Source: Fibrobacteria bacterium
GTDB taxonomy: Bacteria; Fibrobacterota; Fibrobacteria; UBA11236
Length of the DNA: 63,144 bases
Reading direction: 5' to 3'
Assembly (NCBI GenBank): GCA_041746255.1
Contig: JBGTHM010000090.1
Location: 1-63,144, forward strand
The position numbers and the translations under genes are program-made. The notes beneath the pieces are model-generated. The model did not search any database, was not told the origin of the DNA, and worked only from the letters and a program-made list of their open reading frames with translations. This document shows positions 1 to 63,144 of this stretch, one piece after another (position 1 is the first letter of the stretch; each line of letters begins with the position of its first letter).

Positions 1-137
1 CAAAATCCGTACCCAAAGTGACCGGCAATGAGTAACTTCTAATCGGTTGAAATCCGGTCCATGGTGACCGGCTATGACAAGGGTGGCTGTCGGTCACTTT
101 GAACCGGATCGCCCGGTCACTTTCACCGGATTCTGCA
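1..137. mobile_element. Terminal region of an IS21-family-like insertion sequence (body lies outside the window)
   Basis: Read inward from 137 on the minus strand: TGCAGAATCCGGTGAAAGTGACCGGGCGATCCGGTTCAAAGTGACCG. TG end plus tandem ATCCGG-N-AAGTGACCG boxes (91-108, 113-130) and two more boxes in the opposite orientation (about 4-27, 51-72), as expected for multiple transposase-binding sites at IS21 ends. No transposase in the window. Confidence 0.7.
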
Positions 138-256
138 CTAGTTTGTATTTTAACGCGTTAATGGCCTTAAAGCAAGGAATTTAACCAGGGAGAAGGCAAT
201 GCGGACGAGGAGGCCATTTTCCGCGATTTCAGCCTGATGCGGCTTCCTAACTGGAC

Positions 257-287
257 TTTTCTAGAAAAATGTAGTATTTTCTACAAT
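257..287 (+). promoter_or_regulatory. Putative promoter/operator of the TA operon
   Basis: Palindrome TTTTCTAGAAAA (257-268) and inverted repeat TGTAG-N6-CTACA (270-285) overlapping a TACAAT -10-like hexamer (282-287) just before ATG 292. Confidence 0.45.
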
Positions 288-291
288 AGTC

Positions 292-561
292 ATGGAAAAA
301 GAAATCCAAATCTCGGCGGTGGTTTCCAGGACCACCAAATCGATGCTGGAGCGGCAAGCGCGGGCCAGCGGCATCAAAAAAGGCCGCTTGGTAGAAGATG
401 CCTTGCGCCACCACCTGCTGGCATTGCAAGAGCTACCCGCCGACGTCATTATCCACCCCAGGCTCGTAGTGACGACCGATTCCGGCAAGACCATCCTGTC
501 CCAGATCGAGACCGGCAAGGCCAATGCCGCGCTCCGCGATTTAATGCACGATGGAGATTAG
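292..561 (+). CDS. Ribbon-helix-helix antitoxin (DUF1778/AtaR/TacA-like)
   Basis: 89 aa; N-terminal beta strand then helices (IQISAVVSRTTKSMLERQA); C-terminal ANAALRDLM like DUF1778; overlaps the downstream GNAT gene. Confidence 0.75.
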   Translation: MEKEIQISAVVSRTTKSMLERQARASGIKKGRLVEDALRHHLLALQELPADVIIHPRLVVTTDSGKTILSQIETGKANAALRDLMHDGD

Positions 562-1069
562 GCGGCTTCAAGCCGAAGACGACCGCTCCCAGTTCCAATC
601 CGGCCACCCGGAATTGGACCGTTTTTTCCACCAATACGCGGGGCAAAACCAGTTCAAATTGCACATCGGCGTGACCTATGTGGCCGTCGAGGGCAGCCGG
701 ATTGCCGGTTACATGACAGTCGCACCGGGCCATATTGAAATCGAAGACTTGCCGGCGTCTTTGCGCAAGAAATTGCCTGCCTATCCCATACCCGTGCTAC
801 GTTTGGCCCGCTTGGCCGTGGATCATTCGGCGCGAGGACGAGGTTTTGGAAAGGAATTGCTTCGGCATGCGCTTCGGCTGGCCGTGCATATGGCACAGGA
901 TTTCGGATGCCCGGGAGTTCTCGCCGATGCCAAGCCCGGTGCCGAAAACTTCTATTCGGCTTACGGGTTTGTTCACATGGAGGCCCTCGAAGGCGGGTCG
1001 GATGCCCGCCCGCAGCCAGTAACGATGTTCCTCTCCATGAGCGTGATCATAAGGGCCATGTCTAATTGA
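551..1069 (+). CDS. GNAT-family acetyltransferase toxin (AtaT/TacT-like)
   Basis: FQSGHPELDRFF, PYPIPVLRLARLAVD, acetyl-CoA motif RGRGFG, FYSAYGF. Confidence 0.85.
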   Translation: MEIRRLQAEDDRSQFQSGHPELDRFFHQYAGQNQFKLHIGVTYVAVEGSRIAGYMTVAPGHIEIEDLPASLRKKLPAYPIPVLRLARLAVDHSARGRGFGKELLRHALRLAVHMAQDFGCPGVLADAKPGAENFYSAYGFVHMEALEGGSDARPQPVTMFLSMSVIIRAMSN

Positions 1070-1157
1070 AGTCAATGCCTCTCGGTCTTTTTGAGGGCCT
1101 GGTTGGCACCCTACTTTTTCGTTTTGGCGACCAGGGACTTTGTTGCCGGGGGTAGGC

Positions 1158-1398
1158 TCATACCCTCATCACCGAATAGACGGCAATGGCCTCCAGAATC
1201 CGAAACGTGGTCCGAGTGGTATTCGCCAACGATTCGGAGGTAATAGGTGCCGGTGCCTTGCCCAACATTGCATCACGAAACGCTGCCAGATCAGTGGCTA
1301 AACCCTTGTCCATACCCGAAGACTTGTACTTGCTCTTCTTCCCGTTTCGGTTAAAAGTAGAGACATAAAAATCTTCGCAGGATGATTTGGTGCATCAT
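1158..1398 (-). pseudogene. Internally deleted remnant of a bi-domain (Zn-dehydrogenase/Gfo-Idh-MocA) oxidoreductase
   Basis: Frame 1394-1158 reads EDFYVSTFNRNGKKSKYKSSGMDKGLATDLAAFRDAMLGKAPAPITSESLANTTRTTFRILEAI...*, resembling this family's C-terminus. An out-of-frame start MMHQII overlaps the hisF stop (TAATG) and resembles the family's MKQII start. Confidence 0.6.
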
Positions 1399-2189
1399 TA
1401 AAATACTTGAAACTTTTCGACCGCTTCTCGGATTAACTTTTCCTTTTCAATTGGGTTGGGGTAGTTAATTAGGACGGCCTTGTATTTGCCTTTGAACACG
1501 AACAAGCTGCCCGCTGCCGCTCCGATAATCCCATGCCGCCGAATAAGCTCGCTGATATCGGCCAGGGAACTTGCCCCGCCCAAAATCGTAATCGGGATGC
1601 TGACGGCTTCCCGCACCGCCTCGACCAAGGCGAAATCATATCCCTTCATCATCCCGTCCTGATCGATGGAATTGAGGACAATTTCGCCAGCGCCTCGGGC
1701 TTCCATTTCCCTAGCGAATTCCACGGGTTCCCGCTTCGAACTCCGCTGTGCGTTTTGTGTCCAGATATCGTATTTTCCACCCAGAAATCGTTTTTTAACG
1801 TCCAGAACCACGACCACGCTTTGCCTGCCCACGCCTGCGGACATCCGGTCGACCAGATCGGAATCGTCAACCGCCGCCGAGCTTACAGCAACTTTTTCTA
1901 CGCCTAACGCAAAGATACGCCTGGCCTGCTCCGCAGTCTTGATTCCTCCACCGTAGCAAAGCGGCATTTGACATTCCGCAGCGAGGTTCTCAATCATTAA
2001 ATAATCCGGCTCCCGATTTTCCGCCGTGGCATCGATGTCAAGCACAATCATTTCGTCAACTTCTTTTTCATTGAATATTCGGACGGCGTTGATCGGATCG
2101 CCGACATACTTGGTATCCTTGAATTGGACCGTTTTGACCAAACCCTTGTTACGGACCAAAAGGCAGGGAATAATACGGGGACTTAACAT
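1398..2189 (-). CDS. hisF: HisF-like cyclase subunit (WbuZ/AglZ type, glycan acetamidino modification)
   Basis: RIIPCLL, VKTVQF, YVGDPINAVRIFNEKEVDE, SIDQDGMMKGYD, AAAGSLFVF; located in a glycan operon. Confidence 0.9.
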   Translation of the reverse strand: MLSPRIIPCLLVRNKGLVKTVQFKDTKYVGDPINAVRIFNEKEVDEMIVLDIDATAENREPDYLMIENLAAECQMPLCYGGGIKTAEQARRIFALGVEKVAVSSAAVDDSDLVDRMSAGVGRQSVVVVLDVKKRFLGGKYDIWTQNAQRSSKREPVEFAREMEARGAGEIVLNSIDQDGMMKGYDFALVEAVREAVSIPITILGGASSLADISELIRRHGIIGAAAGSLFVFKGKYKAVLINYPNPIEKEKLIREAVEKFQVF

Positions 2190-2803
2190 GTGAGGGATCC
2201 GAAATTTTTGAGAAGCTGCACTCCGTCATGGTGGCTTTTTTCGGGGTGGAACTGCACTCCGAAAACATTTCCTTTGCTCACCGCTGCGGGAAACCGATCG
2301 CCGTATTCTGTTTGCGCGAGGGCGTCATCAGGATTTTGACACTGGAAATAGTAAGAATGCAGAAAATAAAACCGGCCGCCATCTGGTACATCCCGAAACA
2401 AGTTATCACGACGGAGCGGCTCGACGGTATTCCAACCCATATGTGGCAAACGGGTTTTATGTTTGAGACCGGACCCATCGAATTTTCGAACCTCCCCCGG
2501 TATCCATCCAAGCCCCTTGGATTTCCCTTCTTCGCTGGAGTCAGCCAGCATTTGCATCCCTACGCAAATCCCCAGGATGGGGATTTTGCGCTCTAAGACC
2601 AGCTCATCCAATACCGCTCGCATGCCAGAGGCCTCAAGAAGTCGCATGGCTTCGTCGAACGATCCAACCCCAGGCAGGATGAGGCGCGCGGCATCCGCCA
2701 ATTCATCGCGACGCGAAGCGATACGGCAGGGCATGTTGAGGCGCTTAAATACGTTAGCGAAGGCGCGGATATTGCCGAGGCCGTAGTCGATGATTGCGAT
2801 CAT
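2183..2803 (-). CDS. hisH: HisH-like glutamine amidotransferase (WbuY type)
   Basis: IAIIDYGLGN, ILPGVGSF, GICVGMQ, PHMGWN, QFHPEKS; start set at ATG 2803, which overlaps the upstream stop (ATGA). Confidence 0.92.
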   Translation of the reverse strand: MIAIIDYGLGNIRAFANVFKRLNMPCRIASRRDELADAARLILPGVGSFDEAMRLLEASGMRAVLDELVLERKIPILGICVGMQMLADSSEEGKSKGLGWIPGEVRKFDGSGLKHKTRLPHMGWNTVEPLRRDNLFRDVPDGGRFYFLHSYYFQCQNPDDALAQTEYGDRFPAAVSKGNVFGVQFHPEKSHHDGVQLLKNFGSLTC

Positions 2804-3990
2804 CTTTTCACGGACCTTTCCATACCCGACCATTTCATGACTCGACTTCCGATAGAAAAGATATACTCTTGATTTTTATAATCGGAATACTTTTTATTCG
2901 GGGAATTGAAATAGGCTTCCAATGCGGAAGTCGATATTCCCAATTTCGTAGATATATAGGATTTTTCATGCTCAATGGCCTTCGGGTCATAGGCAGGAAT
3001 GGATAGCCTTTCAAGAGCTTCCTCTCTGGACATTTGCTTGGTCAAAATCAGACTGGAATATTGAACTTTCCTTGTGTCATAGCCGAATTTTTCGGGGAGC
3101 CAGTACCCTTCGTAAAATTTCGTGAACCTCGATTCAAAATGTTTTTGAGGATAGGGCTGCCAACCGTATTCCCGGATCAACAGCTCTTCTGCTTCCCTTT
3201 TGTCATATGGCAGGTAATTTAAAGGTTTGACTACCTTAATTTTTTTATAATATCGCAGATAAATTTTATGCCAGAGAATTCCGCTCAATGGATAGTTAAT
3301 AAGGGGCCGAGTTCCAAACCGGCTATGGATGTCCCGAATATAGGGTATATCGGTTCCGTGATATATCCATTCAAGCGGATTCCTGACGCATTCCGTTGCA
3401 TAATTTCCTCCATTCAATATGAATCGTATTTTGTGCTTGTTGGCAAAATGGTACATCGTCGATACGAAGGCGTGATCCTGGGGGATGTCCAGATTAGAAA
3501 CCCCAGCTTTGAAAAAAGCAAGTTGCAAATCCTTCATTTCTTCCCAATCAATCACCTCGGTATAGAGATCCAATCCCAATTTCTCGACTATCACCTCTAT
3601 ATTATTTACTGCCATTTGGGAATTCCAGCCCCCGTCAACATGAAAGACCAGCGGCTTAAGTCCCAACTTTGTTACAGCAAGGTGAGCCAAATAGGAACTG
3701 TCTAGTCCGCCGCTCAATCCCATGATACAGTCAAATTCTTTTCCCTCGCCGCACTTTTTAATCCTCTTGACTATCCTTTCAAGTTCAAGGGAACCTTTTT
3801 CTTCGGTATGCCAATTCGGAAGCACGTTCGTATAAAAATCCTGGCAATGGTAACAAATCCCGCTATCATCAAAAGTTATTTTGGAATCGGTAGTGTCCAT
3901 AACGCAATTTGAACATCGTTGATAGGCTTTTACACTAGTCATCTCGGTTTCTATCTGTTTCTTCTTTTCTATATCAGATAGAAATTTCAT
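2800..3990 (-). CDS. N-acetyl sugar amidotransferase (WbuX/WbpG family)
   Basis: CSNCVMDTTD, CYHC, PP-loop GLSGGLDSS, KHFESRFT; followed by hisH/hisF paralogues. Confidence 0.9.
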   Translation of the reverse strand: MKFLSDIEKKKQIETEMTSVKAYQRCSNCVMDTTDSKITFDDSGICYHCQDFYTNVLPNWHTEEKGSLELERIVKRIKKCGEGKEFDCIMGLSGGLDSSYLAHLAVTKLGLKPLVFHVDGGWNSQMAVNNIEVIVEKLGLDLYTEVIDWEEMKDLQLAFFKAGVSNLDIPQDHAFVSTMYHFANKHKIRFILNGGNYATECVRNPLEWIYHGTDIPYIRDIHSRFGTRPLINYPLSGILWHKIYLRYYKKIKVVKPLNYLPYDKREAEELLIREYGWQPYPQKHFESRFTKFYEGYWLPEKFGYDTRKVQYSSLILTKQMSREEALERLSIPAYDPKAIEHEKSYISTKLGISTSALEAYFNSPNKKYSDYKNQEYIFSIGSRVMKWSGMERSVKR

Positions 3991-4949
3991 TTTTTGCACC
4001 CTACCACAAGCATCTTGTTTTTAACAGGAAAAATCAATAACGAAACCTTCACGATCGGCAAAATCAATCCTACCAGAATCTTGGATTTAAAAATCTTTTC
4101 CAAGTAAAAACTGTAAGGGAAGGAAAGCTCATGGAATTTTCTCAGCTCTACGACTTCCAATCCGACACTTTGGAACATCGATTTCATTTCGTGTGTTGAA
4201 AAAATCTGCTTGTGTCCGAATCGATGAGAGGAGTACATCGCGTTCAAAAAAGTGGGGAAACGCCCCCTCGAAAGCTTGTATGTAATTTCCCCGATTTTGT
4301 GATATAAACCGTCACGGCAGGGTGTATCGATGAAAATGAATCCCCCCTTTTTCAGTACCGCCACTGAGGCCTTCAAGGTTTCTCCGGGGTAATTGACATG
4401 CTCTATGACGTCCCACAACGTCACCACATCCATGGCACCCTCGTATTGCTCCCAGTATCGGGTCTCTATTGTCCTTTTAATGATTTCTAGTTCATGACGG
4501 CTTCGTGCGTAGGCCGCCCTTGAATCGGACAGTTCCAACCCCAATGTCCTCGCCCCCATTATTTTGAGTTTCGAAAGGAAAAGGCCTCCACCACAGCCAA
4601 CATCCAATATTCTTTTTCCTGTGACAGGTATATATGATTGGATTATTTTCGTTTGACTTTCGAATCGTTCCGCATTCGACTGAAGCATATTTTCTATGTA
4701 TACCAACTCGTCTTCGGTCAATTTCGAATCATCTATTTCCTCTGAAATGTTCCCTAAATCATCTAGATAGTCTATATAATGATAGCCTCCGGATGAAACA
4801 TACACGTTCGCGTTTTTCAACTTATACTTTAAAACTCCTGACTTTGTTTTCTTTAGTGTGTCAACGTCCTCAGTGACCACCAACCCCCCCGATTCTTGCA
4901 AGCCATTTCCTACAGGATTCAAATTCGTTATTTCTCCGCGCCCTATCAT
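3987..4949 (-). CDS. Class I SAM-dependent methyltransferase
   Basis: ILDVGCGGG, DVVTLWDVIEHV, LKKGG; start uncertain. Confidence 0.85.
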   Translation of the reverse strand: MIGRGEITNLNPVGNGLQESGGLVVTEDVDTLKKTKSGVLKYKLKNANVYVSSGGYHYIDYLDDLGNISEEIDDSKLTEDELVYIENMLQSNAERFESQTKIIQSYIPVTGKRILDVGCGGGLFLSKLKIMGARTLGLELSDSRAAYARSRHELEIIKRTIETRYWEQYEGAMDVVTLWDVIEHVNYPGETLKASVAVLKKGGFIFIDTPCRDGLYHKIGEITYKLSRGRFPTFLNAMYSSHRFGHKQIFSTHEMKSMFQSVGLEVVELRKFHELSFPYSFYLEKIFKSKILVGLILPIVKVSLLIFPVKNKMLVVGCKK

Positions 4950-5056
4950 ACTTTATCCTTCCGGATTCATTTTAATAAATATCGTCGGATCAAAAAACCT
5001 CACTTCCACAGCTTGCGCCATCACATCCCAATCCCGGGCACTCCATTAGTATTCCA

Positions 5057-6943
5057 CTAAATCGATTTGGCCTCCAGCCAGATTTGCTGCATTAACAACG
5101 TGAAAAGAACATAAGAGTGATCCCGAAAGCCATTGAAATGCTCTTTAACAATTCGCTCAATTTCCGAAGCGTCGAATATTCCCTGCCGCCTTATTCTTGA
5201 GCTTTCCAGATAAGATCCAAGCAATCCATTTTTATTTGTCATCCAAGCACGAATCGGAAGACCGAAACCTGCTTTTTCACGATATATGACTTCGCGGGGA
5301 AGATACGACTCCATCGCTTTTTTGAATATGTATTTCCCTTGCCGACCCCTGACCTTCATTTTCACGGGAATCGAATTCATCAAACAAACAAGGTCGAAGT
5401 CAAGAAAGGGAACTCTGGTCTCTACCCCGACCGCCATGCTTAATCTGTCCGTATAACACAGATTCAAGGACATTAAGTCATAATGATGATCGAGCAGCAT
5501 CATGGTTTCAATTACCTCTCGACCTTGAAAAGATCTATATAAATCAAGGAATTCGGCTCCGATTTGAAATTGTTTCCCATCCAAAAAAAGTTTCGATATA
5601 AAATCTGGGGCAGCCCATGTATATAATCCAAGCATGCGAGCATCCGAATTTTGCCCAGCCAAACTCGCTAACCGCTTAAGCCTCCGATTGATGGAGTTGA
5701 ATCGTCCGGGAAGCCTCTCCGGGAGTAGTCCACCTGCTTTTGCCAGTGTTATCCGCAAGGTTTCCGGGATAGTCCGTAGCATCTTTTCCGCCATATAGCG
5801 ACGGTACCCGCCTAAATATTCGTCCGCCCCTTGCCCTGACAACATCACCTTAATCCCATTGTTTCTGGCGCCAGCACAAATCAAATAGGTATTTATTGCG
5901 GCGGGATCAGAAAAACCATCTTCCATGAACATTTTAATTTCGGGCAAAAGGTCAAGCAAATTCCGGTTCGCCGTGATTACCTTCAAACTCAACCCCAGCT
6001 CCCGCGCCATTAACGACGCGTAGTACGAGTCATCACTTTGTGCGTCATGCCTAGAATCCTCCCCTTTGAATGATATGGTATAGGCATCTTTTAGGTTTGC
6101 TGCGTTTTTAACTGCAAAATAAGCGATTGCGGAGGAATCCAGTCCACCACTTAGGAAAAGTGAAGCCGGTACATCCCCCATGAGTTGCCTTTTGACTGCC
6201 AATTCAAGAGCCTCTTTCAGTGCTTCGGCGGTATCATCCTCGTTTAATCGAAAAGTGACCCCGCCAAGTCGAGAAAACAATTGCCTGCTTTCCTTAAGGC
6301 GTCCATTATGGTATATAAAGCATATACCCGGTATGATCTTACTGATTTCCTCAAACAATGTATGGGGTTCAGGTACATACATGAAAGCCAACTGCTCTCC
6401 AAGCGACCGGAGCCTCAAGGTCCGTCTCAGGAATGGATACACCAATAAACCCTTCATCTCGGAACAAAAAAAGGTTCCTTGAGACTGCTCCGTCACAAAC
6501 AGTGGTTTGATTCCCATTGGATCGCGCAGGACATAAAGAAGCTTTTCGGATTTGTCGTAAATGGAAATGGCGAAGATTCCGTTAAGACGCTCCAAAAATG
6601 AAACCCCCTCCCGTGCAAAGCCTTCCAATACCACTTCAGTATCGGTTCCGGTTTTCCATTCAATACGACCATGGCGCCTTTGCAAATATCCTTTGAGATC
6701 TATATAATTGTAAACTTCACCATTATACGAAATAACGTAACGTCCGGATGCATCTTCCATTGGTTGACGTCCCGCCGATGAAAGATCCAAAATGGACAAA
6801 CGAACGTGCCCCAGATGGCAATCTCCGTCCTTTGATACAAAACTACCCTGATCGTCTGGGCCACGATGATTTATTTCCGTCAAGGAACGAACGATTGGAA
6901 ATGACATACCAGAGTTAGAGGATATAGCGAGAATTCCGCACAT
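5057..6943 (-). CDS. asnB: Asparagine synthase-like amidotransferase (glutamine-hydrolysing), likely glycan amidation
   Basis: N-terminal MCGI, HRGPD, RLSILDLS, NGEVYN, LSGGLDSS, SGQGADE, RVPFLD. Confidence 0.92.
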   Translation of the reverse strand: MCGILAISSNSGMSFPIVRSLTEINHRGPDDQGSFVSKDGDCHLGHVRLSILDLSSAGRQPMEDASGRYVISYNGEVYNYIDLKGYLQRRHGRIEWKTGTDTEVVLEGFAREGVSFLERLNGIFAISIYDKSEKLLYVLRDPMGIKPLFVTEQSQGTFFCSEMKGLLVYPFLRRTLRLRSLGEQLAFMYVPEPHTLFEEISKIIPGICFIYHNGRLKESRQLFSRLGGVTFRLNEDDTAEALKEALELAVKRQLMGDVPASLFLSGGLDSSAIAYFAVKNAANLKDAYTISFKGEDSRHDAQSDDSYYASLMARELGLSLKVITANRNLLDLLPEIKMFMEDGFSDPAAINTYLICAGARNNGIKVMLSGQGADEYLGGYRRYMAEKMLRTIPETLRITLAKAGGLLPERLPGRFNSINRRLKRLASLAGQNSDARMLGLYTWAAPDFISKLFLDGKQFQIGAEFLDLYRSFQGREVIETMMLLDHHYDLMSLNLCYTDRLSMAVGVETRVPFLDFDLVCLMNSIPVKMKVRGRQGKYIFKKAMESYLPREVIYREKAGFGLPIRAWMTNKNGLLGSYLESSRIRRQGIFDASEIERIVKEHFNGFRDHSYVLFTLLMQQIWLEAKSI

Positions 6944-6944
6944 A

Positions 6945-8150
6945 TTATACTGTAGATTCGGCGCTTTCCGCGGCTTCGATCAAAAATGACCAGGTTTCTT
7001 TCGAACACCTTTCCCAGGAGTATTGATTACCAAGGGCTCTTGATCGCATAGTGATGGATTCACGAAGTTTTTCATCCTCAATAATCGACTTTACCGCATT
7101 AGCAATAGATAATGCATTTTCCGGATCAAAATATACTCCTCCATCTCGCAGCACTTCCGGCATTGGGCCTCGATTGGAACATGCTATCGGTAATCCGGAA
7201 ACCATTCCTTCGAGAAGGGTAATTGAAATTGTTTCGCAACTGGATGCGAAAATAAACATATCCGACGCCCCCAATACCTCGGGTAATTTCTCATGAGGTA
7301 CATGACCCATTTTTTCAACGAAATTTAAGTTTGGATCGGAAATTTGGATTTCCCGATCAAGAAGTCGCATCGCCTTTCCAGTGCCTCCTCCAGCCAAAAT
7401 CAGTTTCAGGTTGTATCCACGATCAACAAGGGATTTTATTGCCTTTACTACAACCCATTGGTTTTTATACATAGCTATTGTGGATACGTATACACAACGA
7501 ATCATTTTGTCACAACCGTCCGGCCAAGGACGGGGCTTGGATTTATGGAATTTCTTGTCGATTCCATGGGGAATGATCGCCCTTTTATTCAACCGTCCTA
7601 CATATTTTTCGACCAAATCTGCTGCATAATTGGTTAGGAAAATCACGCCACTCGCCTTACGCATGGACCTATTTTGAACGAACAACAATAAAATCAACCG
7701 CAGTCGATCCCATGAAAGTCCGAAATGCTTCATCATCCCCTTCTCATAAGAAAGCGCATCCTGACTGAAAACCACCATCGGATGATTGAGGTACACAGTT
7801 CCCGCATCGGAGGAGAATAATATATCGCAAGCAAATTTATGTAACTCCCGGGGCAGTGAGTAGTATTGCCATAACACCTGCCGCACCAAGGATCGCTCCA
7901 GTTCGGGTGGATTATGTTTTACAAGCCAAGGGAATTCCGGAAGTTTATCGAGAAGCAATTTATAGGACCAAATATGAACTTCCCGAATGCCATATGCGAG
8001 TGGATTACACCCGCTAATAAGTCCCAAGATGTGATCAATCGCTCCTCCAGAGCGATTTCGAGAGGCATCAATTCCAATTACTTTCCCCACCCATTTTTCC
8101 TCTGTGAAATAACTAAACCCTTTTACACGGCCGAATAATTTCCGGGTCAT
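6945..8150 (-). CDS. Glycosyltransferase family 4
   Basis: IPHGID, EX7E motif ETISITLLEGMVSGLPI, YSWERC. Confidence 0.88.
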   Translation of the reverse strand: MTRKLFGRVKGFSYFTEEKWVGKVIGIDASRNRSGGAIDHILGLISGCNPLAYGIREVHIWSYKLLLDKLPEFPWLVKHNPPELERSLVRQVLWQYYSLPRELHKFACDILFSSDAGTVYLNHPMVVFSQDALSYEKGMMKHFGLSWDRLRLILLLFVQNRSMRKASGVIFLTNYAADLVEKYVGRLNKRAIIPHGIDKKFHKSKPRPWPDGCDKMIRCVYVSTIAMYKNQWVVVKAIKSLVDRGYNLKLILAGGGTGKAMRLLDREIQISDPNLNFVEKMGHVPHEKLPEVLGASDMFIFASSCETISITLLEGMVSGLPIACSNRGPMPEVLRDGGVYFDPENALSIANAVKSIIEDEKLRESITMRSRALGNQYSWERCSKETWSFLIEAAESAESTV

Positions 8151-8175
8151 TAAAATCCCATGAGCGGAAGAATCA

Positions 8176-9390
8176 TCATTTCTGGATTATTCCTTTTATG
8201 CCTAAAATATACTTATAAAGACGGGTATATATACGATATAGAAGTACTCTGAAACCACTCGGACGCTTTACCCCATCGGTATAACTGGTCTTTGATGAAT
8301 TCAGCAGGCGATAAAATTTAAGTATGTGATTTTGCTTTTTAATTTCTTCATACGAGCATGCGTTCTTTCGTATGCTCGACCTAAAATCTTCCAACAATGA
8401 TTCACTTGGCTGCATAATCCTTTCATAAGCCCCTGAATTTCCATGCTCACGGAACAGCAAAATCTCCTCCAAGGACTCAAGGTAAAGATATTCTTGCGTT
8501 CGAACGCCCCATAAATCATGATAACTTCCTAAACTCGGAACGAAAATCGAGTGGTCCTCCAAGGTTACGCTCCGGCCCGTCTGCATATTTAATAAGGAAA
8601 CTCCGTCCAACTCACCGGCAATGGGCGTCTCCAAGAGCTCTCCCATGGTCGGAAACACATCAATTATAGATGTAATCTCGGATATTATTTTAATATCTTG
8701 ATCGCCTTTTTTATGGACGAACATTACAATTTTGCTTCGATCATCGTTCAGTAAATATGTTTTTCGAGCCCAATTGGGATCATCCAGCAATTTACACCCA
8801 TGGTCCGAAAACAAAAAAATGTAATCGAATTTTTCTATGTCAAAGGTGCGGAATATTCTATCCAAGCCATTGGATAAATGATGATTTCCCCTGGCATCGG
8901 CTATGGCATGGGCATTATAATCGTTCACACAGTCATGGTAGTCCGTAAGATTTAGGAATATAAATATTTTTTCTTCTTGTATTATGGATGGACCGTCTTC
9001 AAGTAAGGCTGAAGTCGATTCGAAATTTTTCCATTTGCATTTGATATTTTCGGGAAATATCCCTACCTCTATGTCGCTATTGGTCAGATTGGAAATCAAA
9101 TTGTAGTTATTGGTTGCAAGCAGATCGAATACGGTTTCGCAATCGTCTTTCAAATAGTATCTTGGCCACTGAATTCGCTTTTCGCAACCGTTATTCTTAG
9201 GATAAAGCCCTGTGTAGAGACAAGCCAAGCTACGTGGAGTATCGGGTGCGGGAGAGTAGCAATTGGTATATGCAACGCCTCCCATTCTATCCATCCAATG
9301 ATCCATTGGAGTAACCTTATGGATATCCGGATTGAACGTCTTTAATCGATTCGCGCGCAGCATATCGCAAAAAAGAAATAATATTTTCAT
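8176..9390 (-). CDS. Sulfatase/alkaline-phosphatase superfamily hydrolase or transferase (Thr at the nucleophile position)
   Basis: ILFLFCDMLRA, APDTPRSLACLYTGLYP, FLFSDHG, SIIDVFPT, LDGVSL. Confidence 0.8.
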   Translation of the reverse strand: MKILFLFCDMLRANRLKTFNPDIHKVTPMDHWMDRMGGVAYTNCYSPAPDTPRSLACLYTGLYPKNNGCEKRIQWPRYYLKDDCETVFDLLATNNYNLISNLTNSDIEVGIFPENIKCKWKNFESTSALLEDGPSIIQEEKIFIFLNLTDYHDCVNDYNAHAIADARGNHHLSNGLDRIFRTFDIEKFDYIFLFSDHGCKLLDDPNWARKTYLLNDDRSKIVMFVHKKGDQDIKIISEITSIIDVFPTMGELLETPIAGELDGVSLLNMQTGRSVTLEDHSIFVPSLGSYHDLWGVRTQEYLYLESLEEILLFREHGNSGAYERIMQPSESLLEDFRSSIRKNACSYEEIKKQNHILKFYRLLNSSKTSYTDGVKRPSGFRVLLYRIYTRLYKYILGIKGIIQK

Positions 9391-9428
9391 TCTATCTCCC
9401 CCACGAACCTCTCCCTACTAAACGATTA

Positions 9429-10103
9429 TCATGGCCTTCTGCATTGTAATCCGAAACTTCTTTCAAACTGATATGCTCGTTCCGGACGGAGAAACATTTT
9501 ATTGTCACAGGCATTAAACCGAAAGGACTCAACATCAACGAACCCATGATCCGAAAGCGCCTTCGCCAACGAATATCTGTCCCACATCCAACGATGGACC
9601 GCATTCCCGAATAGATCGGAGATCAACCGGAGCATACTTTTATTCCGATTAGGCAACCCCAATAACGTTCCCTTCAAGAATTTTATCGATGCTTCTGCTT
9701 TGATCTTCAATTTATCAGGGTCCATTGGTTCCGAATGGATCTCGGAAACAGCATTTACATATTCCTTTGCATAGGCTTCCAGGTCAGGAAGAATGCATCG
9801 AAACATCCCACCAGGCTTGAGGATTCGGAAGGTATTTTTAATGGCTGTATGACATTCTTCCAATGATATGTGTTCTAAAATGTGTGAGCAAAAAACGCCA
9901 TCGGCGCACTCGTTCGCAAGGGGAAGCCCGCGAACAATATCACCATATCGGACGGCATCGTCGAATGTACAATTCAAAAAGGGCCTTAGGATTCTCCCCA
10001 CCAACGCGATTTTTTGGATGCGTAATGTCGGGGAGGCATCGAAATTAATCCATCCCTCCGGCGCCTCAGTGCCACATCCGTATTGCACATAGATATTTTT
10101 CAT
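9429..10103 (-). CDS. Methyltransferase domain protein (Methyltransf_11-like)
   Basis: YVQYGCG, GWINFD, FCSHILEH, ILKPGGMFRCILPDL, HRWMWD. Confidence 0.82.
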   Translation of the reverse strand: MKNIYVQYGCGTEAPEGWINFDASPTLRIQKIALVGRILRPFLNCTFDDAVRYGDIVRGLPLANECADGVFCSHILEHISLEECHTAIKNTFRILKPGGMFRCILPDLEAYAKEYVNAVSEIHSEPMDPDKLKIKAEASIKFLKGTLLGLPNRNKSMLRLISDLFGNAVHRWMWDRYSLAKALSDHGFVDVESFRFNACDNKMFLRPERAYQFERSFGLQCRRP

Positions 10104-10124
10104 GAATCGGCGAATCCTCTTTTT

Positions 10125-11180
10125 TTAATCAAGTATCGACAAAAAACTGGCGGCGGATATTTGAGGCGTTATTTTTTGTCCGGCTCCATGTGCTTCTTGC
10201 GACATAGAAAAAAGCTCGGCGTCCGTAGTCTCTATAATTTGCAACATCCTTCGTCTAAGATCGTTGCAATCTCCGGACTTGAAAATATAACCGTTAAGTT
10301 TCTGGGTGACAAAGTAAGGGGCCGCCCCACAAACATCCGAACAAATTATGGGCAGGCCAGCAGCCGCAAACTCATGCAAAACAACTCCCCATGGTTCGTC
10401 GCGACTAGGGAGCACAAAACATCCCGAATGTCCCACTTCATCGATTAGATTCTCAGGTTGCATGAAATCCATTACCGCGATGTCACGATTCCCTCTTAAA
10501 TAAGCCCCCAAGGATCCGTTTCCGATAAGGCGCAATTCCCAATTCTTCCGCACGTTTTCCAATTCGGACCAAGCTTCTAATAAAAGGTCTACCCCTTTGA
10601 CCGTTTCGTACCTTCCAACGAACAAAAAACGGTGTGGATACTTTTTCGATTTCACGTCCCTGAACGAGGAATGAGCGGCATTAAACAATTCCAAATCCGC
10701 GCTATAACAATTGAATATTATTTGCGGCTTTTTAAACCCTATGTTCCTGGCGAACTCGTATTGATAAGGACCTGTTACCCATGCGTGGCTGAAAAAGCTG
10801 CCCAACAACAACGGCCCCGAGACCGATGCCGTCATCTGCCTTAAAGTACCTTTCCATTGATCATCAAAACCGGCTACTACAGGTATTCGCTTTTTCCTGA
10901 GTGACCTTGCTACGCTTAAATAGTCCCTATCTTGCCAACCAGATATGAAAACTAAATCGGGAGAAATGTCTTCGGCTATTGCATGCAAGTCCTTTCTGTT
11001 GCATTCAGATCGGTTGTAATACCTTAAACGATCGATTACGGGAGGTTTATATGGTGTCAATTTCTTATGATCCCAATGAACAACATGTACCTCCGCACCA
11101 TACCTTTGGGTATATTCCCGAAGGATTGGAATTTGGTAGCCCATTAGCTCTGTGTACATGTATAGAATTTTCAAAGCCAT
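10125..11180 (-). CDS. Glycosyltransferase family 4
   Basis: FLFVGR, KGVDLL, FVLPSRDEPWGVVLHEFAAAGLP. Confidence 0.9.
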   Translation of the reverse strand: MALKILYMYTELMGYQIPILREYTQRYGAEVHVVHWDHKKLTPYKPPVIDRLRYYNRSECNRKDLHAIAEDISPDLVFISGWQDRDYLSVARSLRKKRIPVVAGFDDQWKGTLRQMTASVSGPLLLGSFFSHAWVTGPYQYEFARNIGFKKPQIIFNCYSADLELFNAAHSSFRDVKSKKYPHRFLFVGRYETVKGVDLLLEAWSELENVRKNWELRLIGNGSLGAYLRGNRDIAVMDFMQPENLIDEVGHSGCFVLPSRDEPWGVVLHEFAAAGLPIICSDVCGAAPYFVTQKLNGYIFKSGDCNDLRRRMLQIIETTDAELFSMSQEAHGAGQKITPQISAASFLSILD

Positions 11181-11214
11181 TCTTTTTTTCCAGTTGTCAA
11201 CGTTTCATCGTCGC

Positions 11215-12276
11215 TTAATCGATTGTGCATTCGACCTTTATTGCGTTAATAAACTGGCTTGCACGGCTTTCGACATCGTGTCCATCTGACCATACTCGTT
11301 TCATTCCGGCTTTTGCGATGTTTTCGGAAATTTCTGGGTTACTAATCAACCATTGGACTTTTTTTATCAATTCATCACAGGATGAAAAATAACATGCCTC
11401 TTTGTTTTCTTCGAACATTTCCCCCAAATCATCCGTACGTTCGGCTAGCATCAATCGACCACACGCAGGGATTTCGAAACAACGTCTTGTATATGTGTCC
11501 CGATTCAGCTTTGAAAAAAAAGCCAGACAGATTTTTGCTCCACAAAGGGCTTTGGCATAGGAATCATCTTCAGCCCTGCGGATTTCTCCGAAATATGAGC
11601 TTAGATCGCCTAGTACGTCTTTCCTCCAATACTCGTCTCCGAAAAGCCTGACCCTGAATCCTGATTCAACCAGCGCCCTTAAATACTTGACGCGCCCATC
11701 CGGTTCATAGTGTCCAATAAAAACCACATCGCATTCATAGTTTTTTCTTTCGATTGGAGACAGATCGACAGGGCGGTCCTTCCACGGGACGAAATAAGGT
11801 TTCAAAACCGAAGCATTTCTTGCGCCGTAATCAACGGCCTCCATTACATTAACCTTCCGAAAAAAGAAATTTATTCGATATCGCCTAATACCTTTTAAAT
11901 ACCAATGCCATAGTAAGTGATGGTGCCAAGGTACGTTTACATGGTTTTTCGGGCCGAAGGGGTCATCATTATTGTATGAAACCGTTGTTATTCCCATGCG
12001 ATTCATTTCACGAATCGTCCGGGGATGGATATGTGTCCCCCTCCAAATTAAGGCGACATCGGGTTTCTCGGCTTTGGCCTTTTTCAGAATGGATTTGTTT
12101 AATTTGATCAATGCGGGTCCAGGAACGGGAATCGCTTCCTGTATCCTCCCAAACTTCCCATCGAAAAAGGTTGCGAAGGAAAATTTAATTACCTGCCATC
12201 CCTGTCCCGCCAGGGCCTGTCCAAAGGCTTCTTCGTAAATCATCCACCGCCAATTGCCGGCCAGAAGGATTTTCAT
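11215..12276 (-). CDS. Glycosyltransferase (CgeB/Glyco_trans_1_2 type)
   Basis: DVVFIGHYE, TRRCFEIPACG, GHDV; start set at ATG 12276 (ATGA overlap). Confidence 0.85.
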   Translation of the reverse strand: MKILLAGNWRWMIYEEAFGQALAGQGWQVIKFSFATFFDGKFGRIQEAIPVPGPALIKLNKSILKKAKAEKPDVALIWRGTHIHPRTIREMNRMGITTVSYNNDDPFGPKNHVNVPWHHHLLWHWYLKGIRRYRINFFFRKVNVMEAVDYGARNASVLKPYFVPWKDRPVDLSPIERKNYECDVVFIGHYEPDGRVKYLRALVESGFRVRLFGDEYWRKDVLGDLSSYFGEIRRAEDDSYAKALCGAKICLAFFSKLNRDTYTRRCFEIPACGRLMLAERTDDLGEMFEENKEACYFSSCDELIKKVQWLISNPEISENIAKAGMKRVWSDGHDVESRASQFINAIKVECTID

Positions 12277-13163
12277 AATTTTATCCACTCTTCCGGAATT
12301 AATCCATCGAAGCCCCAGGATCCCGCTCCCTTATCGATTTGCATGCCTGGCGTTACCACCAGCTTGTTGCAATAATTACCCAACCAAGCCCCCCACCAAC
12401 TAAAGGTGCTGTTTGCCGTAATAAAGTGTTTGCACTGGCTCATCAGCCATAGGTCCATATTGGCATCCCGATCTCCACTATTTTGGTCTACGAATATAGT
12501 TCGATCGGGAGGCAGCGTTATTTTGGATCGAGTCAAGGGATAATCGTCGGAGAATACAAAATATCGAGGTTTTTCAAGTTGATTTTCCATTAATTCAAAT
12601 GCCTTGCGATAATATTCGAGAGGTGCATTTTTGGCCGGACCTTGAGTAAGGCCTCCATCAAACCACCGAACATGCACAGCCACCGAATCCGAACAATGGA
12701 TTTTTTCGGCAAATTTCAAGTCAGCCCTATTGTTGGGAGGAATCATTTGTAAATCTTCACGAATTTCCCGTCCTACATCCTTAAAATACCTTTCGCTTTG
12801 CCAATATCCCTCCAAGTGCAACGTCCCATTTACTTTTACCGAAAGTAACCGAAGATCGAACGCGCGACCCTCCTGTTCTATAAACCATCTGCGGCTGTAC
12901 GGCAATCTTCTATTCCAAATCCTAGCAAAACCTCTTCGTAATTTGGGAAATGGCTCAAATCTTTCCCTCGGAGTCGCTTTACGACAAGAAATATTGAACC
13001 GATCCATCTGATAGCTTCTACGGTAAGCATAATCTTCGGCAAAACCACTCACGTCATCCAAAACCAATTCGGCATTCTGTACCAACGACAACCTTCGAGC
13101 TGCGGCGTAACAAAAAAGCTGGTTACCCAATCCACCGAAAATGCGGGCGACTATTTTTTTCAT
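12273..13163 (-). CDS. Alpha-1,2-fucosyltransferase (GT11)
   Basis: GGLGNQLFCYA, GYWQSERYF, VAVHVR, FVFSDD, ITANSTFSWWGAWL. Confidence 0.92.
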   Translation of the reverse strand: MKKIVARIFGGLGNQLFCYAAARRLSLVQNAELVLDDVSGFAEDYAYRRSYQMDRFNISCRKATPRERFEPFPKLRRGFARIWNRRLPYSRRWFIEQEGRAFDLRLLSVKVNGTLHLEGYWQSERYFKDVGREIREDLQMIPPNNRADLKFAEKIHCSDSVAVHVRWFDGGLTQGPAKNAPLEYYRKAFELMENQLEKPRYFVFSDDYPLTRSKITLPPDRTIFVDQNSGDRDANMDLWLMSQCKHFITANSTFSWWGAWLGNYCNKLVVTPGMQIDKGAGSWGFDGLIPEEWIKL

Positions 13164-14638
13164 ATTAGTTTATATCCAAAGTAAAATATTATTCCTAGCG
13201 CTAAACTACCGTACCAGAGCGCCGTCACTTTGGAAATCAAGGCCTTGGAACCGGAAATGAATCCGAGCCAGGCACATCCCGCCAGAAGGATCGTACACAT
13301 CAACCGATAACGTTCATGAATAATGATATTTCCTCCGGCAACAGCAATGAACGTCACCCAATAACTTATGTGAAAAATAAGGGGGCCCGCATTGCGATAT
13401 CTGTTTTTAAAGGCATGTATCAGCCCAGATAAAACATATGGAACCATTCCGATATTGATTAAGCTTGATGATGCCACCATTAACCATTGCCAAGCGCTCA
13501 TGCTACCCTGGAAAAAATCCGAAACGGTTGGGATAATTTTTGGCAATGGCGCAATCAGGTACAATACCATCCGAGGCAATGTGAAAATCATCCCTTGCCA
13601 GGCTGATTCGGGAGCAAGCAATAGCCCTATTGATTGGTCAGACCATTCCTGGTGCATGGCGGCATTTTCCTGGAATGAAACAACTTGACCTAATAGTTTA
13701 AGATAATCCAATTCGTACCCGCCCGTCAGGGTTTGTAGCGTAGGCCCAGCGAACAGCAATACCAATGCCAAACACAGCAAAACAACTTTGGGCAATGTTT
13801 TGGAACTCCCGGATGAACGCAACATTATCGCCATTACGACCATCGATATAACAGTCGGTATTACCATGCTTGTACGCACTATAGCGATAATCAATATTGA
13901 TAAACAAACTGTCAAAACCGTTTTCACCAACGATACCTCAACCGTTTTCCCAATGTAACGGCCGCTTGCAATCATCGCAACCAGGATGAAAACGGCGGAA
14001 AATGTTTCTCGAGACGTCAATACGTCAAACCAAATTATTTCTGGGAATAATAAAACAAATGACAGCGTCCAGTCCCTAGGTCCGACTTTTTCCCGGATTT
14101 CGTAACCAACCTTGATGAGAAATAGTATTCCACAAAGCGTAACGAAGCTATTTATCAAAGCGGGTCCAAAAGGATTGTGTCCGAACATATAAAATATGCC
14201 CGCATAATAATACAGGATTCCCTGGTAATTGGATCCCAATTCTGGGATCCAATTATTTTCAATAAGAGCTTTTGCCTGGTAGTAATAGCGCATTGGATCA
14301 TATCCGATGATATAATCTCTTTCAAAAGGAATTAAATCCGGTATCCATCCAACATGAATCAGGAAATGCGTCATTGCCAATTTGATGATCCAGAAGTACC
14401 CGAGAATAGCAAGTTTGGGATCTTCCAGTTTCACCTGCAGGCTACGGCATAGGATTAAGCCCATTATCGCGACAAGGGCGTTAAGGAAAATTAATCTTTC
14501 CATCTCATTATATGCGGAAATCAAGATTGAAATTCCACCCAGACATAACAACAACCCCGCCAGCGCTATTTGGCCGGAATCCAACCTACGTACTTGTTCC
14601 ACCGGGCTGGTCGAAAATTTAATGGTTATTTCCGTCAT
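13160..14638 (-). CDS. Polytopic membrane protein, probable Wzy polymerase or GT-C enzyme
   Basis: About 11 or more hydrophobic segments, D..RYY loop, C-terminal ERYR motif; located in a Wzx/Wzz locus. Confidence 0.6.
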   Translation of the reverse strand: MTEITIKFSTSPVEQVRRLDSGQIALAGLLLCLGGISILISAYNEMERLIFLNALVAIMGLILCRSLQVKLEDPKLAILGYFWIIKLAMTHFLIHVGWIPDLIPFERDYIIGYDPMRYYYQAKALIENNWIPELGSNYQGILYYYAGIFYMFGHNPFGPALINSFVTLCGILFLIKVGYEIREKVGPRDWTLSFVLLFPEIIWFDVLTSRETFSAVFILVAMIASGRYIGKTVEVSLVKTVLTVCLSILIIAIVRTSMVIPTVISMVVMAIMLRSSGSSKTLPKVVLLCLALVLLFAGPTLQTLTGGYELDYLKLLGQVVSFQENAAMHQEWSDQSIGLLLAPESAWQGMIFTLPRMVLYLIAPLPKIIPTVSDFFQGSMSAWQWLMVASSSLINIGMVPYVLSGLIHAFKNRYRNAGPLIFHISYWVTFIAVAGGNIIIHERYRLMCTILLAGCAWLGFISGSKALISKVTALWYGSLALGIIFYFGYKLI

Positions 14639-14676
14639 GGGTAATATTCAATTAAATGCTGGGCTGAAGTATTTTG

Positions 14677-15954
14677 TCACCGCTTCGCATGTCTATATTC
14701 TTGCATCCAATTATTGTCAACGAGATGACTTACCAACTTTTCGATTGCTTCGTCCGGGGAAAATTCCGTAGTGTTTATCTCAATGTTAGGTATCCCGTAT
14801 TGACTTAAGATTTTCCGATAATGTCCTATCATGGCTGATATCTGGTGCGGACTTAACTCTTCCGGTTTGCGCTTATATATGAAGTTAGGGTTTCCTACGC
14901 ATAAGATTACATAACGGGGCTTTGGAAAAAATTTTAAAAATAATAATTCGTTTGCGAAAATAGGCTTTCTAAAAAAGACGTCGCAACCATACCTATCGCA
15001 AAAAACAACCCCGCCGCTCCCACAAAACCAATTGTGTCTCCAAAGTCGCTCCAACAAATCCAAGTAGCAGATTATTTTCCATATAATCCGCCCTGTCATC
15101 CCGATTGGGTTCCAGGCTTGAAACTTTATACTTAAATAAGTCGCAACCTTCATCGGTAGTTTTAGAATCGACCGCATTTCCGACGGTTTCGAAGGCCCCA
15201 TATACTGGACGCGAATGGAAGGCCATTGAATTTGGTTTAGCGACGATATCAACGTGCTTTTTCCCGCACCATCCGGGCCCAGAAAAACTATTGCTCGCGG
15301 GACGCGGATCAAGCTTTTAATTCTCCTTGTAATTCTTTTCAGGATAGGTGTCGGCGTATCATCTTTTTTTCCGAACGCATGTCGGATTTTTTCAATAACC
15401 TTCCGCTCGCTCATCTCACCGTTTTTAAAGTCAGTGACTAAACCCCACAATCTATCCACTGATATCGGCATAAATGAATCGAACTTCTGCCTTTTAATAA
15501 TTTCCTCTTTATCGATTTTGAAATACTTTTCTGCATATTTATGTTCAAATCTATTTTTATTAATAGATGCGTGTAAGGCATATAAAACCGCCTCGTCTGC
15601 CGGAAGGAGATAGAGGATTCCCCCCTCACGCTCTCGACCTGATTGAAATAAATATCCTATCATCTCGTCTGATATTTTCACATTCCCGAATGAAAGGCTT
15701 TCCTGAACATCTAAATGCAACCATTTATTTTCGGATCGAATGAACTTGATGTAACCATTTGAGGTCGGCCTGGAATGAAACCCCAATGACCGCAGCTTTT
15801 TCCTCCATTCGGGCGAATTCCACACCAGGATGTCAATATCCCCTGCTTGCTCCCATGAAGTCGGCTCTCTAAGTATGACAAATTTAATCCCGCCCTGAAC
15901 GAGCTCCCGCAACAAATTTAATACTGTGGGTCCGGCGACTTGTGTCATCGTCAT
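14677..15954 (-). CDS. Fusion of a nucleotidyltransferase-like domain and a thymidylate/NMP kinase-like domain
   Basis: N-terminal FVILR...GDIDILV...LHLDV; C-terminal FLGPDGAGKST P-loop, CDRY, FPKP, KRKPEE. Confidence 0.75.
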   Translation of the reverse strand: MTMTQVAGPTVLNLLRELVQGGIKFVILREPTSWEQAGDIDILVWNSPEWRKKLRSLGFHSRPTSNGYIKFIRSENKWLHLDVQESLSFGNVKISDEMIGYLFQSGREREGGILYLLPADEAVLYALHASINKNRFEHKYAEKYFKIDKEEIIKRQKFDSFMPISVDRLWGLVTDFKNGEMSERKVIEKIRHAFGKKDDTPTPILKRITRRIKSLIRVPRAIVFLGPDGAGKSTLISSLNQIQWPSIRVQYMGPSKPSEMRSILKLPMKVATYLSIKFQAWNPIGMTGRIIWKIICYLDLLERLWRHNWFCGSGGVVFCDRYGCDVFFRKPIFANELLFLKFFPKPRYVILCVGNPNFIYKRKPEELSPHQISAMIGHYRKILSQYGIPNIEINTTEFSPDEAIEKLVSHLVDNNWMQEYRHAKR

Positions 15955-16490
15955 TTACTGGTTTTCTCAAAGCTATTTTTGATAGTAAGTCTGTAATTGG
16001 ATAGTAATATTTTGCGTTTATCTTTGATGGCTGATCCGATTCTTTCAATCCCCCTCCTTATAATATTTTTCCTGAACCTTACTACCGCCACCATTACATG
16101 GGTGTCACCTCTTGCGGCAAGTATGGAAATTCGATGCGACCCGTCCAACACATTCCAAGATGGACTGAACGACAAGTTTCTTCTTTTAATTACCAGAGGT
16201 CGTCCTTCACTTTCGTCGTATCCGTTTGTCATGATTGAATTTAAAAGTTTCTCAAATCCGTGTTCATCCAGATGGTGTTGATTTCTTGTATTATAGTGCG
16301 AATAACTCATGTACCCATGCATAGGTTGCACCGGGGAACCCACTATTCGATTTTTGATGAATTGGTAATGTGGAGTTTCTGCAACAGGGACAAATTTCCC
16401 ACCTTTTCCCGGGACTGGAGATGTCAACTTTATGTACAAACGAAATATTTCCACGGTTCTATGTTCGATTATTTGGAACGCCTCGAACAA
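15951..16490 (-). CDS. ParB/Sulfiredoxin-like domain protein
   Basis: FEKLLNSIMTNGY...PLVI...VLDGSHRISIL; no HTH domain. Confidence 0.7.
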   Translation of the reverse strand: MFEAFQIIEHRTVEIFRLYIKLTSPVPGKGGKFVPVAETPHYQFIKNRIVGSPVQPMHGYMSYSHYNTRNQHHLDEHGFEKLLNSIMTNGYDESEGRPLVIKRRNLSFSPSWNVLDGSHRISILAARGDTHVMVAVVRFRKNIIRRGIERIGSAIKDKRKILLSNYRLTIKNSFEKTSK

Positions 16491-16576
16491 ATCTTATCTC
16501 CTTTCATTAATTTGGCCCATATTTTAAGGGATTTATACTCCATTGTCACTTCTATTCATATCTGTTATACCGTCAA

Positions 16577-17914
16577 TCAGCTTGGTTTCATTTCTTTTCG
16601 TTTCCTTATTTTGGTGTGCTGGCTACGAAATACGGTCATTATCCAAAAGATCCTGATAATCCCATGCAATACAGACGCTACCACAACTCCTTCCAATCCT
16701 TTCCAATAAGCGCCTGCCAAAATTAATGCCATACCTATCAGATACGAAATGTTATTCGGTAAAATCAGAGTATTCACGGTTTTTTCCGCCTGTAATACGA
16801 TTGTCAAGAATCGAGATCCTTCGTACAACACTGCAGACAGTACCATTCCAGGAAGCAAATATGAAATTTGGGAATATTCCTTTGCTACCAATAACGAAAA
16901 TATGAATTCATGAAGAAAATACGAAGCAAGCACGGCAGCCAATAACAACGTTAAGGCTATCGACATGATTCTCCATCCTAAAATAAACACAGCATCAACA
17001 CGCACCATATCCATTGCATCCCCTACTCGCTGAAAATATATGGGGGCCAGTAGTGTAGTAACCATTCCAATCACAATTGAAATCGGATAATTTCCTAATT
17101 GGAACAATACGGCATACAAGCCCACATCTTCGGTTGATGAAAAAAACTCAAGACCCCACCGATCCGCCGCGGTCTTACTCCATCCCAATATGCCCCATGT
17201 TGCAAAGGGCCACGAATATTCATATATGCGCCCCTTCCATCGGTCTCTTATTTTTGAATCCATAGGTTTGCCGGCTTGTTCCGACTTTGTGATTCGCCTG
17301 AAAAATATATATTGTGACGGCAAGACTAGGAACATTGCCAATGCATAGCCGACCATGGCAATCAGGCTACTTGCCCCCAGCCATAATATCAGACCTGCCG
17401 CGATTAGGAACCGGCCCCAGGTAGCGAGTGCCTGATGCAGCGCCACTACCGCTCTTTGCCGGGCAGCATTTTGGATACCGTTCAATATGTTATTGTAACC
17501 GGTAATGATCGATAAAGCCACTCCAGCCAATCCAATCAGCGCCCATTGCGATAGGTCGGTTAACGACAGACCTATCGCAATCGGAATCGAACACGCCAGA
17601 ATAATTTTTGTAATGTTTATTGCCGTTTGGCGAACGGCCCCAAAATAGATGCGCAACTCCTTTGATTCCCTAGCAGGCGCGAAAAATCTTGTTGCCCCAT
17701 TACTTAGCGGGCCCAGCACCACCCAATGTATAAGAGTTGCCGCTGTCATTCCCAACGCCAGCTGCCCGTATTCCACTGGAGACAATAGTTCTGTCAGAAT
17801 TTTTATTCCAACCAACGATCCCACTACTGTCATGACTTGACCAAGGGCTATCCAACTGAACTCCTTTCCAAGTCGTGCATATCTATCCCGTTTGACTAAT
17901 TCGAATAACCGCAA
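16577..17914 (-). CDS. wzx: Wzx flippase (MOP superfamily)
   Basis: About 12 TM segments; LLSPVEYGQLA, DRWGL...EDVGLYA. Confidence 0.88.
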   Translation of the reverse strand: MRLFELVKRDRYARLGKEFSWIALGQVMTVVGSLVGIKILTELLSPVEYGQLALGMTAATLIHWVVLGPLSNGATRFFAPARESKELRIYFGAVRQTAINITKIILACSIPIAIGLSLTDLSQWALIGLAGVALSIITGYNNILNGIQNAARQRAVVALHQALATWGRFLIAAGLILWLGASSLIAMVGYALAMFLVLPSQYIFFRRITKSEQAGKPMDSKIRDRWKGRIYEYSWPFATWGILGWSKTAADRWGLEFFSSTEDVGLYAVLFQLGNYPISIVIGMVTTLLAPIYFQRVGDAMDMVRVDAVFILGWRIMSIALTLLLAAVLASYFLHEFIFSLLVAKEYSQISYLLPGMVLSAVLYEGSRFLTIVLQAEKTVNTLILPNNISYLIGMALILAGAYWKGLEGVVVASVLHGIIRIFWIMTVFRSQHTKIRKRKEMKPS

Positions 17915-18167
17915 AGATTTCTTCTGCCTTTAATATTCAATTCGGTTTATTCAACTACCTGTATAGAAGTAATGAAAAGCGCTGTTTGCGTTAACGACGT
18001 CACGTATAACCTGAGCTATTCGACCATCATCATGGAGAAGTTACGCTAACCTGTAACTTCAATGCGTCTAGGATCGGTCTCGAAGCCATCCGATTTCATC
18101 TACCCCTTCCGATCGCGTGATTCACCCGCTTCACTCCTGCGGCTCCAAACAGTATGTCAATCTTGCC

Positions 18168-18590
18168 TCATTCCGATTCCTTTTTTTCCATACTTTCAGC
18201 TACCGCTTTCAGAACCCTGCTCCGCAACAAATTGCTGCTCACACCCTTCGTGCGAGGTAGAATCAACAGGCGCTCCAGGGGAATGGGGTTGGAATTGTCG
18301 TGGCCATGAATCAACAAGTCTATGCCATGGTCATCCAGAAATTTTATATCGATCATCCATTTGGAGGGCACAACTTCATCGACATGCTTCATTGCTTCCA
18401 GTACCTCCTTTCTTTCGGAATAAGAAAGTTCGGGAGCATACCCCTTTTTCAACCGTATTTCTTCATCGGTAGTCAAGGCCACTACAACATCTCCAAGTTT
18501 TTTAGCCGCTTTTAATATTCGAACATGGCCGTGGTGGATTAATGTCGCAGACATGTCAACCATAATCCTTTTATTTTTTGTCGTTTCCAT
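18168..18590 (-). CDS. Standalone HxGH cytidylyltransferase (glycerol-3-phosphate cytidylyltransferase-like)
   Basis: HHGHVRIL, VVVALTTD, ERKEVL, HGHD, RTKGVSS. Confidence 0.9.
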   Translation of the reverse strand: METTKNKRIMVDMSATLIHHGHVRILKAAKKLGDVVVALTTDEEIRLKKGYAPELSYSERKEVLEAMKHVDEVVPSKWMIDIKFLDDHGIDLLIHGHDNSNPIPLERLLILPRTKGVSSNLLRSRVLKAVAESMEKKESE

Positions 18591-18596
18591 AAATAA

Positions 18597-19607
18597 TTAG
18601 TTGTTTTCATCCCCATTTGAAGGTAATACCACTTCATTCAAGATTTCACCCCGTGCATTCTTTCCAAGGTGAACTTCTCCTAGATGGCACACAACGCTTC
18701 CGTCGAATTCGCCGCGTGGCATGTAGGGAATAGAACGTGAATCTTTAAAAGAAATTTTGCCTTTTATTTGCGTACATAACTGCGGCTGATTTTTTTCAGG
18801 AACCGTTATCCAATCAGAAGCTTTTGCAATAAAGCTTCTCTTATTTTCAAATACAGCTTGTTTTAATTCTTCATGCTTGGGTAGCACCTCAACCAAGGAA
18901 GCAATAGCGTGGTAAGGTCCGGTCATCGATTTATCCAAATGTGTTTGAAGTCGAAGGTAAAATGAATCGACTTCCACCGTAGGAGGATTGTTAAATGCCA
19001 CAAAACCAGCCCCCGTTAAACCGAACAAACCCTTGCAGGAACTATATCCGATAACATCTGCTATCTCATGGCCTTTTTCAAGACCTATTGACGCAGTGGC
19101 GTCCAGCATCAATCGTGCACTAGTACGATTTGCCAAGGCTGCCAATGCCTCGATTTCCAGCTTTATCCCCCGACTTGTCTCCGTATAACAGGCTAAAATC
19201 CAATCGAAACGGCCCCATAAATTATTGATTTCCCTCCAATCCGCAGTTACTATCTCTTTTATTTGCTTTTTTTGGCGCAAAGCAGAGTTTGCCAAAAAAT
19301 GTAGGCGATCGGAATAATATCCCGTGGATACCACAAGAACACGTCCATACAAAAAATTTAGCGCCATTATTTCCAGCGCTAGGCTTGCGGAACCCTGAAA
19401 ACGAGCGATGTTACCATGGCCACTCATGCTTTTCAGAGCTGCCAGAACCCTTTCTTCTACTTGATCGTAGTCAGAATCTCCGCGTCCAAAGCACGGCCGC
19501 AAACCTATGATATTTTCACACAACAAACTCGCTGGGCCGGGGGTAAAAAGAAGTTTTCCTCCGTTTCTATCTCGGACCAGCTCTTCTATCGTTTTGCTGC
19601 TATCCAT
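18597..19607 (-). CDS. Class V PLP aminotransferase, AEP-transaminase-like (divergent)
   Basis: LLFTPGP, QGSAS, GYYSDRL, TETSRG, LDATASIG, PLP lysine in SSCKGLFG; directly downstream of ppd. Confidence 0.8.
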   Translation of the reverse strand: MDSSKTIEELVRDRNGGKLLFTPGPASLLCENIIGLRPCFGRGDSDYDQVEERVLAALKSMSGHGNIARFQGSASLALEIMALNFLYGRVLVVSTGYYSDRLHFLANSALRQKKQIKEIVTADWREINNLWGRFDWILACYTETSRGIKLEIEALAALANRTSARLMLDATASIGLEKGHEIADVIGYSSCKGLFGLTGAGFVAFNNPPTVEVDSFYLRLQTHLDKSMTGPYHAIASLVEVLPKHEELKQAVFENKRSFIAKASDWITVPEKNQPQLCTQIKGKISFKDSRSIPYMPRGEFDGSVVCHLGEVHLGKNARGEILNEVVLPSNGDENN

Positions 19608-20745
19608 TGGTCTCCTGAAGAAATTCCATGAATTCCTTTTTATTTTGCGATGGTTTGCGATCTGGACGACCTAGGTTTTTTCGAGCCCCCTTTTTGCATT
19701 TGATTTCCAAAAAACTGCTCCCCCTTTTCGCCATCATCGTGCTTACACTATTCTTTATACCTTCGATAGTTTGGGCACACGCTACCTGGGTATATCCGCA
19801 GGCCGCCGCAATTTTGCAAAAATCTACGACGGCTCCTTTGGTCGGTTGGCCTCCGACCGAATCATGGCAGGCATTGTTTATTACGACATGCAACAAATTG
19901 GGACAATCGGCACTTACAGCCATTCCCCCCATATGCATCAATATCGCACCATCTCCATCAAGGCATACGACCTGTTGTTCGGGCCTTGTGTAAGCAATTC
20001 CAGCAGCAATCTGGTTAGCATGACCCATACCCCCGACCGTCAAAAAATCCCTGTGATGTCCGGTATCATCTGCCTTCCGCATTTCGAAAAGCTCCCTTGA
20101 AGCCATTCCGGTGGTCGAAACAATGCATACCTGCTCCGGTAACCCTTTTACAACCGCATGAATGGCCGCCTCTCTCGTTAACCCCGTTCCCATTTCCTCA
20201 GTATTTCCAGTCTTGAATGGCATGAATGTCCCCGATCTTATTAATAGGGCAACTGGCCTCGATTCCATGGTTGCCTTTTTAACCATTTCCCTCATAGTTG
20301 GTTCAATTATTTTCATGCTTCCATCAATTACTCGATAGGGTATGTTTAATATTTTTAATTGTGCTTCTGTGATTTTTCCCTGTTGAATATGCTGAGGTTC
20401 GTCGTGTGCCTGCTGCCCATCGAGTCTAATCTCCCCCCGCCACCCTACCATAAGTACCATCGGAACAGCATAGACTTGTGAGTCAGCAAGGGACGTCAGC
20501 GGATTGATAACATTCCCTAAACCGGAGTTCTGCATGTAAACCAATGCGGGTTTCCCTGAGGCGAGATAATGTCCGATAGCTAGTGCAGTCGCGGAACCTT
20601 CATTTGTGGCAATGATATGCCTATTCGCCGGTAGGTGCTCTGAAATACAAGCACAAACATCCTTTAGAAGGGAGTCGGGTATTCCGGTTACAAATTTTAT
20701 GTCCAAACTTTCCATACAGGAAAGAAATTCCATTGGATCGATCAT
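19600..20745 (-). CDS. aepY: Phosphonopyruvate decarboxylase
   Basis: TGIPDSLLK, NEGSA, YMQNSGLGN, DEPQH, STTGMASRELFE, DFLTVGGMGH, DGDGA, HDSVGGQPT. Confidence 0.95.
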   Translation of the reverse strand: MIDPMEFLSCMESLDIKFVTGIPDSLLKDVCACISEHLPANRHIIATNEGSATALAIGHYLASGKPALVYMQNSGLGNVINPLTSLADSQVYAVPMVLMVGWRGEIRLDGQQAHDEPQHIQQGKITEAQLKILNIPYRVIDGSMKIIEPTMREMVKKATMESRPVALLIRSGTFMPFKTGNTEEMGTGLTREAAIHAVVKGLPEQVCIVSTTGMASRELFEMRKADDTGHHRDFLTVGGMGHANQIAAGIAYTRPEQQVVCLDGDGAILMHMGGMAVSADCPNLLHVVINNACHDSVGGQPTKGAVVDFCKIAAACGYTQVACAQTIEGIKNSVSTMMAKRGSSFLEIKCKKGARKNLGRPDRKPSQNKKEFMEFLQETNG

Positions 20746-22043
20746 TTCATTGTACCCGGTATCAACTCCAATATTTCCTGAATCCCCATCAACTGCGAAT
20801 CCACCTCCGCGGAACGCCCATTCAGCAATATTGCTTGGGCCACCTTTCGCATAGCCGGATATGCGGCCCTCAATAAATGGTTTGCATAAATCACAATATT
20901 GAAACCATTTTCAGAGAGCATATTTTCCGTCGCCGTGTTATAACTGGTCGGCACGCATACAAGGGGCAAGTCTGGAAAACTCTTGCGAAATATTCGGGAA
21001 AATTCGAATACTTCGTCCGGATCCTTCCTTCGACTATGGATCATAATCCCATCCGCTCCAGCCTGTGCATATGCCTCAGACCGTTTGATAGCGTCCTTCA
21101 TTCCCTTTTCTAAAATAAGACTCTCTACACGCGCTATTATCATAAAGTCTTCACTTACGCGACTAGCGCGTCCGGCTTTTATTTTTTCACAAAACGACTG
21201 CATGTCTTCCTGGCTTTGGTCAACAGAATTTCCTAACAGGGAGTTCTTTTTCAAACCATTCTTATCCTCGATTATAACGGCAGAAATTCCCAACCGCTCC
21301 ATTGTCCTGACATTTAGTTCGAAATGTTCGTGCTTTCCTCCGGTATCTCCGTCTATTATCATCGGCTTGGTCGTCACCTCGAATATGTCATTCACATTCG
21401 ACAATCTACTGCTTATATCCAACGCTTCGATGTCCGGTTTCCCCTTAGCTGTGGAATCCGTAAGGGAGCTGGACCAGAATCCATCGAACTGCCGAATCTT
21501 TCCTTCCACTTGCACCTCCGCGTTTTCGGCGATAAGCGCCGAAATAGGATTGTGCGCCTCGATAAGCCGCAACATAGGTTTGGCATATAACAGCCGCTTC
21601 AACATTTTCCGTCGAATATCAGGAGTCGTACCGATTTCCTGCAATCGATTGGCTAATCCATTTGAAGAAACTCCCTTTGTATATGGAATTTCGATCAACT
21701 TTCCACCATACTCCGAAAGAGCTTTTATGGCTCTTTCGCGATATGGTGCCAGCGGACCCTCCAGCCAATCATCCCCATGGATCATATACTCCGGCCGGTA
21801 TTTGGTAATAGTGGGAGCATAATCCCACTCCTCCTGTGGTACCACTCGAGAAACTCCCGCGATGTTTTCGACGATTTTTTTACGATGCTCAAAGAGCAAG
21901 TGGGGCAGTCTCTTGTGATCCGCTATGGCCGAGTCCGTAAGCAACCCAACCAAAATATCGCCGTATGACCGGGCTTTTTCGATTATATTTATATGCCCAT
22001 GATGTAGGATATCCACTGTCATTCCGATATAGATCGTTGTCAT
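20742..22043 (-). CDS. aepX: Phosphoenolpyruvate mutase with N-terminal cytidylyltransferase domain
   Basis: PepM signature EDKX5NS (EDKNGLKKNS), DGDTGG, IARVES; N-terminal DILHHGH, HGDDW, YTKGVSS. Confidence 0.96.
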   Translation of the reverse strand: MTTIYIGMTVDILHHGHINIIEKARSYGDILVGLLTDSAIADHKRLPHLLFEHRKKIVENIAGVSRVVPQEEWDYAPTITKYRPEYMIHGDDWLEGPLAPYRERAIKALSEYGGKLIEIPYTKGVSSNGLANRLQEIGTTPDIRRKMLKRLLYAKPMLRLIEAHNPISALIAENAEVQVEGKIRQFDGFWSSSLTDSTAKGKPDIEALDISSRLSNVNDIFEVTTKPMIIDGDTGGKHEHFELNVRTMERLGISAVIIEDKNGLKKNSLLGNSVDQSQEDMQSFCEKIKAGRASRVSEDFMIIARVESLILEKGMKDAIKRSEAYAQAGADGIMIHSRRKDPDEVFEFSRIFRKSFPDLPLVCVPTSYNTATENMLSENGFNIVIYANHLLRAAYPAMRKVAQAILLNGRSAEVDSQLMGIQEILELIPGTMK

Positions 22044-22088
22044 CGCATAACCCCTGTATTTCCAACTGATACCCCTGTTGTCACGCTA

Positions 22089-23036
22089 TTATCTCCGGCG
22101 GGCAATATTTTTCTGCAATGCAACCACGCTTTTCCTGCCTATGGTAACCGAAAGGGAAGCCATTAATCCGATCATAAATGAAAATATCGCGATTTCTTTT
22201 CTCTTCGGCTTTGATCTTTCGTGGGGGACAACCGCTTCTTCCAATATTTCAAATGCTCGAGTACTTATCAACATCGATTTTTCGATCTCAAATCCAATCA
22301 TGTTGAGTATTTTTTCTCTTAGAGTGGGGTCCAAGGTATTTTTCAGCTGCCTTTCCAAATACTCCCTGTTTAGCTCGGAATCGCTTATAACATCTCCCCT
22401 TATTTTGTCATTCAGTGCTTTCAGGTAATAATCCACGATTTGTTTCGCTAGCGTAGAGTCGTGGGCATTCACTTCTACTCGGATTATTCCCCTTTTAGAA
22501 TCAACGGAAACGGCCAGCATTTTTTGTCTCAATAGTCTTACACCCTGTCTTTGAGTAGGGATTTTCGACGGGTCTCGAACATTCCATGAACTATCGGTCT
22601 TGTTCCACACTTCAGGAAAAAGTGCTGGCAGGAGGTTGTTTCCAGAAATAACCTCCTTCGCCAATTCATTGCCTTTCAATATGATCTCAATTTTATCAAG
22701 ATTGGTATTTCCGAATCCAAGCTGGGAAGCCACGATACCGCCCATGCCCCCCAATTGGGAAAACAGTCTGGATGCATCATTCCCTTTTCCCGCTTCCTTT
22801 AAGGCGATGATCGCCTGGGTTTGGTATACCGGTGGAGCCAGAAACGCATATACCAATCCCATTAATGTTGAAATGGCCGTAATGATTAAAATCCAAAATC
22901 GGTGTTTCCATACGGTAAGCAGGAGTTCCACGAAATCAATATCCGTTTCGCGCACACCATGCATGGAAGTGTTAGACGCCTCCCGAGAGCCGACTTGTTC
23001 CGATTGCACCTTTGCTGATTCGCTATCGCCAATCAT
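22089..23036 (-). CDS. wzz: Wzz/polysaccharide co-polymerase (chain-length regulator)
   Basis: IDFVELLLTVWK, TM1 followed by PPVY, coiled region, Pro-rich SKPKR then TM2. Confidence 0.88.
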   Translation of the reverse strand: MIGDSESAKVQSEQVGSREASNTSMHGVRETDIDFVELLLTVWKHRFWILIITAISTLMGLVYAFLAPPVYQTQAIIALKEAGKGNDASRLFSQLGGMGGIVASQLGFGNTNLDKIEIILKGNELAKEVISGNNLLPALFPEVWNKTDSSWNVRDPSKIPTQRQGVRLLRQKMLAVSVDSKRGIIRVEVNAHDSTLAKQIVDYYLKALNDKIRGDVISDSELNREYLERQLKNTLDPTLREKILNMIGFEIEKSMLISTRAFEILEEAVVPHERSKPKRKEIAIFSFMIGLMASLSVTIGRKSVVALQKNIARRR

Positions 23037-23081
23037 TTTTCACCTCACGGTGGAATCCAAGTATGCGTTTTTCATGTGATC

Positions 23082-25877
23082 CTAAAACACCGTCACAGCC
23101 ACGCCCACCGCAATCGCCGTCTGATAAATTATCTGCGTAATCTTACTCAAGGCATCCAGATAATCCTTCTTCGGCCCCTTCGGCGGCACGATGATCGAAC
23201 CACCCGCCTCAACACCCCTACTACCGAAAAACCACGTGTTCTGCGGAGTCAAAATACTTCCATCCGGCTTCACATAATAAATCTGCCCCTTATCCCCATA
23301 CTGCGTGGCCCCTCCCGCCTTAGCCAACGCCTTCCCAACCGTATTCGTCTGCTTCGAATGCACCACCGTCGTTGGGGAAAAAACCTCGCCCATAATCGAA
23401 ATCGTATTCGGATACGCGCCAATAAATAAGGAATCCCCATCTTCTATCGTAATATCAAAATCCCCACCCCGGAACTTCATTTTCCTATCCAAGTCGATAA
23501 CTACCCGCCCCAGATAAGGAGCCTCCTTTATTTCCTCCAACAAACTCTTGCGCGTATTCACCGCCAACATAATCGACGCCCGATCGTTTTCATTGGTGGT
23601 TTGCGTCAGCATATTATGCATTTGCTCTTCCAGCTTACGGCTGATCTCCTCGATATGCGCCAGTTGCTGGTCCTTTACCCGCTGACGAATAAACACCGTC
23701 CCCCGTAAATACGCCGCATCCGTAAACCCCCCTGCTCTTTCAATCACGTTTGAAAGCCGCTCCCCATTAGCTACCTCATATTTGCCCGGAAAGTTGAACT
23801 CCCCCGTCATATACACCACTGCCGATTCCCGGTAATCCACGATTTCCCGCAAGTAAACCGCATCCCCGTCCTGCAACTCGAAACGGTCGCCCCGCTCTAT
23901 CAATTCGGCCATGTTTACGTGGTGGATATTCCGGTTCACCACGCTATCGTTTTCGATCACCCTGCGCACCACTTCCACTCTCAGCCGAAAGGCGCCTTTT
24001 GTCAGGCCATTCGCCTGGCTGACCAATTCCTGAATCCCTAAATTCTCCGTCAATTCATATTTCCCCGGCGTTTTCACCGCGCCCACGATTCGCACCGATT
24101 TCGGTTGCATGAAATTTTCCCGGGGGAAAACAATCAGCGAATCGTAGGGCATAAGCACCACATTATTTTCATCGCCCGGATTGTCCATCAGGTTCGTCAG
24201 GTTCACCTTCAGCAAAGTCGAGAAAAAGGCTTCGCTGTCCTGGATTTTCAGCACCCGCAGCAAATGCGCCTCGGGAAGATAGGCTCCCATGGTCAGGCCG
24301 CCGCCCGCGATGATGAGATCCGAAACCCGCATCTGATCCACGAAATTGTATTCCCCCGGCTTACGTACCACCCCGGCTACCTTCACCTTGGGCTGGTCCA
24401 TCAAATCGTAGCGGCTGTAAATGATGACCGTATCACGCGGCATCAAAGGCACCGCGCTGCCCTGGTCCAGGACCTCCGCCAGGGAAAAGGGAATCAAAAG
24501 CGCCCGTTCATCCACCTCCGAAGAACGCTTGATATGCCCATAGCGGAAAAACGTCTCCGCCTTCAAATCACGATGCGAAGGAATCAAATCCTTCACCGTC
24601 ATGCCCGTTTTAAACTCGAAGCGTCCCGGACGGTTCACATTACCGCGCAAATACACCACGTCGAATTCCTGCGTCAAAACCTCGTCCACGAAAAGAATAT
24701 CGCCGTCTTGCAACACCACGTTCGCCTTCTGGTCCATCTTGTCCAAATGCACGTCCAGCACCACTTTGTGGTTATTCCGGTCTATCCGGTCCAGGCGCAC
24801 GCGCCCCTTATAGGCATTCGAAGTCAGGCCCCCCGACAATTCCAGAGCCGACAACACCTTGGTTCCCGGACGCACTTCATACACGCCCGGACGTTTCACC
24901 ATTCCCGTCACCGCCACCTGCGCCGGCGCCACCGGAATGAAAATCACGTCGCCCGGAAGCAATTGCCGGTCTTCGCGCTTACTGCCATGCAGCAGCATAT
25001 CGTATAGGTCGAGACCGGCCACCACCCGCCCGGCGCGCTTCAATTGGATATTGCGTAAACTGCCGATTTCCTTGATACCGCCGCTTTGGAATAACGCCGT
25101 GGTTACCGTCGCCCCCGCGGGCACCACATATGCGCCCGGCTTGTTCACTTCGCCCAGCACGAAAACCTGAATGCTTTTCATCCGGCCCATGGCCACCGAA
25201 GCCTTCACCCCATGGATGCGCTCCATCTCGCGCACCAGGGTTTTTTGTGCTTCTTCGAACTTCATCCCCGCCAACCGCATCGGCTCCAACGGCGGCACAT
25301 GCACCATGCCTTCATTATCGATGAAGACGGATTGCCGTTGGTTCTCCCGCCCCCAGGTATACAGAATGAGTTCGTCGCCGGGAGAAAGTTGATAATCGGG
25401 AAGCGACGCCATTTGACCCACGTCGGCCATGCCCGCATTGCGCGTGAAAAAGTCGAAGCCGAAGCGGGGGATATTGCGGGGAAAGCGGGAGCTGCCTTCA
25501 CCGTTGGTATCGAGTGCAACAGTTGGGTCCGTTGTGTCCGAAACCGTGGGCCTAACCGAGTCCACTTTCGGCCTACGAGAAGAAACCGGATAGTCCTCGG
25601 CGTTCTTAACCGAATCCAGTTTCGCTCTTATCTGGGCATTGCTGAGTTTGCGTAATTCCGGATGTTGTCTGCGCTGTTCCTCGATCATTTGATCGGTTAC
25701 TTTGAGGTTACCCGAGCGGATGGCTTCGATTAAGGCGCGTTCTTGCGATTGGGCGTGTAGGATTAAGGGGAAGAGGAGGAGCAACAAGAGTGGGAAGAGC
25801 CCCAGGGGAGCGACTGGCCGTCGAGCGTGAGGGACAACCTTAGCCTTCCCGAAGGGGGGAAACGCGAAAAGACTCAT
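23082..25877 (-). CDS. Large SLBB-repeat polysaccharide export protein (Wza/KpsD-like)
   Basis: Signal peptide, FGFDFF, DYQLSPGDEL, repeated G.V..PG.Y SLBB units, C-terminal amphipathic helix. Confidence 0.9.
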   Translation of the reverse strand: MSLFAFPPFGKAKVVPHARRPVAPLGLFPLLLLLLFPLILHAQSQERALIEAIRSGNLKVTDQMIEEQRRQHPELRKLSNAQIRAKLDSVKNAEDYPVSSRRPKVDSVRPTVSDTTDPTVALDTNGEGSSRFPRNIPRFGFDFFTRNAGMADVGQMASLPDYQLSPGDELILYTWGRENQRQSVFIDNEGMVHVPPLEPMRLAGMKFEEAQKTLVREMERIHGVKASVAMGRMKSIQVFVLGEVNKPGAYVVPAGATVTTALFQSGGIKEIGSLRNIQLKRAGRVVAGLDLYDMLLHGSKREDRQLLPGDVIFIPVAPAQVAVTGMVKRPGVYEVRPGTKVLSALELSGGLTSNAYKGRVRLDRIDRNNHKVVLDVHLDKMDQKANVVLQDGDILFVDEVLTQEFDVVYLRGNVNRPGRFEFKTGMTVKDLIPSHRDLKAETFFRYGHIKRSSEVDERALLIPFSLAEVLDQGSAVPLMPRDTVIIYSRYDLMDQPKVKVAGVVRKPGEYNFVDQMRVSDLIIAGGGLTMGAYLPEAHLLRVLKIQDSEAFFSTLLKVNLTNLMDNPGDENNVVLMPYDSLIVFPRENFMQPKSVRIVGAVKTPGKYELTENLGIQELVSQANGLTKGAFRLRVEVVRRVIENDSVVNRNIHHVNMAELIERGDRFELQDGDAVYLREIVDYRESAVVYMTGEFNFPGKYEVANGERLSNVIERAGGFTDAAYLRGTVFIRQRVKDQQLAHIEEISRKLEEQMHNMLTQTTNENDRASIMLAVNTRKSLLEEIKEAPYLGRVVIDLDRKMKFRGGDFDITIEDGDSLFIGAYPNTISIMGEVFSPTTVVHSKQTNTVGKALAKAGGATQYGDKGQIYYVKPDGSILTPQNTWFFGSRGVEAGGSIIVPPKGPKKDYLDALSKITQIIYQTAIAVGVAVTVF

Positions 25878-25968
25878 CTTGCCTTTCTAACCTGGAGGAG
25901 AAGGCCCGACCGGGGTCGGCGCGGTCTCAAATTTCCCTGTAAGCGATAAATTCCTTAGGTGCCCAAAA

Positions 25969-25997
25969 AGCTTATCATTTTCAGGGGGGGGGATCAA
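25969..25997 (-). promoter_or_regulatory. Sigma70-like promoter of module A with a C9 tract in the spacer
   Basis: Minus strand TTGATC (25997-25992), 17-nt spacer CCCCCCCCTGAAAATGA, TAAGCT (25974-25969) with an extended TGn element. Confidence 0.65.
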
Positions 25998-26020
25998 GCG
26001 ATTTTCCGAGTTTATAGTGC

Positions 26021-27166
26021 TTAGGGGAGCCCTTGCAGCAATTCCGGAAGTCCTTGGAGCAATTCCTCCATCGGCCAAATTTCGACTCCTTCCGTATACA
26101 TGCGGCGTGTGCCGCCATAAGCCAGAAAGAGCCTGGCCATGGGGTAATCCCTTGCGAATGCCGCCAATCCCCCGAGCGACTCGGGCTTCACCCTTTTTCC
26201 TCGTTTGACCTCAAAAGCGAGGATCCCTTTTGGCCCATAGAGTACGAAATCCACTTCTGTTTGATTGGAAGTTCTCCAATAATGGACTTTATAGCCCAAG
26301 TGCAGGGAGTCGTTAACCGCCACCAGGTTCTGCAATAGCAGGGTTTCAAAAGCGGGACCTTCCGCTTCTTCGGGGGTATCGAGAGGGCCGGCCGGTCGGA
26401 GCGTTCGATAAATCCCAACGTCGAAAAAATAGAATTTCGGGTGTAGTGCCAGGCGCCGCTTCGATCGTCTGGTGAAGGGAGGTATGCGCTGGGCGATCAT
26501 CAAATCATCCAGGATCCCGAAATAGCCTTCCGCCACCTTCCGGTTGACGCCGCATTCCGAGGCCACGGCCGAAATGTTCAACAGGCTGCCTTGGGAAAAG
26601 CTGGCCGCCTCCAGAAACCGGGCGAAAGCCGAAAGATTCCGGGTAAGACCTTCTTGTCTGATTTCCTCCTCCAAGTAGGTTTTTACATAGGATTCCAGAA
26701 ATTTTCCCGGATTGGGTTCCTCACCCAATGCCGGCAATAGCCCCTGTCTGAGCGCGCGCCCCAAATCGAAATCCCTGCCGATTTCCACAGCCGTCAACGG
26801 ATGCATGGCATAGGTCAAAGCCCGTCCGGCCAGCAGGTTCGTGCCTTGGCGCCGCAGTTTGCGGGCGCTTGAGCCGGTCAGGACGAATTTGAGGCGCTTA
26901 CTTTCCATCAATCGGTGGACTTCGTCCAGGAGCGCGGGAACCTTTTGGATTTCGTCTATGACAATGAAATCTGAAAATCGGGGAGGGATGAAGTTTTCCA
27001 GACGCTGGGGATTGGCGAGAAGATCGTTGAAAATCTCGGCCTCCAATAAATCCACATATACGGCCCCTGGAAAAGTATTTCTCACCCAAGTGGTCTTACC
27101 GGTGCCTCTTGGCCCAAACAGGAAGAAGCTCTTGTTTTCGGGAGGCTTAAGCAATCTGGAGTACAT
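26021..27166 (-). CDS. AAA+ ATPase (AAA_14 + DUF4143) with C-terminal nuclease-like fold
   Basis: GPRGTGKT, IVIDEIQK, LTGSSA, LAGRA, KFYFFDVG, YWRT...EVDFV...FEVK. Confidence 0.9.
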   Translation of the reverse strand: MYSRLLKPPENKSFFLFGPRGTGKTTWVRNTFPGAVYVDLLEAEIFNDLLANPQRLENFIPPRFSDFIVIDEIQKVPALLDEVHRLMESKRLKFVLTGSSARKLRRQGTNLLAGRALTYAMHPLTAVEIGRDFDLGRALRQGLLPALGEEPNPGKFLESYVKTYLEEEIRQEGLTRNLSAFARFLEAASFSQGSLLNISAVASECGVNRKVAEGYFGILDDLMIAQRIPPFTRRSKRRLALHPKFYFFDVGIYRTLRPAGPLDTPEEAEGPAFETLLLQNLVAVNDSLHLGYKVHYWRTSNQTEVDFVLYGPKGILAFEVKRGKRVKPESLGGLAAFARDYPMARLFLAYGGTRRMYTEGVEIWPMEELLQGLPELLQGLP

Positions 27167-27289
27167 AACTCCATTTTACATATAATTTTGGAGATTTAAA
27201 GGGCAAATTCCCGCTTCGGGGGGGCAGCGGGCTCTCCAACGATGCGAGCACCCCTTGATGCAACGCAATCAATTTTTTTTGGGGGAGGT

Positions 27290-27501
27290 GATGGCTCTAG
27301 GGTGGTCCAAGCGCGATGTCGAAATAGCGAGCGGACCTTTAGAGCACCCTTCCCTTTTTCCTTTATACTCATTTTGAGTACACGTAAAACAAGCCAGAAT
27401 CGCCACAATAGCCCCAGTTTTGCCGAATTTTACCCAAATCAGCTATCCGCAAATTGAGTATGGTGTAAAAATCCAGCCCGGCCCTCGGAAGGTTCACCCC
27501 G
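27290..27501. repeat. Copy 1 of a 212-bp direct repeat containing palindromic boxes
   Basis: Ungapped match to 28110-28321 (23 mismatches by manual count, about 89% identity); TACTCATTTTGAGTA at 27366-27380. Confidence 0.92.
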
Positions 27502-27716
27502 GTGTTAATTGCGGTTCGGTTCGGACCCCGCTGGTACTGGCGCCCCAATCCTTCTCAAAGAGCCTGGAATTCCCGCCTGGACTCGATTTATTTTTCAAGA
27601 AGAAAATCCGGCAAATACAGGCGAAGTAAAAATGCCGATTCCAGATACCCCAGATAATTCAAAACCGTATCCGTGGTTGCATTCGGAGGGTGGATAACCC
27701 TTAAATTACGGAGATT

Positions 27717-28016
27717 TCACCACTTCCGGTCGGCCAACCAGCCCCTGACTTCCGGGAATTCCCGGATAATCTGGGCCAAGAGCAAACTGCTACGGGGGAT
27801 GTGCTTACCGCCTTCCCAGCCTTGAAAAGTTCTGGTAGACACTTGGAGTAGCTCAGCGAATTCGGATTGGGAAAGTCGCAATTCGGCCCGCATCTCCCTA
27901 AGGAACATACGGTCGGAGAGGAGGTGGAGTCTACGCCTGAAGCGATTCTGTCTGGCGGTCGCTGCCTTGGCTTCCTCAATCTGCTTTTTCAATAGGGCGA
28001 CAAAATCCGTGGGCAT
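27717..28016 (-). CDS. XRE-family HTH protein (HigA/YiaG-like), orphan
   Basis: LREMRAELRLSQSEFAELLQVSTRTFQGWEGGKHIP. Confidence 0.85.
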   Translation of the reverse strand: MPTDFVALLKKQIEEAKAATARQNRFRRRLHLLSDRMFLREMRAELRLSQSEFAELLQVSTRTFQGWEGGKHIPRSSLLLAQIIREFPEVRGWLADRKW

Positions 28017-28109
28017 GGCCCGGAGAATAGCAGAAATCCGGTCCCGCAGATGTGACGGTCGTCAATGTTCAACTTCATCGGGGGCGGTGGAGCCTTGGAG
28101 CATTGGGGC

Positions 28110-28321
28110 GATGGCCCTAGGCTGGCCCAAGCGCAAGGTCGAAATAGCGAGCGAACCTCTAGAGCACCCTTCTCTTTTTCCTCTATACTCATTTTGAGTA
28201 CACGCAAAACAAGCCGGAATCGCCAGAATAGCCCCAAATTTGCCGAAATTTACCCAAAATAGCTATGCGCAAATTGAGCATAGTGAAAAAATCCGGCCCG
28301 GCCCTCGGAAGGCTCACCCCG
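28110..28321. repeat. Copy 2 of the 212-bp direct repeat
   Basis: Offset 820 bp from copy 1; TACTCATTTTGAGTA at 28186-28200 and CTATGCGCAAATTGAGCATAG at 28263-28283. Confidence 0.92.
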
Positions 28322-28390
28322 ACAATTCCATCGATTATAATCGAGGAAAGGCCTATTTTCGGAAATCGTATCGACTATATTCGAACTCTT

Positions 28391-29524
28391 TCAAATTTTG
28401 CCGCCCGCCGCGTCCTGAATCACCCGAATCACCCTATCCTGGTCCATTTCCGATAGATAAGGATGCATAGGCAAACTGAATATGAAGCTGGACGCCCTCT
28501 CGGCCTCCGGCAAGTCGCCCTTTTGGTAACCCAGGTAGGCGAAAGCCTCCTGCAGGTGCAACGGCTTGGGATAATACACCGCCGTGGGAATCCCCTCGGC
28601 CTGCAAGGCCGCCAATATCCGGGCCTTCTCCACGCCACGCACCGAATATTGCGCCCAGGCCGAGCGATATCCCGGGGGAACCACCGGGCATTCCACCACG
28701 GAAGATAGTGCCGAGGTATAGCGGGCGGCGATGGTCTCGCGCATGATTAATTCTTCCTTAAAAATTTCCAGTTTGGCCAACAACACGGCGGCCTGCAAGG
28801 TGTCCAAACGGCCGTTCAAACCCAGGCGGATATGCTCGTATTTGTCGGCGCGCATGCCATGCGAGCGTATGGAAATCAACCTCTCGGCCAATGCATCGTC
28901 GCTGGTGAACACCGCGCCACCATCGCCATAACAACCTAACGGCTTGGAAGGAAAGAAGCTCGTTGCCGTCATTTCCGCCAGATTGCCCACCTGACCGCCG
29001 ACGTCCCCAGCCTCCACACTGCCGCCCAGGCTTTGCGCCGCATCCGCAAGCACGAACAAACCACGGCTTTCGGCCAGGCGGTTGATCCGGGAATAATCCG
29101 CCGGCAAACCGAACAGATCCACGGGAATAACCCCGCGCGCCCGCAAACCCCCGCCGGCCAGGCCATCCACGGCCTTCGCCAATTTCTCCGGGTCGAGATT
29201 CAAGGTAACCGGATCGATGTCCACGAACACCGGGGTCGCTCCCAATAACGCTATGGCCTCCGCCGTCGCGATAAAAGTAAACGGCGATGTGAAAACCGCG
29301 TCGCCCGGACCCACGCCCTTGGCCATCAACGCCATCAGCAATGCATCCGTCCCGCTGGAGCAGGCGATGCAATGCGCCGCACCGGTAAACCCGCTCAAGC
29401 GCCCTTCGAGTTCCACTACTTCGGGGCCCTGCACATACCGACCGTGTTCCAATACCTTATCCATGCGTTCTCGAACAGAGGCCTCGAGGCGTCGGTATTG
29501 GGATTTCAGATCAACAAATTCCAT
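28391..29524 (-). CDS. DegT/DnrJ/EryC1/StrS aminotransferase (WbpE-like)
   Basis: SGTDAL, FTFIATAE, DAAQSLG, TSFFPSKPLGCYGDGG, NGRLDTLQA, SLPMHP. Confidence 0.92.
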   Translation of the reverse strand: MEFVDLKSQYRRLEASVRERMDKVLEHGRYVQGPEVVELEGRLSGFTGAAHCIACSSGTDALLMALMAKGVGPGDAVFTSPFTFIATAEAIALLGATPVFVDIDPVTLNLDPEKLAKAVDGLAGGGLRARGVIPVDLFGLPADYSRINRLAESRGLFVLADAAQSLGGSVEAGDVGGQVGNLAEMTATSFFPSKPLGCYGDGGAVFTSDDALAERLISIRSHGMRADKYEHIRLGLNGRLDTLQAAVLLAKLEIFKEELIMRETIAARYTSALSSVVECPVVPPGYRSAWAQYSVRGVEKARILAALQAEGIPTAVYYPKPLHLQEAFAYLGYQKGDLPEAERASSFIFSLPMHPYLSEMDQDRVIRVIQDAAGGKI

Positions 29525-30266
29525 GGATTTCTTTCAGGTTCATAATCTCATCCTTCCGACCCGACAGGAGCCATTCTTCGGCAATCTCAATGTCGAACTC
29601 GCTATGAAAATCCCGACCGGTCACCCAATTTCGGATAATCGGAAAACTGTTCTTTCCCATCCACCACCAGGGATTAGGGCCCAGGCGCGTAAAAGCGCAC
29701 CCATGGCGAAAGGTCCACACTCCCTGATCATAGTAATACACCGGCGGATAGGCCTGGCGCGAAGTGGTGCATTCGATTTGCATAAAAGACTCGAGATACC
29801 CCCGGTCGTTCAAGCGAAGCGCCCGATAGGGATGATCGTCCTGGGCCTGCCATACGCTCATCACCGAATCCATATCCGACCGCGCTTCCAGAATTTGTAG
29901 ACTGAGGTCGATGAGCCCCCCGGATACCATCACAGTGTTGCCCAATAATACCGTCACGCAATTCAGGTCGGGCATGCGATCCCGTATTTTCAGCACCCCA
30001 TGCTGGATGACATCTCCATGGTTGGCATCGGGCAAGGCTAATTCGTCGGGTCGGTCGATAACCTCGCACCCCAGGCTCAAAGCCAGGTCGCTGATGTGGG
30101 AGTCTTCGGTCGATACATAGACCTTGGCAATACGCTCGGCCGCTTGCGCGGCCTCGATAACATGCTGCAAACTCGGCTTACCGGCCACCAGGGCCAGATT
30201 TTTATCGGCAATACTTTGGTTATTTCCCCGGGCGGTGATAAGGGCGGCATGGAGGGAAGCAGCCAT
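29511..30266 (-). CDS. Acylneuraminate/Kdo cytidylyltransferase family protein (NeuA-like)
   Basis: ALITARGNNQSIADKNL, VYVSTED, IDRPDELA; ATG 30266 overlaps the vapC stop (TAATG). Confidence 0.8.
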   Translation of the reverse strand: MAASLHAALITARGNNQSIADKNLALVAGKPSLQHVIEAAQAAERIAKVYVSTEDSHISDLALSLGCEVIDRPDELALPDANHGDVIQHGVLKIRDRMPDLNCVTVLLGNTVMVSGGLIDLSLQILEARSDMDSVMSVWQAQDDHPYRALRLNDRGYLESFMQIECTTSRQAYPPVYYYDQGVWTFRHGCAFTRLGPNPWWWMGKNSFPIIRNWVTGRDFHSEFDIEIAEEWLLSGRKDEIMNLKEIHGIC

Positions 30267-30670
30267 TATCGCTCCACCCAATTTTCAACCGTGAGACCGG
30301 GAACCCGGGAAAACTCCCGCTCATTGTTCGTAACCACCGGCACTGCCAAGGCCAGGGCATGCGCCGCAATTAATAAGTCCATGGCTCCGATGGAACTGCC
30401 CTGTCGCTCCAACAGGGTTCGGATTTTACCGTAGTGAAAAGCCGCGCTTTCCTCGAAAGGAAGGATTTCCAGCGGGAGTAAAAATTCCTGCAAGGCATCC
30501 TGATTTCGTTCCGCGTTCTGACTTTTAGCGACGCCATACTGTAATTCCGACACGGTAATGGTAGACACCCCGACATCTCCCACCTGCAAGGATTGGAAAC
30601 GTTTATGCACTTCGGGGGGCTTTTTTTTAATGAGATAAATGCAAATATTCGTATCCAGCAAATACTTCAC
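30266..30670 (-). CDS. vapC: VapC PIN-domain toxin
   Basis: YLLDTNICIY, ITVSELQYG, IGAMDLLIAAHA, VTNNEREFSRVPGL. Confidence 0.95.
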   Translation of the reverse strand: MKYLLDTNICIYLIKKKPPEVHKRFQSLQVGDVGVSTITVSELQYGVAKSQNAERNQDALQEFLLPLEILPFEESAAFHYGKIRTLLERQGSSIGAMDLLIAAHALALAVPVVTNNEREFSRVPGLTVENWVER

Positions 30671-30894
30671 AAATCTTCCCGGTATTGCGAATCGGGCTGA
30701 TTTCTTTCCGCCATAAAGTCATCGCTGAACTTATCCAGACTGGTCAGTAAAGAGTCCCAGGGCTTGTCCTTGGAAAAAAGCAGCACGCCATTGTTCACTT
30801 TTTTAAGGTAAACCTCGGACCCCTTGAAGCGGAATTCTTTAGGTAGCCTTACCGCCTGGCTTTGGCCGTTTTGGAATAATTTAGCGGATTGCAT
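30667..30894 (-). CDS. vapB: VapB antitoxin (AbrB/MazE fold)
   Basis: AKLFQNGQSQAVRLPKEFRF...DDFMAERNQP. Confidence 0.95.
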   Translation of the reverse strand: MQSAKLFQNGQSQAVRLPKEFRFKGSEVYLKKVNNGVLLFSKDKPWDSLLTSLDKFSDDFMAERNQPDSQYREDL

Positions 30895-30904
30895 CCTACC
30901 CCCA

Positions 30905-30928
30905 AGTATATATACTCTAGTATATACT
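30905..30928. promoter_or_regulatory. Tandem palindromic vapBC operators
   Basis: AGTATATATACT (30905-30916) and AGTATATACT (30919-30928) immediately upstream of vapB. Confidence 0.7.
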
Positions 30929-30987
30929 TTTTCGGGAAATACAACAAGCCCATGCGGTTTTACGGTCGGCCTGAACGGTGTGGGAGG

Positions 30988-31458
30988 TTATTTCACCAGT
31001 AAATAAGCCAAATAGGCCCAAATCGGGGCCATCAGCAACCCGAAAAACACCCCATTTTTTACGAATAGCGACTCAATCAAGAGCATATGGTGGGCCTGGG
31101 CGCGATTCAAAGTGAGGGTGAGAAAATCGGTTTTGAGGGGCAGATTGAGAATATCATAGGCTCCGAGCTGCAAATGCCCGAAGGCATCCGTCTCTTCATT
31201 TTTATAGGCCGCCACCAGAATAATGGTATTGCGGCGCACCAGGCGAATGAGTTTGAAAAGCCGTTTCGGGAAGATCCTGAGAACGGGAACATCCAGGATA
31301 AGAATCGGTTGTTTGTGGGCCCGGAACCGGCGCACCCCTTCGAGCTGGGTGGAGCAATATTCCACGAAATATCCATAACCCGAAAGCAGGGTCACCAGCT
31401 CGTTGCGCACATCCGGGCGCTTGCTGATAACCAGAACCCTATGCCTGTTGGCGCTCAT
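30988..31458 (-). CDS. Atypical receiver (CheY-like) domain protein with C-terminal TM helix
   Basis: RVLVIS...LILDVP...IILVAA...GAYDILNLP receiver pattern without the acidic pair or conserved Lys; hydrophobic C-terminus. Confidence 0.7.
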   Translation of the reverse strand: MSANRHRVLVISKRPDVRNELVTLLSGYGYFVEYCSTQLEGVRRFRAHKQPILILDVPVLRIFPKRLFKLIRLVRRNTIILVAAYKNEETDAFGHLQLGAYDILNLPLKTDFLTLTLNRAQAHHMLLIESLFVKNGVFFGLLMAPIWAYLAYLLVK

Positions 31459-33025
31459 CCTGGGCCTTTTTTAACGCCAACTGGGCTAGCGAGAATTTCT
31501 GATGGACCTCTACGACTTTAGGCCTGCGCTGAACCGTTTCGAAACTGGCCAACTCGCGAATGAGGTCGGGCACGCGTACGGGCTTTTCCACCAAATGCAC
31601 CGAAGTGAAACCGTCGGGATTGAGTTTCCGGATTTTCTCCAATTCGGCGTGGCCTGCGACAACCACCGCCCGACAATCGTGGAATTCGGCCTCGCGCAAA
31701 ACATGCGTCCACTGCTCCTCGAATTTTTCCGGGTCGGCATTGTAGAGCAAGACCGCCGCCAAATCATGACCCAAAAATTTGGTCATTTTTTGATCAACAG
31801 GTAAAAATTCGAATTGGTTTTGATTCAGGCTTTTCAGCGAATGGGTGAAGAGCTCGTCAGGGTCGATAAGTCCTACGATACGGCCCGGTAACTGTTTCAT
31901 GCGGGGAATGTAAATCCAGGATTGGTTACCGAGGAAACCCAGCCGGTTGAGTACGAGAAAAAGCGAGACGATTAGGTAAGCCAACACCGCCAACCCCATC
32001 CCTGTATCCACCCGGGAAACTATGACCGCCGCGCTATTCAAGCTCGCGGCCACCAGCACCAGTAAAAAAGTTGACTGGAGATGCGACATGCCCAGGTAAA
32101 CCATGCGATGGTGCAAATGCTCGTTGTCGGCGTGGAACATGCGCACCATGCGGGAAAGAAACTTCTTGTGCCCATGGCATTTGAAGCGCCGCACCATGGC
32201 CACCGAAATATCGAAAATGGGATAGCCCAGTATCAAAAGGGGGACCAGAAAACTATATGTCGCTCCGGCCAGGGGCAGCTCCATCAAGCGCAGGGTCAAA
32301 ATCGCCAGGGTGGCGCCGAGAAATTGCGAGCCGGTGTCTCCCAGAAAAATTTTATGGTTCGTGGAAAAATTGTGGACCAGAAAACCCAAGGTAAGCCCGC
32401 CCAATACCAGGCAGACCATCATGATGCCTTGGGCGGAATTGGCATTGCCGAGAATGGCCAGAGTGGCGAAAGCACACAGGGCCACCCCCCCCGCCAAGCC
32501 ATCGATACCGTCGATAATGTTAAAGGCGTTCATTACACCGACAATCCAGAAAAGGGAAAGCACGCTACCCCAATATCCCAGTTCCCAGGTATATCCGAAA
32601 AGATTCAACCTATCGAAATGCAATCCGAAATAATAGACCACCGCCGCCGACAGAGCGAATTGAAAAATGAACTTGGTTTTGAAGCTGATGGGGCGGATAT
32701 CGTCCAGAGAACCGGTCGCGAGGAGAAAAAGCGAAACGAAGCCCAGCGTTAGGGTTAGACGATCACTGACCAGGGGCAAAGCGTCTTTAAACAGAAAATG
32801 ATTGAGGATTCCTACCGCGAAAAATGCCAGAATCATGCCCAGACCGCCCAGACGGGGAATAATTTGCTGGTGCACCTTGCGGTGATCGGGAGCGTCACCG
32901 AAATGGAAGCGCAGGGGAGTACGCAAGAGAAGAGCGATGGTAGACACCGAAAAAACGAAGGCGAGCAGGATTAAAGAGGCGTACATGGAAATTGTATTAT
33001 TGATTAAGACCACAAGAACTTTCAA
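31439..33025 (-). CDS. WecA/MraY-family undecaprenyl-phosphate GlcNAc-1-phosphate transferase with C-terminal receiver-like extension
   Basis: RKVH, PRLGG, GSLDD, NAFNIIDGIDGLA, IFLGDTGS, HLHH; about 150 extra soluble residues ending VEKPVRVPDL; true start may be ATG 32986. Confidence 0.88.
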   Translation of the reverse strand: MKVLVVLINNTISMYASLILLAFVFSVSTIALLLRTPLRFHFGDAPDHRKVHQQIIPRLGGLGMILAFFAVGILNHFLFKDALPLVSDRLTLTLGFVSLFLLATGSLDDIRPISFKTKFIFQFALSAAVVYYFGLHFDRLNLFGYTWELGYWGSVLSLFWIVGVMNAFNIIDGIDGLAGGVALCAFATLAILGNANSAQGIMMVCLVLGGLTLGFLVHNFSTNHKIFLGDTGSQFLGATLAILTLRLMELPLAGATYSFLVPLLILGYPIFDISVAMVRRFKCHGHKKFLSRMVRMFHADNEHLHHRMVYLGMSHLQSTFLLVLVAASLNSAAVIVSRVDTGMGLAVLAYLIVSLFLVLNRLGFLGNQSWIYIPRMKQLPGRIVGLIDPDELFTHSLKSLNQNQFEFLPVDQKMTKFLGHDLAAVLLYNADPEKFEEQWTHVLREAEFHDCRAVVVAGHAELEKIRKLNPDGFTSVHLVEKPVRVPDLIRELASFETVQRRPKVVEVHQKFSLAQLALKKAQDERQQA

Positions 33026-33075
33026 GCAAGATTTTGCCTAACCTTATATCGACAAACACTTTGGCCGGCTTTAAA

Positions 33076-34737
33076 ATGATAACTCCTCTGGTGCTGCTGC
33101 TTTCGGGCTGGCTAGGCATAGCGGAAACCTGGGGCGAAATCCCCCCAGGCAAACTCGTGCTCCCGGAAGAACCGGCGGCATTTTGGAACCGTCATTCGTC
33201 GGGTAATGGTTCTCAAGGTAATTATTCCTCGGTTTGGCCCAAGGCTTGGAGTGAAATCCGTTCTGATTCCGTTGGAAATAAAAACTTCGACCGGATCCGC
33301 GTTTCCACGCATCTGGGTTTCGATGCTACGGGCAAACATTATCCCTTTGGCCTGCCCTTCGAGAATTTCGGCGGCAATTGGGCTTCCTATCGCGTCACTC
33401 CCGAGGCGGCCAAAGCCTGGCGCGACGCGCCGCCGTTACTCCGTTTGGAAGTCGGCCATTCCCTGGGGCCCAAGGCTTATCTCTACCTCCGGGGCGATTT
33501 ACGCCGCGATTTGCGCGCCTGGCACGAAGACGCGACCGGCTTCAATGCCCCCCTGGGTGCCGCCCAGGTCAACCTCAACGAGCCCTCACTCGGGTATTTT
33601 TCCTATACCGGCGATTTTCTCGACCTGCAATTAGGCCGTTTTCCCCTGCATTGGGGCCCTGCTTTTGAACACTCGGTGACCTTGAGCTCGGCCGTGCCCC
33701 ACCACGACGGCTTCGTGATTACGGCCAAAATGCCCCGGGCCCGTTATCACTTCCTGTTTTCCAGCCTCGACTCCTGGCTCGAAGGCAAGCCTCCCGGCGG
33801 CCAGGCCTCCCACAACTACCCCGTGGGCTCGGAAGAATACCGGCAGCGGAACTACTCCTCCACACATAACAGCAATCCGCATAGACGAGTATATGACGAA
33901 CGGATCAAAACCCTGGTCGGACACAGACTCACCTTCGATTTGGGTCCGCTGGAGCTGGGTCTTTCCGAAATCCAGGTTATCGGTGGGAAAACTCCCGATT
34001 TCCGATCCGCCAACCCCTTCACCGTATTCCATAATCAATTCCACGATGGCTTTACCAATGGGGGCATTGGCATCGATTTCCGCTGGAGAGCAGGCCGGGG
34101 GTTCCATCTGCTGGGAGAAACTTTTCTCGACGACTTGGAATGGTCCGATACCGAAGGCAATGGCAATACTCCCAATTTGGCCGGTTATCTGGGCGGGGTG
34201 GAGCATGCTTTTATGCAACCCCGCTGGTCTTTGGCGCAAAGCCTCACCTTCGTCTATACCCAGCCCTTTCTCTATCACTTTTTCCAGCCTTACAACACGC
34301 TGTATTCGCGGCACATCCTCACCAGCAATTACCAGGAAGACGACCATGTCGATTTCGTGGATAAATTCGTGGTGGATTATCCCCTGGGTTACATTCGCGG
34401 AGGGGATGCCGTCGACCTCTGGTATTCCGCCCGTTTCACCCTGCCACCGCGTCTGAATGCGCAATTGCTATTGGGTTGGCTGCAAAGTGGGGATAAGGGA
34501 TTGTACACGCCATTTGAGACGTATTTTTCCGGCGACCCGAGCGACGATTCCCCACCTTCAGGCATGGTAGAGCGGGAATTCCGGGCGCATACCCGTGGGA
34601 GTTATTTATTGGGAAGAGATTTTTCCCTTTCGCTCGCGGCGAGTTACCGTTTTGTACGCAATGAGTTCCATGTGAAGGACCGCATCGGGGAGCATTGGCA
34701 TGCCGGTGCAGGGATTTCCTACACTTTTTCACGGTAA
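33076..34737 (+). CDS. Outer-membrane beta-barrel protein, capsule assembly Wzi-like
   Basis: Signal peptide from ATG 33076 (ORF open from 33034); LQLGRFPLHWGP, GHRL, GLSE, FLDD, YPLGY; aromatic C-terminal strand. Confidence 0.75.
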   Translation: MITPLVLLLSGWLGIAETWGEIPPGKLVLPEEPAAFWNRHSSGNGSQGNYSSVWPKAWSEIRSDSVGNKNFDRIRVSTHLGFDATGKHYPFGLPFENFGGNWASYRVTPEAAKAWRDAPPLLRLEVGHSLGPKAYLYLRGDLRRDLRAWHEDATGFNAPLGAAQVNLNEPSLGYFSYTGDFLDLQLGRFPLHWGPAFEHSVTLSSAVPHHDGFVITAKMPRARYHFLFSSLDSWLEGKPPGGQASHNYPVGSEEYRQRNYSSTHNSNPHRRVYDERIKTLVGHRLTFDLGPLELGLSEIQVIGGKTPDFRSANPFTVFHNQFHDGFTNGGIGIDFRWRAGRGFHLLGETFLDDLEWSDTEGNGNTPNLAGYLGGVEHAFMQPRWSLAQSLTFVYTQPFLYHFFQPYNTLYSRHILTSNYQEDDHVDFVDKFVVDYPLGYIRGGDAVDLWYSARFTLPPRLNAQLLLGWLQSGDKGLYTPFETYFSGDPSDDSPPSGMVEREFRAHTRGSYLLGRDFSLSLAASYRFVRNEFHVKDRIGEHWHAGAGISYTFSR

Positions 34738-34813
34738 AACCTGTTACTTTGCTGGCTTATCGCCAAAACGGTTTTAGACAGTCATTTCCCGAATTTCTAA
34801 TATAGGGCGTTCC

Positions 34814-37150
34814 ATGACAACGACTTACAGGTTTGGATTTCTCCTTACCCCCCTGGCACTGTTACCGCTTCTGCTTTGTGCGCTTTCCTTCGGGCAAGGC
34901 CTCGAAGACAGGCTGAGCCAATCGCGGCAATTGCAGGCGCAACAAATGATGGGCGTGGATCAACGGACCATGGACTCGCTGCTCGCCGAGAGGAGAAGGC
35001 AAGCCGGACAACAAGGGCCTGCCGGGCTTTCCGCCCCCGGGGACAGGGCGGAAGAGGCGGTGCTGGACTCAATGATTGCCGGCCCACAGGGATACCGGGA
35101 TCCGGAATATGCGGGCGCCTCTACCGATACCTTGCCGGACAGCATTGCCATCGACAGTTTGGGAAATCGCGTCCGGATCCCCCGCAGGGCTAAGGTGCCT
35201 AAACGCTATGAGCAGCGGATCTTCCAGAACGTGGATAAAAGCGCCTTCTCCGGTACGGCCAGCGCGGTGGGGCGCAGCTATGTTTTGCGGCCCGGCGATA
35301 ATGTCATCGTATCGCTATGGGGCGATAAGGAACGGCAATACAACCTGGTCCTGAATTCCGAAGGACAGGTCTTTCTCGAAGGCGTAGGCCTGGTACCGGT
35401 GAGCGGGCTGAACCTGGAGCAGGGTGAAGCGCGCCTGAAAGAACGGCTCGCGCGTATCTATTCGGGTATCAACCGTGGTACGGCCTTCGTAAATCTCTCC
35501 ATGAGCCAATCCGGTCCCATCCGGGTTTTCGTGCTGGGTGAGATGAAAACCCCCGGCGGCTATGTTTTCTCGGGTAACTCCAGCATTTTAAGCGTGATGT
35601 ATTATGCCGGAGGCCCCACCGATATCGGAACGGTGCGAAACCTGGTTCTGAACCGGAGCGGAAATAAGATTCCGCTCGACTTGTACAGTTATCTCATCCG
35701 CGGGGAAACCCTGACCCCCGATATTTTACAGGACGGCGATATTCTTTTCTCCGGCCGCGCCGAAGCCCTGGTGGAAATCAAAGGCGATGTTGGTCGTCCC
35801 GCCACCTACGAAATGAAAAAGGGAGAGGGCGTCAAGGAGTTGCTGGAATTCGCGGGCGGCCTAAACGCCACGGCGGCCACACAGAAAATGACCCTGCAAC
35901 GGATTTTCCCCTCAGGGAAAATCGACTATATCGATTTGCCGCCCCCACGGGAGTTCTTGACCGGTACGGCCACGGTGGAGTTGCAAGACGGCGATAAAAT
36001 CCTGGTGGAAAAATCCACCGAGCCCAGCAAAGATTTTATCACGGTTACGGGTCCGGTTAAATATCCCGGTACCTATGCTTCCGAGAGTATTCGCACAGTG
36101 CAACAATTGGTGGAAAAGGCCGGCGGCCTGCGCGAAGACGCCTTTTTGGGACGGGTGCATGTGGTGCGCTTTAATCCCGACGGTTCCAGTCAATTGTTTG
36201 CCTACTCGCTGGAAGAAACCGAAGTCGACTCGATTCAATTGGCGCCTCGCGACAATGTGTTGTTATACAGCACCAAGGACATGTACCTGCCCGACAGCGT
36301 GGAAATCGCGGGGGCGGTTTTCGTGCCCGGAAAATTTGAGTACCGGGAGGGCATGACGGTCAAGGACCTGGTGATGCAGGCGGGCGGCTACTTGCCGCAT
36401 CATGAAAGAGGCAAGGCCTTGGTATTTCGGGGCGGGGAGCGCGAAGCCAAGGTGGAGCAGTTGGATTTGGAAATCGAATACGGATTGGGTAGGAGCGGGG
36501 ACCATTATCCGCTGCAACCAAAAGATTTGGTGCATATTCCCGTGGATCCCCGCTATTACAAAAAGGAAATCGTATCCCTTGAAGGGTTGTTCATGAGGCC
36601 TGGGAAGTATGCGCTTTTATATCCTGGAGAGAAGATGTCTTCGGTCATCCAAAGGGCGGGAGGGTTTAAGGAGAGCGCCTATATAGACGGTGGACGGTTT
36701 TATCGCGCGAAGGATAGCATCGGTAGGGTGGGAGTGGACTTCGCCACCGCTCTGAAGCGGCCCAATCGTAAAACCAATATTTCTTTGGTGGGTGGGGATA
36801 GCCTATATATTCCGGAGCGTTCGAATACGGTTAAAGTTATTGGAGAGGTGGGTTTCGAAACCAGCGTGTTATATAAGGAGGGGGCTTCGGTTCGCTATTA
36901 TATCGGTAGGGCGGGTGGATTCACCGAGCGGAGCCGTAAAGGAAGTATCGTGATTGAATATGCCAATGGGGAAACGGCGGAGAACGGGATGTGGGTGAGA
37001 TCGCCGGATGCTGGGAGCGTGATTTTCGTACCGCAGGGGCCGGAGCCGGTGCCGATTGATTGGATGGGGGGGATGAATGCCATTGTAGGTACCCTCTCCG
37101 CCAGCGCAGCCCTTATACTCTCTATTTTGATTATTCAGGAGCGGATTTAG
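34814..37150 (+). CDS. SLBB-repeat polysaccharide export protein
   Basis: Signal peptide, YVLRPGD, repeated G.V..PG.Y and AGG units, C-terminal helix. Confidence 0.9.
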   Translation: MTTTYRFGFLLTPLALLPLLLCALSFGQGLEDRLSQSRQLQAQQMMGVDQRTMDSLLAERRRQAGQQGPAGLSAPGDRAEEAVLDSMIAGPQGYRDPEYAGASTDTLPDSIAIDSLGNRVRIPRRAKVPKRYEQRIFQNVDKSAFSGTASAVGRSYVLRPGDNVIVSLWGDKERQYNLVLNSEGQVFLEGVGLVPVSGLNLEQGEARLKERLARIYSGINRGTAFVNLSMSQSGPIRVFVLGEMKTPGGYVFSGNSSILSVMYYAGGPTDIGTVRNLVLNRSGNKIPLDLYSYLIRGETLTPDILQDGDILFSGRAEALVEIKGDVGRPATYEMKKGEGVKELLEFAGGLNATAATQKMTLQRIFPSGKIDYIDLPPPREFLTGTATVELQDGDKILVEKSTEPSKDFITVTGPVKYPGTYASESIRTVQQLVEKAGGLREDAFLGRVHVVRFNPDGSSQLFAYSLEETEVDSIQLAPRDNVLLYSTKDMYLPDSVEIAGAVFVPGKFEYREGMTVKDLVMQAGGYLPHHERGKALVFRGGEREAKVEQLDLEIEYGLGRSGDHYPLQPKDLVHIPVDPRYYKKEIVSLEGLFMRPGKYALLYPGEKMSSVIQRAGGFKESAYIDGGRFYRAKDSIGRVGVDFATALKRPNRKTNISLVGGDSLYIPERSNTVKVIGEVGFETSVLYKEGASVRYYIGRAGGFTERSRKGSIVIEYANGETAENGMWVRSPDAGSVIFVPQGPEPVPIDWMGGMNAIVGTLSASAALILSILIIQERI

Positions 37151-37170
37151 TTTGATGGCGGATTTATAAT

Positions 37171-38106
37171 ATGGAAAAAAACGCAAAAATTTATGTTGCC
37201 GGAATGTACGGAATGGTGGGCAGCGCGATTGTCCGTGCTTTGGAAAAGCAGGGATTCACTAATTTCGTTGGACACTCTTCAAAAGAACTGGATTTGACCA
37301 ATCAAAATGCCGTATTTGAATTTTTCAAAGTTGCGAAACCCGACTACGTCTTCCTAGCAGCAGCCAAGGTTGGTGGTATTTATGCAAACAATACTTACCC
37401 GGCGGATTTTATTTACAGTAATATTTGTATTCAGACCAATATTATCCACTCATCGTATATTTTCCGCGTTAAAAAACTGCTTTTTCTCGGCAGCTCCTGC
37501 ATTTATCCAAAATTGGCGGAGCAACCCATGAAGGAATCTTGTCTGCTGACAGGGGAACTGGAACCCACCAATGAACCCTATGCACTTGCTAAAATCGCCG
37601 GAATCAAGATGTGTCAAGCCTACAATCGCCAGTACCATACGAGCTTCATTTCATGCATGCCGACCAATCTTTACGGACCCAATGACAACTACGACCTCAT
37701 GAACGCACACGTGCTGCCGGCCCTAATTCGGAAGGTACACGAAGCGAAGTCGAACGGAAAAGACACTTTCATGGTCTGGGGTACGGGTTCGCCGAAGCGC
37801 GAATTTCTCTATGTGGACGATCTGGCTGAAGCCTGCGTTTTCCTCATGAATGAATATCTCCATGACGAGACAATAAATGTTGGAAGTGGCCAAGAGGTTA
37901 CTATCCGTGAATTGGCCGAAAGCGTTGCTGAGATCGTCGGTTTCAAGGGTCGGCTTGTCTTTGACAGCTCCAAACCCGATGGAACACCTCGCAAACTACT
38001 GGACGTCTCCAGGTTGAAGGCTATGGGATGGAATCCGAAAGTGAACCTCAGAGAAGGTATCAAGCTCGCATACCAAGACTACATATCAGGCAGGGTTAGG
38101 ATGTAA
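37171..38106 (+). CDS. fcl: GDP-L-fucose synthase
   Basis: [61 protein letters not shown]. Confidence 0.96.
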
Positions 38107-38197
38107 TGTCAGATATACACCGAAAACACCTTTTTCAGTTTTTCGAAACTCCAATCGATTCCAATACCCAAAAAAACAATGTGGAGAAGGTTTCGTT

Positions 38198-39577
38198 CTG
38201 ACGATCTCTACCGATGCAGAGGTATCCGGCGCGAAGCGCCCTGAAAGACCATTCGGAGGATTCCGTCGTATTCTCGGCAATACCGGATGGCTCATGGCGG
38301 ATAAAATCATACGCATGGGCATGGGCTTGCTGGTGGGTGTGTGGGTAGCCAGATATTTGGCACCGCAGGCCTTCGGGGCCCTCAATTTCGCCATGGCCTT
38401 CGTTTCCTTCGTTACCCCGCTGGCCTCATTGGGTATGGAGGCCATCGTGGTTCGCGAACTTGTCAAAAATGCTGGCTCTTCCGCAGGGAAGGTCCTTGCC
38501 TCCGCTTGGCTCCTAAGATTCCTTGCGGGGTTTATAGCCATGGGGTTAGCCGTGGTCTTCATTATGTTGATTCGTCCCGGCGAGGTCTCCTCCCAGATCC
38601 TAGTCATCATTATCTCCTCCTCTATCTTATTCCAGAGCACCGAAGTTCTGGATCTTTGGTTCCAATCCGAGGTCCGCTCCCAATTCGCCGTAGTGCCAAG
38701 GATTATTGCCACCCTGGTTGCCTCCGCCATAAAGGTCGGCATGATCCTCTACGGGTGCTCCGTCCGAGCCTTTGCCGTCGCCACAGTCGTGGAAATCGCC
38801 TTGGTAGCCGCAGGCCTGACCATCTCTTTTTTCATCTTCCGGCCAGCATCGATGCGGCTGAAGCCAACTCTGAAAATTATGAAAAGCCTACTCCGGGACG
38901 GTTGGCCTCTTATTCTGACGGGATTCATGATCATTATTTACATGCGCACCGATCAGATCATGCTCGGCCAGATGCGCGGAGACGCTGAAGTGGGCGTGTA
39001 TTCTGCTGCCATAAGGATAGCTGAGATCTGGTACTTCATCCCGATGTCAGTGGCCGCTTCGGTGTTTCCCTTCCTTTTGAATATCAAACAAAAGTCTGAA
39101 ACCATTTACTATTCGAGGCTTCAATCACTCTATGCTGCAATGACATGGATGGGAATTCTCTTTGCAGCTTTCATCTCCTTCTTTTCCCCCTTGATCGTCC
39201 GACTTCTTTACGGTGCCGATTACTCAGCAGCTGCGCCGGTTCTTACCATTTCAGCCTGGGCTGGGGTCTTCGTTGCACAGGGAGTCGCACGGGGGAAGTG
39301 GATGGTCATTGAGAATCTCCAACGTTACACCATGTGGTATATCGGAGGAGCGGCCGTAATCAATGTCGCCTTGAACTTTATGCTTATACCTAGATTCGGA
39401 TCCCAAGGAGCAGCGTATGCCACCCTTGTCGCCCAATGCTCAGCGTCCCTAGTCATCCCCGCTTTAATTGCACCAACGCGACCATCCGTGGTTATGCTTT
39501 TGGCCTCCTTTAAACCTTCAGCAGCGGTTGCAGGCTTTCAGCTCCTGTCAAATTCCCTCATGGGAAAAGCAAAATGA
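38198..39577 (+). CDS. wzx: Wzx flippase
   Basis: GNTGWLMADKIIR, VARYL, IYMRTDQIMLG, VGVYSAA, LIPRFG; homology extends upstream of ATG 38294, probable CTG start at 38198 after GGAGAAGG. Confidence 0.88.
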   Translation: MTISTDAEVSGAKRPERPFGGFRRILGNTGWLMADKIIRMGMGLLVGVWVARYLAPQAFGALNFAMAFVSFVTPLASLGMEAIVVRELVKNAGSSAGKVLASAWLLRFLAGFIAMGLAVVFIMLIRPGEVSSQILVIIISSSILFQSTEVLDLWFQSEVRSQFAVVPRIIATLVASAIKVGMILYGCSVRAFAVATVVEIALVAAGLTISFFIFRPASMRLKPTLKIMKSLLRDGWPLILTGFMIIIYMRTDQIMLGQMRGDAEVGVYSAAIRIAEIWYFIPMSVAASVFPFLLNIKQKSETIYYSRLQSLYAAMTWMGILFAAFISFFSPLIVRLLYGADYSAAAPVLTISAWAGVFVAQGVARGKWMVIENLQRYTMWYIGGAAVINVALNFMLIPRFGSQGAAYATLVAQCSASLVIPALIAPTRPSVVMLLASFKPSAAVAGFQLLSNSLMGKAK

Positions 39578-40989
39578 CCTCGGAGAATTTTATTACCCCC
39601 CCTAAACCCTCTCCTGGAACTGTAGTTGCCAAGACCGATTGGCTAGGCTTCAACACCGTCTTCTACAACGTTAGGACCGGAGCCCACAGCGCGAACATTC
39701 ATGACCTAATTAGTCCTGATGATTTGGAATTTCATCCTGAAGGCTTACTCAACTACCTTGAATTTGGATACTCAGCCTTGGGCCAAACTCCATTACGGAA
39801 CATCCGCTTTCTACAACCACATAGTTCCTTGATTTTCGCCGAGGGAAATCTTACTGAGTTGCCAAATATCGACCCTGCTAAGGCCTTTCTCAGTGGACCG
39901 GAAACCTCGGAAACAGATGTTAGGATATTCCTTCAGGAGGCTGTATCCGAATGGGAAAAGTCGGTTTCTGGACCCATCGTCGTACCCACCAGCGGGGGCT
40001 TCGACTCCCGGCTGCTCAACTTCCTCATTCAGGACAAATCTCGCATACGCGCATTCACATATGGTATCTCGGATCGACAGAATGACTCCCGGGAAGTTGT
40101 TTATGCCAAAGAGTTGTGCCGTAGGTTGGGAGTGGCGTGGGAATCTATAAAGCTGGAAAATATCCACAGCTACTTTGGTGACTGGGATAGGCTTTTCGGT
40201 GTATCCACTCATGCTCATGGCATGTATCATATGGAATTTTATACCCGAATCGCGGAAAAAGTACCTAAAAGCAGCCCGTTGCTGAGTGGCATTGTCGGAG
40301 ACCTCTGGGCAGGAAGCGTTACTCCAACCGAAATCGGGTCACCACGGGAACTTCATCTGCTCGGCCATGCTCATGGCATGAGAGCGGATGTATCACAGTG
40401 TTTCCTAAAGTGCCGATTCGACCTAAGAGAAGGGTTCTTTGAGGAGAATCGCACCCGATTGAAGGATGCCCGGTGGCGACTTTTATTCCTCATCCGCTTT
40501 AAAATGATTCTCCTTCGCTATCTGCTGAAAGTGCCCGCATCACTTGGGTTCAACCCTTGGAGCCCTTTCCTGGAAATTGGGCCCTCATTGGGCATGTTGA
40601 TGCTGACTCCCGATCGACGCACAAAGCGCCTTTGGCAAGAGGAATGGTTCACCGAAAATGGGATTTTTCTGGAAGGAATGACTCTTAAGTCTAATACCCA
40701 AAATTCGCTGGATTCGAACTCCATTCGGAAGCAGCCACCTCCTCAACTGGACGAAGATTTATTGGGGACGCTTTTTCGCCGTGAATACATACGTTGGATC
40801 AATTCTCAAATCTCCTCACCTGGAATGGCCGTTTGGATCCGTTCGGCCCTCCTGCGTACTCCCAAGATCAAGTGGATACTTAGGAAATGGGGGATGACGG
40901 ACTTTCAAATCCAGGCGTACGGGGCATATCTCACCTTGAAACCCATTGACAACCTTTTACGGACGGCAGAAGCAAGGAAGGCCCGGTGA
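39574..40989 (+). CDS. Asparagine synthase-related ATP pyrophosphatase (no intact glutaminase N-terminus)
   Basis: PTSGGFDSR PP-loop, FTYG, SGIVGD, SPFL; lacks the N-terminal Cys. Confidence 0.75.
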   Translation: MTSENFITPPKPSPGTVVAKTDWLGFNTVFYNVRTGAHSANIHDLISPDDLEFHPEGLLNYLEFGYSALGQTPLRNIRFLQPHSSLIFAEGNLTELPNIDPAKAFLSGPETSETDVRIFLQEAVSEWEKSVSGPIVVPTSGGFDSRLLNFLIQDKSRIRAFTYGISDRQNDSREVVYAKELCRRLGVAWESIKLENIHSYFGDWDRLFGVSTHAHGMYHMEFYTRIAEKVPKSSPLLSGIVGDLWAGSVTPTEIGSPRELHLLGHAHGMRADVSQCFLKCRFDLREGFFEENRTRLKDARWRLLFLIRFKMILLRYLLKVPASLGFNPWSPFLEIGPSLGMLMLTPDRRTKRLWQEEWFTENGIFLEGMTLKSNTQNSLDSNSIRKQPPPQLDEDLLGTLFRREYIRWINSQISSPGMAVWIRSALLRTPKIKWILRKWGMTDFQIQAYGAYLTLKPIDNLLRTAEARKAR

Positions 40990-42110
40990 GGTGGAACGCT
41001 GTTTTTGCTGGGGATTTCGCAATGGAAAACGATCCGGGAACAAATTGGATTTCCCCTGATCTCAAGTCGTTCATTGCCTCGCATGATCTAGCTTCATGCA
41101 ATTTTGAAGGGTCAATAAAAACCGATTCTTCGCGAATCCGCAAAGCTGGCTCCTACCTCGAGCAGTGCCAAGAGTCAGTAACACGTGCGCTTGAAGCGGG
41201 GTTCGGCGTCATGAGCCTGGCGAACAACCATATCATGGATTATGGATCCGAAGGTATTAGGGCTACCCTCGAGGCCTTCCGTGGCAAAGCAATTTGTATC
41301 GGTGCAGGCTTGGACGCAAAAGAGGCATATGCCCCCGTCTTCTTGGAAGTAAAAGGGATCCGTATAGGTTTACTTTCCTTTTGCGAGTCCGAATTTGGTG
41401 CCGTCAGGGAGGAGTCTGATGCGGGCTTCGCTTGGGTGAATCATTACGATATTGACGCTCTTATCCCAAAAACTCGCTCAGACTGTGATGTATTAATCGT
41501 ACAGGTCCATGCGGGCGTTGAAGAGGAAGACATACCACTTCCGGAATGGCGTGACCGCTATAAGCGCATACTTTATCTCGGAGCGGACGCTGTAATCGGC
41601 CACCATCCCCATCAGCCTCAAGGATGGGAGGAGATTGCCGGTAAATTTGTGATTTACAGCTTGGGAAACTTTTTTTTCCAACCTGAATATCCTTCTATTT
41701 GGCGGAAGAAAGGGGCGCTCGCCTGCCTGGAATTCGAGGGTGCAAAACTCGCCAAGGTTGAAGTCAGGATGGTAGATTGGTCGACATCTGCCCTTTCGCT
41801 CTCCTCCCGGACGGATGATCGGGTGACCCTAGCCAATTTATGCAGGGCTTTGGAGGAACCCGGATATTCCCAGGCTGTAGATAAGATGGTGGAAAGACTT
41901 TGGCGAGAGAGGTATTCGAATTACTATCGGAATGCAGTCAACGGCGTTGATGGCTGCTCCGGAATTATAAGAACCGCCAAGCTACTGGTGAAAAGATTGT
42001 TAGTTCCGAGCCGTCTTGTCAATGATGAGCCGCTGCTCCTTCACAACCTCAGCATCGAATCTCACCGTTGGCTCGTCGAACGCGCCTTGAGAATAAGGAT
42101 AAAGGCGTGA
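40986..42110 (+). CDS. CapA/PGA_cap family metallophosphoesterase-fold protein
   Basis: FAGD, NFEG, SLANNHIMDYG, VHAGVE, VIGHHPH, YSLGNF. Confidence 0.88.
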   Translation: MRWNAVFAGDFAMENDPGTNWISPDLKSFIASHDLASCNFEGSIKTDSSRIRKAGSYLEQCQESVTRALEAGFGVMSLANNHIMDYGSEGIRATLEAFRGKAICIGAGLDAKEAYAPVFLEVKGIRIGLLSFCESEFGAVREESDAGFAWVNHYDIDALIPKTRSDCDVLIVQVHAGVEEEDIPLPEWRDRYKRILYLGADAVIGHHPHQPQGWEEIAGKFVIYSLGNFFFQPEYPSIWRKKGALACLEFEGAKLAKVEVRMVDWSTSALSLSSRTDDRVTLANLCRALEEPGYSQAVDKMVERLWRERYSNYYRNAVNGVDGCSGIIRTAKLLVKRLLVPSRLVNDEPLLLHNLSIESHRWLVERALRIRIKA

Positions 42111-43876
42111 ATACGGCACCGATTGCTCTTTTCACCTATAATAGGCCTATTCATACAAAAAAAACCATCGAGGCGTTGAAAGCAAATTTCTTGTCCGACG
42201 AAAGTGACTTGTATGTCTTCTCAGACGGTCCAAAAGGAGACCTAGCCGAAACAGGAGTGGCCGCAACACGCGAGTACCTAAAGAGCGCGGAAGGATTCAG
42301 GAGCCTCCACCTAGTCTATCGAAAAAAAAACCTCGGCCTTGCGGGTTCCATAATTGCAGGAGTTACCGAATTGGTGGAAAGGTTCGGTCGGGTCATCGTA
42401 CTCGAAGACGACCACGTCACCTCACCTCATTTCCTAAAATTTATGAACGACGCTCTGGAGTATTATGTTCAGGAGGAAAAGGTCATCAGTATCCATGCCT
42501 ACACATATCCCGTGGACCAGAAGTTGCCTGAGACCTATTTTCTAAGGGGAGCCGACTGCTGGGGATGGGCTACTTGGAAGCGTGGTTGGGAGCTTTTCGA
42601 ACCTGATGGGAAAAAGCTTCTGCAGGCAATCAGGGTCCGCGGCATGCTCAAGCTCTTTGATCGCGGCCCTTTCAGCTTTTCCCGCATGTTGCAAGACCAG
42701 ATTGCAGGAAAAAATGATAGCTGGGCCATTCGCTGGCATGCAAGCGCCTTTCTTGCCGATAAACTTACACTCTATCCTGGGCTATCCCTGGTTCAGAACA
42801 TCGGTCACGATGCCCAAGGAACCCATTGTAGGGAATCTGAGGATTTCACTGTGAAACTAGCGAAGTTTCCCATCCAAATCGGGTCCGCCCCTCTCCATGA
42901 GGACAAAGAAGTCCTAGAAGCCTTCCAAGGTTATATGGCAAAACTTCTACCAACTGGCCGACTTTCCCGTACAAAATCGTTCCTTAAAAACCTTCTGCCC
43001 AGGCACATGCAAATAAACCGGTTCACCCCTTTATCCGGCAAAGGGGTGCTTAAGCAATGCACTCCGCCCTTGCTCTGGCAGCTCCTCAAACCCAGCCCAA
43101 AGCATGGGTTCTTTGGAAACTATGAATCATGGAAGGAAGCCCAGAAAGATTGTTCAGGATATAGTAACCCATTAATCCTTGATAAAGTCGCCTCTGCAAT
43201 GAGGGCTGTCCAGCAAGGCGGAGCCGCTTTCGAGCGCGATTCTGTCCTGTTCCAGAAACCGGAATATAACTGGCCACTCCTCGCCATTCTCTTCAAGGTG
43301 GCTGCAACGAACGGGGGTCAGCTCCGGCTTCTAGACTTCGGCGGTTCCCTAGGAAGCACTTTTTATCAATGCCGCCACTTCTTGTCGGAGCTGCAGCATG
43401 TGGAGTGGAGCATCGTTGAGCAGGCTAACTTTACAGCCTTGGGGAGACTGGAATTTGAGAGCGCGGAGCTGAAATTCTATGAAAGCGTGGACGAATGCCT
43501 TGAGAATCAAAAAGTTGATTGTCTTCTCCTTTCCAGTGTTTTAGCCTATATCGAAGACCCTTTTACGTTGATTGCGGATTTCCTCGACCGCAGGTTTCCC
43601 TATATTCTTGTCGACCGCACTGCCTTCATCCGTGAAGGCAGTGATCGGCTCACGGTTCAGAAGGTCCCGCCGCATATCTATTCAGCGTCCTATCCCGCCT
43701 GGTTTTTCGACTACGATTCCTTCCTGGCACATTTCGAAAAGGATTATGTAAGGGTAGTGGAGTTCAATGGAGCTGATCGTGCCAACTTTCCCTCCGAGTT
43801 CAAGGGCTTCCTTTTCCGCCTAAAGGATACCCTGAAATCGGATGACTCAGATGTAATTAAGAGGCCTAGATGTTGA
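42107..43876 (+). CDS. Fusion of a GT-A glycosyltransferase and a TIGR04325-like methyltransferase
   Basis: PIALFTYNRP, IVLEDD, CWGWATW, NIGHD; then GAAFERDSVLF, LDFGGSLGSTFYQ, VQKVPP..Y.ASYP; GTG start at 42107. Confidence 0.85.
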   Translation: MNTAPIALFTYNRPIHTKKTIEALKANFLSDESDLYVFSDGPKGDLAETGVAATREYLKSAEGFRSLHLVYRKKNLGLAGSIIAGVTELVERFGRVIVLEDDHVTSPHFLKFMNDALEYYVQEEKVISIHAYTYPVDQKLPETYFLRGADCWGWATWKRGWELFEPDGKKLLQAIRVRGMLKLFDRGPFSFSRMLQDQIAGKNDSWAIRWHASAFLADKLTLYPGLSLVQNIGHDAQGTHCRESEDFTVKLAKFPIQIGSAPLHEDKEVLEAFQGYMAKLLPTGRLSRTKSFLKNLLPRHMQINRFTPLSGKGVLKQCTPPLLWQLLKPSPKHGFFGNYESWKEAQKDCSGYSNPLILDKVASAMRAVQQGGAAFERDSVLFQKPEYNWPLLAILFKVAATNGGQLRLLDFGGSLGSTFYQCRHFLSELQHVEWSIVEQANFTALGRLEFESAELKFYESVDECLENQKVDCLLLSSVLAYIEDPFTLIADFLDRRFPYILVDRTAFIREGSDRLTVQKVPPHIYSASYPAWFFDYDSFLAHFEKDYVRVVEFNGADRANFPSEFKGFLFRLKDTLKSDDSDVIKRPRC

Positions 43877-44604
43877 AGTACCTTAAAAATCGATTCCGTA
43901 AGGAGCAGTTCCACCCATCCTTTCTGGGAGCACTCATCAACCCTTTCTATTTCCCGCGAAGGAACCTGCTCCGTCACATCAAGGAAATTGCCCCGTTCGT
44001 TTCGGGTCGACTTCTCGACATCGGCTGTGGCAGAAAACCGTACCAGAAGATTTTTCACTGCACGGAATATGTTGGCCTCGAGATTGACAGTCCCGAAAAC
44101 AGGCTTTCCAAGGACGCTGACTGCTATTACGATGGAAAGACAATTCCTTTTCCGGATGCGAATTTTGATTCAATCTTTCTGAGCCAAGTCCTCGAACATG
44201 TCTTTGAGCCCGATGGGTTGTTGGTGGAGATAAACAGGGTTTTGCGGCCCGGGGGAAAGCTTCTCGTAACCGTTCCTTTCGCCTGGGACGAGCACGAGCA
44301 ACCGTGGGATTACTCCCGCTACTCCTCTTTCGGCTTGAAGCACCTAGTAGGAAAGCATGGTTTTACCATCCTTGAGCACCGGAAAAGCGGCAATGATATT
44401 ACGGCTGTCCTGCAAATGTTCAACAACTACCTTTACAAGGTTCTAGTAAGCCGCTACTCCTGGGGCTACCTATTGCTGACACCCATCTTTATCGCCCCTA
44501 TCAACCTTTTCGGAATTCTCTTGGTCAGGCTCCTTCCATCTAACAATGATTTTTACCTTGATAACATCCTTTTAGCCGGTAAAACTGGAGATCCTGTAAC
44601 ATGA
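43870..44604 (+). CDS. Class I SAM-dependent methyltransferase
   Basis: LLDIGCGRKPY, SQVLEHV, LRPGG, EHEQPWDYSRY. Confidence 0.88.
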   Translation: MLKYLKNRFRKEQFHPSFLGALINPFYFPRRNLLRHIKEIAPFVSGRLLDIGCGRKPYQKIFHCTEYVGLEIDSPENRLSKDADCYYDGKTIPFPDANFDSIFLSQVLEHVFEPDGLLVEINRVLRPGGKLLVTVPFAWDEHEQPWDYSRYSSFGLKHLVGKHGFTILEHRKSGNDITAVLQMFNNYLYKVLVSRYSWGYLLLTPIFIAPINLFGILLVRLLPSNNDFYLDNILLAGKTGDPVT

Positions 44605-45593
44605 CAACCTCCGATTATTTTTCAGAGAAATCAATATTGATCACGGGAGGATTGGGTTTTATAGGCTCCTCACTAGCTCGCGAATTACAAAATTCTGGCG
44701 CACATGTCACCATTGTAGACAGCCTGATTCCCCAGTACGGTGGTAACTTCGAAAACGTCGTAGATTTTCAGGACAAGGTTTCTATCAACATCACCGATGT
44801 GCGGGATCCGCATGCCATGTCTTACCTCATCCAGGGCAAGGATTACCTCTTCAACCTGGCGGGGCAGACCAGTCATTTGGATTCCATGACCGATCCCCAA
44901 ACTGACCTGGATATCAATACGACTTCCCAACTTTCCATTCTGGAAGCCTGCCGCAAGCACAATCCCACCATCAAGATCGTCTTCGCGAGCACTCGCCAGC
45001 TTTACGGTAAGCCCGAGTACTTACCGGTTGACGAGAAACATCCCATCCGCCCCGTGGATGTCAATGGAATCAACAAGTTGGCCGGCGAATGGTATCATCT
45101 GTTATATAACAACATATACGGCATCCGAGCTTGCGCTCTCCGACTTACTAACACCTACGGCCCTGGCATGCGCGTGAAAGATGCCAGGCAAACCTTCCTT
45201 GGCATCTGGATCCGGAATCTGTTGGAAGGTAAATCTATTCAGGTCTTCGGGGACGGCCTCCAGCTCCGCGATTTCAACTATGTCGATGACGTGGTCCGTG
45301 CTATGCTGATATGCGCAACGGATTCCAGGGCGGATGGAGAGGTTTTCAACCTCGGCTCAAAGGAGTATGTGAACCTGAAGGATCTCGCGGCCTTGATGGT
45401 GGAGCTCCACAAGGAAGGTGAGTACGTGATCGTTCCGTTTCCTCCAGAGCGCAAGGCCATAGATATCGGAGACTACTACAGCGATTTTACCAAAATCCGC
45501 GAATTGCTTGGCTGGGAGCCTAGAGTCAATCTACGCGAGGGATTGAATTCAAGCCTACTATATTACGGCCGTACTTTGGCTAAATACCATTGA
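44601..45593 (+). CDS. NAD-dependent epimerase/dehydratase
   Basis: ITGGLGFIGS, NLAG, ASTRQLYG, RLTNTYGP, RDFNYVDD. Confidence 0.92.
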   Translation: MTTSDYFSEKSILITGGLGFIGSSLARELQNSGAHVTIVDSLIPQYGGNFENVVDFQDKVSINITDVRDPHAMSYLIQGKDYLFNLAGQTSHLDSMTDPQTDLDINTTSQLSILEACRKHNPTIKIVFASTRQLYGKPEYLPVDEKHPIRPVDVNGINKLAGEWYHLLYNNIYGIRACALRLTNTYGPGMRVKDARQTFLGIWIRNLLEGKSIQVFGDGLQLRDFNYVDDVVRAMLICATDSRADGEVFNLGSKEYVNLKDLAALMVELHKEGEYVIVPFPPERKAIDIGDYYSDFTKIRELLGWEPRVNLREGLNSSLLYYGRTLAKYH

Positions 45594-45600
45594 GGCGAAC

Positions 45601-46698
45601 ATGATATTGATGAACGATTTCAAAGTTGAACCTGAAGAGCTACTCAATGCCCAGCTAGCCGTCGCGGAACGAGTCTTTCGATCTGGATGGTATGTTCTGG
45701 GGAATGAGCTCAAGGCCTTTGAGTCTCTTTGGGCGAAGCAATGCGGTGCCAACCATTCAATCGGAGTCGGCAACGGCATGGACGCCCTGGAAATTGGCCA
45801 CCGAGCCCTCAGAATTGGACCTGGTGACGAAGTCATCACCACTCCCATGACTGCCTTCGCCACCGTGCTGGCAATTCTCCGTGCCGGTGCTGTGCCTGTT
45901 CTCGCCGACATCGATCCGGAAACGGCACTTCTCTCCCCTGAAAGTGTGCAGCGTTGTATTACAGCCCGCACTAAGGCGGTACTACTCGTGCATCTCTATG
46001 GCCAGATCCGGGACATGGATCAATGGGAAGCCTTATGCTCGGAAAATGGACTTTTTCTCCTCGAAGACTGCGCCCAATCCCACCTTGCCACCTGGAAAGG
46101 CCGGGTCGCCGGTAATTTCGGAAAGTGGGGGGCATACAGCTTTTACCCCACCAAGAACCTTGGTGCCATAGGCGACGGCGGCGCATTGATTACAAACGAT
46201 ACTGCCTTGGCCGAAAAAATGAGAATTCTCCGGAATTATGGGCAGAGCAAGCGCTACTATCATCCTGAAATTGGTATGAATAGCCGCCTGGACGAGTTGC
46301 AAGCAGCCATCCTCTCCTGTCGATTGGAATGGTTAGAGGGTTTCACCACTCTACGTCGCAAGATTGCCGGCGCGTATTTCGAGGGTATCAGCAATCCTCG
46401 CATCAAACTCCTCTCCAGTCCGAAGGAAGCAGCCAACCACGTATACCATCTTTTCGTCGTAACCTGCAAGAAAAGGGATGCGCTTGCCGCCCATCTTGAA
46501 TCCAAAGGTGTAAACAGTCTCATTCATTACCCGGTTCCGGTCCACCTGCAGGAATCGTGCAAAGACATTCGCATCGATCCCAAAGGCCTTCCCGAGTCTG
46601 AACGCCATGCCGCCGACTGCCTCTCCGTGCCGTGCCATCCCCAAATGGACGAAAGCCAAGTGGATCAGGTTATCAACGCCATTAACTCATTCAAGTAA
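45601..46698 (+). CDS. DegT-family sugar aminotransferase (FdtB-like)
   Basis: GNGMDAL, VHLYG, EDCAQSH, SFYPTKNLGAIGDGG, NSRLDELQA. Confidence 0.92.
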   Translation: MILMNDFKVEPEELLNAQLAVAERVFRSGWYVLGNELKAFESLWAKQCGANHSIGVGNGMDALEIGHRALRIGPGDEVITTPMTAFATVLAILRAGAVPVLADIDPETALLSPESVQRCITARTKAVLLVHLYGQIRDMDQWEALCSENGLFLLEDCAQSHLATWKGRVAGNFGKWGAYSFYPTKNLGAIGDGGALITNDTALAEKMRILRNYGQSKRYYHPEIGMNSRLDELQAAILSCRLEWLEGFTTLRRKIAGAYFEGISNPRIKLLSSPKEAANHVYHLFVVTCKKRDALAAHLESKGVNSLIHYPVPVHLQESCKDIRIDPKGLPESERHAADCLSVPCHPQMDESQVDQVINAINSFK

Positions 46699-46703
46699 CC
46701 AAT

Positions 46704-47720
46704 ATGGAATTCCAGTACTGCACCTATTTCGACTCCAATTATTTCCTGCGGGGTCTTGCACTCTTTCACTCACTTCGGCAGTACCAGCCACATGCGGTTT
46801 TATGGGTACTCTGCTTGGATGATGCCACTTTCGCTAACATAACGAGGCTTGCTTATCCTGGTCTCAAGGGGATACATCAACGCGAGCTGGAGGCGGAAGA
46901 TCCCGAACTCTTTGCCCTCAAACCCCAGCGTACCAAAGTTGAATATTATTGGTCCAGCGGCCCCTCATGGTTACTTTACGTGCTCCGGAATAACCCGGAT
47001 GCCCCGGGTGTGATTTATCTGGACGGGGATCTTTTTCTCTTTGCCCCCCTGACCCCGATATACCAGGAATTGGAGAATGCCTCCATTCTTATCCACGAGC
47101 ATCGCTTCACCAACGATTCCGAAAGCCTTTCCGCCACCCAAGGACGTTTTAATGTGGGGGTAGTCGCCTTCCGCAGGGATTCAAGCGGGATGGCATGCTT
47201 GAAATGGTGGCGGGAGCGTTGCATCGAGTGGTGTTTCATGCGCAACGAACCAGGACTGTTCGGCGATCAGAAATACCTCGATCAATTCCCGATACTCTTC
47301 CAAAACGTACATGTCCTTTCCCATGTGGGCGTAGGGGTAGCTTCCTGGAACGTGGGAAGCCATAGGATTCACTTCCGCAATGACACCGCCATGGTTGACG
47401 AACTTCCGCTAGTCATCTACCATTTTCAGGGCATACATGTCCTGAATCCTTCCGTAATTCTGAACTTCGGCACCCGTCGGATAACCCCGGGCCTTCGTCG
47501 GATCTTCTCCCTATACACCCGTGCCATCTATGCCGTTTGGCTGGATTGCCGCCGTAAAGGTATTTTCGTTCAGAAGAATCAACTTGATGCGAAGTGGAAT
47601 CTAACCATCTTCAGTATCTTCAAAGCTGTAGCGGCGGGAAGGCTTGTCCTGAAAAGTCCCCCCCTCACGGCTTTAATCGCCTTTCCAGGGACGTTACTGA
47701 AAAAGATCTTGGGCAAATAA
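46704..47720 (+). CDS. Putative GT-A fold glycosyltransferase
   Basis: YCTYFDSNY, YLDGDL (DxD), GRFNVG, GDQKYLD, YHFQG. Confidence 0.75.
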   Translation: MEFQYCTYFDSNYFLRGLALFHSLRQYQPHAVLWVLCLDDATFANITRLAYPGLKGIHQRELEAEDPELFALKPQRTKVEYYWSSGPSWLLYVLRNNPDAPGVIYLDGDLFLFAPLTPIYQELENASILIHEHRFTNDSESLSATQGRFNVGVVAFRRDSSGMACLKWWRERCIEWCFMRNEPGLFGDQKYLDQFPILFQNVHVLSHVGVGVASWNVGSHRIHFRNDTAMVDELPLVIYHFQGIHVLNPSVILNFGTRRITPGLRRIFSLYTRAIYAVWLDCRRKGIFVQKNQLDAKWNLTIFSIFKAVAAGRLVLKSPPLTALIAFPGTLLKKILGK

Positions 47721-47732
47721 CCTTTCCTACGA

Positions 47733-48335
47733 TTGATCACCATTATGTCCATACGTAAACTTGCTCGAGAAATCAAAGATAGGGTCTTCAACCGGGTCCT
47801 TGTCGCCGCCGCCAACGCGCTGACGTTATCCTACCCTTCCTGGCTCCGAGTGTTGAAACTATCTCTGTTACGATTGACCGGAATGCGAATCGCCTCCGAA
47901 GTTTTCATTGATTATGGCTTCCTCTGCTTCTTTCCTGGCAACATCACGATTGCCGGTAATGTTTCCCTGGGACACTACAATCGGATCTGGGCCTTCAATC
48001 CAGTGCACATAGGACCCAACGTTCAGACCGCATTGGGATTGACCATTATTTCCGGAAGCCATAGGGTGGAAGATTATGCTCCCTTGGGCGGGCAGGATGT
48101 GATTCTTGAGGGGGAGAATTGGATTGGTGCCAACGTGACCATTCTCGGCAAGGTTACTATTGGCCGAGGCGCAATAATCGGAGCCGGAGCCCTTGTCACC
48201 GGCAACATTCCCCCCTATAGTATTGCCGTCGGTGTCCCCGCCAAAGTCATCCGCAAGCGCGAACCGGCGGAAACCGTAATGCACCCCTTCGGGACATATC
48301 GTCCGAAATATTTTGAAGGGAATTTTCCCACTTGA
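47733..48335 (+). CDS. Hexapeptide-repeat O/N-acyltransferase
   Basis: WIGANVTILGKVTIGRGAIIGAGALV, GVPAKVI. Confidence 0.9.
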   Translation: MITIMSIRKLAREIKDRVFNRVLVAAANALTLSYPSWLRVLKLSLLRLTGMRIASEVFIDYGFLCFFPGNITIAGNVSLGHYNRIWAFNPVHIGPNVQTALGLTIISGSHRVEDYAPLGGQDVILEGENWIGANVTILGKVTIGRGAIIGAGALVTGNIPPYSIAVGVPAKVIRKREPAETVMHPFGTYRPKYFEGNFPT

Positions 48336-49570
48336 TTTTTTTCTGCGACAATCCCCCGCTTAAAGAGAAAGGGTTCGGCCTCTCGGTGCTTACTTACAAT
48401 CAGCTGCTGGGGCTTGGGAATGCCGTCAGGTACCTTATCACCTTTAGAGGGCAAAATGGGATTACCCGAACCGATATAGTCGGTGACGCGTCTTGGCCCA
48501 CTCTCCTCTGTGACGATATTTTTTCCCGGTTGGTTGAACGGAACCTGAAAGGCAAATTCCGCCGTCTGCTTGAATCCTTCGGATTTCTTGTTTATTTCCC
48601 TAAGGTACTAGCGATCGCCAGGGAAAATCCTACTAGCCCTATTTTTGCACCAATTGGATCATCAGCCTCCCTTTTATGGCGTGTCTTGCTCCTTAAGCTT
48701 TTTACGAGGAATCGAATGTGGCTTTACTTTGTCGATGATATTGAATTTATCAGCAAGCGGTTGGCCCGTCCCTTTGAATTGGCCTGTGCCAAGCTATTAC
48801 TTCCCGCAGCTATAAAGAGCGCCGACCGCGTATTTGTCATCAGTGAGGGTTTGGGAAAGGCCTATTTAGATCGCCATGGAGTCAGCCACCGATTGATCTT
48901 GCCTTGCTTCAGAACGATTGTTCCTCCTCCCCGCAAGCACGAAAAGGACTCCAAAGAATTTATCTTCGTTTTCTCCGGTGGGCTCAGTTTTCTCTACAAC
49001 GATACACTTCTGTTGTTTCAAAGTGCTATTCGCAAATTCAATCTCACACAACCGCCTCGTGGCTGTCGTCTTATCATCCAGACCTATTCACCGAAAAGCC
49101 AGTTCCTGTCGATAGGGTTCGACGAAACAGTGACCGAATATCGAACATCTGAAAGTCGGGGCGACTTTTTATCATATCGGGAGGCTGATTGTTTCCTTAT
49201 CCCTTACTCCTTCGATCCTGAAGCCACCGTCATGGTTTCCACCTCTTTTCCCCAGAAGGTCGCCGAACTGCTCCAAATGTCCAGATCTATTCTCTTTTTT
49301 GGGCCTACCTATAGCTCCGTCATTAGTTTTTTTCAGAAAGCCGGCCTTCCCCACGTGGTAGACTCGTCCGAACCGCACGCGATAGGGAAAGCTATCCGGG
49401 TTCTTACCAGTGCCCCCCCGGAAAACGCTCTTCTGGACAGGTATGCCGCCCTGCATCGCGCTCATTTCTCACCTGAGGCAACGGCATCGGTGCTTGTTTC
49501 GGAAAAAGGATTTACTCATCCTTTTGGAGTGCCCCATCGGGAAAGGGCGGTAGGAGACCGAAATGATTAA
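48332..49570 (+). CDS. Putative GT-B glycosyltransferase (divergent)
   Basis: ADRVFVIS, FVFSGG, ADCFLIP, SFPQKVAELL, ILFFGP. Confidence 0.6.
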   Translation: MIFFCDNPPLKEKGFGLSVLTYNQLLGLGNAVRYLITFRGQNGITRTDIVGDASWPTLLCDDIFSRLVERNLKGKFRRLLESFGFLVYFPKVLAIARENPTSPIFAPIGSSASLLWRVLLLKLFTRNRMWLYFVDDIEFISKRLARPFELACAKLLLPAAIKSADRVFVISEGLGKAYLDRHGVSHRLILPCFRTIVPPPRKHEKDSKEFIFVFSGGLSFLYNDTLLLFQSAIRKFNLTQPPRGCRLIIQTYSPKSQFLSIGFDETVTEYRTSESRGDFLSYREADCFLIPYSFDPEATVMVSTSFPQKVAELLQMSRSILFFGPTYSSVISFFQKAGLPHVVDSSEPHAIGKAIRVLTSAPPENALLDRYAALHRAHFSPEATASVLVSEKGFTHPFGVPHRERAVGDRND

Positions 49571-50561
49571 AGTCCGATTTCTTCCCTATCAAGCCCATTG
49601 CTTCGCCTTTGGAGGGTTCGAAATCCATATGCTTCGAGACCTGGAATACCTTCGCAGTCTGCCTTTGGAAGTTGAAAAAATGGACATCTGGAGTCGCGAT
49701 GCAAATTTTGATGTGCTGCATCTTTGGGGTCTAGGCCTGGGAAGCTTAGTAAATGCCCGTTGGGCAAAACGCTCAGGAAAGAAGATAGTTGTAACGGCCT
49801 TGGTAAGTTACTTTGAGAAAATGTACCAGAGGGTAGGTTTTTTTGCAAAATATGCCACCGGTGAGGAGCGGCTAAATGTTGAGTTAGCAGGTCTGGCCGA
49901 TGCGGTGGTTGTCCTCAATGACAGGCAGGCGGAGGTCCTCAATCGATATTACCGGGTACCGGCGAATCGTATTGCCGTTATCCCGAATGCTGTTAACGAA
50001 AAGATTTTTTCCGGAAATCCCCTCGCTTTTCACGCGGACTATACTCCTCGAGATTTCGTATTGTGCACCGGTAATATCTGCAGTCGCAAAAATCAGCTCC
50101 GCCTCGCAAAGGCTTGCGCGGATGCAGGCCTTCCTCTGGTAATCATTGGCGCGTGCCTTCAAGGAGAGGAGGCTTACGGAGCAAAGTTAACCGATCTGTT
50201 CCAAAAAAATCCGGAGTTTCTTTGGATCAAGGAGCTACCAAATGATTCGGCGATTCTTCGGGCGGCTTATCACGCATGCTCGATATTTGCTCTGCTCAGC
50301 CACCGTGAACAGCAACCAATTAGCGCCTTGGAGGCGGCCGCAGCGGGCAAACCTCTTTTGTTGGCAAACTTGCAATGGGCGAAACAAACTTTTTACCAGA
50401 ATGCCGCCTTGGCCAATCCCAAGTCCACTGGGGATATCGCAACTGGGCTTCGCAGCGTTTACAACCAACCTGCAAATTTTGCAGTTCCGAGAAACGTCAT
50501 TGAAAAGTGCCGCCTACCCGAAATAGGTCAAGCATACTTCCGTTTGTATAAATCCCTCTGA
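49563..50561 (+). CDS. Glycosyltransferase family 4
   Basis: VIPNAV, RKNQLRL, EQQPISALEAAAAG. Confidence 0.85.
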   Translation: MIKVRFLPYQAHCFAFGGFEIHMLRDLEYLRSLPLEVEKMDIWSRDANFDVLHLWGLGLGSLVNARWAKRSGKKIVVTALVSYFEKMYQRVGFFAKYATGEERLNVELAGLADAVVVLNDRQAEVLNRYYRVPANRIAVIPNAVNEKIFSGNPLAFHADYTPRDFVLCTGNICSRKNQLRLAKACADAGLPLVIIGACLQGEEAYGAKLTDLFQKNPEFLWIKELPNDSAILRAAYHACSIFALLSHREQQPISALEAAAAGKPLLLANLQWAKQTFYQNAALANPKSTGDIATGLRSVYNQPANFAVPRNVIEKCRLPEIGQAYFRLYKSL

Positions 50562-50604
50562 TCAGGCAATATTTGGGTACATTCATGTTGTTCTTGCCTT
50601 AAAG

Positions 50605-50634
50605 TTGAGGGTCATCATTGACCCTGGACCTCAA
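50605..50634. terminator. Possible hairpin between the convergent operons B and C
   Basis: AGGGTCA-TCAT-TGACCCT (50608-50625); no clear U-tract. Confidence 0.3.
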
Positions 50635-50670
50635 ATCAATAATGTCCCCTTGAGATTGAGTTTATATTTG

Positions 50671-51816
50671 CTAACTGGACGTCGCTGAAACCAAATTGAC
50701 GTAGAGTTCCTCGGTACGGCTAATCATGTTCTCCACTGAAAACCTCGGAGCGATGAGTTTTGCTTCCGCCGAATAATCCTTCCTCAATTTTTCGTCGCTC
50801 AACAATTCGCCAATAGCATTTGCCAAAAGCTCCGGATTTCCGATAGGCACAATATACCCATTCCTACCATTAGCTACCACGTTGCTGGCCCCCGCCACTG
50901 CGGTCGTGACAATGGGAAGGCCTGTAGCCACAGCCTCCAACAACACATAGGGCATTCCTTCGTATTTGCTTGATAGGACAAATATGTCGAAAGATGTCAT
51001 AGCATCCGCTCCGTTTTGGAGGCCCAGAAAATGGATTTTATCCTCCACACCAAGGTGCGATGCCAAAGTCTCCAAGGTGAGACGTAATGGCCCTTCACCG
51101 ACAATAGCTAGCCTCGCCTGAGGAACTTCTCTGGAAACCATGCCAAAGGCTCGAAGCAGGTTCCCGGGGTCTTTTTGATCAGTTAGCCTACCCACAAACC
51201 CTATGATCATGGACTCAGGTGGGAAACCGAAATCTTTCCGTCTGTCCGGCAGCCGGTTGCATGTTCCCAGGTCGATACCGTTTTCGATGACATGAATCAA
51301 CTCCTCGGAAATTCCAATGGAGGCCGCATGCCGCTTTTCATCTTCCGAAACAGCGATAATCTTGTCCGTTATTAGGGATAGACTCCATTCAACGAGCCCA
51401 TAAATAACCTTGGCGATGCCTTTAATGCCAGGATTGGCGGTTATGAAGGCATTAGGTGTATAAAGAACTTTTGCCCTGCTCCCAATTCCGACCAGCTTCG
51501 CCAGCGCACCGCCTTTTGAGCTGTGGCCGTGGATAATATCGAAAGGTCCATTCTGACGCAGGTAAAGGCGTATTTTCCATGTGGCGAGCAAATCACCTGG
51601 ATAAGGTGAACGTCTCATCCGAAGTTGGTATTGTGAAAACTTACCGTCGAGGATTTCTCCTAGCCTTTTCTCGAAATGGATATCGCTGCGCACTGGACTG
51701 TAGACCAGATGGACGACATGACCACTTCTCAGCAACCCCTCGGTCAGATCCAGAACATGCTTGCCCACTCCGGCATGGGATGCTTCGACTATTAGCAATA
51801 TCTTCATCTTATCCAT
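50671..51816 (-). CDS. Glycosyltransferase family 4
   Basis: HGHSSKGG, IENGID, FVGRL, EGMPYVLLEA; start set at ATG 51816 (51807 also possible). Confidence 0.9.
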   Translation of the reverse strand: MDKMKILLIVEASHAGVGKHVLDLTEGLLRSGHVVHLVYSPVRSDIHFEKRLGEILDGKFSQYQLRMRRSPYPGDLLATWKIRLYLRQNGPFDIIHGHSSKGGALAKLVGIGSRAKVLYTPNAFITANPGIKGIAKVIYGLVEWSLSLITDKIIAVSEDEKRHAASIGISEELIHVIENGIDLGTCNRLPDRRKDFGFPPESMIIGFVGRLTDQKDPGNLLRAFGMVSREVPQARLAIVGEGPLRLTLETLASHLGVEDKIHFLGLQNGADAMTSFDIFVLSSKYEGMPYVLLEAVATGLPIVTTAVAGASNVVANGRNGYIVPIGNPELLANAIGELLSDEKLRKDYSAEAKLIAPRFSVENMISRTEELYVNLVSATSS

Positions 51817-52984
51817 CCCGTCCGAGGGCCTTCTTGTATAAGGATTCCAACGCCTCCACGTAGATCCCAATTGAAAAGCGATTCCGATAATCCTCGTATC
51901 CTGACAATCCCAATGCCTTTCGCCGCACCTCATCTTCCATCAGGGAAACAATCGAATCCCTGAGGGCGTCTTGGTTCCTCGCTTCAAATAAAAGACCATT
52001 TCGACCGTCACGGATGATCTCCGCCGGCCCCTCCACCCTGCTGGCGATGACCGGAAGGGATGCGCGGAAAGCCTCAAGTATTACAATCCCCAGCCCTTCA
52101 AAAACTGACGGTAGGACGAATAGGTCGGCGACCGCGAAAAATAGTTCGGGATTTTTCGTAACCCCACGGAATTCTATTCTATCCCTACTCCTTAACTTAT
52201 TTCTCACTCCCATCAGGTAATCTGCCTCGTTTCCTTCTCCAATGATAATCAGTCTCGTTGGCGGTGATTCGGGAGGAATACTATCGAAGGCCCTCAATAA
52301 AGTATCCACTGATTTCTGAATGTGAAGCCTCCCGACGAACAGGATGCAGAAATCCTCACCGGGAATTGCAAGCGCCCGCCGGAGGTTTTCACGTGATTCG
52401 CTTATGTGGAAATCGGGGATCGCATTGTAGATAATATGAATTCCTGATGAAGGCACCCTTAAAACTTCACGAACATGAGTTGCGACACATTGCGAAATAG
52501 CAACTATTTGGCAGTTCCGGGCAATGGTTCCGAAGAAGATTCTGTAGGTCAAGAAAATGATCCGGTCCTTCCAATTCCACTTGAACCAGATATTGTGCAT
52601 AGTACAAAAGCGTTGAACTACGAGACAAGCACAGGCCAACATACCATAAAAGTCACCATGGCCAAGATGGGTGTGCACGATGTCGGGAGCGATTGATTTA
52701 ATCGCCTTTCTTAGCTTGGAAATTGAAAGAGCCCCCCCCATCGGTATGTGTCGTATTTGGACGGATGGATGAAAGCTCGGACCGAGCAAGGGTTCGTCTT
52801 TAAGGTAAATCACGTGAATTTCAACCCGGCTATGCATGTGATTGCATACGTTCAATAGCAGTCTTTCGGCTCCGCCGTAGGTGAGGCCGGTAATGATGTG
52901 CAGCACCCGGATTTGCTTCGTACCTGCGATCCTTCCCTCGCCCGTTGATGTCCAAGACGCTAGAGCTAGATTCTCTTCAGCCAC
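51809..52984 (-). CDS. Glycosyltransferase family 4
   Basis: GGAERL, PDIVHTH, FVGRL, EGLGIVILEA. Confidence 0.9.
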   Translation of the reverse strand: MAEENLALASWTSTGEGRIAGTKQIRVLHIITGLTYGGAERLLLNVCNHMHSRVEIHVIYLKDEPLLGPSFHPSVQIRHIPMGGALSISKLRKAIKSIAPDIVHTHLGHGDFYGMLACACLVVQRFCTMHNIWFKWNWKDRIIFLTYRIFFGTIARNCQIVAISQCVATHVREVLRVPSSGIHIIYNAIPDFHISESRENLRRALAIPGEDFCILFVGRLHIQKSVDTLLRAFDSIPPESPPTRLIIIGEGNEADYLMGVRNKLRSRDRIEFRGVTKNPELFFAVADLFVLPSVFEGLGIVILEAFRASLPVIASRVEGPAEIIRDGRNGLLFEARNQDALRDSIVSLMEDEVRRKALGLSGYEDYRNRFSIGIYVEALESLYKKALGRDG

Positions 52985-53751
52985 CGTGCCTTCACTTTCG
53001 CTGCAATTCGTGATCGATAATAAAATCCATTGAAAGCAAGGTAGTCCAGGGGGCCATAAGAAAAATTCCGAGCCAACACCTTTCGATATTCCAAATAGAC
53101 TTTCCTCTCATTCTCCGGATTTTGCGTCTTACTATCATCATGAACCCTGAATTTCCCCAGCATTTTTTGTATTCGTGCGAAGCGGAACTTCTTTGACGAC
53201 TGGGAATAGAAATCAATGTCCATGCAGTAGTTCAATCCAAGATCTAACTCGCCGTAGGCTTCGAAAACGTGCCGGCGCCAAAACACCGTAGGCTGCACAG
53301 GGGCGAAACGACCATGGCCGAAAAGCCAGGGGTTCCAGGCGGGTGGATGCACGTCGCATATCCAACTCCCATCCGGGGAGATTTGCTGGTATTCCCCGTA
53401 TACTAGATCGACTTCCGTATTCTTATTAAAGAAATCTGCCACTGTTTCCAGTGCATCCGGAAAATAGAGGTCGTCGGCATTTTGCCAGGCAAATATTTCC
53501 CCTGTTGCCCGTTTGAAGCCCTTGTTGATCGCATCGGATTGTCCCTTGTCCTTCTCCGATGTCCATAGAATGTGTGGGTGGCTTTTAAGGATTGAGAGGG
53601 TATTATCGGTAGACCCGCCATCCATTACTATGTGCTCAACATTCCGATATGTTTGGGCGGCAATGTTCCTGATGGTCTCATCCACATATTTTCCGGTGTT
53701 GAAGCACGGCGTCACAATTGAAAATTTCAGATTATTCATTGACTCCTTCAT
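52966..53751 (-). CDS. Glycosyltransferase family 2
   Basis: SIVTPCFN, MDGGSTD, GQSDAINKG, NADD. Confidence 0.92.
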   Translation of the reverse strand: MKESMNNLKFSIVTPCFNTGKYVDETIRNIAAQTYRNVEHIVMDGGSTDNTLSILKSHPHILWTSEKDKGQSDAINKGFKRATGEIFAWQNADDLYFPDALETVADFFNKNTEVDLVYGEYQQISPDGSWICDVHPPAWNPWLFGHGRFAPVQPTVFWRRHVFEAYGELDLGLNYCMDIDFYSQSSKKFRFARIQKMLGKFRVHDDSKTQNPENERKVYLEYRKVLARNFSYGPLDYLAFNGFYYRSRIAAKVKARWLKRI

Positions 53752-54970
53752 GTCTTTTTTTGTGGATTTCGGTGTAGGCCATTTGCACTATCGCTACTGA
53801 AATCCAGAACGGGGCATGGTAAAAATCCCCGACAATGTTGAAATGTATGATCGAACCAAAGAATGGCAAAATGAAATAAATTGCTGCCCTACTCGGCAAT
53901 GCTAGCACCCGCAAACCGACTATGGATAAGAATAGGCATAAAAGCAGGAAGTTTACAGCGCCCAAATCCGCGAGCACTGTTAAGAACATACTGTGGTAAC
54001 CCGAACCAAGACTTTCTATTCCATAACCAGGGCCTTGTCCGAAAACAGGACTATCCCTCCAGTTCTCCAGAGCCTTGGTCCAAGTTTCCGTTCTGATGGA
54101 AGCCGACCCGCTGCTCTGAGACATGGCTAGCTTCATCACGAGGTCTCTCGTGACATCACCAAGAAAAAAGGCAAGCTTTTCGCGATATAGGAATGCCAAG
54201 CCCGTGCAGATAACTATGGAGGGAAATGCGTACGTCCTTAGGAACCATGCAGCCGACTCCAATCGAAACAACGATGCTAGAATTGCCATTGATACGGCTA
54301 TTACTATTCCAGCGATTGAAGTTAAGAAAAGTAGGGAAAGCACATAGAGGGTGCATAGGGTTATGAATCGCTTCGTTTGCCCCTCCCCTTCAAAGTGCCA
54401 GAGTCCAATCGGACATATAACATTTAGAAAAAGGGCCATTGACCCCGGCTCTTCGGCAGTACCCGCTACCGACTTGAAGATCCCGCGAAGAAAAAAATCC
54501 ATGTTGGACGTGCCTGGTCCGCCCGTTGTGAATAGCGGACGAATCTTTAGGTCATAGAGATTTAGTAGCAAAAATTCCACAACTATTATCACGCAGCATG
54601 TCATGGCGCTATAAGCGACTACGCCGGATATTTTTCGTGAATCCCAACCAGACTCCCTTGCGACAACTTTAGTAAGAGTAAGGTAAAACATGCAGGAGAA
54701 GGAGAAAGCCATAAGGTGGTTGAGACTCCTTGTTCCGCCGAAACCCAATGCCCAGGATATCGTGGCGATGGTCATGAAGATGTAGAGGAGAACATCTTCC
54801 GGATCCTCAAAATAACACAAGGGCCTATTAAACACCATCGCAAACAACTTCGGCGCATGCAATAATGCCACGGCAAGGATCAGCGCCACGGGAAGCCTTA
54901 GCCACGTCGAAATTGCAAGCCACGTCGTGAAGGGGGCGAAAAAAACAAAAAGGGAAAGCGTTGAGGGCAT
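53732..54970 (-). CDS. O-antigen ligase/polymerase (Wzy_C) family protein
   Basis: Multi-TM; EPGS, S..IR...W, PVFGQGPG, YHSMFLTVLADLG. Confidence 0.8.
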   Translation of the reverse strand: MPSTLSLFVFFAPFTTWLAISTWLRLPVALILAVALLHAPKLFAMVFNRPLCYFEDPEDVLLYIFMTIATISWALGFGGTRSLNHLMAFSFSCMFYLTLTKVVARESGWDSRKISGVVAYSAMTCCVIIVVEFLLLNLYDLKIRPLFTTGGPGTSNMDFFLRGIFKSVAGTAEEPGSMALFLNVICPIGLWHFEGEGQTKRFITLCTLYVLSLLFLTSIAGIVIAVSMAILASLFRLESAAWFLRTYAFPSIVICTGLAFLYREKLAFFLGDVTRDLVMKLAMSQSSGSASIRTETWTKALENWRDSPVFGQGPGYGIESLGSGYHSMFLTVLADLGAVNFLLLCLFLSIVGLRVLALPSRAAIYFILPFFGSIIHFNIVGDFYHAPFWISVAIVQMAYTEIHKKRHEGVNE

Positions 54971-55002
54971 CGGCAGTGGTTTGTTATTTACCGGTAGAGC
55001 GC

Positions 55003-55977
55003 CTACGAGGTTTTACGGCTTCTCCAAGCAGCGGTGAAATAATGGATCATGACGCTGAATATGGCTCCCAGAATTATTCCTGCCATACTGATCACTAGAT
55101 ATGCCTTTGCACCCAGTCTGTCACCCGGTCCAAGTGGATATTGCGGACTGGCTATTACCTCAATGAGAGGCATCTCCTTCCTTTCCTCAATTTTCGCCAA
55201 CTCAACCTGTTTCTTTAGCTGTAGGAAAACCTCTTGACTTATTTCTATGTCCCTATGGTGACGGCTTGCGGCAAGAGTTAGCGAGGCGGTGGAAATACTT
55301 TGATTCGCCAGAGAAAAAGCCAGGAATTTTTCCTCGTTCGCCTTTAATTCCGCCTCGACCTCCTTGAGCCTAGTTTCGATAAATTTGCGGTTTTCGCTGG
55401 CCTGAGACTTGTTGTTGAGGAGGAGGTATTCATTCAATAGGTCTACAATGTAACGATTCGCCTCATAGGCAATCTCAGCTTGATCAAATCTCGTTGTCAA
55501 CGCCACAAGCCCCGGCCGCACGTTCTTCTCTACCAGTAAGTACTTTCCTGTTTTAAAGCGATGAATTTGCTCTCGCAGTTGTCTATACCCATCCCTTTCA
55601 CTCTTTGTAGTATCGCCTCGTCCCCAAATCTCTACCAGAGCCATGCTGTCATTCCCAAGATTCCACCTCTTCTGCAAAACTTTTTCAATGAATTCATTAG
55701 TAAAGAGGATTACATCGAAGTAGGCTGAAATATTGGATTTATTTCCATCTCCCGAACGGACGCCTACCAAGGCTGCCAAGTCAGAAATGGGATTCTCCCC
55801 CCCGCCCGTTTTGAAAATAAATTGCGACTGCGCGGTGTAGCGTACCGGCGTTGTCAAGTAAATTACCAATGCTATGAACTGGGAAATTATGACAAATGTG
55901 AAAATTACCATTTTCCGGGATCGCATAATGGCCAACAGCTGGAAAATGTCCGTATTTTCTTCGTTATGACTTTTCAT
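55003..55977 (-). CDS. wzz: Wzz/polysaccharide co-polymerase
   Basis: TDIFQLL, TM1 followed by PVRY, coiled coil, IEVIASP then TM2; start set at ATG 55977. Confidence 0.82.
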   Translation of the reverse strand: MKSHNEENTDIFQLLAIMRSRKMVIFTFVIISQFIALVIYLTTPVRYTAQSQFIFKTGGGENPISDLAALVGVRSGDGNKSNISAYFDVILFTNEFIEKVLQKRWNLGNDSMALVEIWGRGDTTKSERDGYRQLREQIHRFKTGKYLLVEKNVRPGLVALTTRFDQAEIAYEANRYIVDLLNEYLLLNNKSQASENRKFIETRLKEVEAELKANEEKFLAFSLANQSISTASLTLAASRHHRDIEISQEVFLQLKKQVELAKIEERKEMPLIEVIASPQYPLGPGDRLGAKAYLVISMAGIILGAIFSVMIHYFTAAWRSRKTS

Positions 55978-55987
55978 AAAAACCTTT

Positions 55988-56974
55988 TCACGTAAAATCT
56001 TCTTCGCATTCTTGCTTCCAATGCTGCAAAGCGCTCTCAAAAGTGTAGCTGAAAACGAAGCCCCGATCGATAAGGTACTGGGGCTTTATGTTGGTCGGGA
56101 AGGCCATCTTCTTTACGCGCACAGGGTGGATCGGCGATGTCCTGCGAAAAAGGCTCGAGATGAACTGCATTATTCGGGCGATAAAAATCAAAAGGGATAT
56201 AGGCATTCTTGGGATTGGACTTTTTTTTCCCAGGACTCTCTTGATTGCTTTGGACATCCCCTCCAAATTCAGTAGGGGGTGCTGGGCGAAATTATAAACT
56301 ATATATGGATCTTTCTTCTTTTCCAAAACAAAATTCACACTTTTGACAAAGTCGTAGATATAACCATACGCCTTTGTGATGTGCGGATCTCCTGGAAAAA
56401 AGAAATAGCCCCGTTTAATTGCCTTGACCATACGCTTTACATTACCAACGTCCCTGGGGCCGAATATTACGCTCGGCCTACAAATGATGAGCCGTCGATT
56501 TTGGCCAGAGGCAAACCAGGTTTGATGGATCTTTTCCCCCACCAGCTTAGATACGCCGTAGGGGGTTTCCGGGTACTGCCCCGCGGTTTCAATTGTCGGT
56601 TCGGGGATATAACCATAGGAAGACATGGTGCTAGTGAAAAAAATGTTGTGGCAGCCTACCCGCTCCGCGAAGCTACAAACATTCTCGGCGCCCTTTATAT
56701 TGGTATCGAAGTACTCACGAGCCTCAAATCCAGGTTCCCGGCATAGTGCCGCTAAATTAAAGATCCAACTCTCCACCGTATCGTATTCTCCCACTTCAAT
56801 CTCGATAGGTTCTCTTACATCTGTGCGAATGTACTGGTATTTCATATGGACGAAATTCCATTCAACCAGATCGAAGTTAAGGATGGCATCAAAATGCTCG
56901 CTCTCCACTAGATTCCGTATCAGAAATTTTCCGATATAGCCCGACCCTCCAAATATGAACGCAATTTTTTTCAT
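55988..56974 (-). CDS. NAD-dependent epimerase/dehydratase
   Basis: GGSGYIG, NLAA, FTSTMSSYG, YGVSK, RPSVIFG. Confidence 0.9.
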   Translation of the reverse strand: MKKIAFIFGGSGYIGKFLIRNLVESEHFDAILNFDLVEWNFVHMKYQYIRTDVREPIEIEVGEYDTVESWIFNLAALCREPGFEAREYFDTNIKGAENVCSFAERVGCHNIFFTSTMSSYGYIPEPTIETAGQYPETPYGVSKLVGEKIHQTWFASGQNRRLIICRPSVIFGPRDVGNVKRMVKAIKRGYFFFPGDPHITKAYGYIYDFVKSVNFVLEKKKDPYIVYNFAQHPLLNLEGMSKAIKRVLGKKSPIPRMPISLLIFIARIMQFISSLFRRTSPIHPVRVKKMAFPTNIKPQYLIDRGFVFSYTFESALQHWKQECEEDFT

Positions 56975-56998
56975 TTTTTCAAAGTCCAGCTTATGCAG

Positions 56999-58489
56999 TC
57001 AGTAATAAAATCCTATCCTCCCGGATAAGGCGAATTGCGGCCGAAGATCGGCGGTTGCTTCCATTGACAAACGGCCGATTGTGTAATGGACATGTGGCGA
57101 AACTTTAAAATTTGGTTCCACTCCCTGTATGAAGTAGGGCCGGCTTAGGTGATCCTGAGCATTGTATTCATCAAAGACACCAGACCCCCTATCATTGCCC
57201 TTCCAAAGCCAGGATACCTGAAGTCCAGCATAATACTTCTTTTCAACTCTTCCAAAAACCTTTCCTGTCAACCATTGAGAATTCGGACCTTGGGGATTGC
57301 CCAATGGCCGGTCCAAATTGGCCGATTGAGCGAAAGATTTAGCGAAGTGAGTGTAAACCCACGGTTGCACTCGGCTGTACTCCATTACTGTCCCCCATTG
57401 CACCTCAGCGGCGTCCGCAATCATGTGTAATCCCACCATCCACGCCCATTTATTTTGATTGTAACTTTTCATCAGCAAAGAAGAAGGTGATTCCATGTCG
57501 TCTAGGAGGAACTCTGTGTATACCATGCCCCGACCCGGTTGGCGGTAAGCAGCGTCGAATGAAATATTCCCATTATTAGAGCCTTCATGCATTAAGCCCT
57601 TGGCCATGAAGAGTGGAAATATCGGGGTAAAGAGAAAAGGCTTATTTTCCCCCATAATTATGAGTTGCTCAGAGATGGCGAACGTTACATTCTGGGAAAT
57701 GACCAATTCATATCTATGTCCATACAAATGCCTTTTTTCCCGAGATATTTCTGCCTGTCCCACAGCTAATCCTCCATAAAGGCTCGATACCGTCAATGGG
57801 CCCAGACTGGTAGTGAAGGATATGCGATCGAAAGGCACGGCATTTTGGTTGAACGTCAGGTTGGTAAATATTCCCGGTCCCCAGTGCACAGCATCTCTAG
57901 CGACGACAAATCTTCCAAAAGCCAAGTCTAATGAGAGGTTGCCTCGATATCGAGCGTAAGAGACATAGTCTATGGTGCCGGTGGCGTTCGCGTCTTGACG
58001 ATCGAAAGGCTCGCCATCGAATGCAACGCTATCCTCTCTAGAGACACTTTCGACGAAAAGCCGCCCATCCAGGTAGAACGATACGGGTTCCTTGGCCCCC
58101 GACAGTATTGCACCACCATCCGTCGCCAAGGAGGAAGATCCATAGTACCTGTATTCCTGTCCAACTACAGGCCTAAATCGGATCATTTCGTTTTTCTCCA
58201 CGTCCGCATATTCGAGTTGAGCCTGCTCTTGGCAGGCGCTTCTTTCCGACTCATATTGGCAGGATCGCGGAAAAATGAAAGACATGGGATTTGTTTGCCT
58301 GATGAGGCTCCCATGTCTCTTCTCGATCAAAAATGGTATGTGATTCCTTAGTGTATATGGATGATCGAGTGAGGTGTCATGATTTGGCTGAAATGCAACA
58401 ACCGGAACGAACAGGAATGCAACTGATGCACATATTAGAAAAAATAGATGCGGGATTTTTATCAGCATACACTTGAGTGGAACCAACAA
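56999..58489 (-). CDS. Outer-membrane capsule assembly Wzi-like protein
   Basis: RDAVHWGPG, GHRYE, ISEQ, EFLLDD, PWVYTH, PLGNPQGPNS, aromatic C-terminus; start uncertain. Confidence 0.75.
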   Translation of the reverse strand: MLVPLKCMLIKIPHLFFLICASVAFLFVPVVAFQPNHDTSLDHPYTLRNHIPFLIEKRHGSLIRQTNPMSFIFPRSCQYESERSACQEQAQLEYADVEKNEMIRFRPVVGQEYRYYGSSSLATDGGAILSGAKEPVSFYLDGRLFVESVSREDSVAFDGEPFDRQDANATGTIDYVSYARYRGNLSLDLAFGRFVVARDAVHWGPGIFTNLTFNQNAVPFDRISFTTSLGPLTVSSLYGGLAVGQAEISREKRHLYGHRYELVISQNVTFAISEQLIIMGENKPFLFTPIFPLFMAKGLMHEGSNNGNISFDAAYRQPGRGMVYTEFLLDDMESPSSLLMKSYNQNKWAWMVGLHMIADAAEVQWGTVMEYSRVQPWVYTHFAKSFAQSANLDRPLGNPQGPNSQWLTGKVFGRVEKKYYAGLQVSWLWKGNDRGSGVFDEYNAQDHLSRPYFIQGVEPNFKVSPHVHYTIGRLSMEATADLRPQFALSGRIGFYY

Positions 58490-58514
58490 TTACCAGAGGC
58501 TATAAATTTCATTT

Positions 58515-59564
58515 TTATTTTCGGCCAGTGGCAAACTCAAGATCCGCCTTCATCATAATCTCCACCAGTTCCTCGAACTTCACCTTGGGTTGCCAACCGA
58601 TTTTCGTTTTCGCTTTCGTCGGATCTCCCAATAATTCCTCCACTTCCGCAGGCCGAAAGAACTTCGGATCGATTTCCACAATAACCTTACCCGTTTTCCT
58701 ATCCCGCCCAACCTCGCGCACACCCTCACCCTCCCAAGCAATGTCAAAGCCCGCAAAAGGCGCAGCCTTCTCGATAAACTCCCGCACCGTATGCATCTCA
58801 CCCGTAGCGGCGACATAGTCATCCGCTTCATCCTGCTGCAACATCATCCACATCATCTCCACGAAGTCCTTGGCATAACCCCAATCTCTTTGGGCATCCA
58901 AATTACCCATCCGCAAAGTCGATGGCGCTCCCGCTTTGATTTTAGCCAATGAAAGCGTGATTTTCCGCGTCACGAAATTCTCGCCGCGACGTGGTGACTC
59001 ATGATTAAACAAGATACCGTTACTGGCATGCATCCCATACGACTCGCGATAATTCTTCACTATCCAATACGCATACAGCTTCGCCACACCATAGGGCGAG
59101 CGCGGATAAAAGGGCGTCGTTTCTTTTTGAGGAACTTCCTGAACCTTGCCGAAAAGCTCCGAAGTAGAAGCCTGATAAAACCGGGTAGCCAGCTTGTTGC
59201 TGCGAATCCCTTCCAAAAGCCGCAACACCCCCACGGCGTCCACATCGGCCGTAAATTCGGGAGAATCGAAAGAAACCTTCACATGGCTTTGCGCCGCCAA
59301 ATTGTAAAGCTCATCCGGGCGAGTTTCCGCGATGATGCGGTTGAGGCTACTTGAATCGCCCAAATCCCCGTAATGCAAGTCAAAGACCTTGCCTTCCTTT
59401 TTCGCCGTCTCCCGGGTCGCCTCGATTCGCGTCCGATTGAAGAGCGAAGTCCGCCGGATGATTCCGTGCACGTCATAACCCTTTTCCAGCAGCAACTCCG
59501 CCAAATAGGAACCATCCTGCCCCGTTACCCCGGTTATCAGCGCGACTTTCTTAGCCATATCCAT
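58515..59564 (-). CDS. gmd: GDP-mannose 4,6-dehydratase
   Basis: [58 protein letters not shown]. Confidence 0.97.
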
Positions 59565-59672
59565 TTTCCTTCAGCGTTTAACCGGCCCCAAGATAGAAAA
59601 ATCCCCTTCTTTCACCCTTTCAGACCCTTGGAATAACCAATCCCACCGCCCCAATTTGCTACCTTTCCCCCC

Positions 59673-60965
59673 ATGAAACTTCGGCTCGGAATCATCGGCC
59701 TGGGCACCGTCGGCTCCGGCATACTCCACCTCCTCGATAAAAACCGCGAATTCTTCCTCCGCGATCTGGGTTTCGACTTCGAACCCATCGCCCTGGCAGC
59801 CCGTAGCGCCGCCACCCTGGAGCCCTATCGCAAAACCGGCCTCCTACTCACCCAAAATCCCATGGAGCTCGCCTCCCACCCCGACATCGACGTCCTCATC
59901 GAAGTCGCGGGCGGCGCCGATGCCCCCAAAGAATGGATAGTCACCGCGCTCAAGTCCAAAAAACATGTCATCACCGCCAACAAGGCCCTGCTGGCCCATC
60001 ACGGTACCGAGCTTTTTCCCCTGGCCGCCGAAAACGAGGCCTTCCTCCTTTTCGAAGCCGCCGTCGGAGGGGGCATTCCCATCATCCGTACCTTGCAAGA
60101 AAGCTTTATCGCCAACGATATCCAGGGATTGGCCTGTATCATCAACGGCACCAGCAATTACATCCTCAGCGAAATGCGCGACAAGAAAATCGGGTTCGAA
60201 GAAGCGCTAATAGACGCGCAACGCCTGGGCTATGCCGAAGCCGACCCCTCCTTCGACGTCGAAGGCATGGACGCCGCCCACAAGGTTTCCCTCCTCGCCT
60301 CACTTTGCTATGGCCGCTATGTCGATTACCATAAAATGTCGGTGGAAGGCATCAGCAGCCTCCAGCCCATCGATATGCAAATGGCCGAGGAACTGGGATT
60401 CGTCATCAAGTTATTGGGCGTGGTCTCCCAAACCGCCAAGGGCGTGCAGGCCAATGTTTATCCGGCTCTTTTGCAAAAAAGCCATCAATTAGCCAGCGTC
60501 CACGGGGTGCTCAACGCCGTTTACCTCAAGGGCGACGCGGTGGGACCGGTTTTGATAACCGGCGCGGGCGCGGGTAAATTGCCGACGGCCAGCTCCGTCA
60601 TCTCCGACCTGGTAAGCCTTGCGCGCCAAATGGAATCTGGCCATCCCCATCCTATGCCCATGGGCTTTTTCTGCCGAGCCAAAGAGGCAGGTTTCATTTC
60701 TATCGACGAACTTGAAACCGAGTTCTACCTGCGGCTCACTACCGTCGATAAACCCGGGGTTTTGGCTCAGGTTACCGCCATTTTGGGCGATGCGGGCATA
60801 TCCATCCGGGCGCTGATGCAAAAACCCGAGCATGACCCCGAAAACGTACCGGTGATTTTCCTGACCCATACGACCAAAAACGCGAAAATCGCCTGGGCCC
60901 TGGAGCGCATCGACAAATTGGACATTGTACGCGCCCCGACCCAAATCCTGCGCTTCTACCGTTAA
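59673..60965 (+). CDS. hom: Homoserine dehydrogenase with C-terminal ACT domain
   Basis: GLGTVGSG, TANKA, FEAAVGGGIP, NGTSNYIL, GYAEADP, GAGKLPTAS, DKPGVLA. Confidence 0.96.
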   Translation: MKLRLGIIGLGTVGSGILHLLDKNREFFLRDLGFDFEPIALAARSAATLEPYRKTGLLLTQNPMELASHPDIDVLIEVAGGADAPKEWIVTALKSKKHVITANKALLAHHGTELFPLAAENEAFLLFEAAVGGGIPIIRTLQESFIANDIQGLACIINGTSNYILSEMRDKKIGFEEALIDAQRLGYAEADPSFDVEGMDAAHKVSLLASLCYGRYVDYHKMSVEGISSLQPIDMQMAEELGFVIKLLGVVSQTAKGVQANVYPALLQKSHQLASVHGVLNAVYLKGDAVGPVLITGAGAGKLPTASSVISDLVSLARQMESGHPHPMPMGFFCRAKEAGFISIDELETEFYLRLTTVDKPGVLAQVTAILGDAGISIRALMQKPEHDPENVPVIFLTHTTKNAKIAWALERIDKLDIVRAPTQILRFYR

Positions 60966-61092
60966 GCAAAAATCCGCCTTTTCCTTTTTGCCCACTTGCG
61001 ACCTTGGTACATTACCGCCAGGGCAGGATGCGGCTTTGCACCTCCGAGCTTCCGGAACATTCCGGTGACTAAGGACCAGGGAGATTAGTGGC

Positions 61093-62553
61093 ATGCAGGC
61101 CCGCCGGGTCGAAAAATATCTCATCTTCCTGTCGGACATCGTTTCATTCAACCTGTCCTTCGCTTTTATTTTCTGGCTGCGATATCAAAGCGGGTTTTTC
61201 GCCGCATCGTATAATCCGCACAAGGATTTCGGGCCGCTCACCTCCCTCGCCTTCCTGCTTAGCCTCATCTGGATACTTTATTTTTTCCTCTCGGGCCTTT
61301 ACCGCGACTGGTATCTGCAATCGCGCGCGGAGCAGGTCTGGGTGGTTTCTAAAAAAATCACTTTTGGATTTTTTCTGCTCTTTCTCATAATCGCCGGCTC
61401 CGACATAGTCGATGCCTACCATAACAATCGTCTACACGGCACCTTTAACCTGTCCTCGTTCTTTACCCTTTCGCGGGCCGCTTCCCTTTTGTCCTTTTGG
61501 GGCGTTTTTGTGATATCGGTCAATGGCTTCCGGCTTCTCGTGCAAGCCCAGCTGCTGCGCTTGCTGCGGCGCGGGGTAGGGCTCGAGCCGCTGCTTATTC
61601 TGGGAGCCAATGAAACCGGCGCCCGCATCTCCCAAGACGTTCGGTCGAACCCCGAAATGGGATTTCGGGTTTTCGGCTTTGCGGATGAAAACGGCGCCTT
61701 AAAAGGGGGGTTATTCATTGACCTTCCCGTGCTCGGCACCTATTCCGATCTTCCGGAAATCATCCGGCAGCATCGCATCAAGGCCATCATCATCAGCCAT
61801 GAATCCACCTCCCATAACGAAATCCTGCGCATTCTCAGTTATGTGGCGGAATTCCCCGTATCCCTTTTCATCGTTCCCGATCTTTATGACGCGGCCAGCG
61901 GCCATTTCAAAACCCATGCGGTACATGGGATGACTCTCAAAGTCCTTTTTCCCGAACACATGCCGGCTTGGGAAGCGCAAATCAAACGGCTCATGGATAT
62001 TTTCATCTCCGCCGCTTTGTTGCTGTTCACCTTGCCCATCACCCTTGCTGCGGCATTGTCCATCCGGCTGACTTCGAAGGGGCCGATTTTCTATAGTCAA
62101 GAGCGTATCGGGCAATACGGTAAGCGTATTTGGGTGCACAAATTCCGCACGATGCGCACGGATGCCGAGCTGGCCGGGCCGCAATGGGCTTCGGCTAAAG
62201 ATCCTCGGGTTACGCCGGTGGGACGTTTTCTGCGGCGTGCGCGTATCGACGAATTGCCGCAGCTGTGGTGCGTGCTAAAAGGCGAGATGAGCCTGGTGGG
62301 GCCGCGGCCCGAGCGTCAGCATTTCATCGATCAGCTTAAGCATGAGGTTCCTCTTTATTTGCGACGCTTGAAGATGAAGCCGGGGCTTACCGGCTGGGCT
62401 CAGGTTAAGCATAAGTATGATGCCAGCATCGACGATGTGAAGACCAAGGTGATGTTCGATCTCTGGTATTTCGAGAATATGTCGTTGGGGCTGGATTTAT
62501 TGATTTTGTTGCGGACGGTTTGGGTGGTTATTACGGGGCATGGGGCGCGATAG
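61093..62553 (+). CDS. Polyprenyl-phosphate hexose-1-phosphate transferase (WcaJ/WbaP-like)
   Basis: N-terminal TMs, KRLMD, KFRTM, DPRVTPVGRFLR, DELPQL, MSLVGPRPE, KPGLTGWAQV. Confidence 0.93.
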   Translation: MQARRVEKYLIFLSDIVSFNLSFAFIFWLRYQSGFFAASYNPHKDFGPLTSLAFLLSLIWILYFFLSGLYRDWYLQSRAEQVWVVSKKITFGFFLLFLIIAGSDIVDAYHNNRLHGTFNLSSFFTLSRAASLLSFWGVFVISVNGFRLLVQAQLLRLLRRGVGLEPLLILGANETGARISQDVRSNPEMGFRVFGFADENGALKGGLFIDLPVLGTYSDLPEIIRQHRIKAIIISHESTSHNEILRILSYVAEFPVSLFIVPDLYDAASGHFKTHAVHGMTLKVLFPEHMPAWEAQIKRLMDIFISAALLLFTLPITLAAALSIRLTSKGPIFYSQERIGQYGKRIWVHKFRTMRTDAELAGPQWASAKDPRVTPVGRFLRRARIDELPQLWCVLKGEMSLVGPRPERQHFIDQLKHEVPLYLRRLKMKPGLTGWAQVKHKYDASIDDVKTKVMFDLWYFENMSLGLDLLILLRTVWVVITGHGAR

Positions 62554-62620
62554 TCTTTTATGGAGTTGGACGCTTCCTGGGCATCCGTAACGCCTTGGTT
62601 ACTTGGCTTGCCTGCCTCTT

Positions 62621-62686
62621 GCCTACTGGATTTGTGGGGCCTTACGGGTATATAAGGCCTACCGGGCTTATGGGACCTATCGGGGG
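62621..62686. repeat. Degenerate 18-bp tandem repeat (about 3.5 copies)
   Basis: GCCTACTGGATTTGTGGG / GCCTTACGGGTATATAAG / GCCTACCGGGCTTATGGG / ACCTATCGGGGG. Confidence 0.55.
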
Positions 62687-62688
62687 TC

Positions 62689-62893
62689 GTGGAGGGCCGG
62701 GGGATTTTTTCCGGCTGGCATCGCCCTAATCCGCACTGCGATGGGCGCCGACGTAACTCGGCCGTCGGAATGGTGCGTGCCTCCATCCCGCTGCGCGGGC
62801 TGGGCCCGCCCGACGGCCTCAAACAGACGTCGGCTACTTCCCCTCCCAGTGCGGGGGCTCCGCATGCCGGAAAAAAATCCCCCAGCCCTCCAC
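62689..62893. repeat. 205-bp nested palindromic element (MITE/REP-like or structured RNA)
   Basis: Terminal inverted repeat of about 27 bp plus three nested stems and inner hairpins; a second inverted copy starts at 63095. Confidence 0.8.
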
Positions 62894-62901
62894 TTCGTGT
62901 C

Positions 62902-62977
62902 GTTGGTCTGAGCTTAGTTGGTTTAGGCTCGGTTGGTTTGGGCTTGGCTCTGTTTAGGTAGGGTGGGCTGGGTTGGG
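62902..62977 (+). repeat. Three 15-bp G/T-rich tandem units followed by a G-quadruplex motif
   Basis: GTTGGTCTGAGCTTA / GTTGGTTTAGGCTCG / GTTGGTTTGGGCTTG; GGGTGGGCTGGGTTGGG at 62961-62977. Confidence 0.55.
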
Positions 62978-63094
62978 TTGGACTTTTGTGGGGTGTGGAA
63001 TTGAGGTGGTTAATGTGGAGGCGATGGGACTGGGGAGATCTCGCGCGGGTGGAAGAGGTGAGCGAAAGAGTCCACTGTTTCTAACCAGAGAGGT

Positions 63095-63144
63095 GCGGAG
63101 GGTTGGATGTTTTTTTCGGCATGCGGAGCCCCCGTTCCGCGAAG
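63095..63144. repeat. Start of a second, inverted copy of the palindromic element (cut by the window edge)
   Basis: GGAGGGTTGGATGTTTTTTTCGGCATGCGGAGCCCCCG resembles the reverse complement of 62852-62891. Confidence 0.7.

Follow-up and report, generated by a model that had tools for sequence, protein, structure and literature searches.

What does a protein do that joins a nucleotidyltransferase (NTase) to a thymidylate kinase (Tmk)-fold domain and is encoded close to a Wzx-type flippase? The gene that raises this question, P0001, was found at 14677..15954 on the minus strand of the window, a 63,144-nucleotide stretch from a Fibrobacteria bacterium. A sequence-only reading had proposed that the N-terminal half attaches a CMP-activated phosphonate to a glycan and that the kinase half removes the CMP. 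The antigenicity of bacterial surfaces, their sensitivity to phage, and their recognition by the immune system are shaped by phosphate-linked decorations (AEP, phosphocholine, phosphoethanolamine, and sugar phosphates, among others), and many loci still have no enzyme assigned to the attachment step. The family of P0001 spans bacteria and archaea with hundreds of clusters at 50% identity, has flippase-adjacent relatives even in E. coli K-12, and ranks with the larger parts of Wzx/Wzy gene clusters that have no assigned role. With its chemistry assigned, a recurrent gap in the annotation of polysaccharide loci would close, and a new route to phosphodiester substituents could come to light.

The Gene and Its Product

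The interval 14677..15954 is a genuine gene for a two-domain enzyme of 425 amino acids. Its coding strand is the minus strand, and the plus-strand frame was rejected as stop-ridden. Homologues of the same length and architecture were found at up to E 9e-138. An AlphaFold2 model of the protein had a pLDDT of 87.9 and a pTM of 0.81. The four motifs that had been pointed out from the sequence, GDIDIL, LHLDV, GPDGAGKST, and DRY, were all located in the 425-aa product. Residue conservation was assessed in two alignments, of 23 and 51 sequences. The P-loop, D320, R321, D325, R362, K363, and K133 are invariant in the smaller one. On these alignments the motifs are conserved, and their occurrence by chance can be dismissed. 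The gene is located inside a low-GC island.

The architecture is that of a PF14907-type Pol-beta NTase joined to a YghR/S/T-type Tmk-fold P-loop kinase, and it defines a large uncharacterised family. All Atlas clusters with the NTase-Tmk architecture are named "hypothetical protein" and the literature search found no functional study of it, in agreement with the earlier remark that no characterised enzyme is built in this way.

The N-Terminal Nucleotidyltransferase Domain

The N-terminal domain (approximately residues 1-200; 15355..15954, minus strand) consists of a Pol-beta-type NTase core and a helical bundle and is PF14907-like. This assignment comes from the domain model, from VIA, and from PF14907 matches in relatives. 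Modeled alone, the domain reached a pLDDT of 92.7. The DxD metal-binding motif is GDIDIL (residues 38-43; 15826..15843, minus strand). The third carboxylate, D82, lies on a neighbouring strand in LHLDV (residues 79-83; 15706..15720, minus strand), and the P0001 models predict a strand at 77-84 that spans this motif. Among the 51 sequences D41 is invariant, and conservation reaches at least 90% at D39, D82, and R29; in the 23-sequence alignment it is at least 90% at D39 and D41. W78 is, like D82, at least 90% conserved. The Pol-beta-like fold with a DxD motif and a third acidic residue, as first proposed, is supported by these residues and by the NTase folds that the domain matches.

PF14907 was matched by 13 of the 23 aligned family members (best E 1.7e-8). 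The orthologues at L002 and L009 scored 40 and 35.4 bits against a cut-off of 31.2. P0001 itself had no PF14907 match at E<=0.1, and its membership appears to hold through homology to these members. PsmN, an NTase of the pseudomycoidin lasso-peptide cluster, is presumably a PF14907 member as well.

Among the structures listed, the likeness to LicD and FKRP that had been suggested for this domain was distant. The closest structures in VIA were MenT1 (Z 11.2), ANT(2'') (8.5), TglT (8.1), and LnuA (7.7), and MenT4 was also listed. The ANT(2'') structures 5cfs/4xje head the Foldseek list. FKRP (6kaj) was found at rank 18 with a VIA Z of 4.7, and in Foldseek at E 0.053 with a TMq of 0.17; bacterial LicD structures were absent from the lists. 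The LicD family PF04991 was not among the five Pfam families matched by P0001 at E<=0.1, nor among the 25 of 35 Pfam families listed for the 23 family members.

The C-Terminal Kinase Domain

The C-terminal domain (approximately residues 219-425; 14680..15300, minus strand) is a thymidylate-kinase-fold P-loop kinase by Foldseek, VIA, and its match to YghR/S/T. GPDGAGKST (residues 226-234; 15253..15279, minus strand) forms the Walker A motif, or P-loop, and its residues G226, P227, D228, G229, G231, K232, and T234 are invariant in the 23 sequences. DRY (residues 320-322; 14989..14997, minus strand) is found at the end of strand 3, with invariant residues, and is followed by the invariant D325. 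After strand 4, the invariant pair R362-K363 (14866..14871, minus strand) may serve as a short basic "lid"; it lines up with RKP(D/E) of YghR/S/T. These E. coli K-12 proteins were matched by the family profile in hmmsearch at 1.9e-11 (YghR), 1.4e-10 (YghS), and 2.2e-10 (YghT), over positions 221-395.

The Tmk-like nature of this half, also noted at first, was confirmed. Every top Foldseek match was a Tmk (best E 9.8e-6). In VIA, 2plr aligned over 181 residues with a Z of 16.2, an rmsd of 3.0, and 20% identity, and six Tmk structures (Z 16.2-13.8) stood 1-3 units over other NMP or nucleoside kinases. Comparison of Tmk with Cmk, which had been recommended as a check, favored Tmk. Tmk was nearest, PF02224 (Cmk) did not match P0001, and no Cmk structure was present in the VIA top 50, although a listing of this length does not prove that such a likeness is absent.

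P0001 matched neither PF02223 at E<=0.1 nor any NCBIfam Tmk model at E<=0.01, and PF02223 was weakly matched in 6 of 23 relatives (best 7.9e-6). When PDB sequences were searched with P0001 or the family profile, ABC ATPases that match in the P-loop dominated, and coverage of the domain went further only for 2axp and 2plr. The host genome possesses its own Tmk and Cmk, separate from P0001, and hhalign of the family with that Tmk gave an alignment confined to the P-loop. Within the genome, PF02224 has a single match, located on contig C73. A second PF02223 match, on contig C14, was considered as a paralogue of P0001 and rejected, as it is an HPPK-dNK fusion.

The Upstream Partner

The gene upstream of P0001 (15951..16490, minus strand) encodes a putative ParB/Srx-fold protein of 179 aa (or 167 aa) that contains DGSHR and is SbnI-like, an assignment based on synteny and on an SbnI profile match. 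Its stop overlaps the P0001 start (ATGA). The protein had no match in Pfam or NCBIfam. A single-sequence query found only itself, and a profile search found 94 homologues. One relative is named ParB/RepB/Spo0J, one carries PF02195, and a related Atlas cluster is named "ParB/Sulfiredoxin". A 50-sequence partner profile matched SbnI at E 1.4e-5, 1.9e-5, and 2.7e-4. The aligned region is P-I-L-V...DG-x-HR...A-L-G, and D116, G117, H119, and R120 of the partner are invariant. A partner homologue is located directly upstream of the P0001 homologue in all six close loci. The SbnI-like protein is an obligate genetic partner of the fusion in this subfamily. It probably acts as an additional kinase or as a subunit that binds nucleotides.

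The partner could also point to synthesis of an activated donor. The SbnI-like kinase, or APH elsewhere, would phosphorylate a small alcohol, the NTase would make an NDP/NMP form, the P-loop kinase would add a phosphate, and another enzyme would carry out the transfer. Parallels are offered by PAPS synthase, with its APS kinase, and by the MeOPN pathway of Campylobacter, with Cj1415. Three nucleotide-dependent phosphotransfer-type modules are always found together, and the partner is in some cases SbnI-like and in others APH-type, both types belonging to small-molecule kinase families; at L029, by eye from the sequence, an HprK-like gene is in the partner position. However, the kinase fold is nearest to Tmk, with the APS-kinase domain of PAPS synthase at a VIA Z of 9.5, and no dedicated transferase was identified. 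Pol-beta NTases are not known to make NDP-alcohols, which also counts against donor synthesis, and the Wzx and glycosyltransferase fusions described below suit action on a glycan better than synthesis of a soluble donor. Donor synthesis is considered quite unlikely.

The Gene Cluster and the Phosphonate Genes

P0001 had been placed between wzx and a Wzy-like gene. A gene for a Wzx-type flippase (PF01943, Pfam E 8.9e-13; 16577..17914, minus strand) is indeed present upstream and one for a membrane protein downstream, but the 179-aa ORF separates wzx from P0001. The downstream gene (13160..14638, minus strand) encodes a polytopic membrane protein of 492 aa that can be called Wzy-like only by position, because it has no Pfam match. 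Proteins of 417-437 aa, also with no Pfam match, occupy this position in L001 and L002, and at L044 there is a 410-aa ORF after GT11. No sequence similarity was detectable among the 492-aa protein and these positional counterparts. Next is a GT11-family glycosyltransferase gene (Pfam E 5e-19; 12273..13163, minus strand), a conserved member of the cassette. Its downstream orthologues are 50-54% identical in L001 and L002 and 30% identical in L044.

A whole AEP pathway is encoded at 18168..22043 on the minus strand, identified with TIGR02320, TIGR03297, PhnW-AepZ, and PF01467. It contains a PntC-type cytidylyltransferase-PEP mutase fusion (20742-22043; TIGR02320, 416.6 bits, cut-off 319.55), a phosphonopyruvate decarboxylase (19600-20745; TIGR03297, 458.5 bits, cut-off 312.5), a PhnW/AepZ-like aminotransferase (18597-19607; PhnW-AepZ, 55.9 bits, under its cut-off), and a second small cytidylyltransferase (18168-18590; PF01467), all on the minus strand. 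In phosphonoglycan loci, AEP or phosphocholine is presumed to be transferred by the products of LicD-like genes, according to the available part of the source (PMC6697681). The window had been said to lack a canonical LicD, and this now extends to the genome: PF04991 had no matches in 4.59 Mb, a genome that is 100% complete by marker genes. P0001 is one of two candidates for the AEP transferase in this LicD-less genome. The other is a soluble sulfatase/alkaline-phosphatase-family protein (8176-9390).

The pathway genes, 2.2-6 kb upstream on the same strand, would be explained if a LicD-analogous NTase moved AEP onto the glycan from CMP-AEP, the product of the PntC-Ppm fusion, while the Tmk-like domain rephosphorylated or sequestered the CMP. 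The NTase fold and DxD motif belong to the superfamily of LicD and FKRP, and FKRP was detectable at the scores given above. No other obvious AEP transferase was evident in the cluster. Of the 6 close loci, 2 have AEP genes next to the fusion (the window and L043), a higher share than zero linkage would predict. At L043, a PhnW/AepZ-like gene, 53% identical, adjoins the module, and at L029 a stand-alone relative of the kinase domain is 1 kb from Ppm.

The neighbourhood analysis that had been recommended did not reveal consistent CDP/CMP-donor genes. Ppm or Ppd adjoin only one of the 66 full-length family loci, and this is the window itself. At L001 and L002, the loci of the two closest genome-resolved homologues, the cassette of small ORF, fusion, membrane protein, and GT11 is retained, but neither genome has a PEP mutase over the TIGR02320 cut-off, and no cytidylyltransferase was found among the Pfam matches around L002 at E<=1e-5. 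PF13714 was rejected as a Ppm marker; it was present in 11 of 14 control genomes, and in genome G296 its matches are PrpB/ICL-like. It is too broad for Ppm, and TIGR02320 was therefore used instead. A Ppm next to L016 (genome G300) was also rejected, as it is on a different 21-kb contig.

The family is independent of phosphonate genes. Transfer of AEP from CMP-AEP with recycling of CMP is also left unsupported by the N-domain, which is far nearer to MenT, ANT, and LnuA than to FKRP and has no PF04991 match, by the kinase half, which has no Cmk among its top 50 structural matches, and by the genome's own Cmk and Tmk. The sulfatase/alkaline-phosphatase-family protein is an alternative transferase candidate. 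Such a role for P0001 is considered improbable. The fusion is probably a general sugar-coat tailoring enzyme rather than a dedicated phosphonate-attaching enzyme.

Distribution and Gene Order of the Family

The family contains 8180, 3261, and 303 representatives of 50%-identity clusters at E<=1e-3, 1e-10, and 1e-30. The best 150 representatives are mostly 400-470 aa. Members occur in bacteria and archaea, where they adjoin Wzx flippases, glycosyltransferases, and APH kinases or are fused to them. Fusions were observed to Wzx/MatE (P0058, P0074, and P0166), GT4 (P0061 and P0151), GT9 (P0074 and P0088), and APH kinase (P0139, P0141, and P0166). In 12 of 66 loci an APH kinase gene adjoins or overlaps the family gene, and 6 others have one within 2 kb. 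Every neighbourhood examined by Pfam was a glycan locus.

The association with Wzx is real but partial. A Wzx gene is present on the same strand within 2 kb in 23 of 66 full-length loci, upstream in 16 (adjacent in 9) and directly downstream in 7. No Wzx was found within 2 kb in the remaining 43, where it should be noted that many contigs are short and that the Wzx profile was home-made. The same profile matches E. coli YghQ at 2.2e-23. IS5 abuts yghQ in K-12 and may truncate it.

Direct adjacency to Wzx, fusion at the cytoplasmic end of Wzx, and the grouping of YghQ with YghR/S/T could indicate a flippase accessory with no tailoring role, in which a nucleotide-binding or hydrolysing module regulates, energises, or gates Wzx. 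A pseudokinase domain fused to mycobacterial MviN/MurJ offers an analogy. Regulators often lose their catalytic sites, whereas both sites are fully conserved here (the NTase triad and DRY/D325). Together with the GT4, GT9, and APH fusions that lack Wzx and the 43 loci with no Wzx nearby, this makes a purely accessory role very unlikely.

The close subfamily is very patchy. It was found in 1/296, 1/401, and 1/400 genomes, where only the seed genomes were recovered. Patchiness, the low-GC island, and the structural likeness of the N-domain, which matches the toxin MenT1 best and TglT and MenT4 as well, could suggest a MenT/AbiEii-like NTase toxin or defence module that merely sits in a variable polysaccharide island. 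The PADLOC defence library, however, gave only P-loop scraps (E 0.003-0.0095), and viral contigs gave seven matches, all P-loop-only, with no full-length relative among them. There is no antitoxin-like partner, the genes around family members consistently belong to glycan biosynthesis, and fusions to Wzx and to glycosyltransferases occur. A toxin or defence function is extremely unlikely.

Proposed Function

In pseudomycoidin biosynthesis, the uncharacterised NTase PsmN has Phyre2 similarity to ANT(2'') (5cfs/4xje) and adds a hexose to a phosphate that is installed by PsmK, and its DxD mutant is inactive, according to the available part of that report (PMC6993621). By analogy, the fusion may be a Wzx-coupled, ATP-dependent phospho-decoration enzyme for the lipid-linked repeat unit, a reading that is favored here tentatively, at nearly an even chance. 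It would be a cytoplasmic bifunctional enzyme that works alongside Wzx-dependent glycan assembly and decorates the lipid-linked repeat unit with a phosphate-based group ahead of flipping. The kinase half would transfer phosphate from ATP to the substrate. The NTase half, with its DxD/D metal site, would take a group from a nucleotide-activated donor and add it, as a cap or an extension, to this phosphate or to a hydroxyl. PsmK followed by the ANT(2'')-like NTase PsmN serves as the model for the order of these steps.

Several points count against this phospho-decoration. Wzx is located within 2 kb in only 23 of 66 loci, and AEP genes adjoin the module in 2 of the 6 close loci. A Tmk-type site normally takes a phosphate monoester (NMP) and not a hydroxyl. 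In addition, tRNA-modifying toxins are among the nearest structural relatives of the N-domain.

A more speculative form of the proposal, which is rather unlikely, is that the SbnI-like protein and the fusion together supply the three activities of a pathway not described before, which would act on Wzx-dependent glycans in bacteria and archaea as the polysaccharide equivalent of PsmK/PsmN. In it, the lipid-linked repeat unit would be phosphorylated and the phosphate then capped, giving phosphodiester or pyrophosphate substituents, and CMP-AEP could be the donor at this locus. If this were true with CMP-AEP as the donor, the NTase half would be a LicD-independent phosphonate transferase and would explain the attachment of AEP in LicD-less organisms.

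Comparison with Known Systems

LicD, fukutin, and FKRP (PF04991) have the Pol-beta NTase superfamily fold and the DxD motif in common with P0001. However, P0001 does not match their profile, and most loci of its family do not contain a CDP/CMP-donor pathway.

Tmk (PF02223/TIGR00041), including S. tokodaii ST1543 (2plr), shares the fold, the GxDGxGKST P-loop, DRY, and a basic lid with P0001. Unlike Tmk, P0001 has a short lid, is fused to an NTase, and is located in a glycan locus, and the genome keeps a housekeeping Tmk besides. By eye, the segment after DRY reads C-D-V-F-F-R-K-P in P0001 and G-W-S-T-L-A-Y-Q-G in the genome's Tmk.

The free-serine kinases SbnI and SerK, which have the ParB/Srx fold, resemble the partner in the profile match and the DG-x-HR region. 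SbnI is about 250 aa, in contrast to 167-179 aa for the partner, and only about 50 residues align; kinase activity of the partner is putative.

YghR, YghS, and YghT (b2984-b2986) of E. coli K-12, annotated as "putative ATP-binding proteins", are homologous to the kinase half beyond the P-loop. They share G-x-DG-x-GKSTL, Y(M/L)G, a helical insert, DR(Y/F)P, and RKP(D/E). They adjoin the Wzx-like YghQ (b2983), as the P0001 family adjoins Wzx, and both groups are uncharacterised. YghR/S/T are stand-alone proteins of 230-252 aa, with neither an NTase domain nor an SbnI-like partner.

The structures to which PsmN was likened, 5cfs/4xje, are also at the top of the Foldseek list for the P0001 N-domain, a likeness in the described fold. 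As far as the available part of the report describes it, the substrate of PsmN is a peptide and its kinase, of the HprK type, is a separate protein, whereas in P0001 the kinase is fused to the NTase.

Gene Neighborhood

The target gene is a 425-codon ORF on the minus strand at 14677-15954, as identified by ORF analysis of the window. The plus-strand frame is closed there and holds no ORF. The target is part of a low-GC region (about 3-23 kb; 40-46% GC, versus 50-57% on both sides) in which every gene is on the minus strand. Toward the target, the minus strand carries a 931-aa ORF that is Wza-like by position and sequence (23082-25877), Wzz (22089-23036), a cytidylyltransferase-PEP mutase fusion with a PntC-type domain and Ppm (20742-22043; TIGR02320, 416.6 bits, over the cut-off), phosphonopyruvate decarboxylase (19600-20745; TIGR03297, 458.5 bits), a divergent PhnW/AepZ-like aminotransferase (18597-19607; 55.9 bits, under the cut-off), a separate 140-aa TagD-like cytidylyltransferase (18168-18590; TIGR01518, E 2.6e-18, below the cut-off), and Wzx (16577-17914). 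The phosphonate operon carries two cytidylyltransferases, at 18168-18590 and 20742-22043. The sequence-only reading had wzx on one side of the target and a Wzy-like gene on the other, and it missed a 179-aa ORF (15951-16490, minus strand) between wzx and the target. The stop of this ORF overlaps the ATG of the target. On the other side, also on the minus strand, are a 492-aa membrane protein without a Pfam match (13160-14638) and a GT11 gene (12273-13163). Further 3' are glycosyltransferases, a methyltransferase, an Asn-synthase-like enzyme, and a WbuX/HisH/HisF trio.

Another polysaccharide locus, distinct from that of the target, spans 33034-59564. It includes a Wza-like exporter (34814-37150), an Fcl-like epimerase (37171-38106), Wzx (38294-39577), a PGA_cap protein (40986-42110), a Wzy_C protein (53732-54970), Wzi (56999-58489), and Gmd (58515-59564). 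This locus has no NTase-kinase gene. The two loci are separated by an AAA_14/DUF4143 ATPase (26021-27166) and a PIN-domain protein (30266-30670), both on the minus strand. Another locus compared, L014, is likewise flanked by an AAA_14/DUF4143 gene.

Motifs and Domain Folds

The motifs named in the sequence-only reading are all found in the encoded protein, P0001: GDIDIL (residues 38-43), LHLDV (79-83), GPDGAGKST (226-234), and DRY (320-322). In the alignment of homologues from a word-indexed search, the invariant positions are the P-loop, D320, R321, D325, P346, R362, K363, and K133, with D39 and D41 nearly invariant as well. In a 51-sequence alignment, D41 is invariant, and conservation reaches 90% or more at R29, D39, W78, D82, and K133.

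The AlphaFold2 model of P0001 has a pLDDT of 87.9 and a pTM of 0.81 (N-domain alone, pLDDT 92.7). Structure searches bore out a Pol-beta-like NTase with a DxD motif joined to a Tmk-like kinase. For the C-terminal half, all top Foldseek matches are thymidylate kinases (best 4nzy_A, E 9.8e-6, TM on target 0.66). A Foldseek-independent structure search is led by six Tmk entries, from 2plr (Z 16.2, 181 residues, rmsd 3.0) to 7fgq (Z 13.8), followed by NadR (Z 12.9) and adenylate kinase (Z 12.8), with no cytidylate kinase among the best 50 matches. The P0001 sequence reached no Tmk or Cmk model in Pfam or NCBIfam, and it differs from the genome's own Tmk in the stretch that follows the DRY motif.

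The N-terminal half gave weak Foldseek matches to NTases only, ANT(2'')-Ia (2.1e-3), JHP933, poly(A) polymerases, and MenT1, with FKRP at rank 16 (E 0.053, TMq 0.17). In the wide structure search, MenT1 (Z 11.2, 158 residues aligned) was followed by ANT(2'') (Z 8.5), TglT (Z 8.1), TM1012 (Z 7.9), LnuA (Z 7.7), and MenT4 (Z 7.0). FKRP was at rank 18, with Z 4.7 versus 11.2 for MenT1, so the LicD-like N-domain proposed earlier holds at the superfamily level only. A MenT-like toxin, the reading that MenT1 and MenT4 bring to mind, is extremely improbable. PF14907 is matched by 13 of 23 family members (best 1.7e-8).

Family Size and Genomic Context

Apart from the entry of P0001 itself, the word-indexed search returned 22 proteins, with E-values down to 9e-138; 19 of these have 405-433 aa and align across 92-97% of P0001. 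A family profile searched against 1.84 billion cluster representatives matched 8180 at E<=1e-3, 3261 at E<=1e-10, and 303 at E<=1e-30, and most of the best 150 matches have 400-470 aa and align end to end. Thus, the NTase-Tmk architecture is a large family and no one-off fusion; judged by these comparisons, it is real, beyond chance.

The close subfamily is very patchy in its distribution. Among 296 genomes from the phylum of the window, one had a match at E<=1e-20, and matches at E<=1e-40 came from one of 400 and one of 401 genomes sampled around those of loci L001 and L002, respectively, in each case the seed genome only. The low-GC island (about 3000-23000) spans the entire phosphonoglycan cluster, and with close relatives absent from the 295 other genomes of the phylum, this fits horizontal acquisition.

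The closest relatives with DNA at hand are six loci: the window, L001, L002, L043, L044, and L045. In all six, a homologue of the 179-aa ORF is directly upstream of the target homologue. GT11 orthologues are downstream in the window, L001, and L002 (50-54% identity) and in L044 (30%). A genome search reported one in-frame TAA within the match of the L001 orthologue (L128, G296:C35:37311-38564). The ORF listing shows an intact 426-aa ORF with a GTG start, and the TAA probably sits just 5' of the true start. No Pfam or NCBIfam model matches the 179-aa partner. A profile search of its family gave 94 proteins at E<=0.01. For eight of these, the longest contig is as long as that of a target homologue from the word-indexed search, which suggests that the two share a contig. 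A 50-sequence partner profile matches the ParB/Srx-fold serine kinase SbnI (6nr6, 1.4e-5; 5ujd, 1.9e-5; 5uje, 2.7e-4) over the region with the partner's invariant D-G-x-H-R. NCBI names one relative ParB/RepB/Spo0J, one has PF02195, and one Atlas cluster of the family is labeled 'ParB/Sulfiredoxin'.

For wider context, 38 genome and 68 metagenome loci were gathered, and their ORFs were scored with profiles built from sequences of the present analysis. Counts rest on the 66 loci with a full two-domain match, window included; in 50 of them the sequence extends 1.5 kb or more upstream. A same-strand Wzx gene is within 2 kb upstream in 16 (directly adjacent in nine) and directly downstream in seven more. 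An APH-type kinase gene adjoins or overlaps the family gene in 12 loci and is within 2 kb in six others. Glycan-biosynthesis genes are present in all 16 neighborhoods annotated with Pfam, which span Gammaproteobacteria, Planctomycetota, Actinomycetota, Methanosarcinales, and Nanoarchaeota. In longer relatives, the fusion partner is Wzx/MatE (P0058, P0074, P0166), GT4 (P0061, P0151), GT9 (P0074, P0088), or APH (P0139, P0141, P0166). Because the family adjoins and fuses to Wzx and glycosyltransferases, action at the cytoplasmic face, on or for the Wzx substrate, is the best-supported prediction for P0001. A flippase regulator, to which the same proximity to Wzx could point, is quite improbable.

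Actinomycete relatives (P0139, P0141, P0166, about 1250 aa; loci L004, L005, L007, L009, L012) are NTase, Tmk-like, and APH kinase modules in one tri-domain protein or in adjacent proteins. Beside them are a double GT2 and a FemAB-like GNAT, which makes this a distinct conserved cassette. In Escherichia coli K-12, YghR (1.9e-11), YghS (1.4e-10), and YghT (2.2e-10) align with the family profile over its kinase half (positions 221-395), well past the P-loop. These three paralogous stand-alone kinase-domain relatives lie with the Wzx-like yghQ, beside IS5 (NC_000913.3, 3131341-3134823), and YghQ matches our Wzx profile at 2.2e-23. The yghQRST region resembles the remains of a glycan cassette of this kind.

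Phosphonate Metabolism

The sequence-only reading proposed that the NTase half transfers AEP while the kinase half recycles CMP. As a family function this is unlikely, since Ppm or Ppd is present in one of the 66 full-length loci, the window alone. Loci L001 and L002 retain the cassette but lack phosphonate genes in the surrounding 10 kb or so, and TIGR02320 gave no PEP mutase above its cut-off in their whole assemblies (MAGs of unstated completeness). The best match in the L001 genome is 91 bits, and the L002 genome has no match. Two PF13714 matches in the former have the isocitrate-lyase/PrpB-type EDQ...KRCGH signature or 24% identity only. Among the six close loci, a link to AEP is present in two and clearly absent in three, and one is too short to tell. 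Since the window's genome encodes its own Tmk and Cmk, a private CMP kinase is unneeded as well.

At the window itself, LicD-analogous AEP transfer with CMP handling is a live minority hypothesis, though an unlikely one. The lack of LicD, first seen in the window, extends to the whole genome, and in phosphonoglycan loci the transferases are presumed to be LicD-like (PMC6697681). On the 2.8-kb contig of L043, a 53%-identical PhnW/AepZ-like gene is convergent with the module. In L029, a stand-alone kinase-domain relative lies downstream of Wzx, flanked by an HprK-like gene on one side and a dehydrogenase-Ppm pair on the other. This locus, from a Limnocylindrales MAG (8641-13849), encodes a Wzx-like protein, an HprK-like P-loop protein, a Tmk-like kinase (247 aa, without the NTase), a 2-hydroxyacid dehydrogenase, Ppm, and an ATP-grasp-like protein. 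Its gene order may correspond to the 'GCF 540' type of PMC8942020. A 1.2-Mb Nanoarchaeia genome with a family member (L016) encodes a PntC-Ppm fusion and Ppd, 49% and 47% identical to those of the window (L113/L118), on contig C11, a different contig from L016.

Another protein that could be the missing AEP transferase is encoded inside the AEP-bearing cluster, a soluble 404-aa sulfatase/alkaline-phosphatase-superfamily protein (8176-9390, minus strand; PF00884, E 2.7e-10; weak PehA and arylsulfatase NCBIfam matches). Sulfatases are noted in some AEP neighborhoods (PMC8942020).

Proposed Function

Both active sites look intact, so P0001 is taken as a true bifunctional enzyme. In the favored, though tentative, reading, the kinase half would first phosphorylate the repeat unit and the NTase half would then decorate it. 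The SbnI-like protein (APH in other subfamilies) would be a partner that either binds nucleotides or acts as an additional kinase. By comparison with other P-loop kinases, the invariant D325, which lies five residues past D320, could be the general base for a hydroxyl acceptor. PAPS-synthase/MeOPN-like donor synthesis is improbable.

The folds are already known, and the family is listed in databases as 'hypothetical protein', PF14907, or YghR/S/T. The sequence-only reading knew of no characterized enzyme with the NTase-kinase architecture, and no functional study of it was found in the literature searched either. One experimentally studied system, pseudomycoidin, shares the proposed kinase-then-NTase logic. 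The NTase half is likened to its PsmN as the kinase half is to its PsmK. In pseudomycoidin, PsmK phosphorylates and PsmN then puts a hexose on that phosphate (PMC6993621). PsmN is an uncharacterized NTase modeled on ANT(2'') (5cfs/4xje), and double mutation of its DxD motif abolishes activity (PMC6993621).
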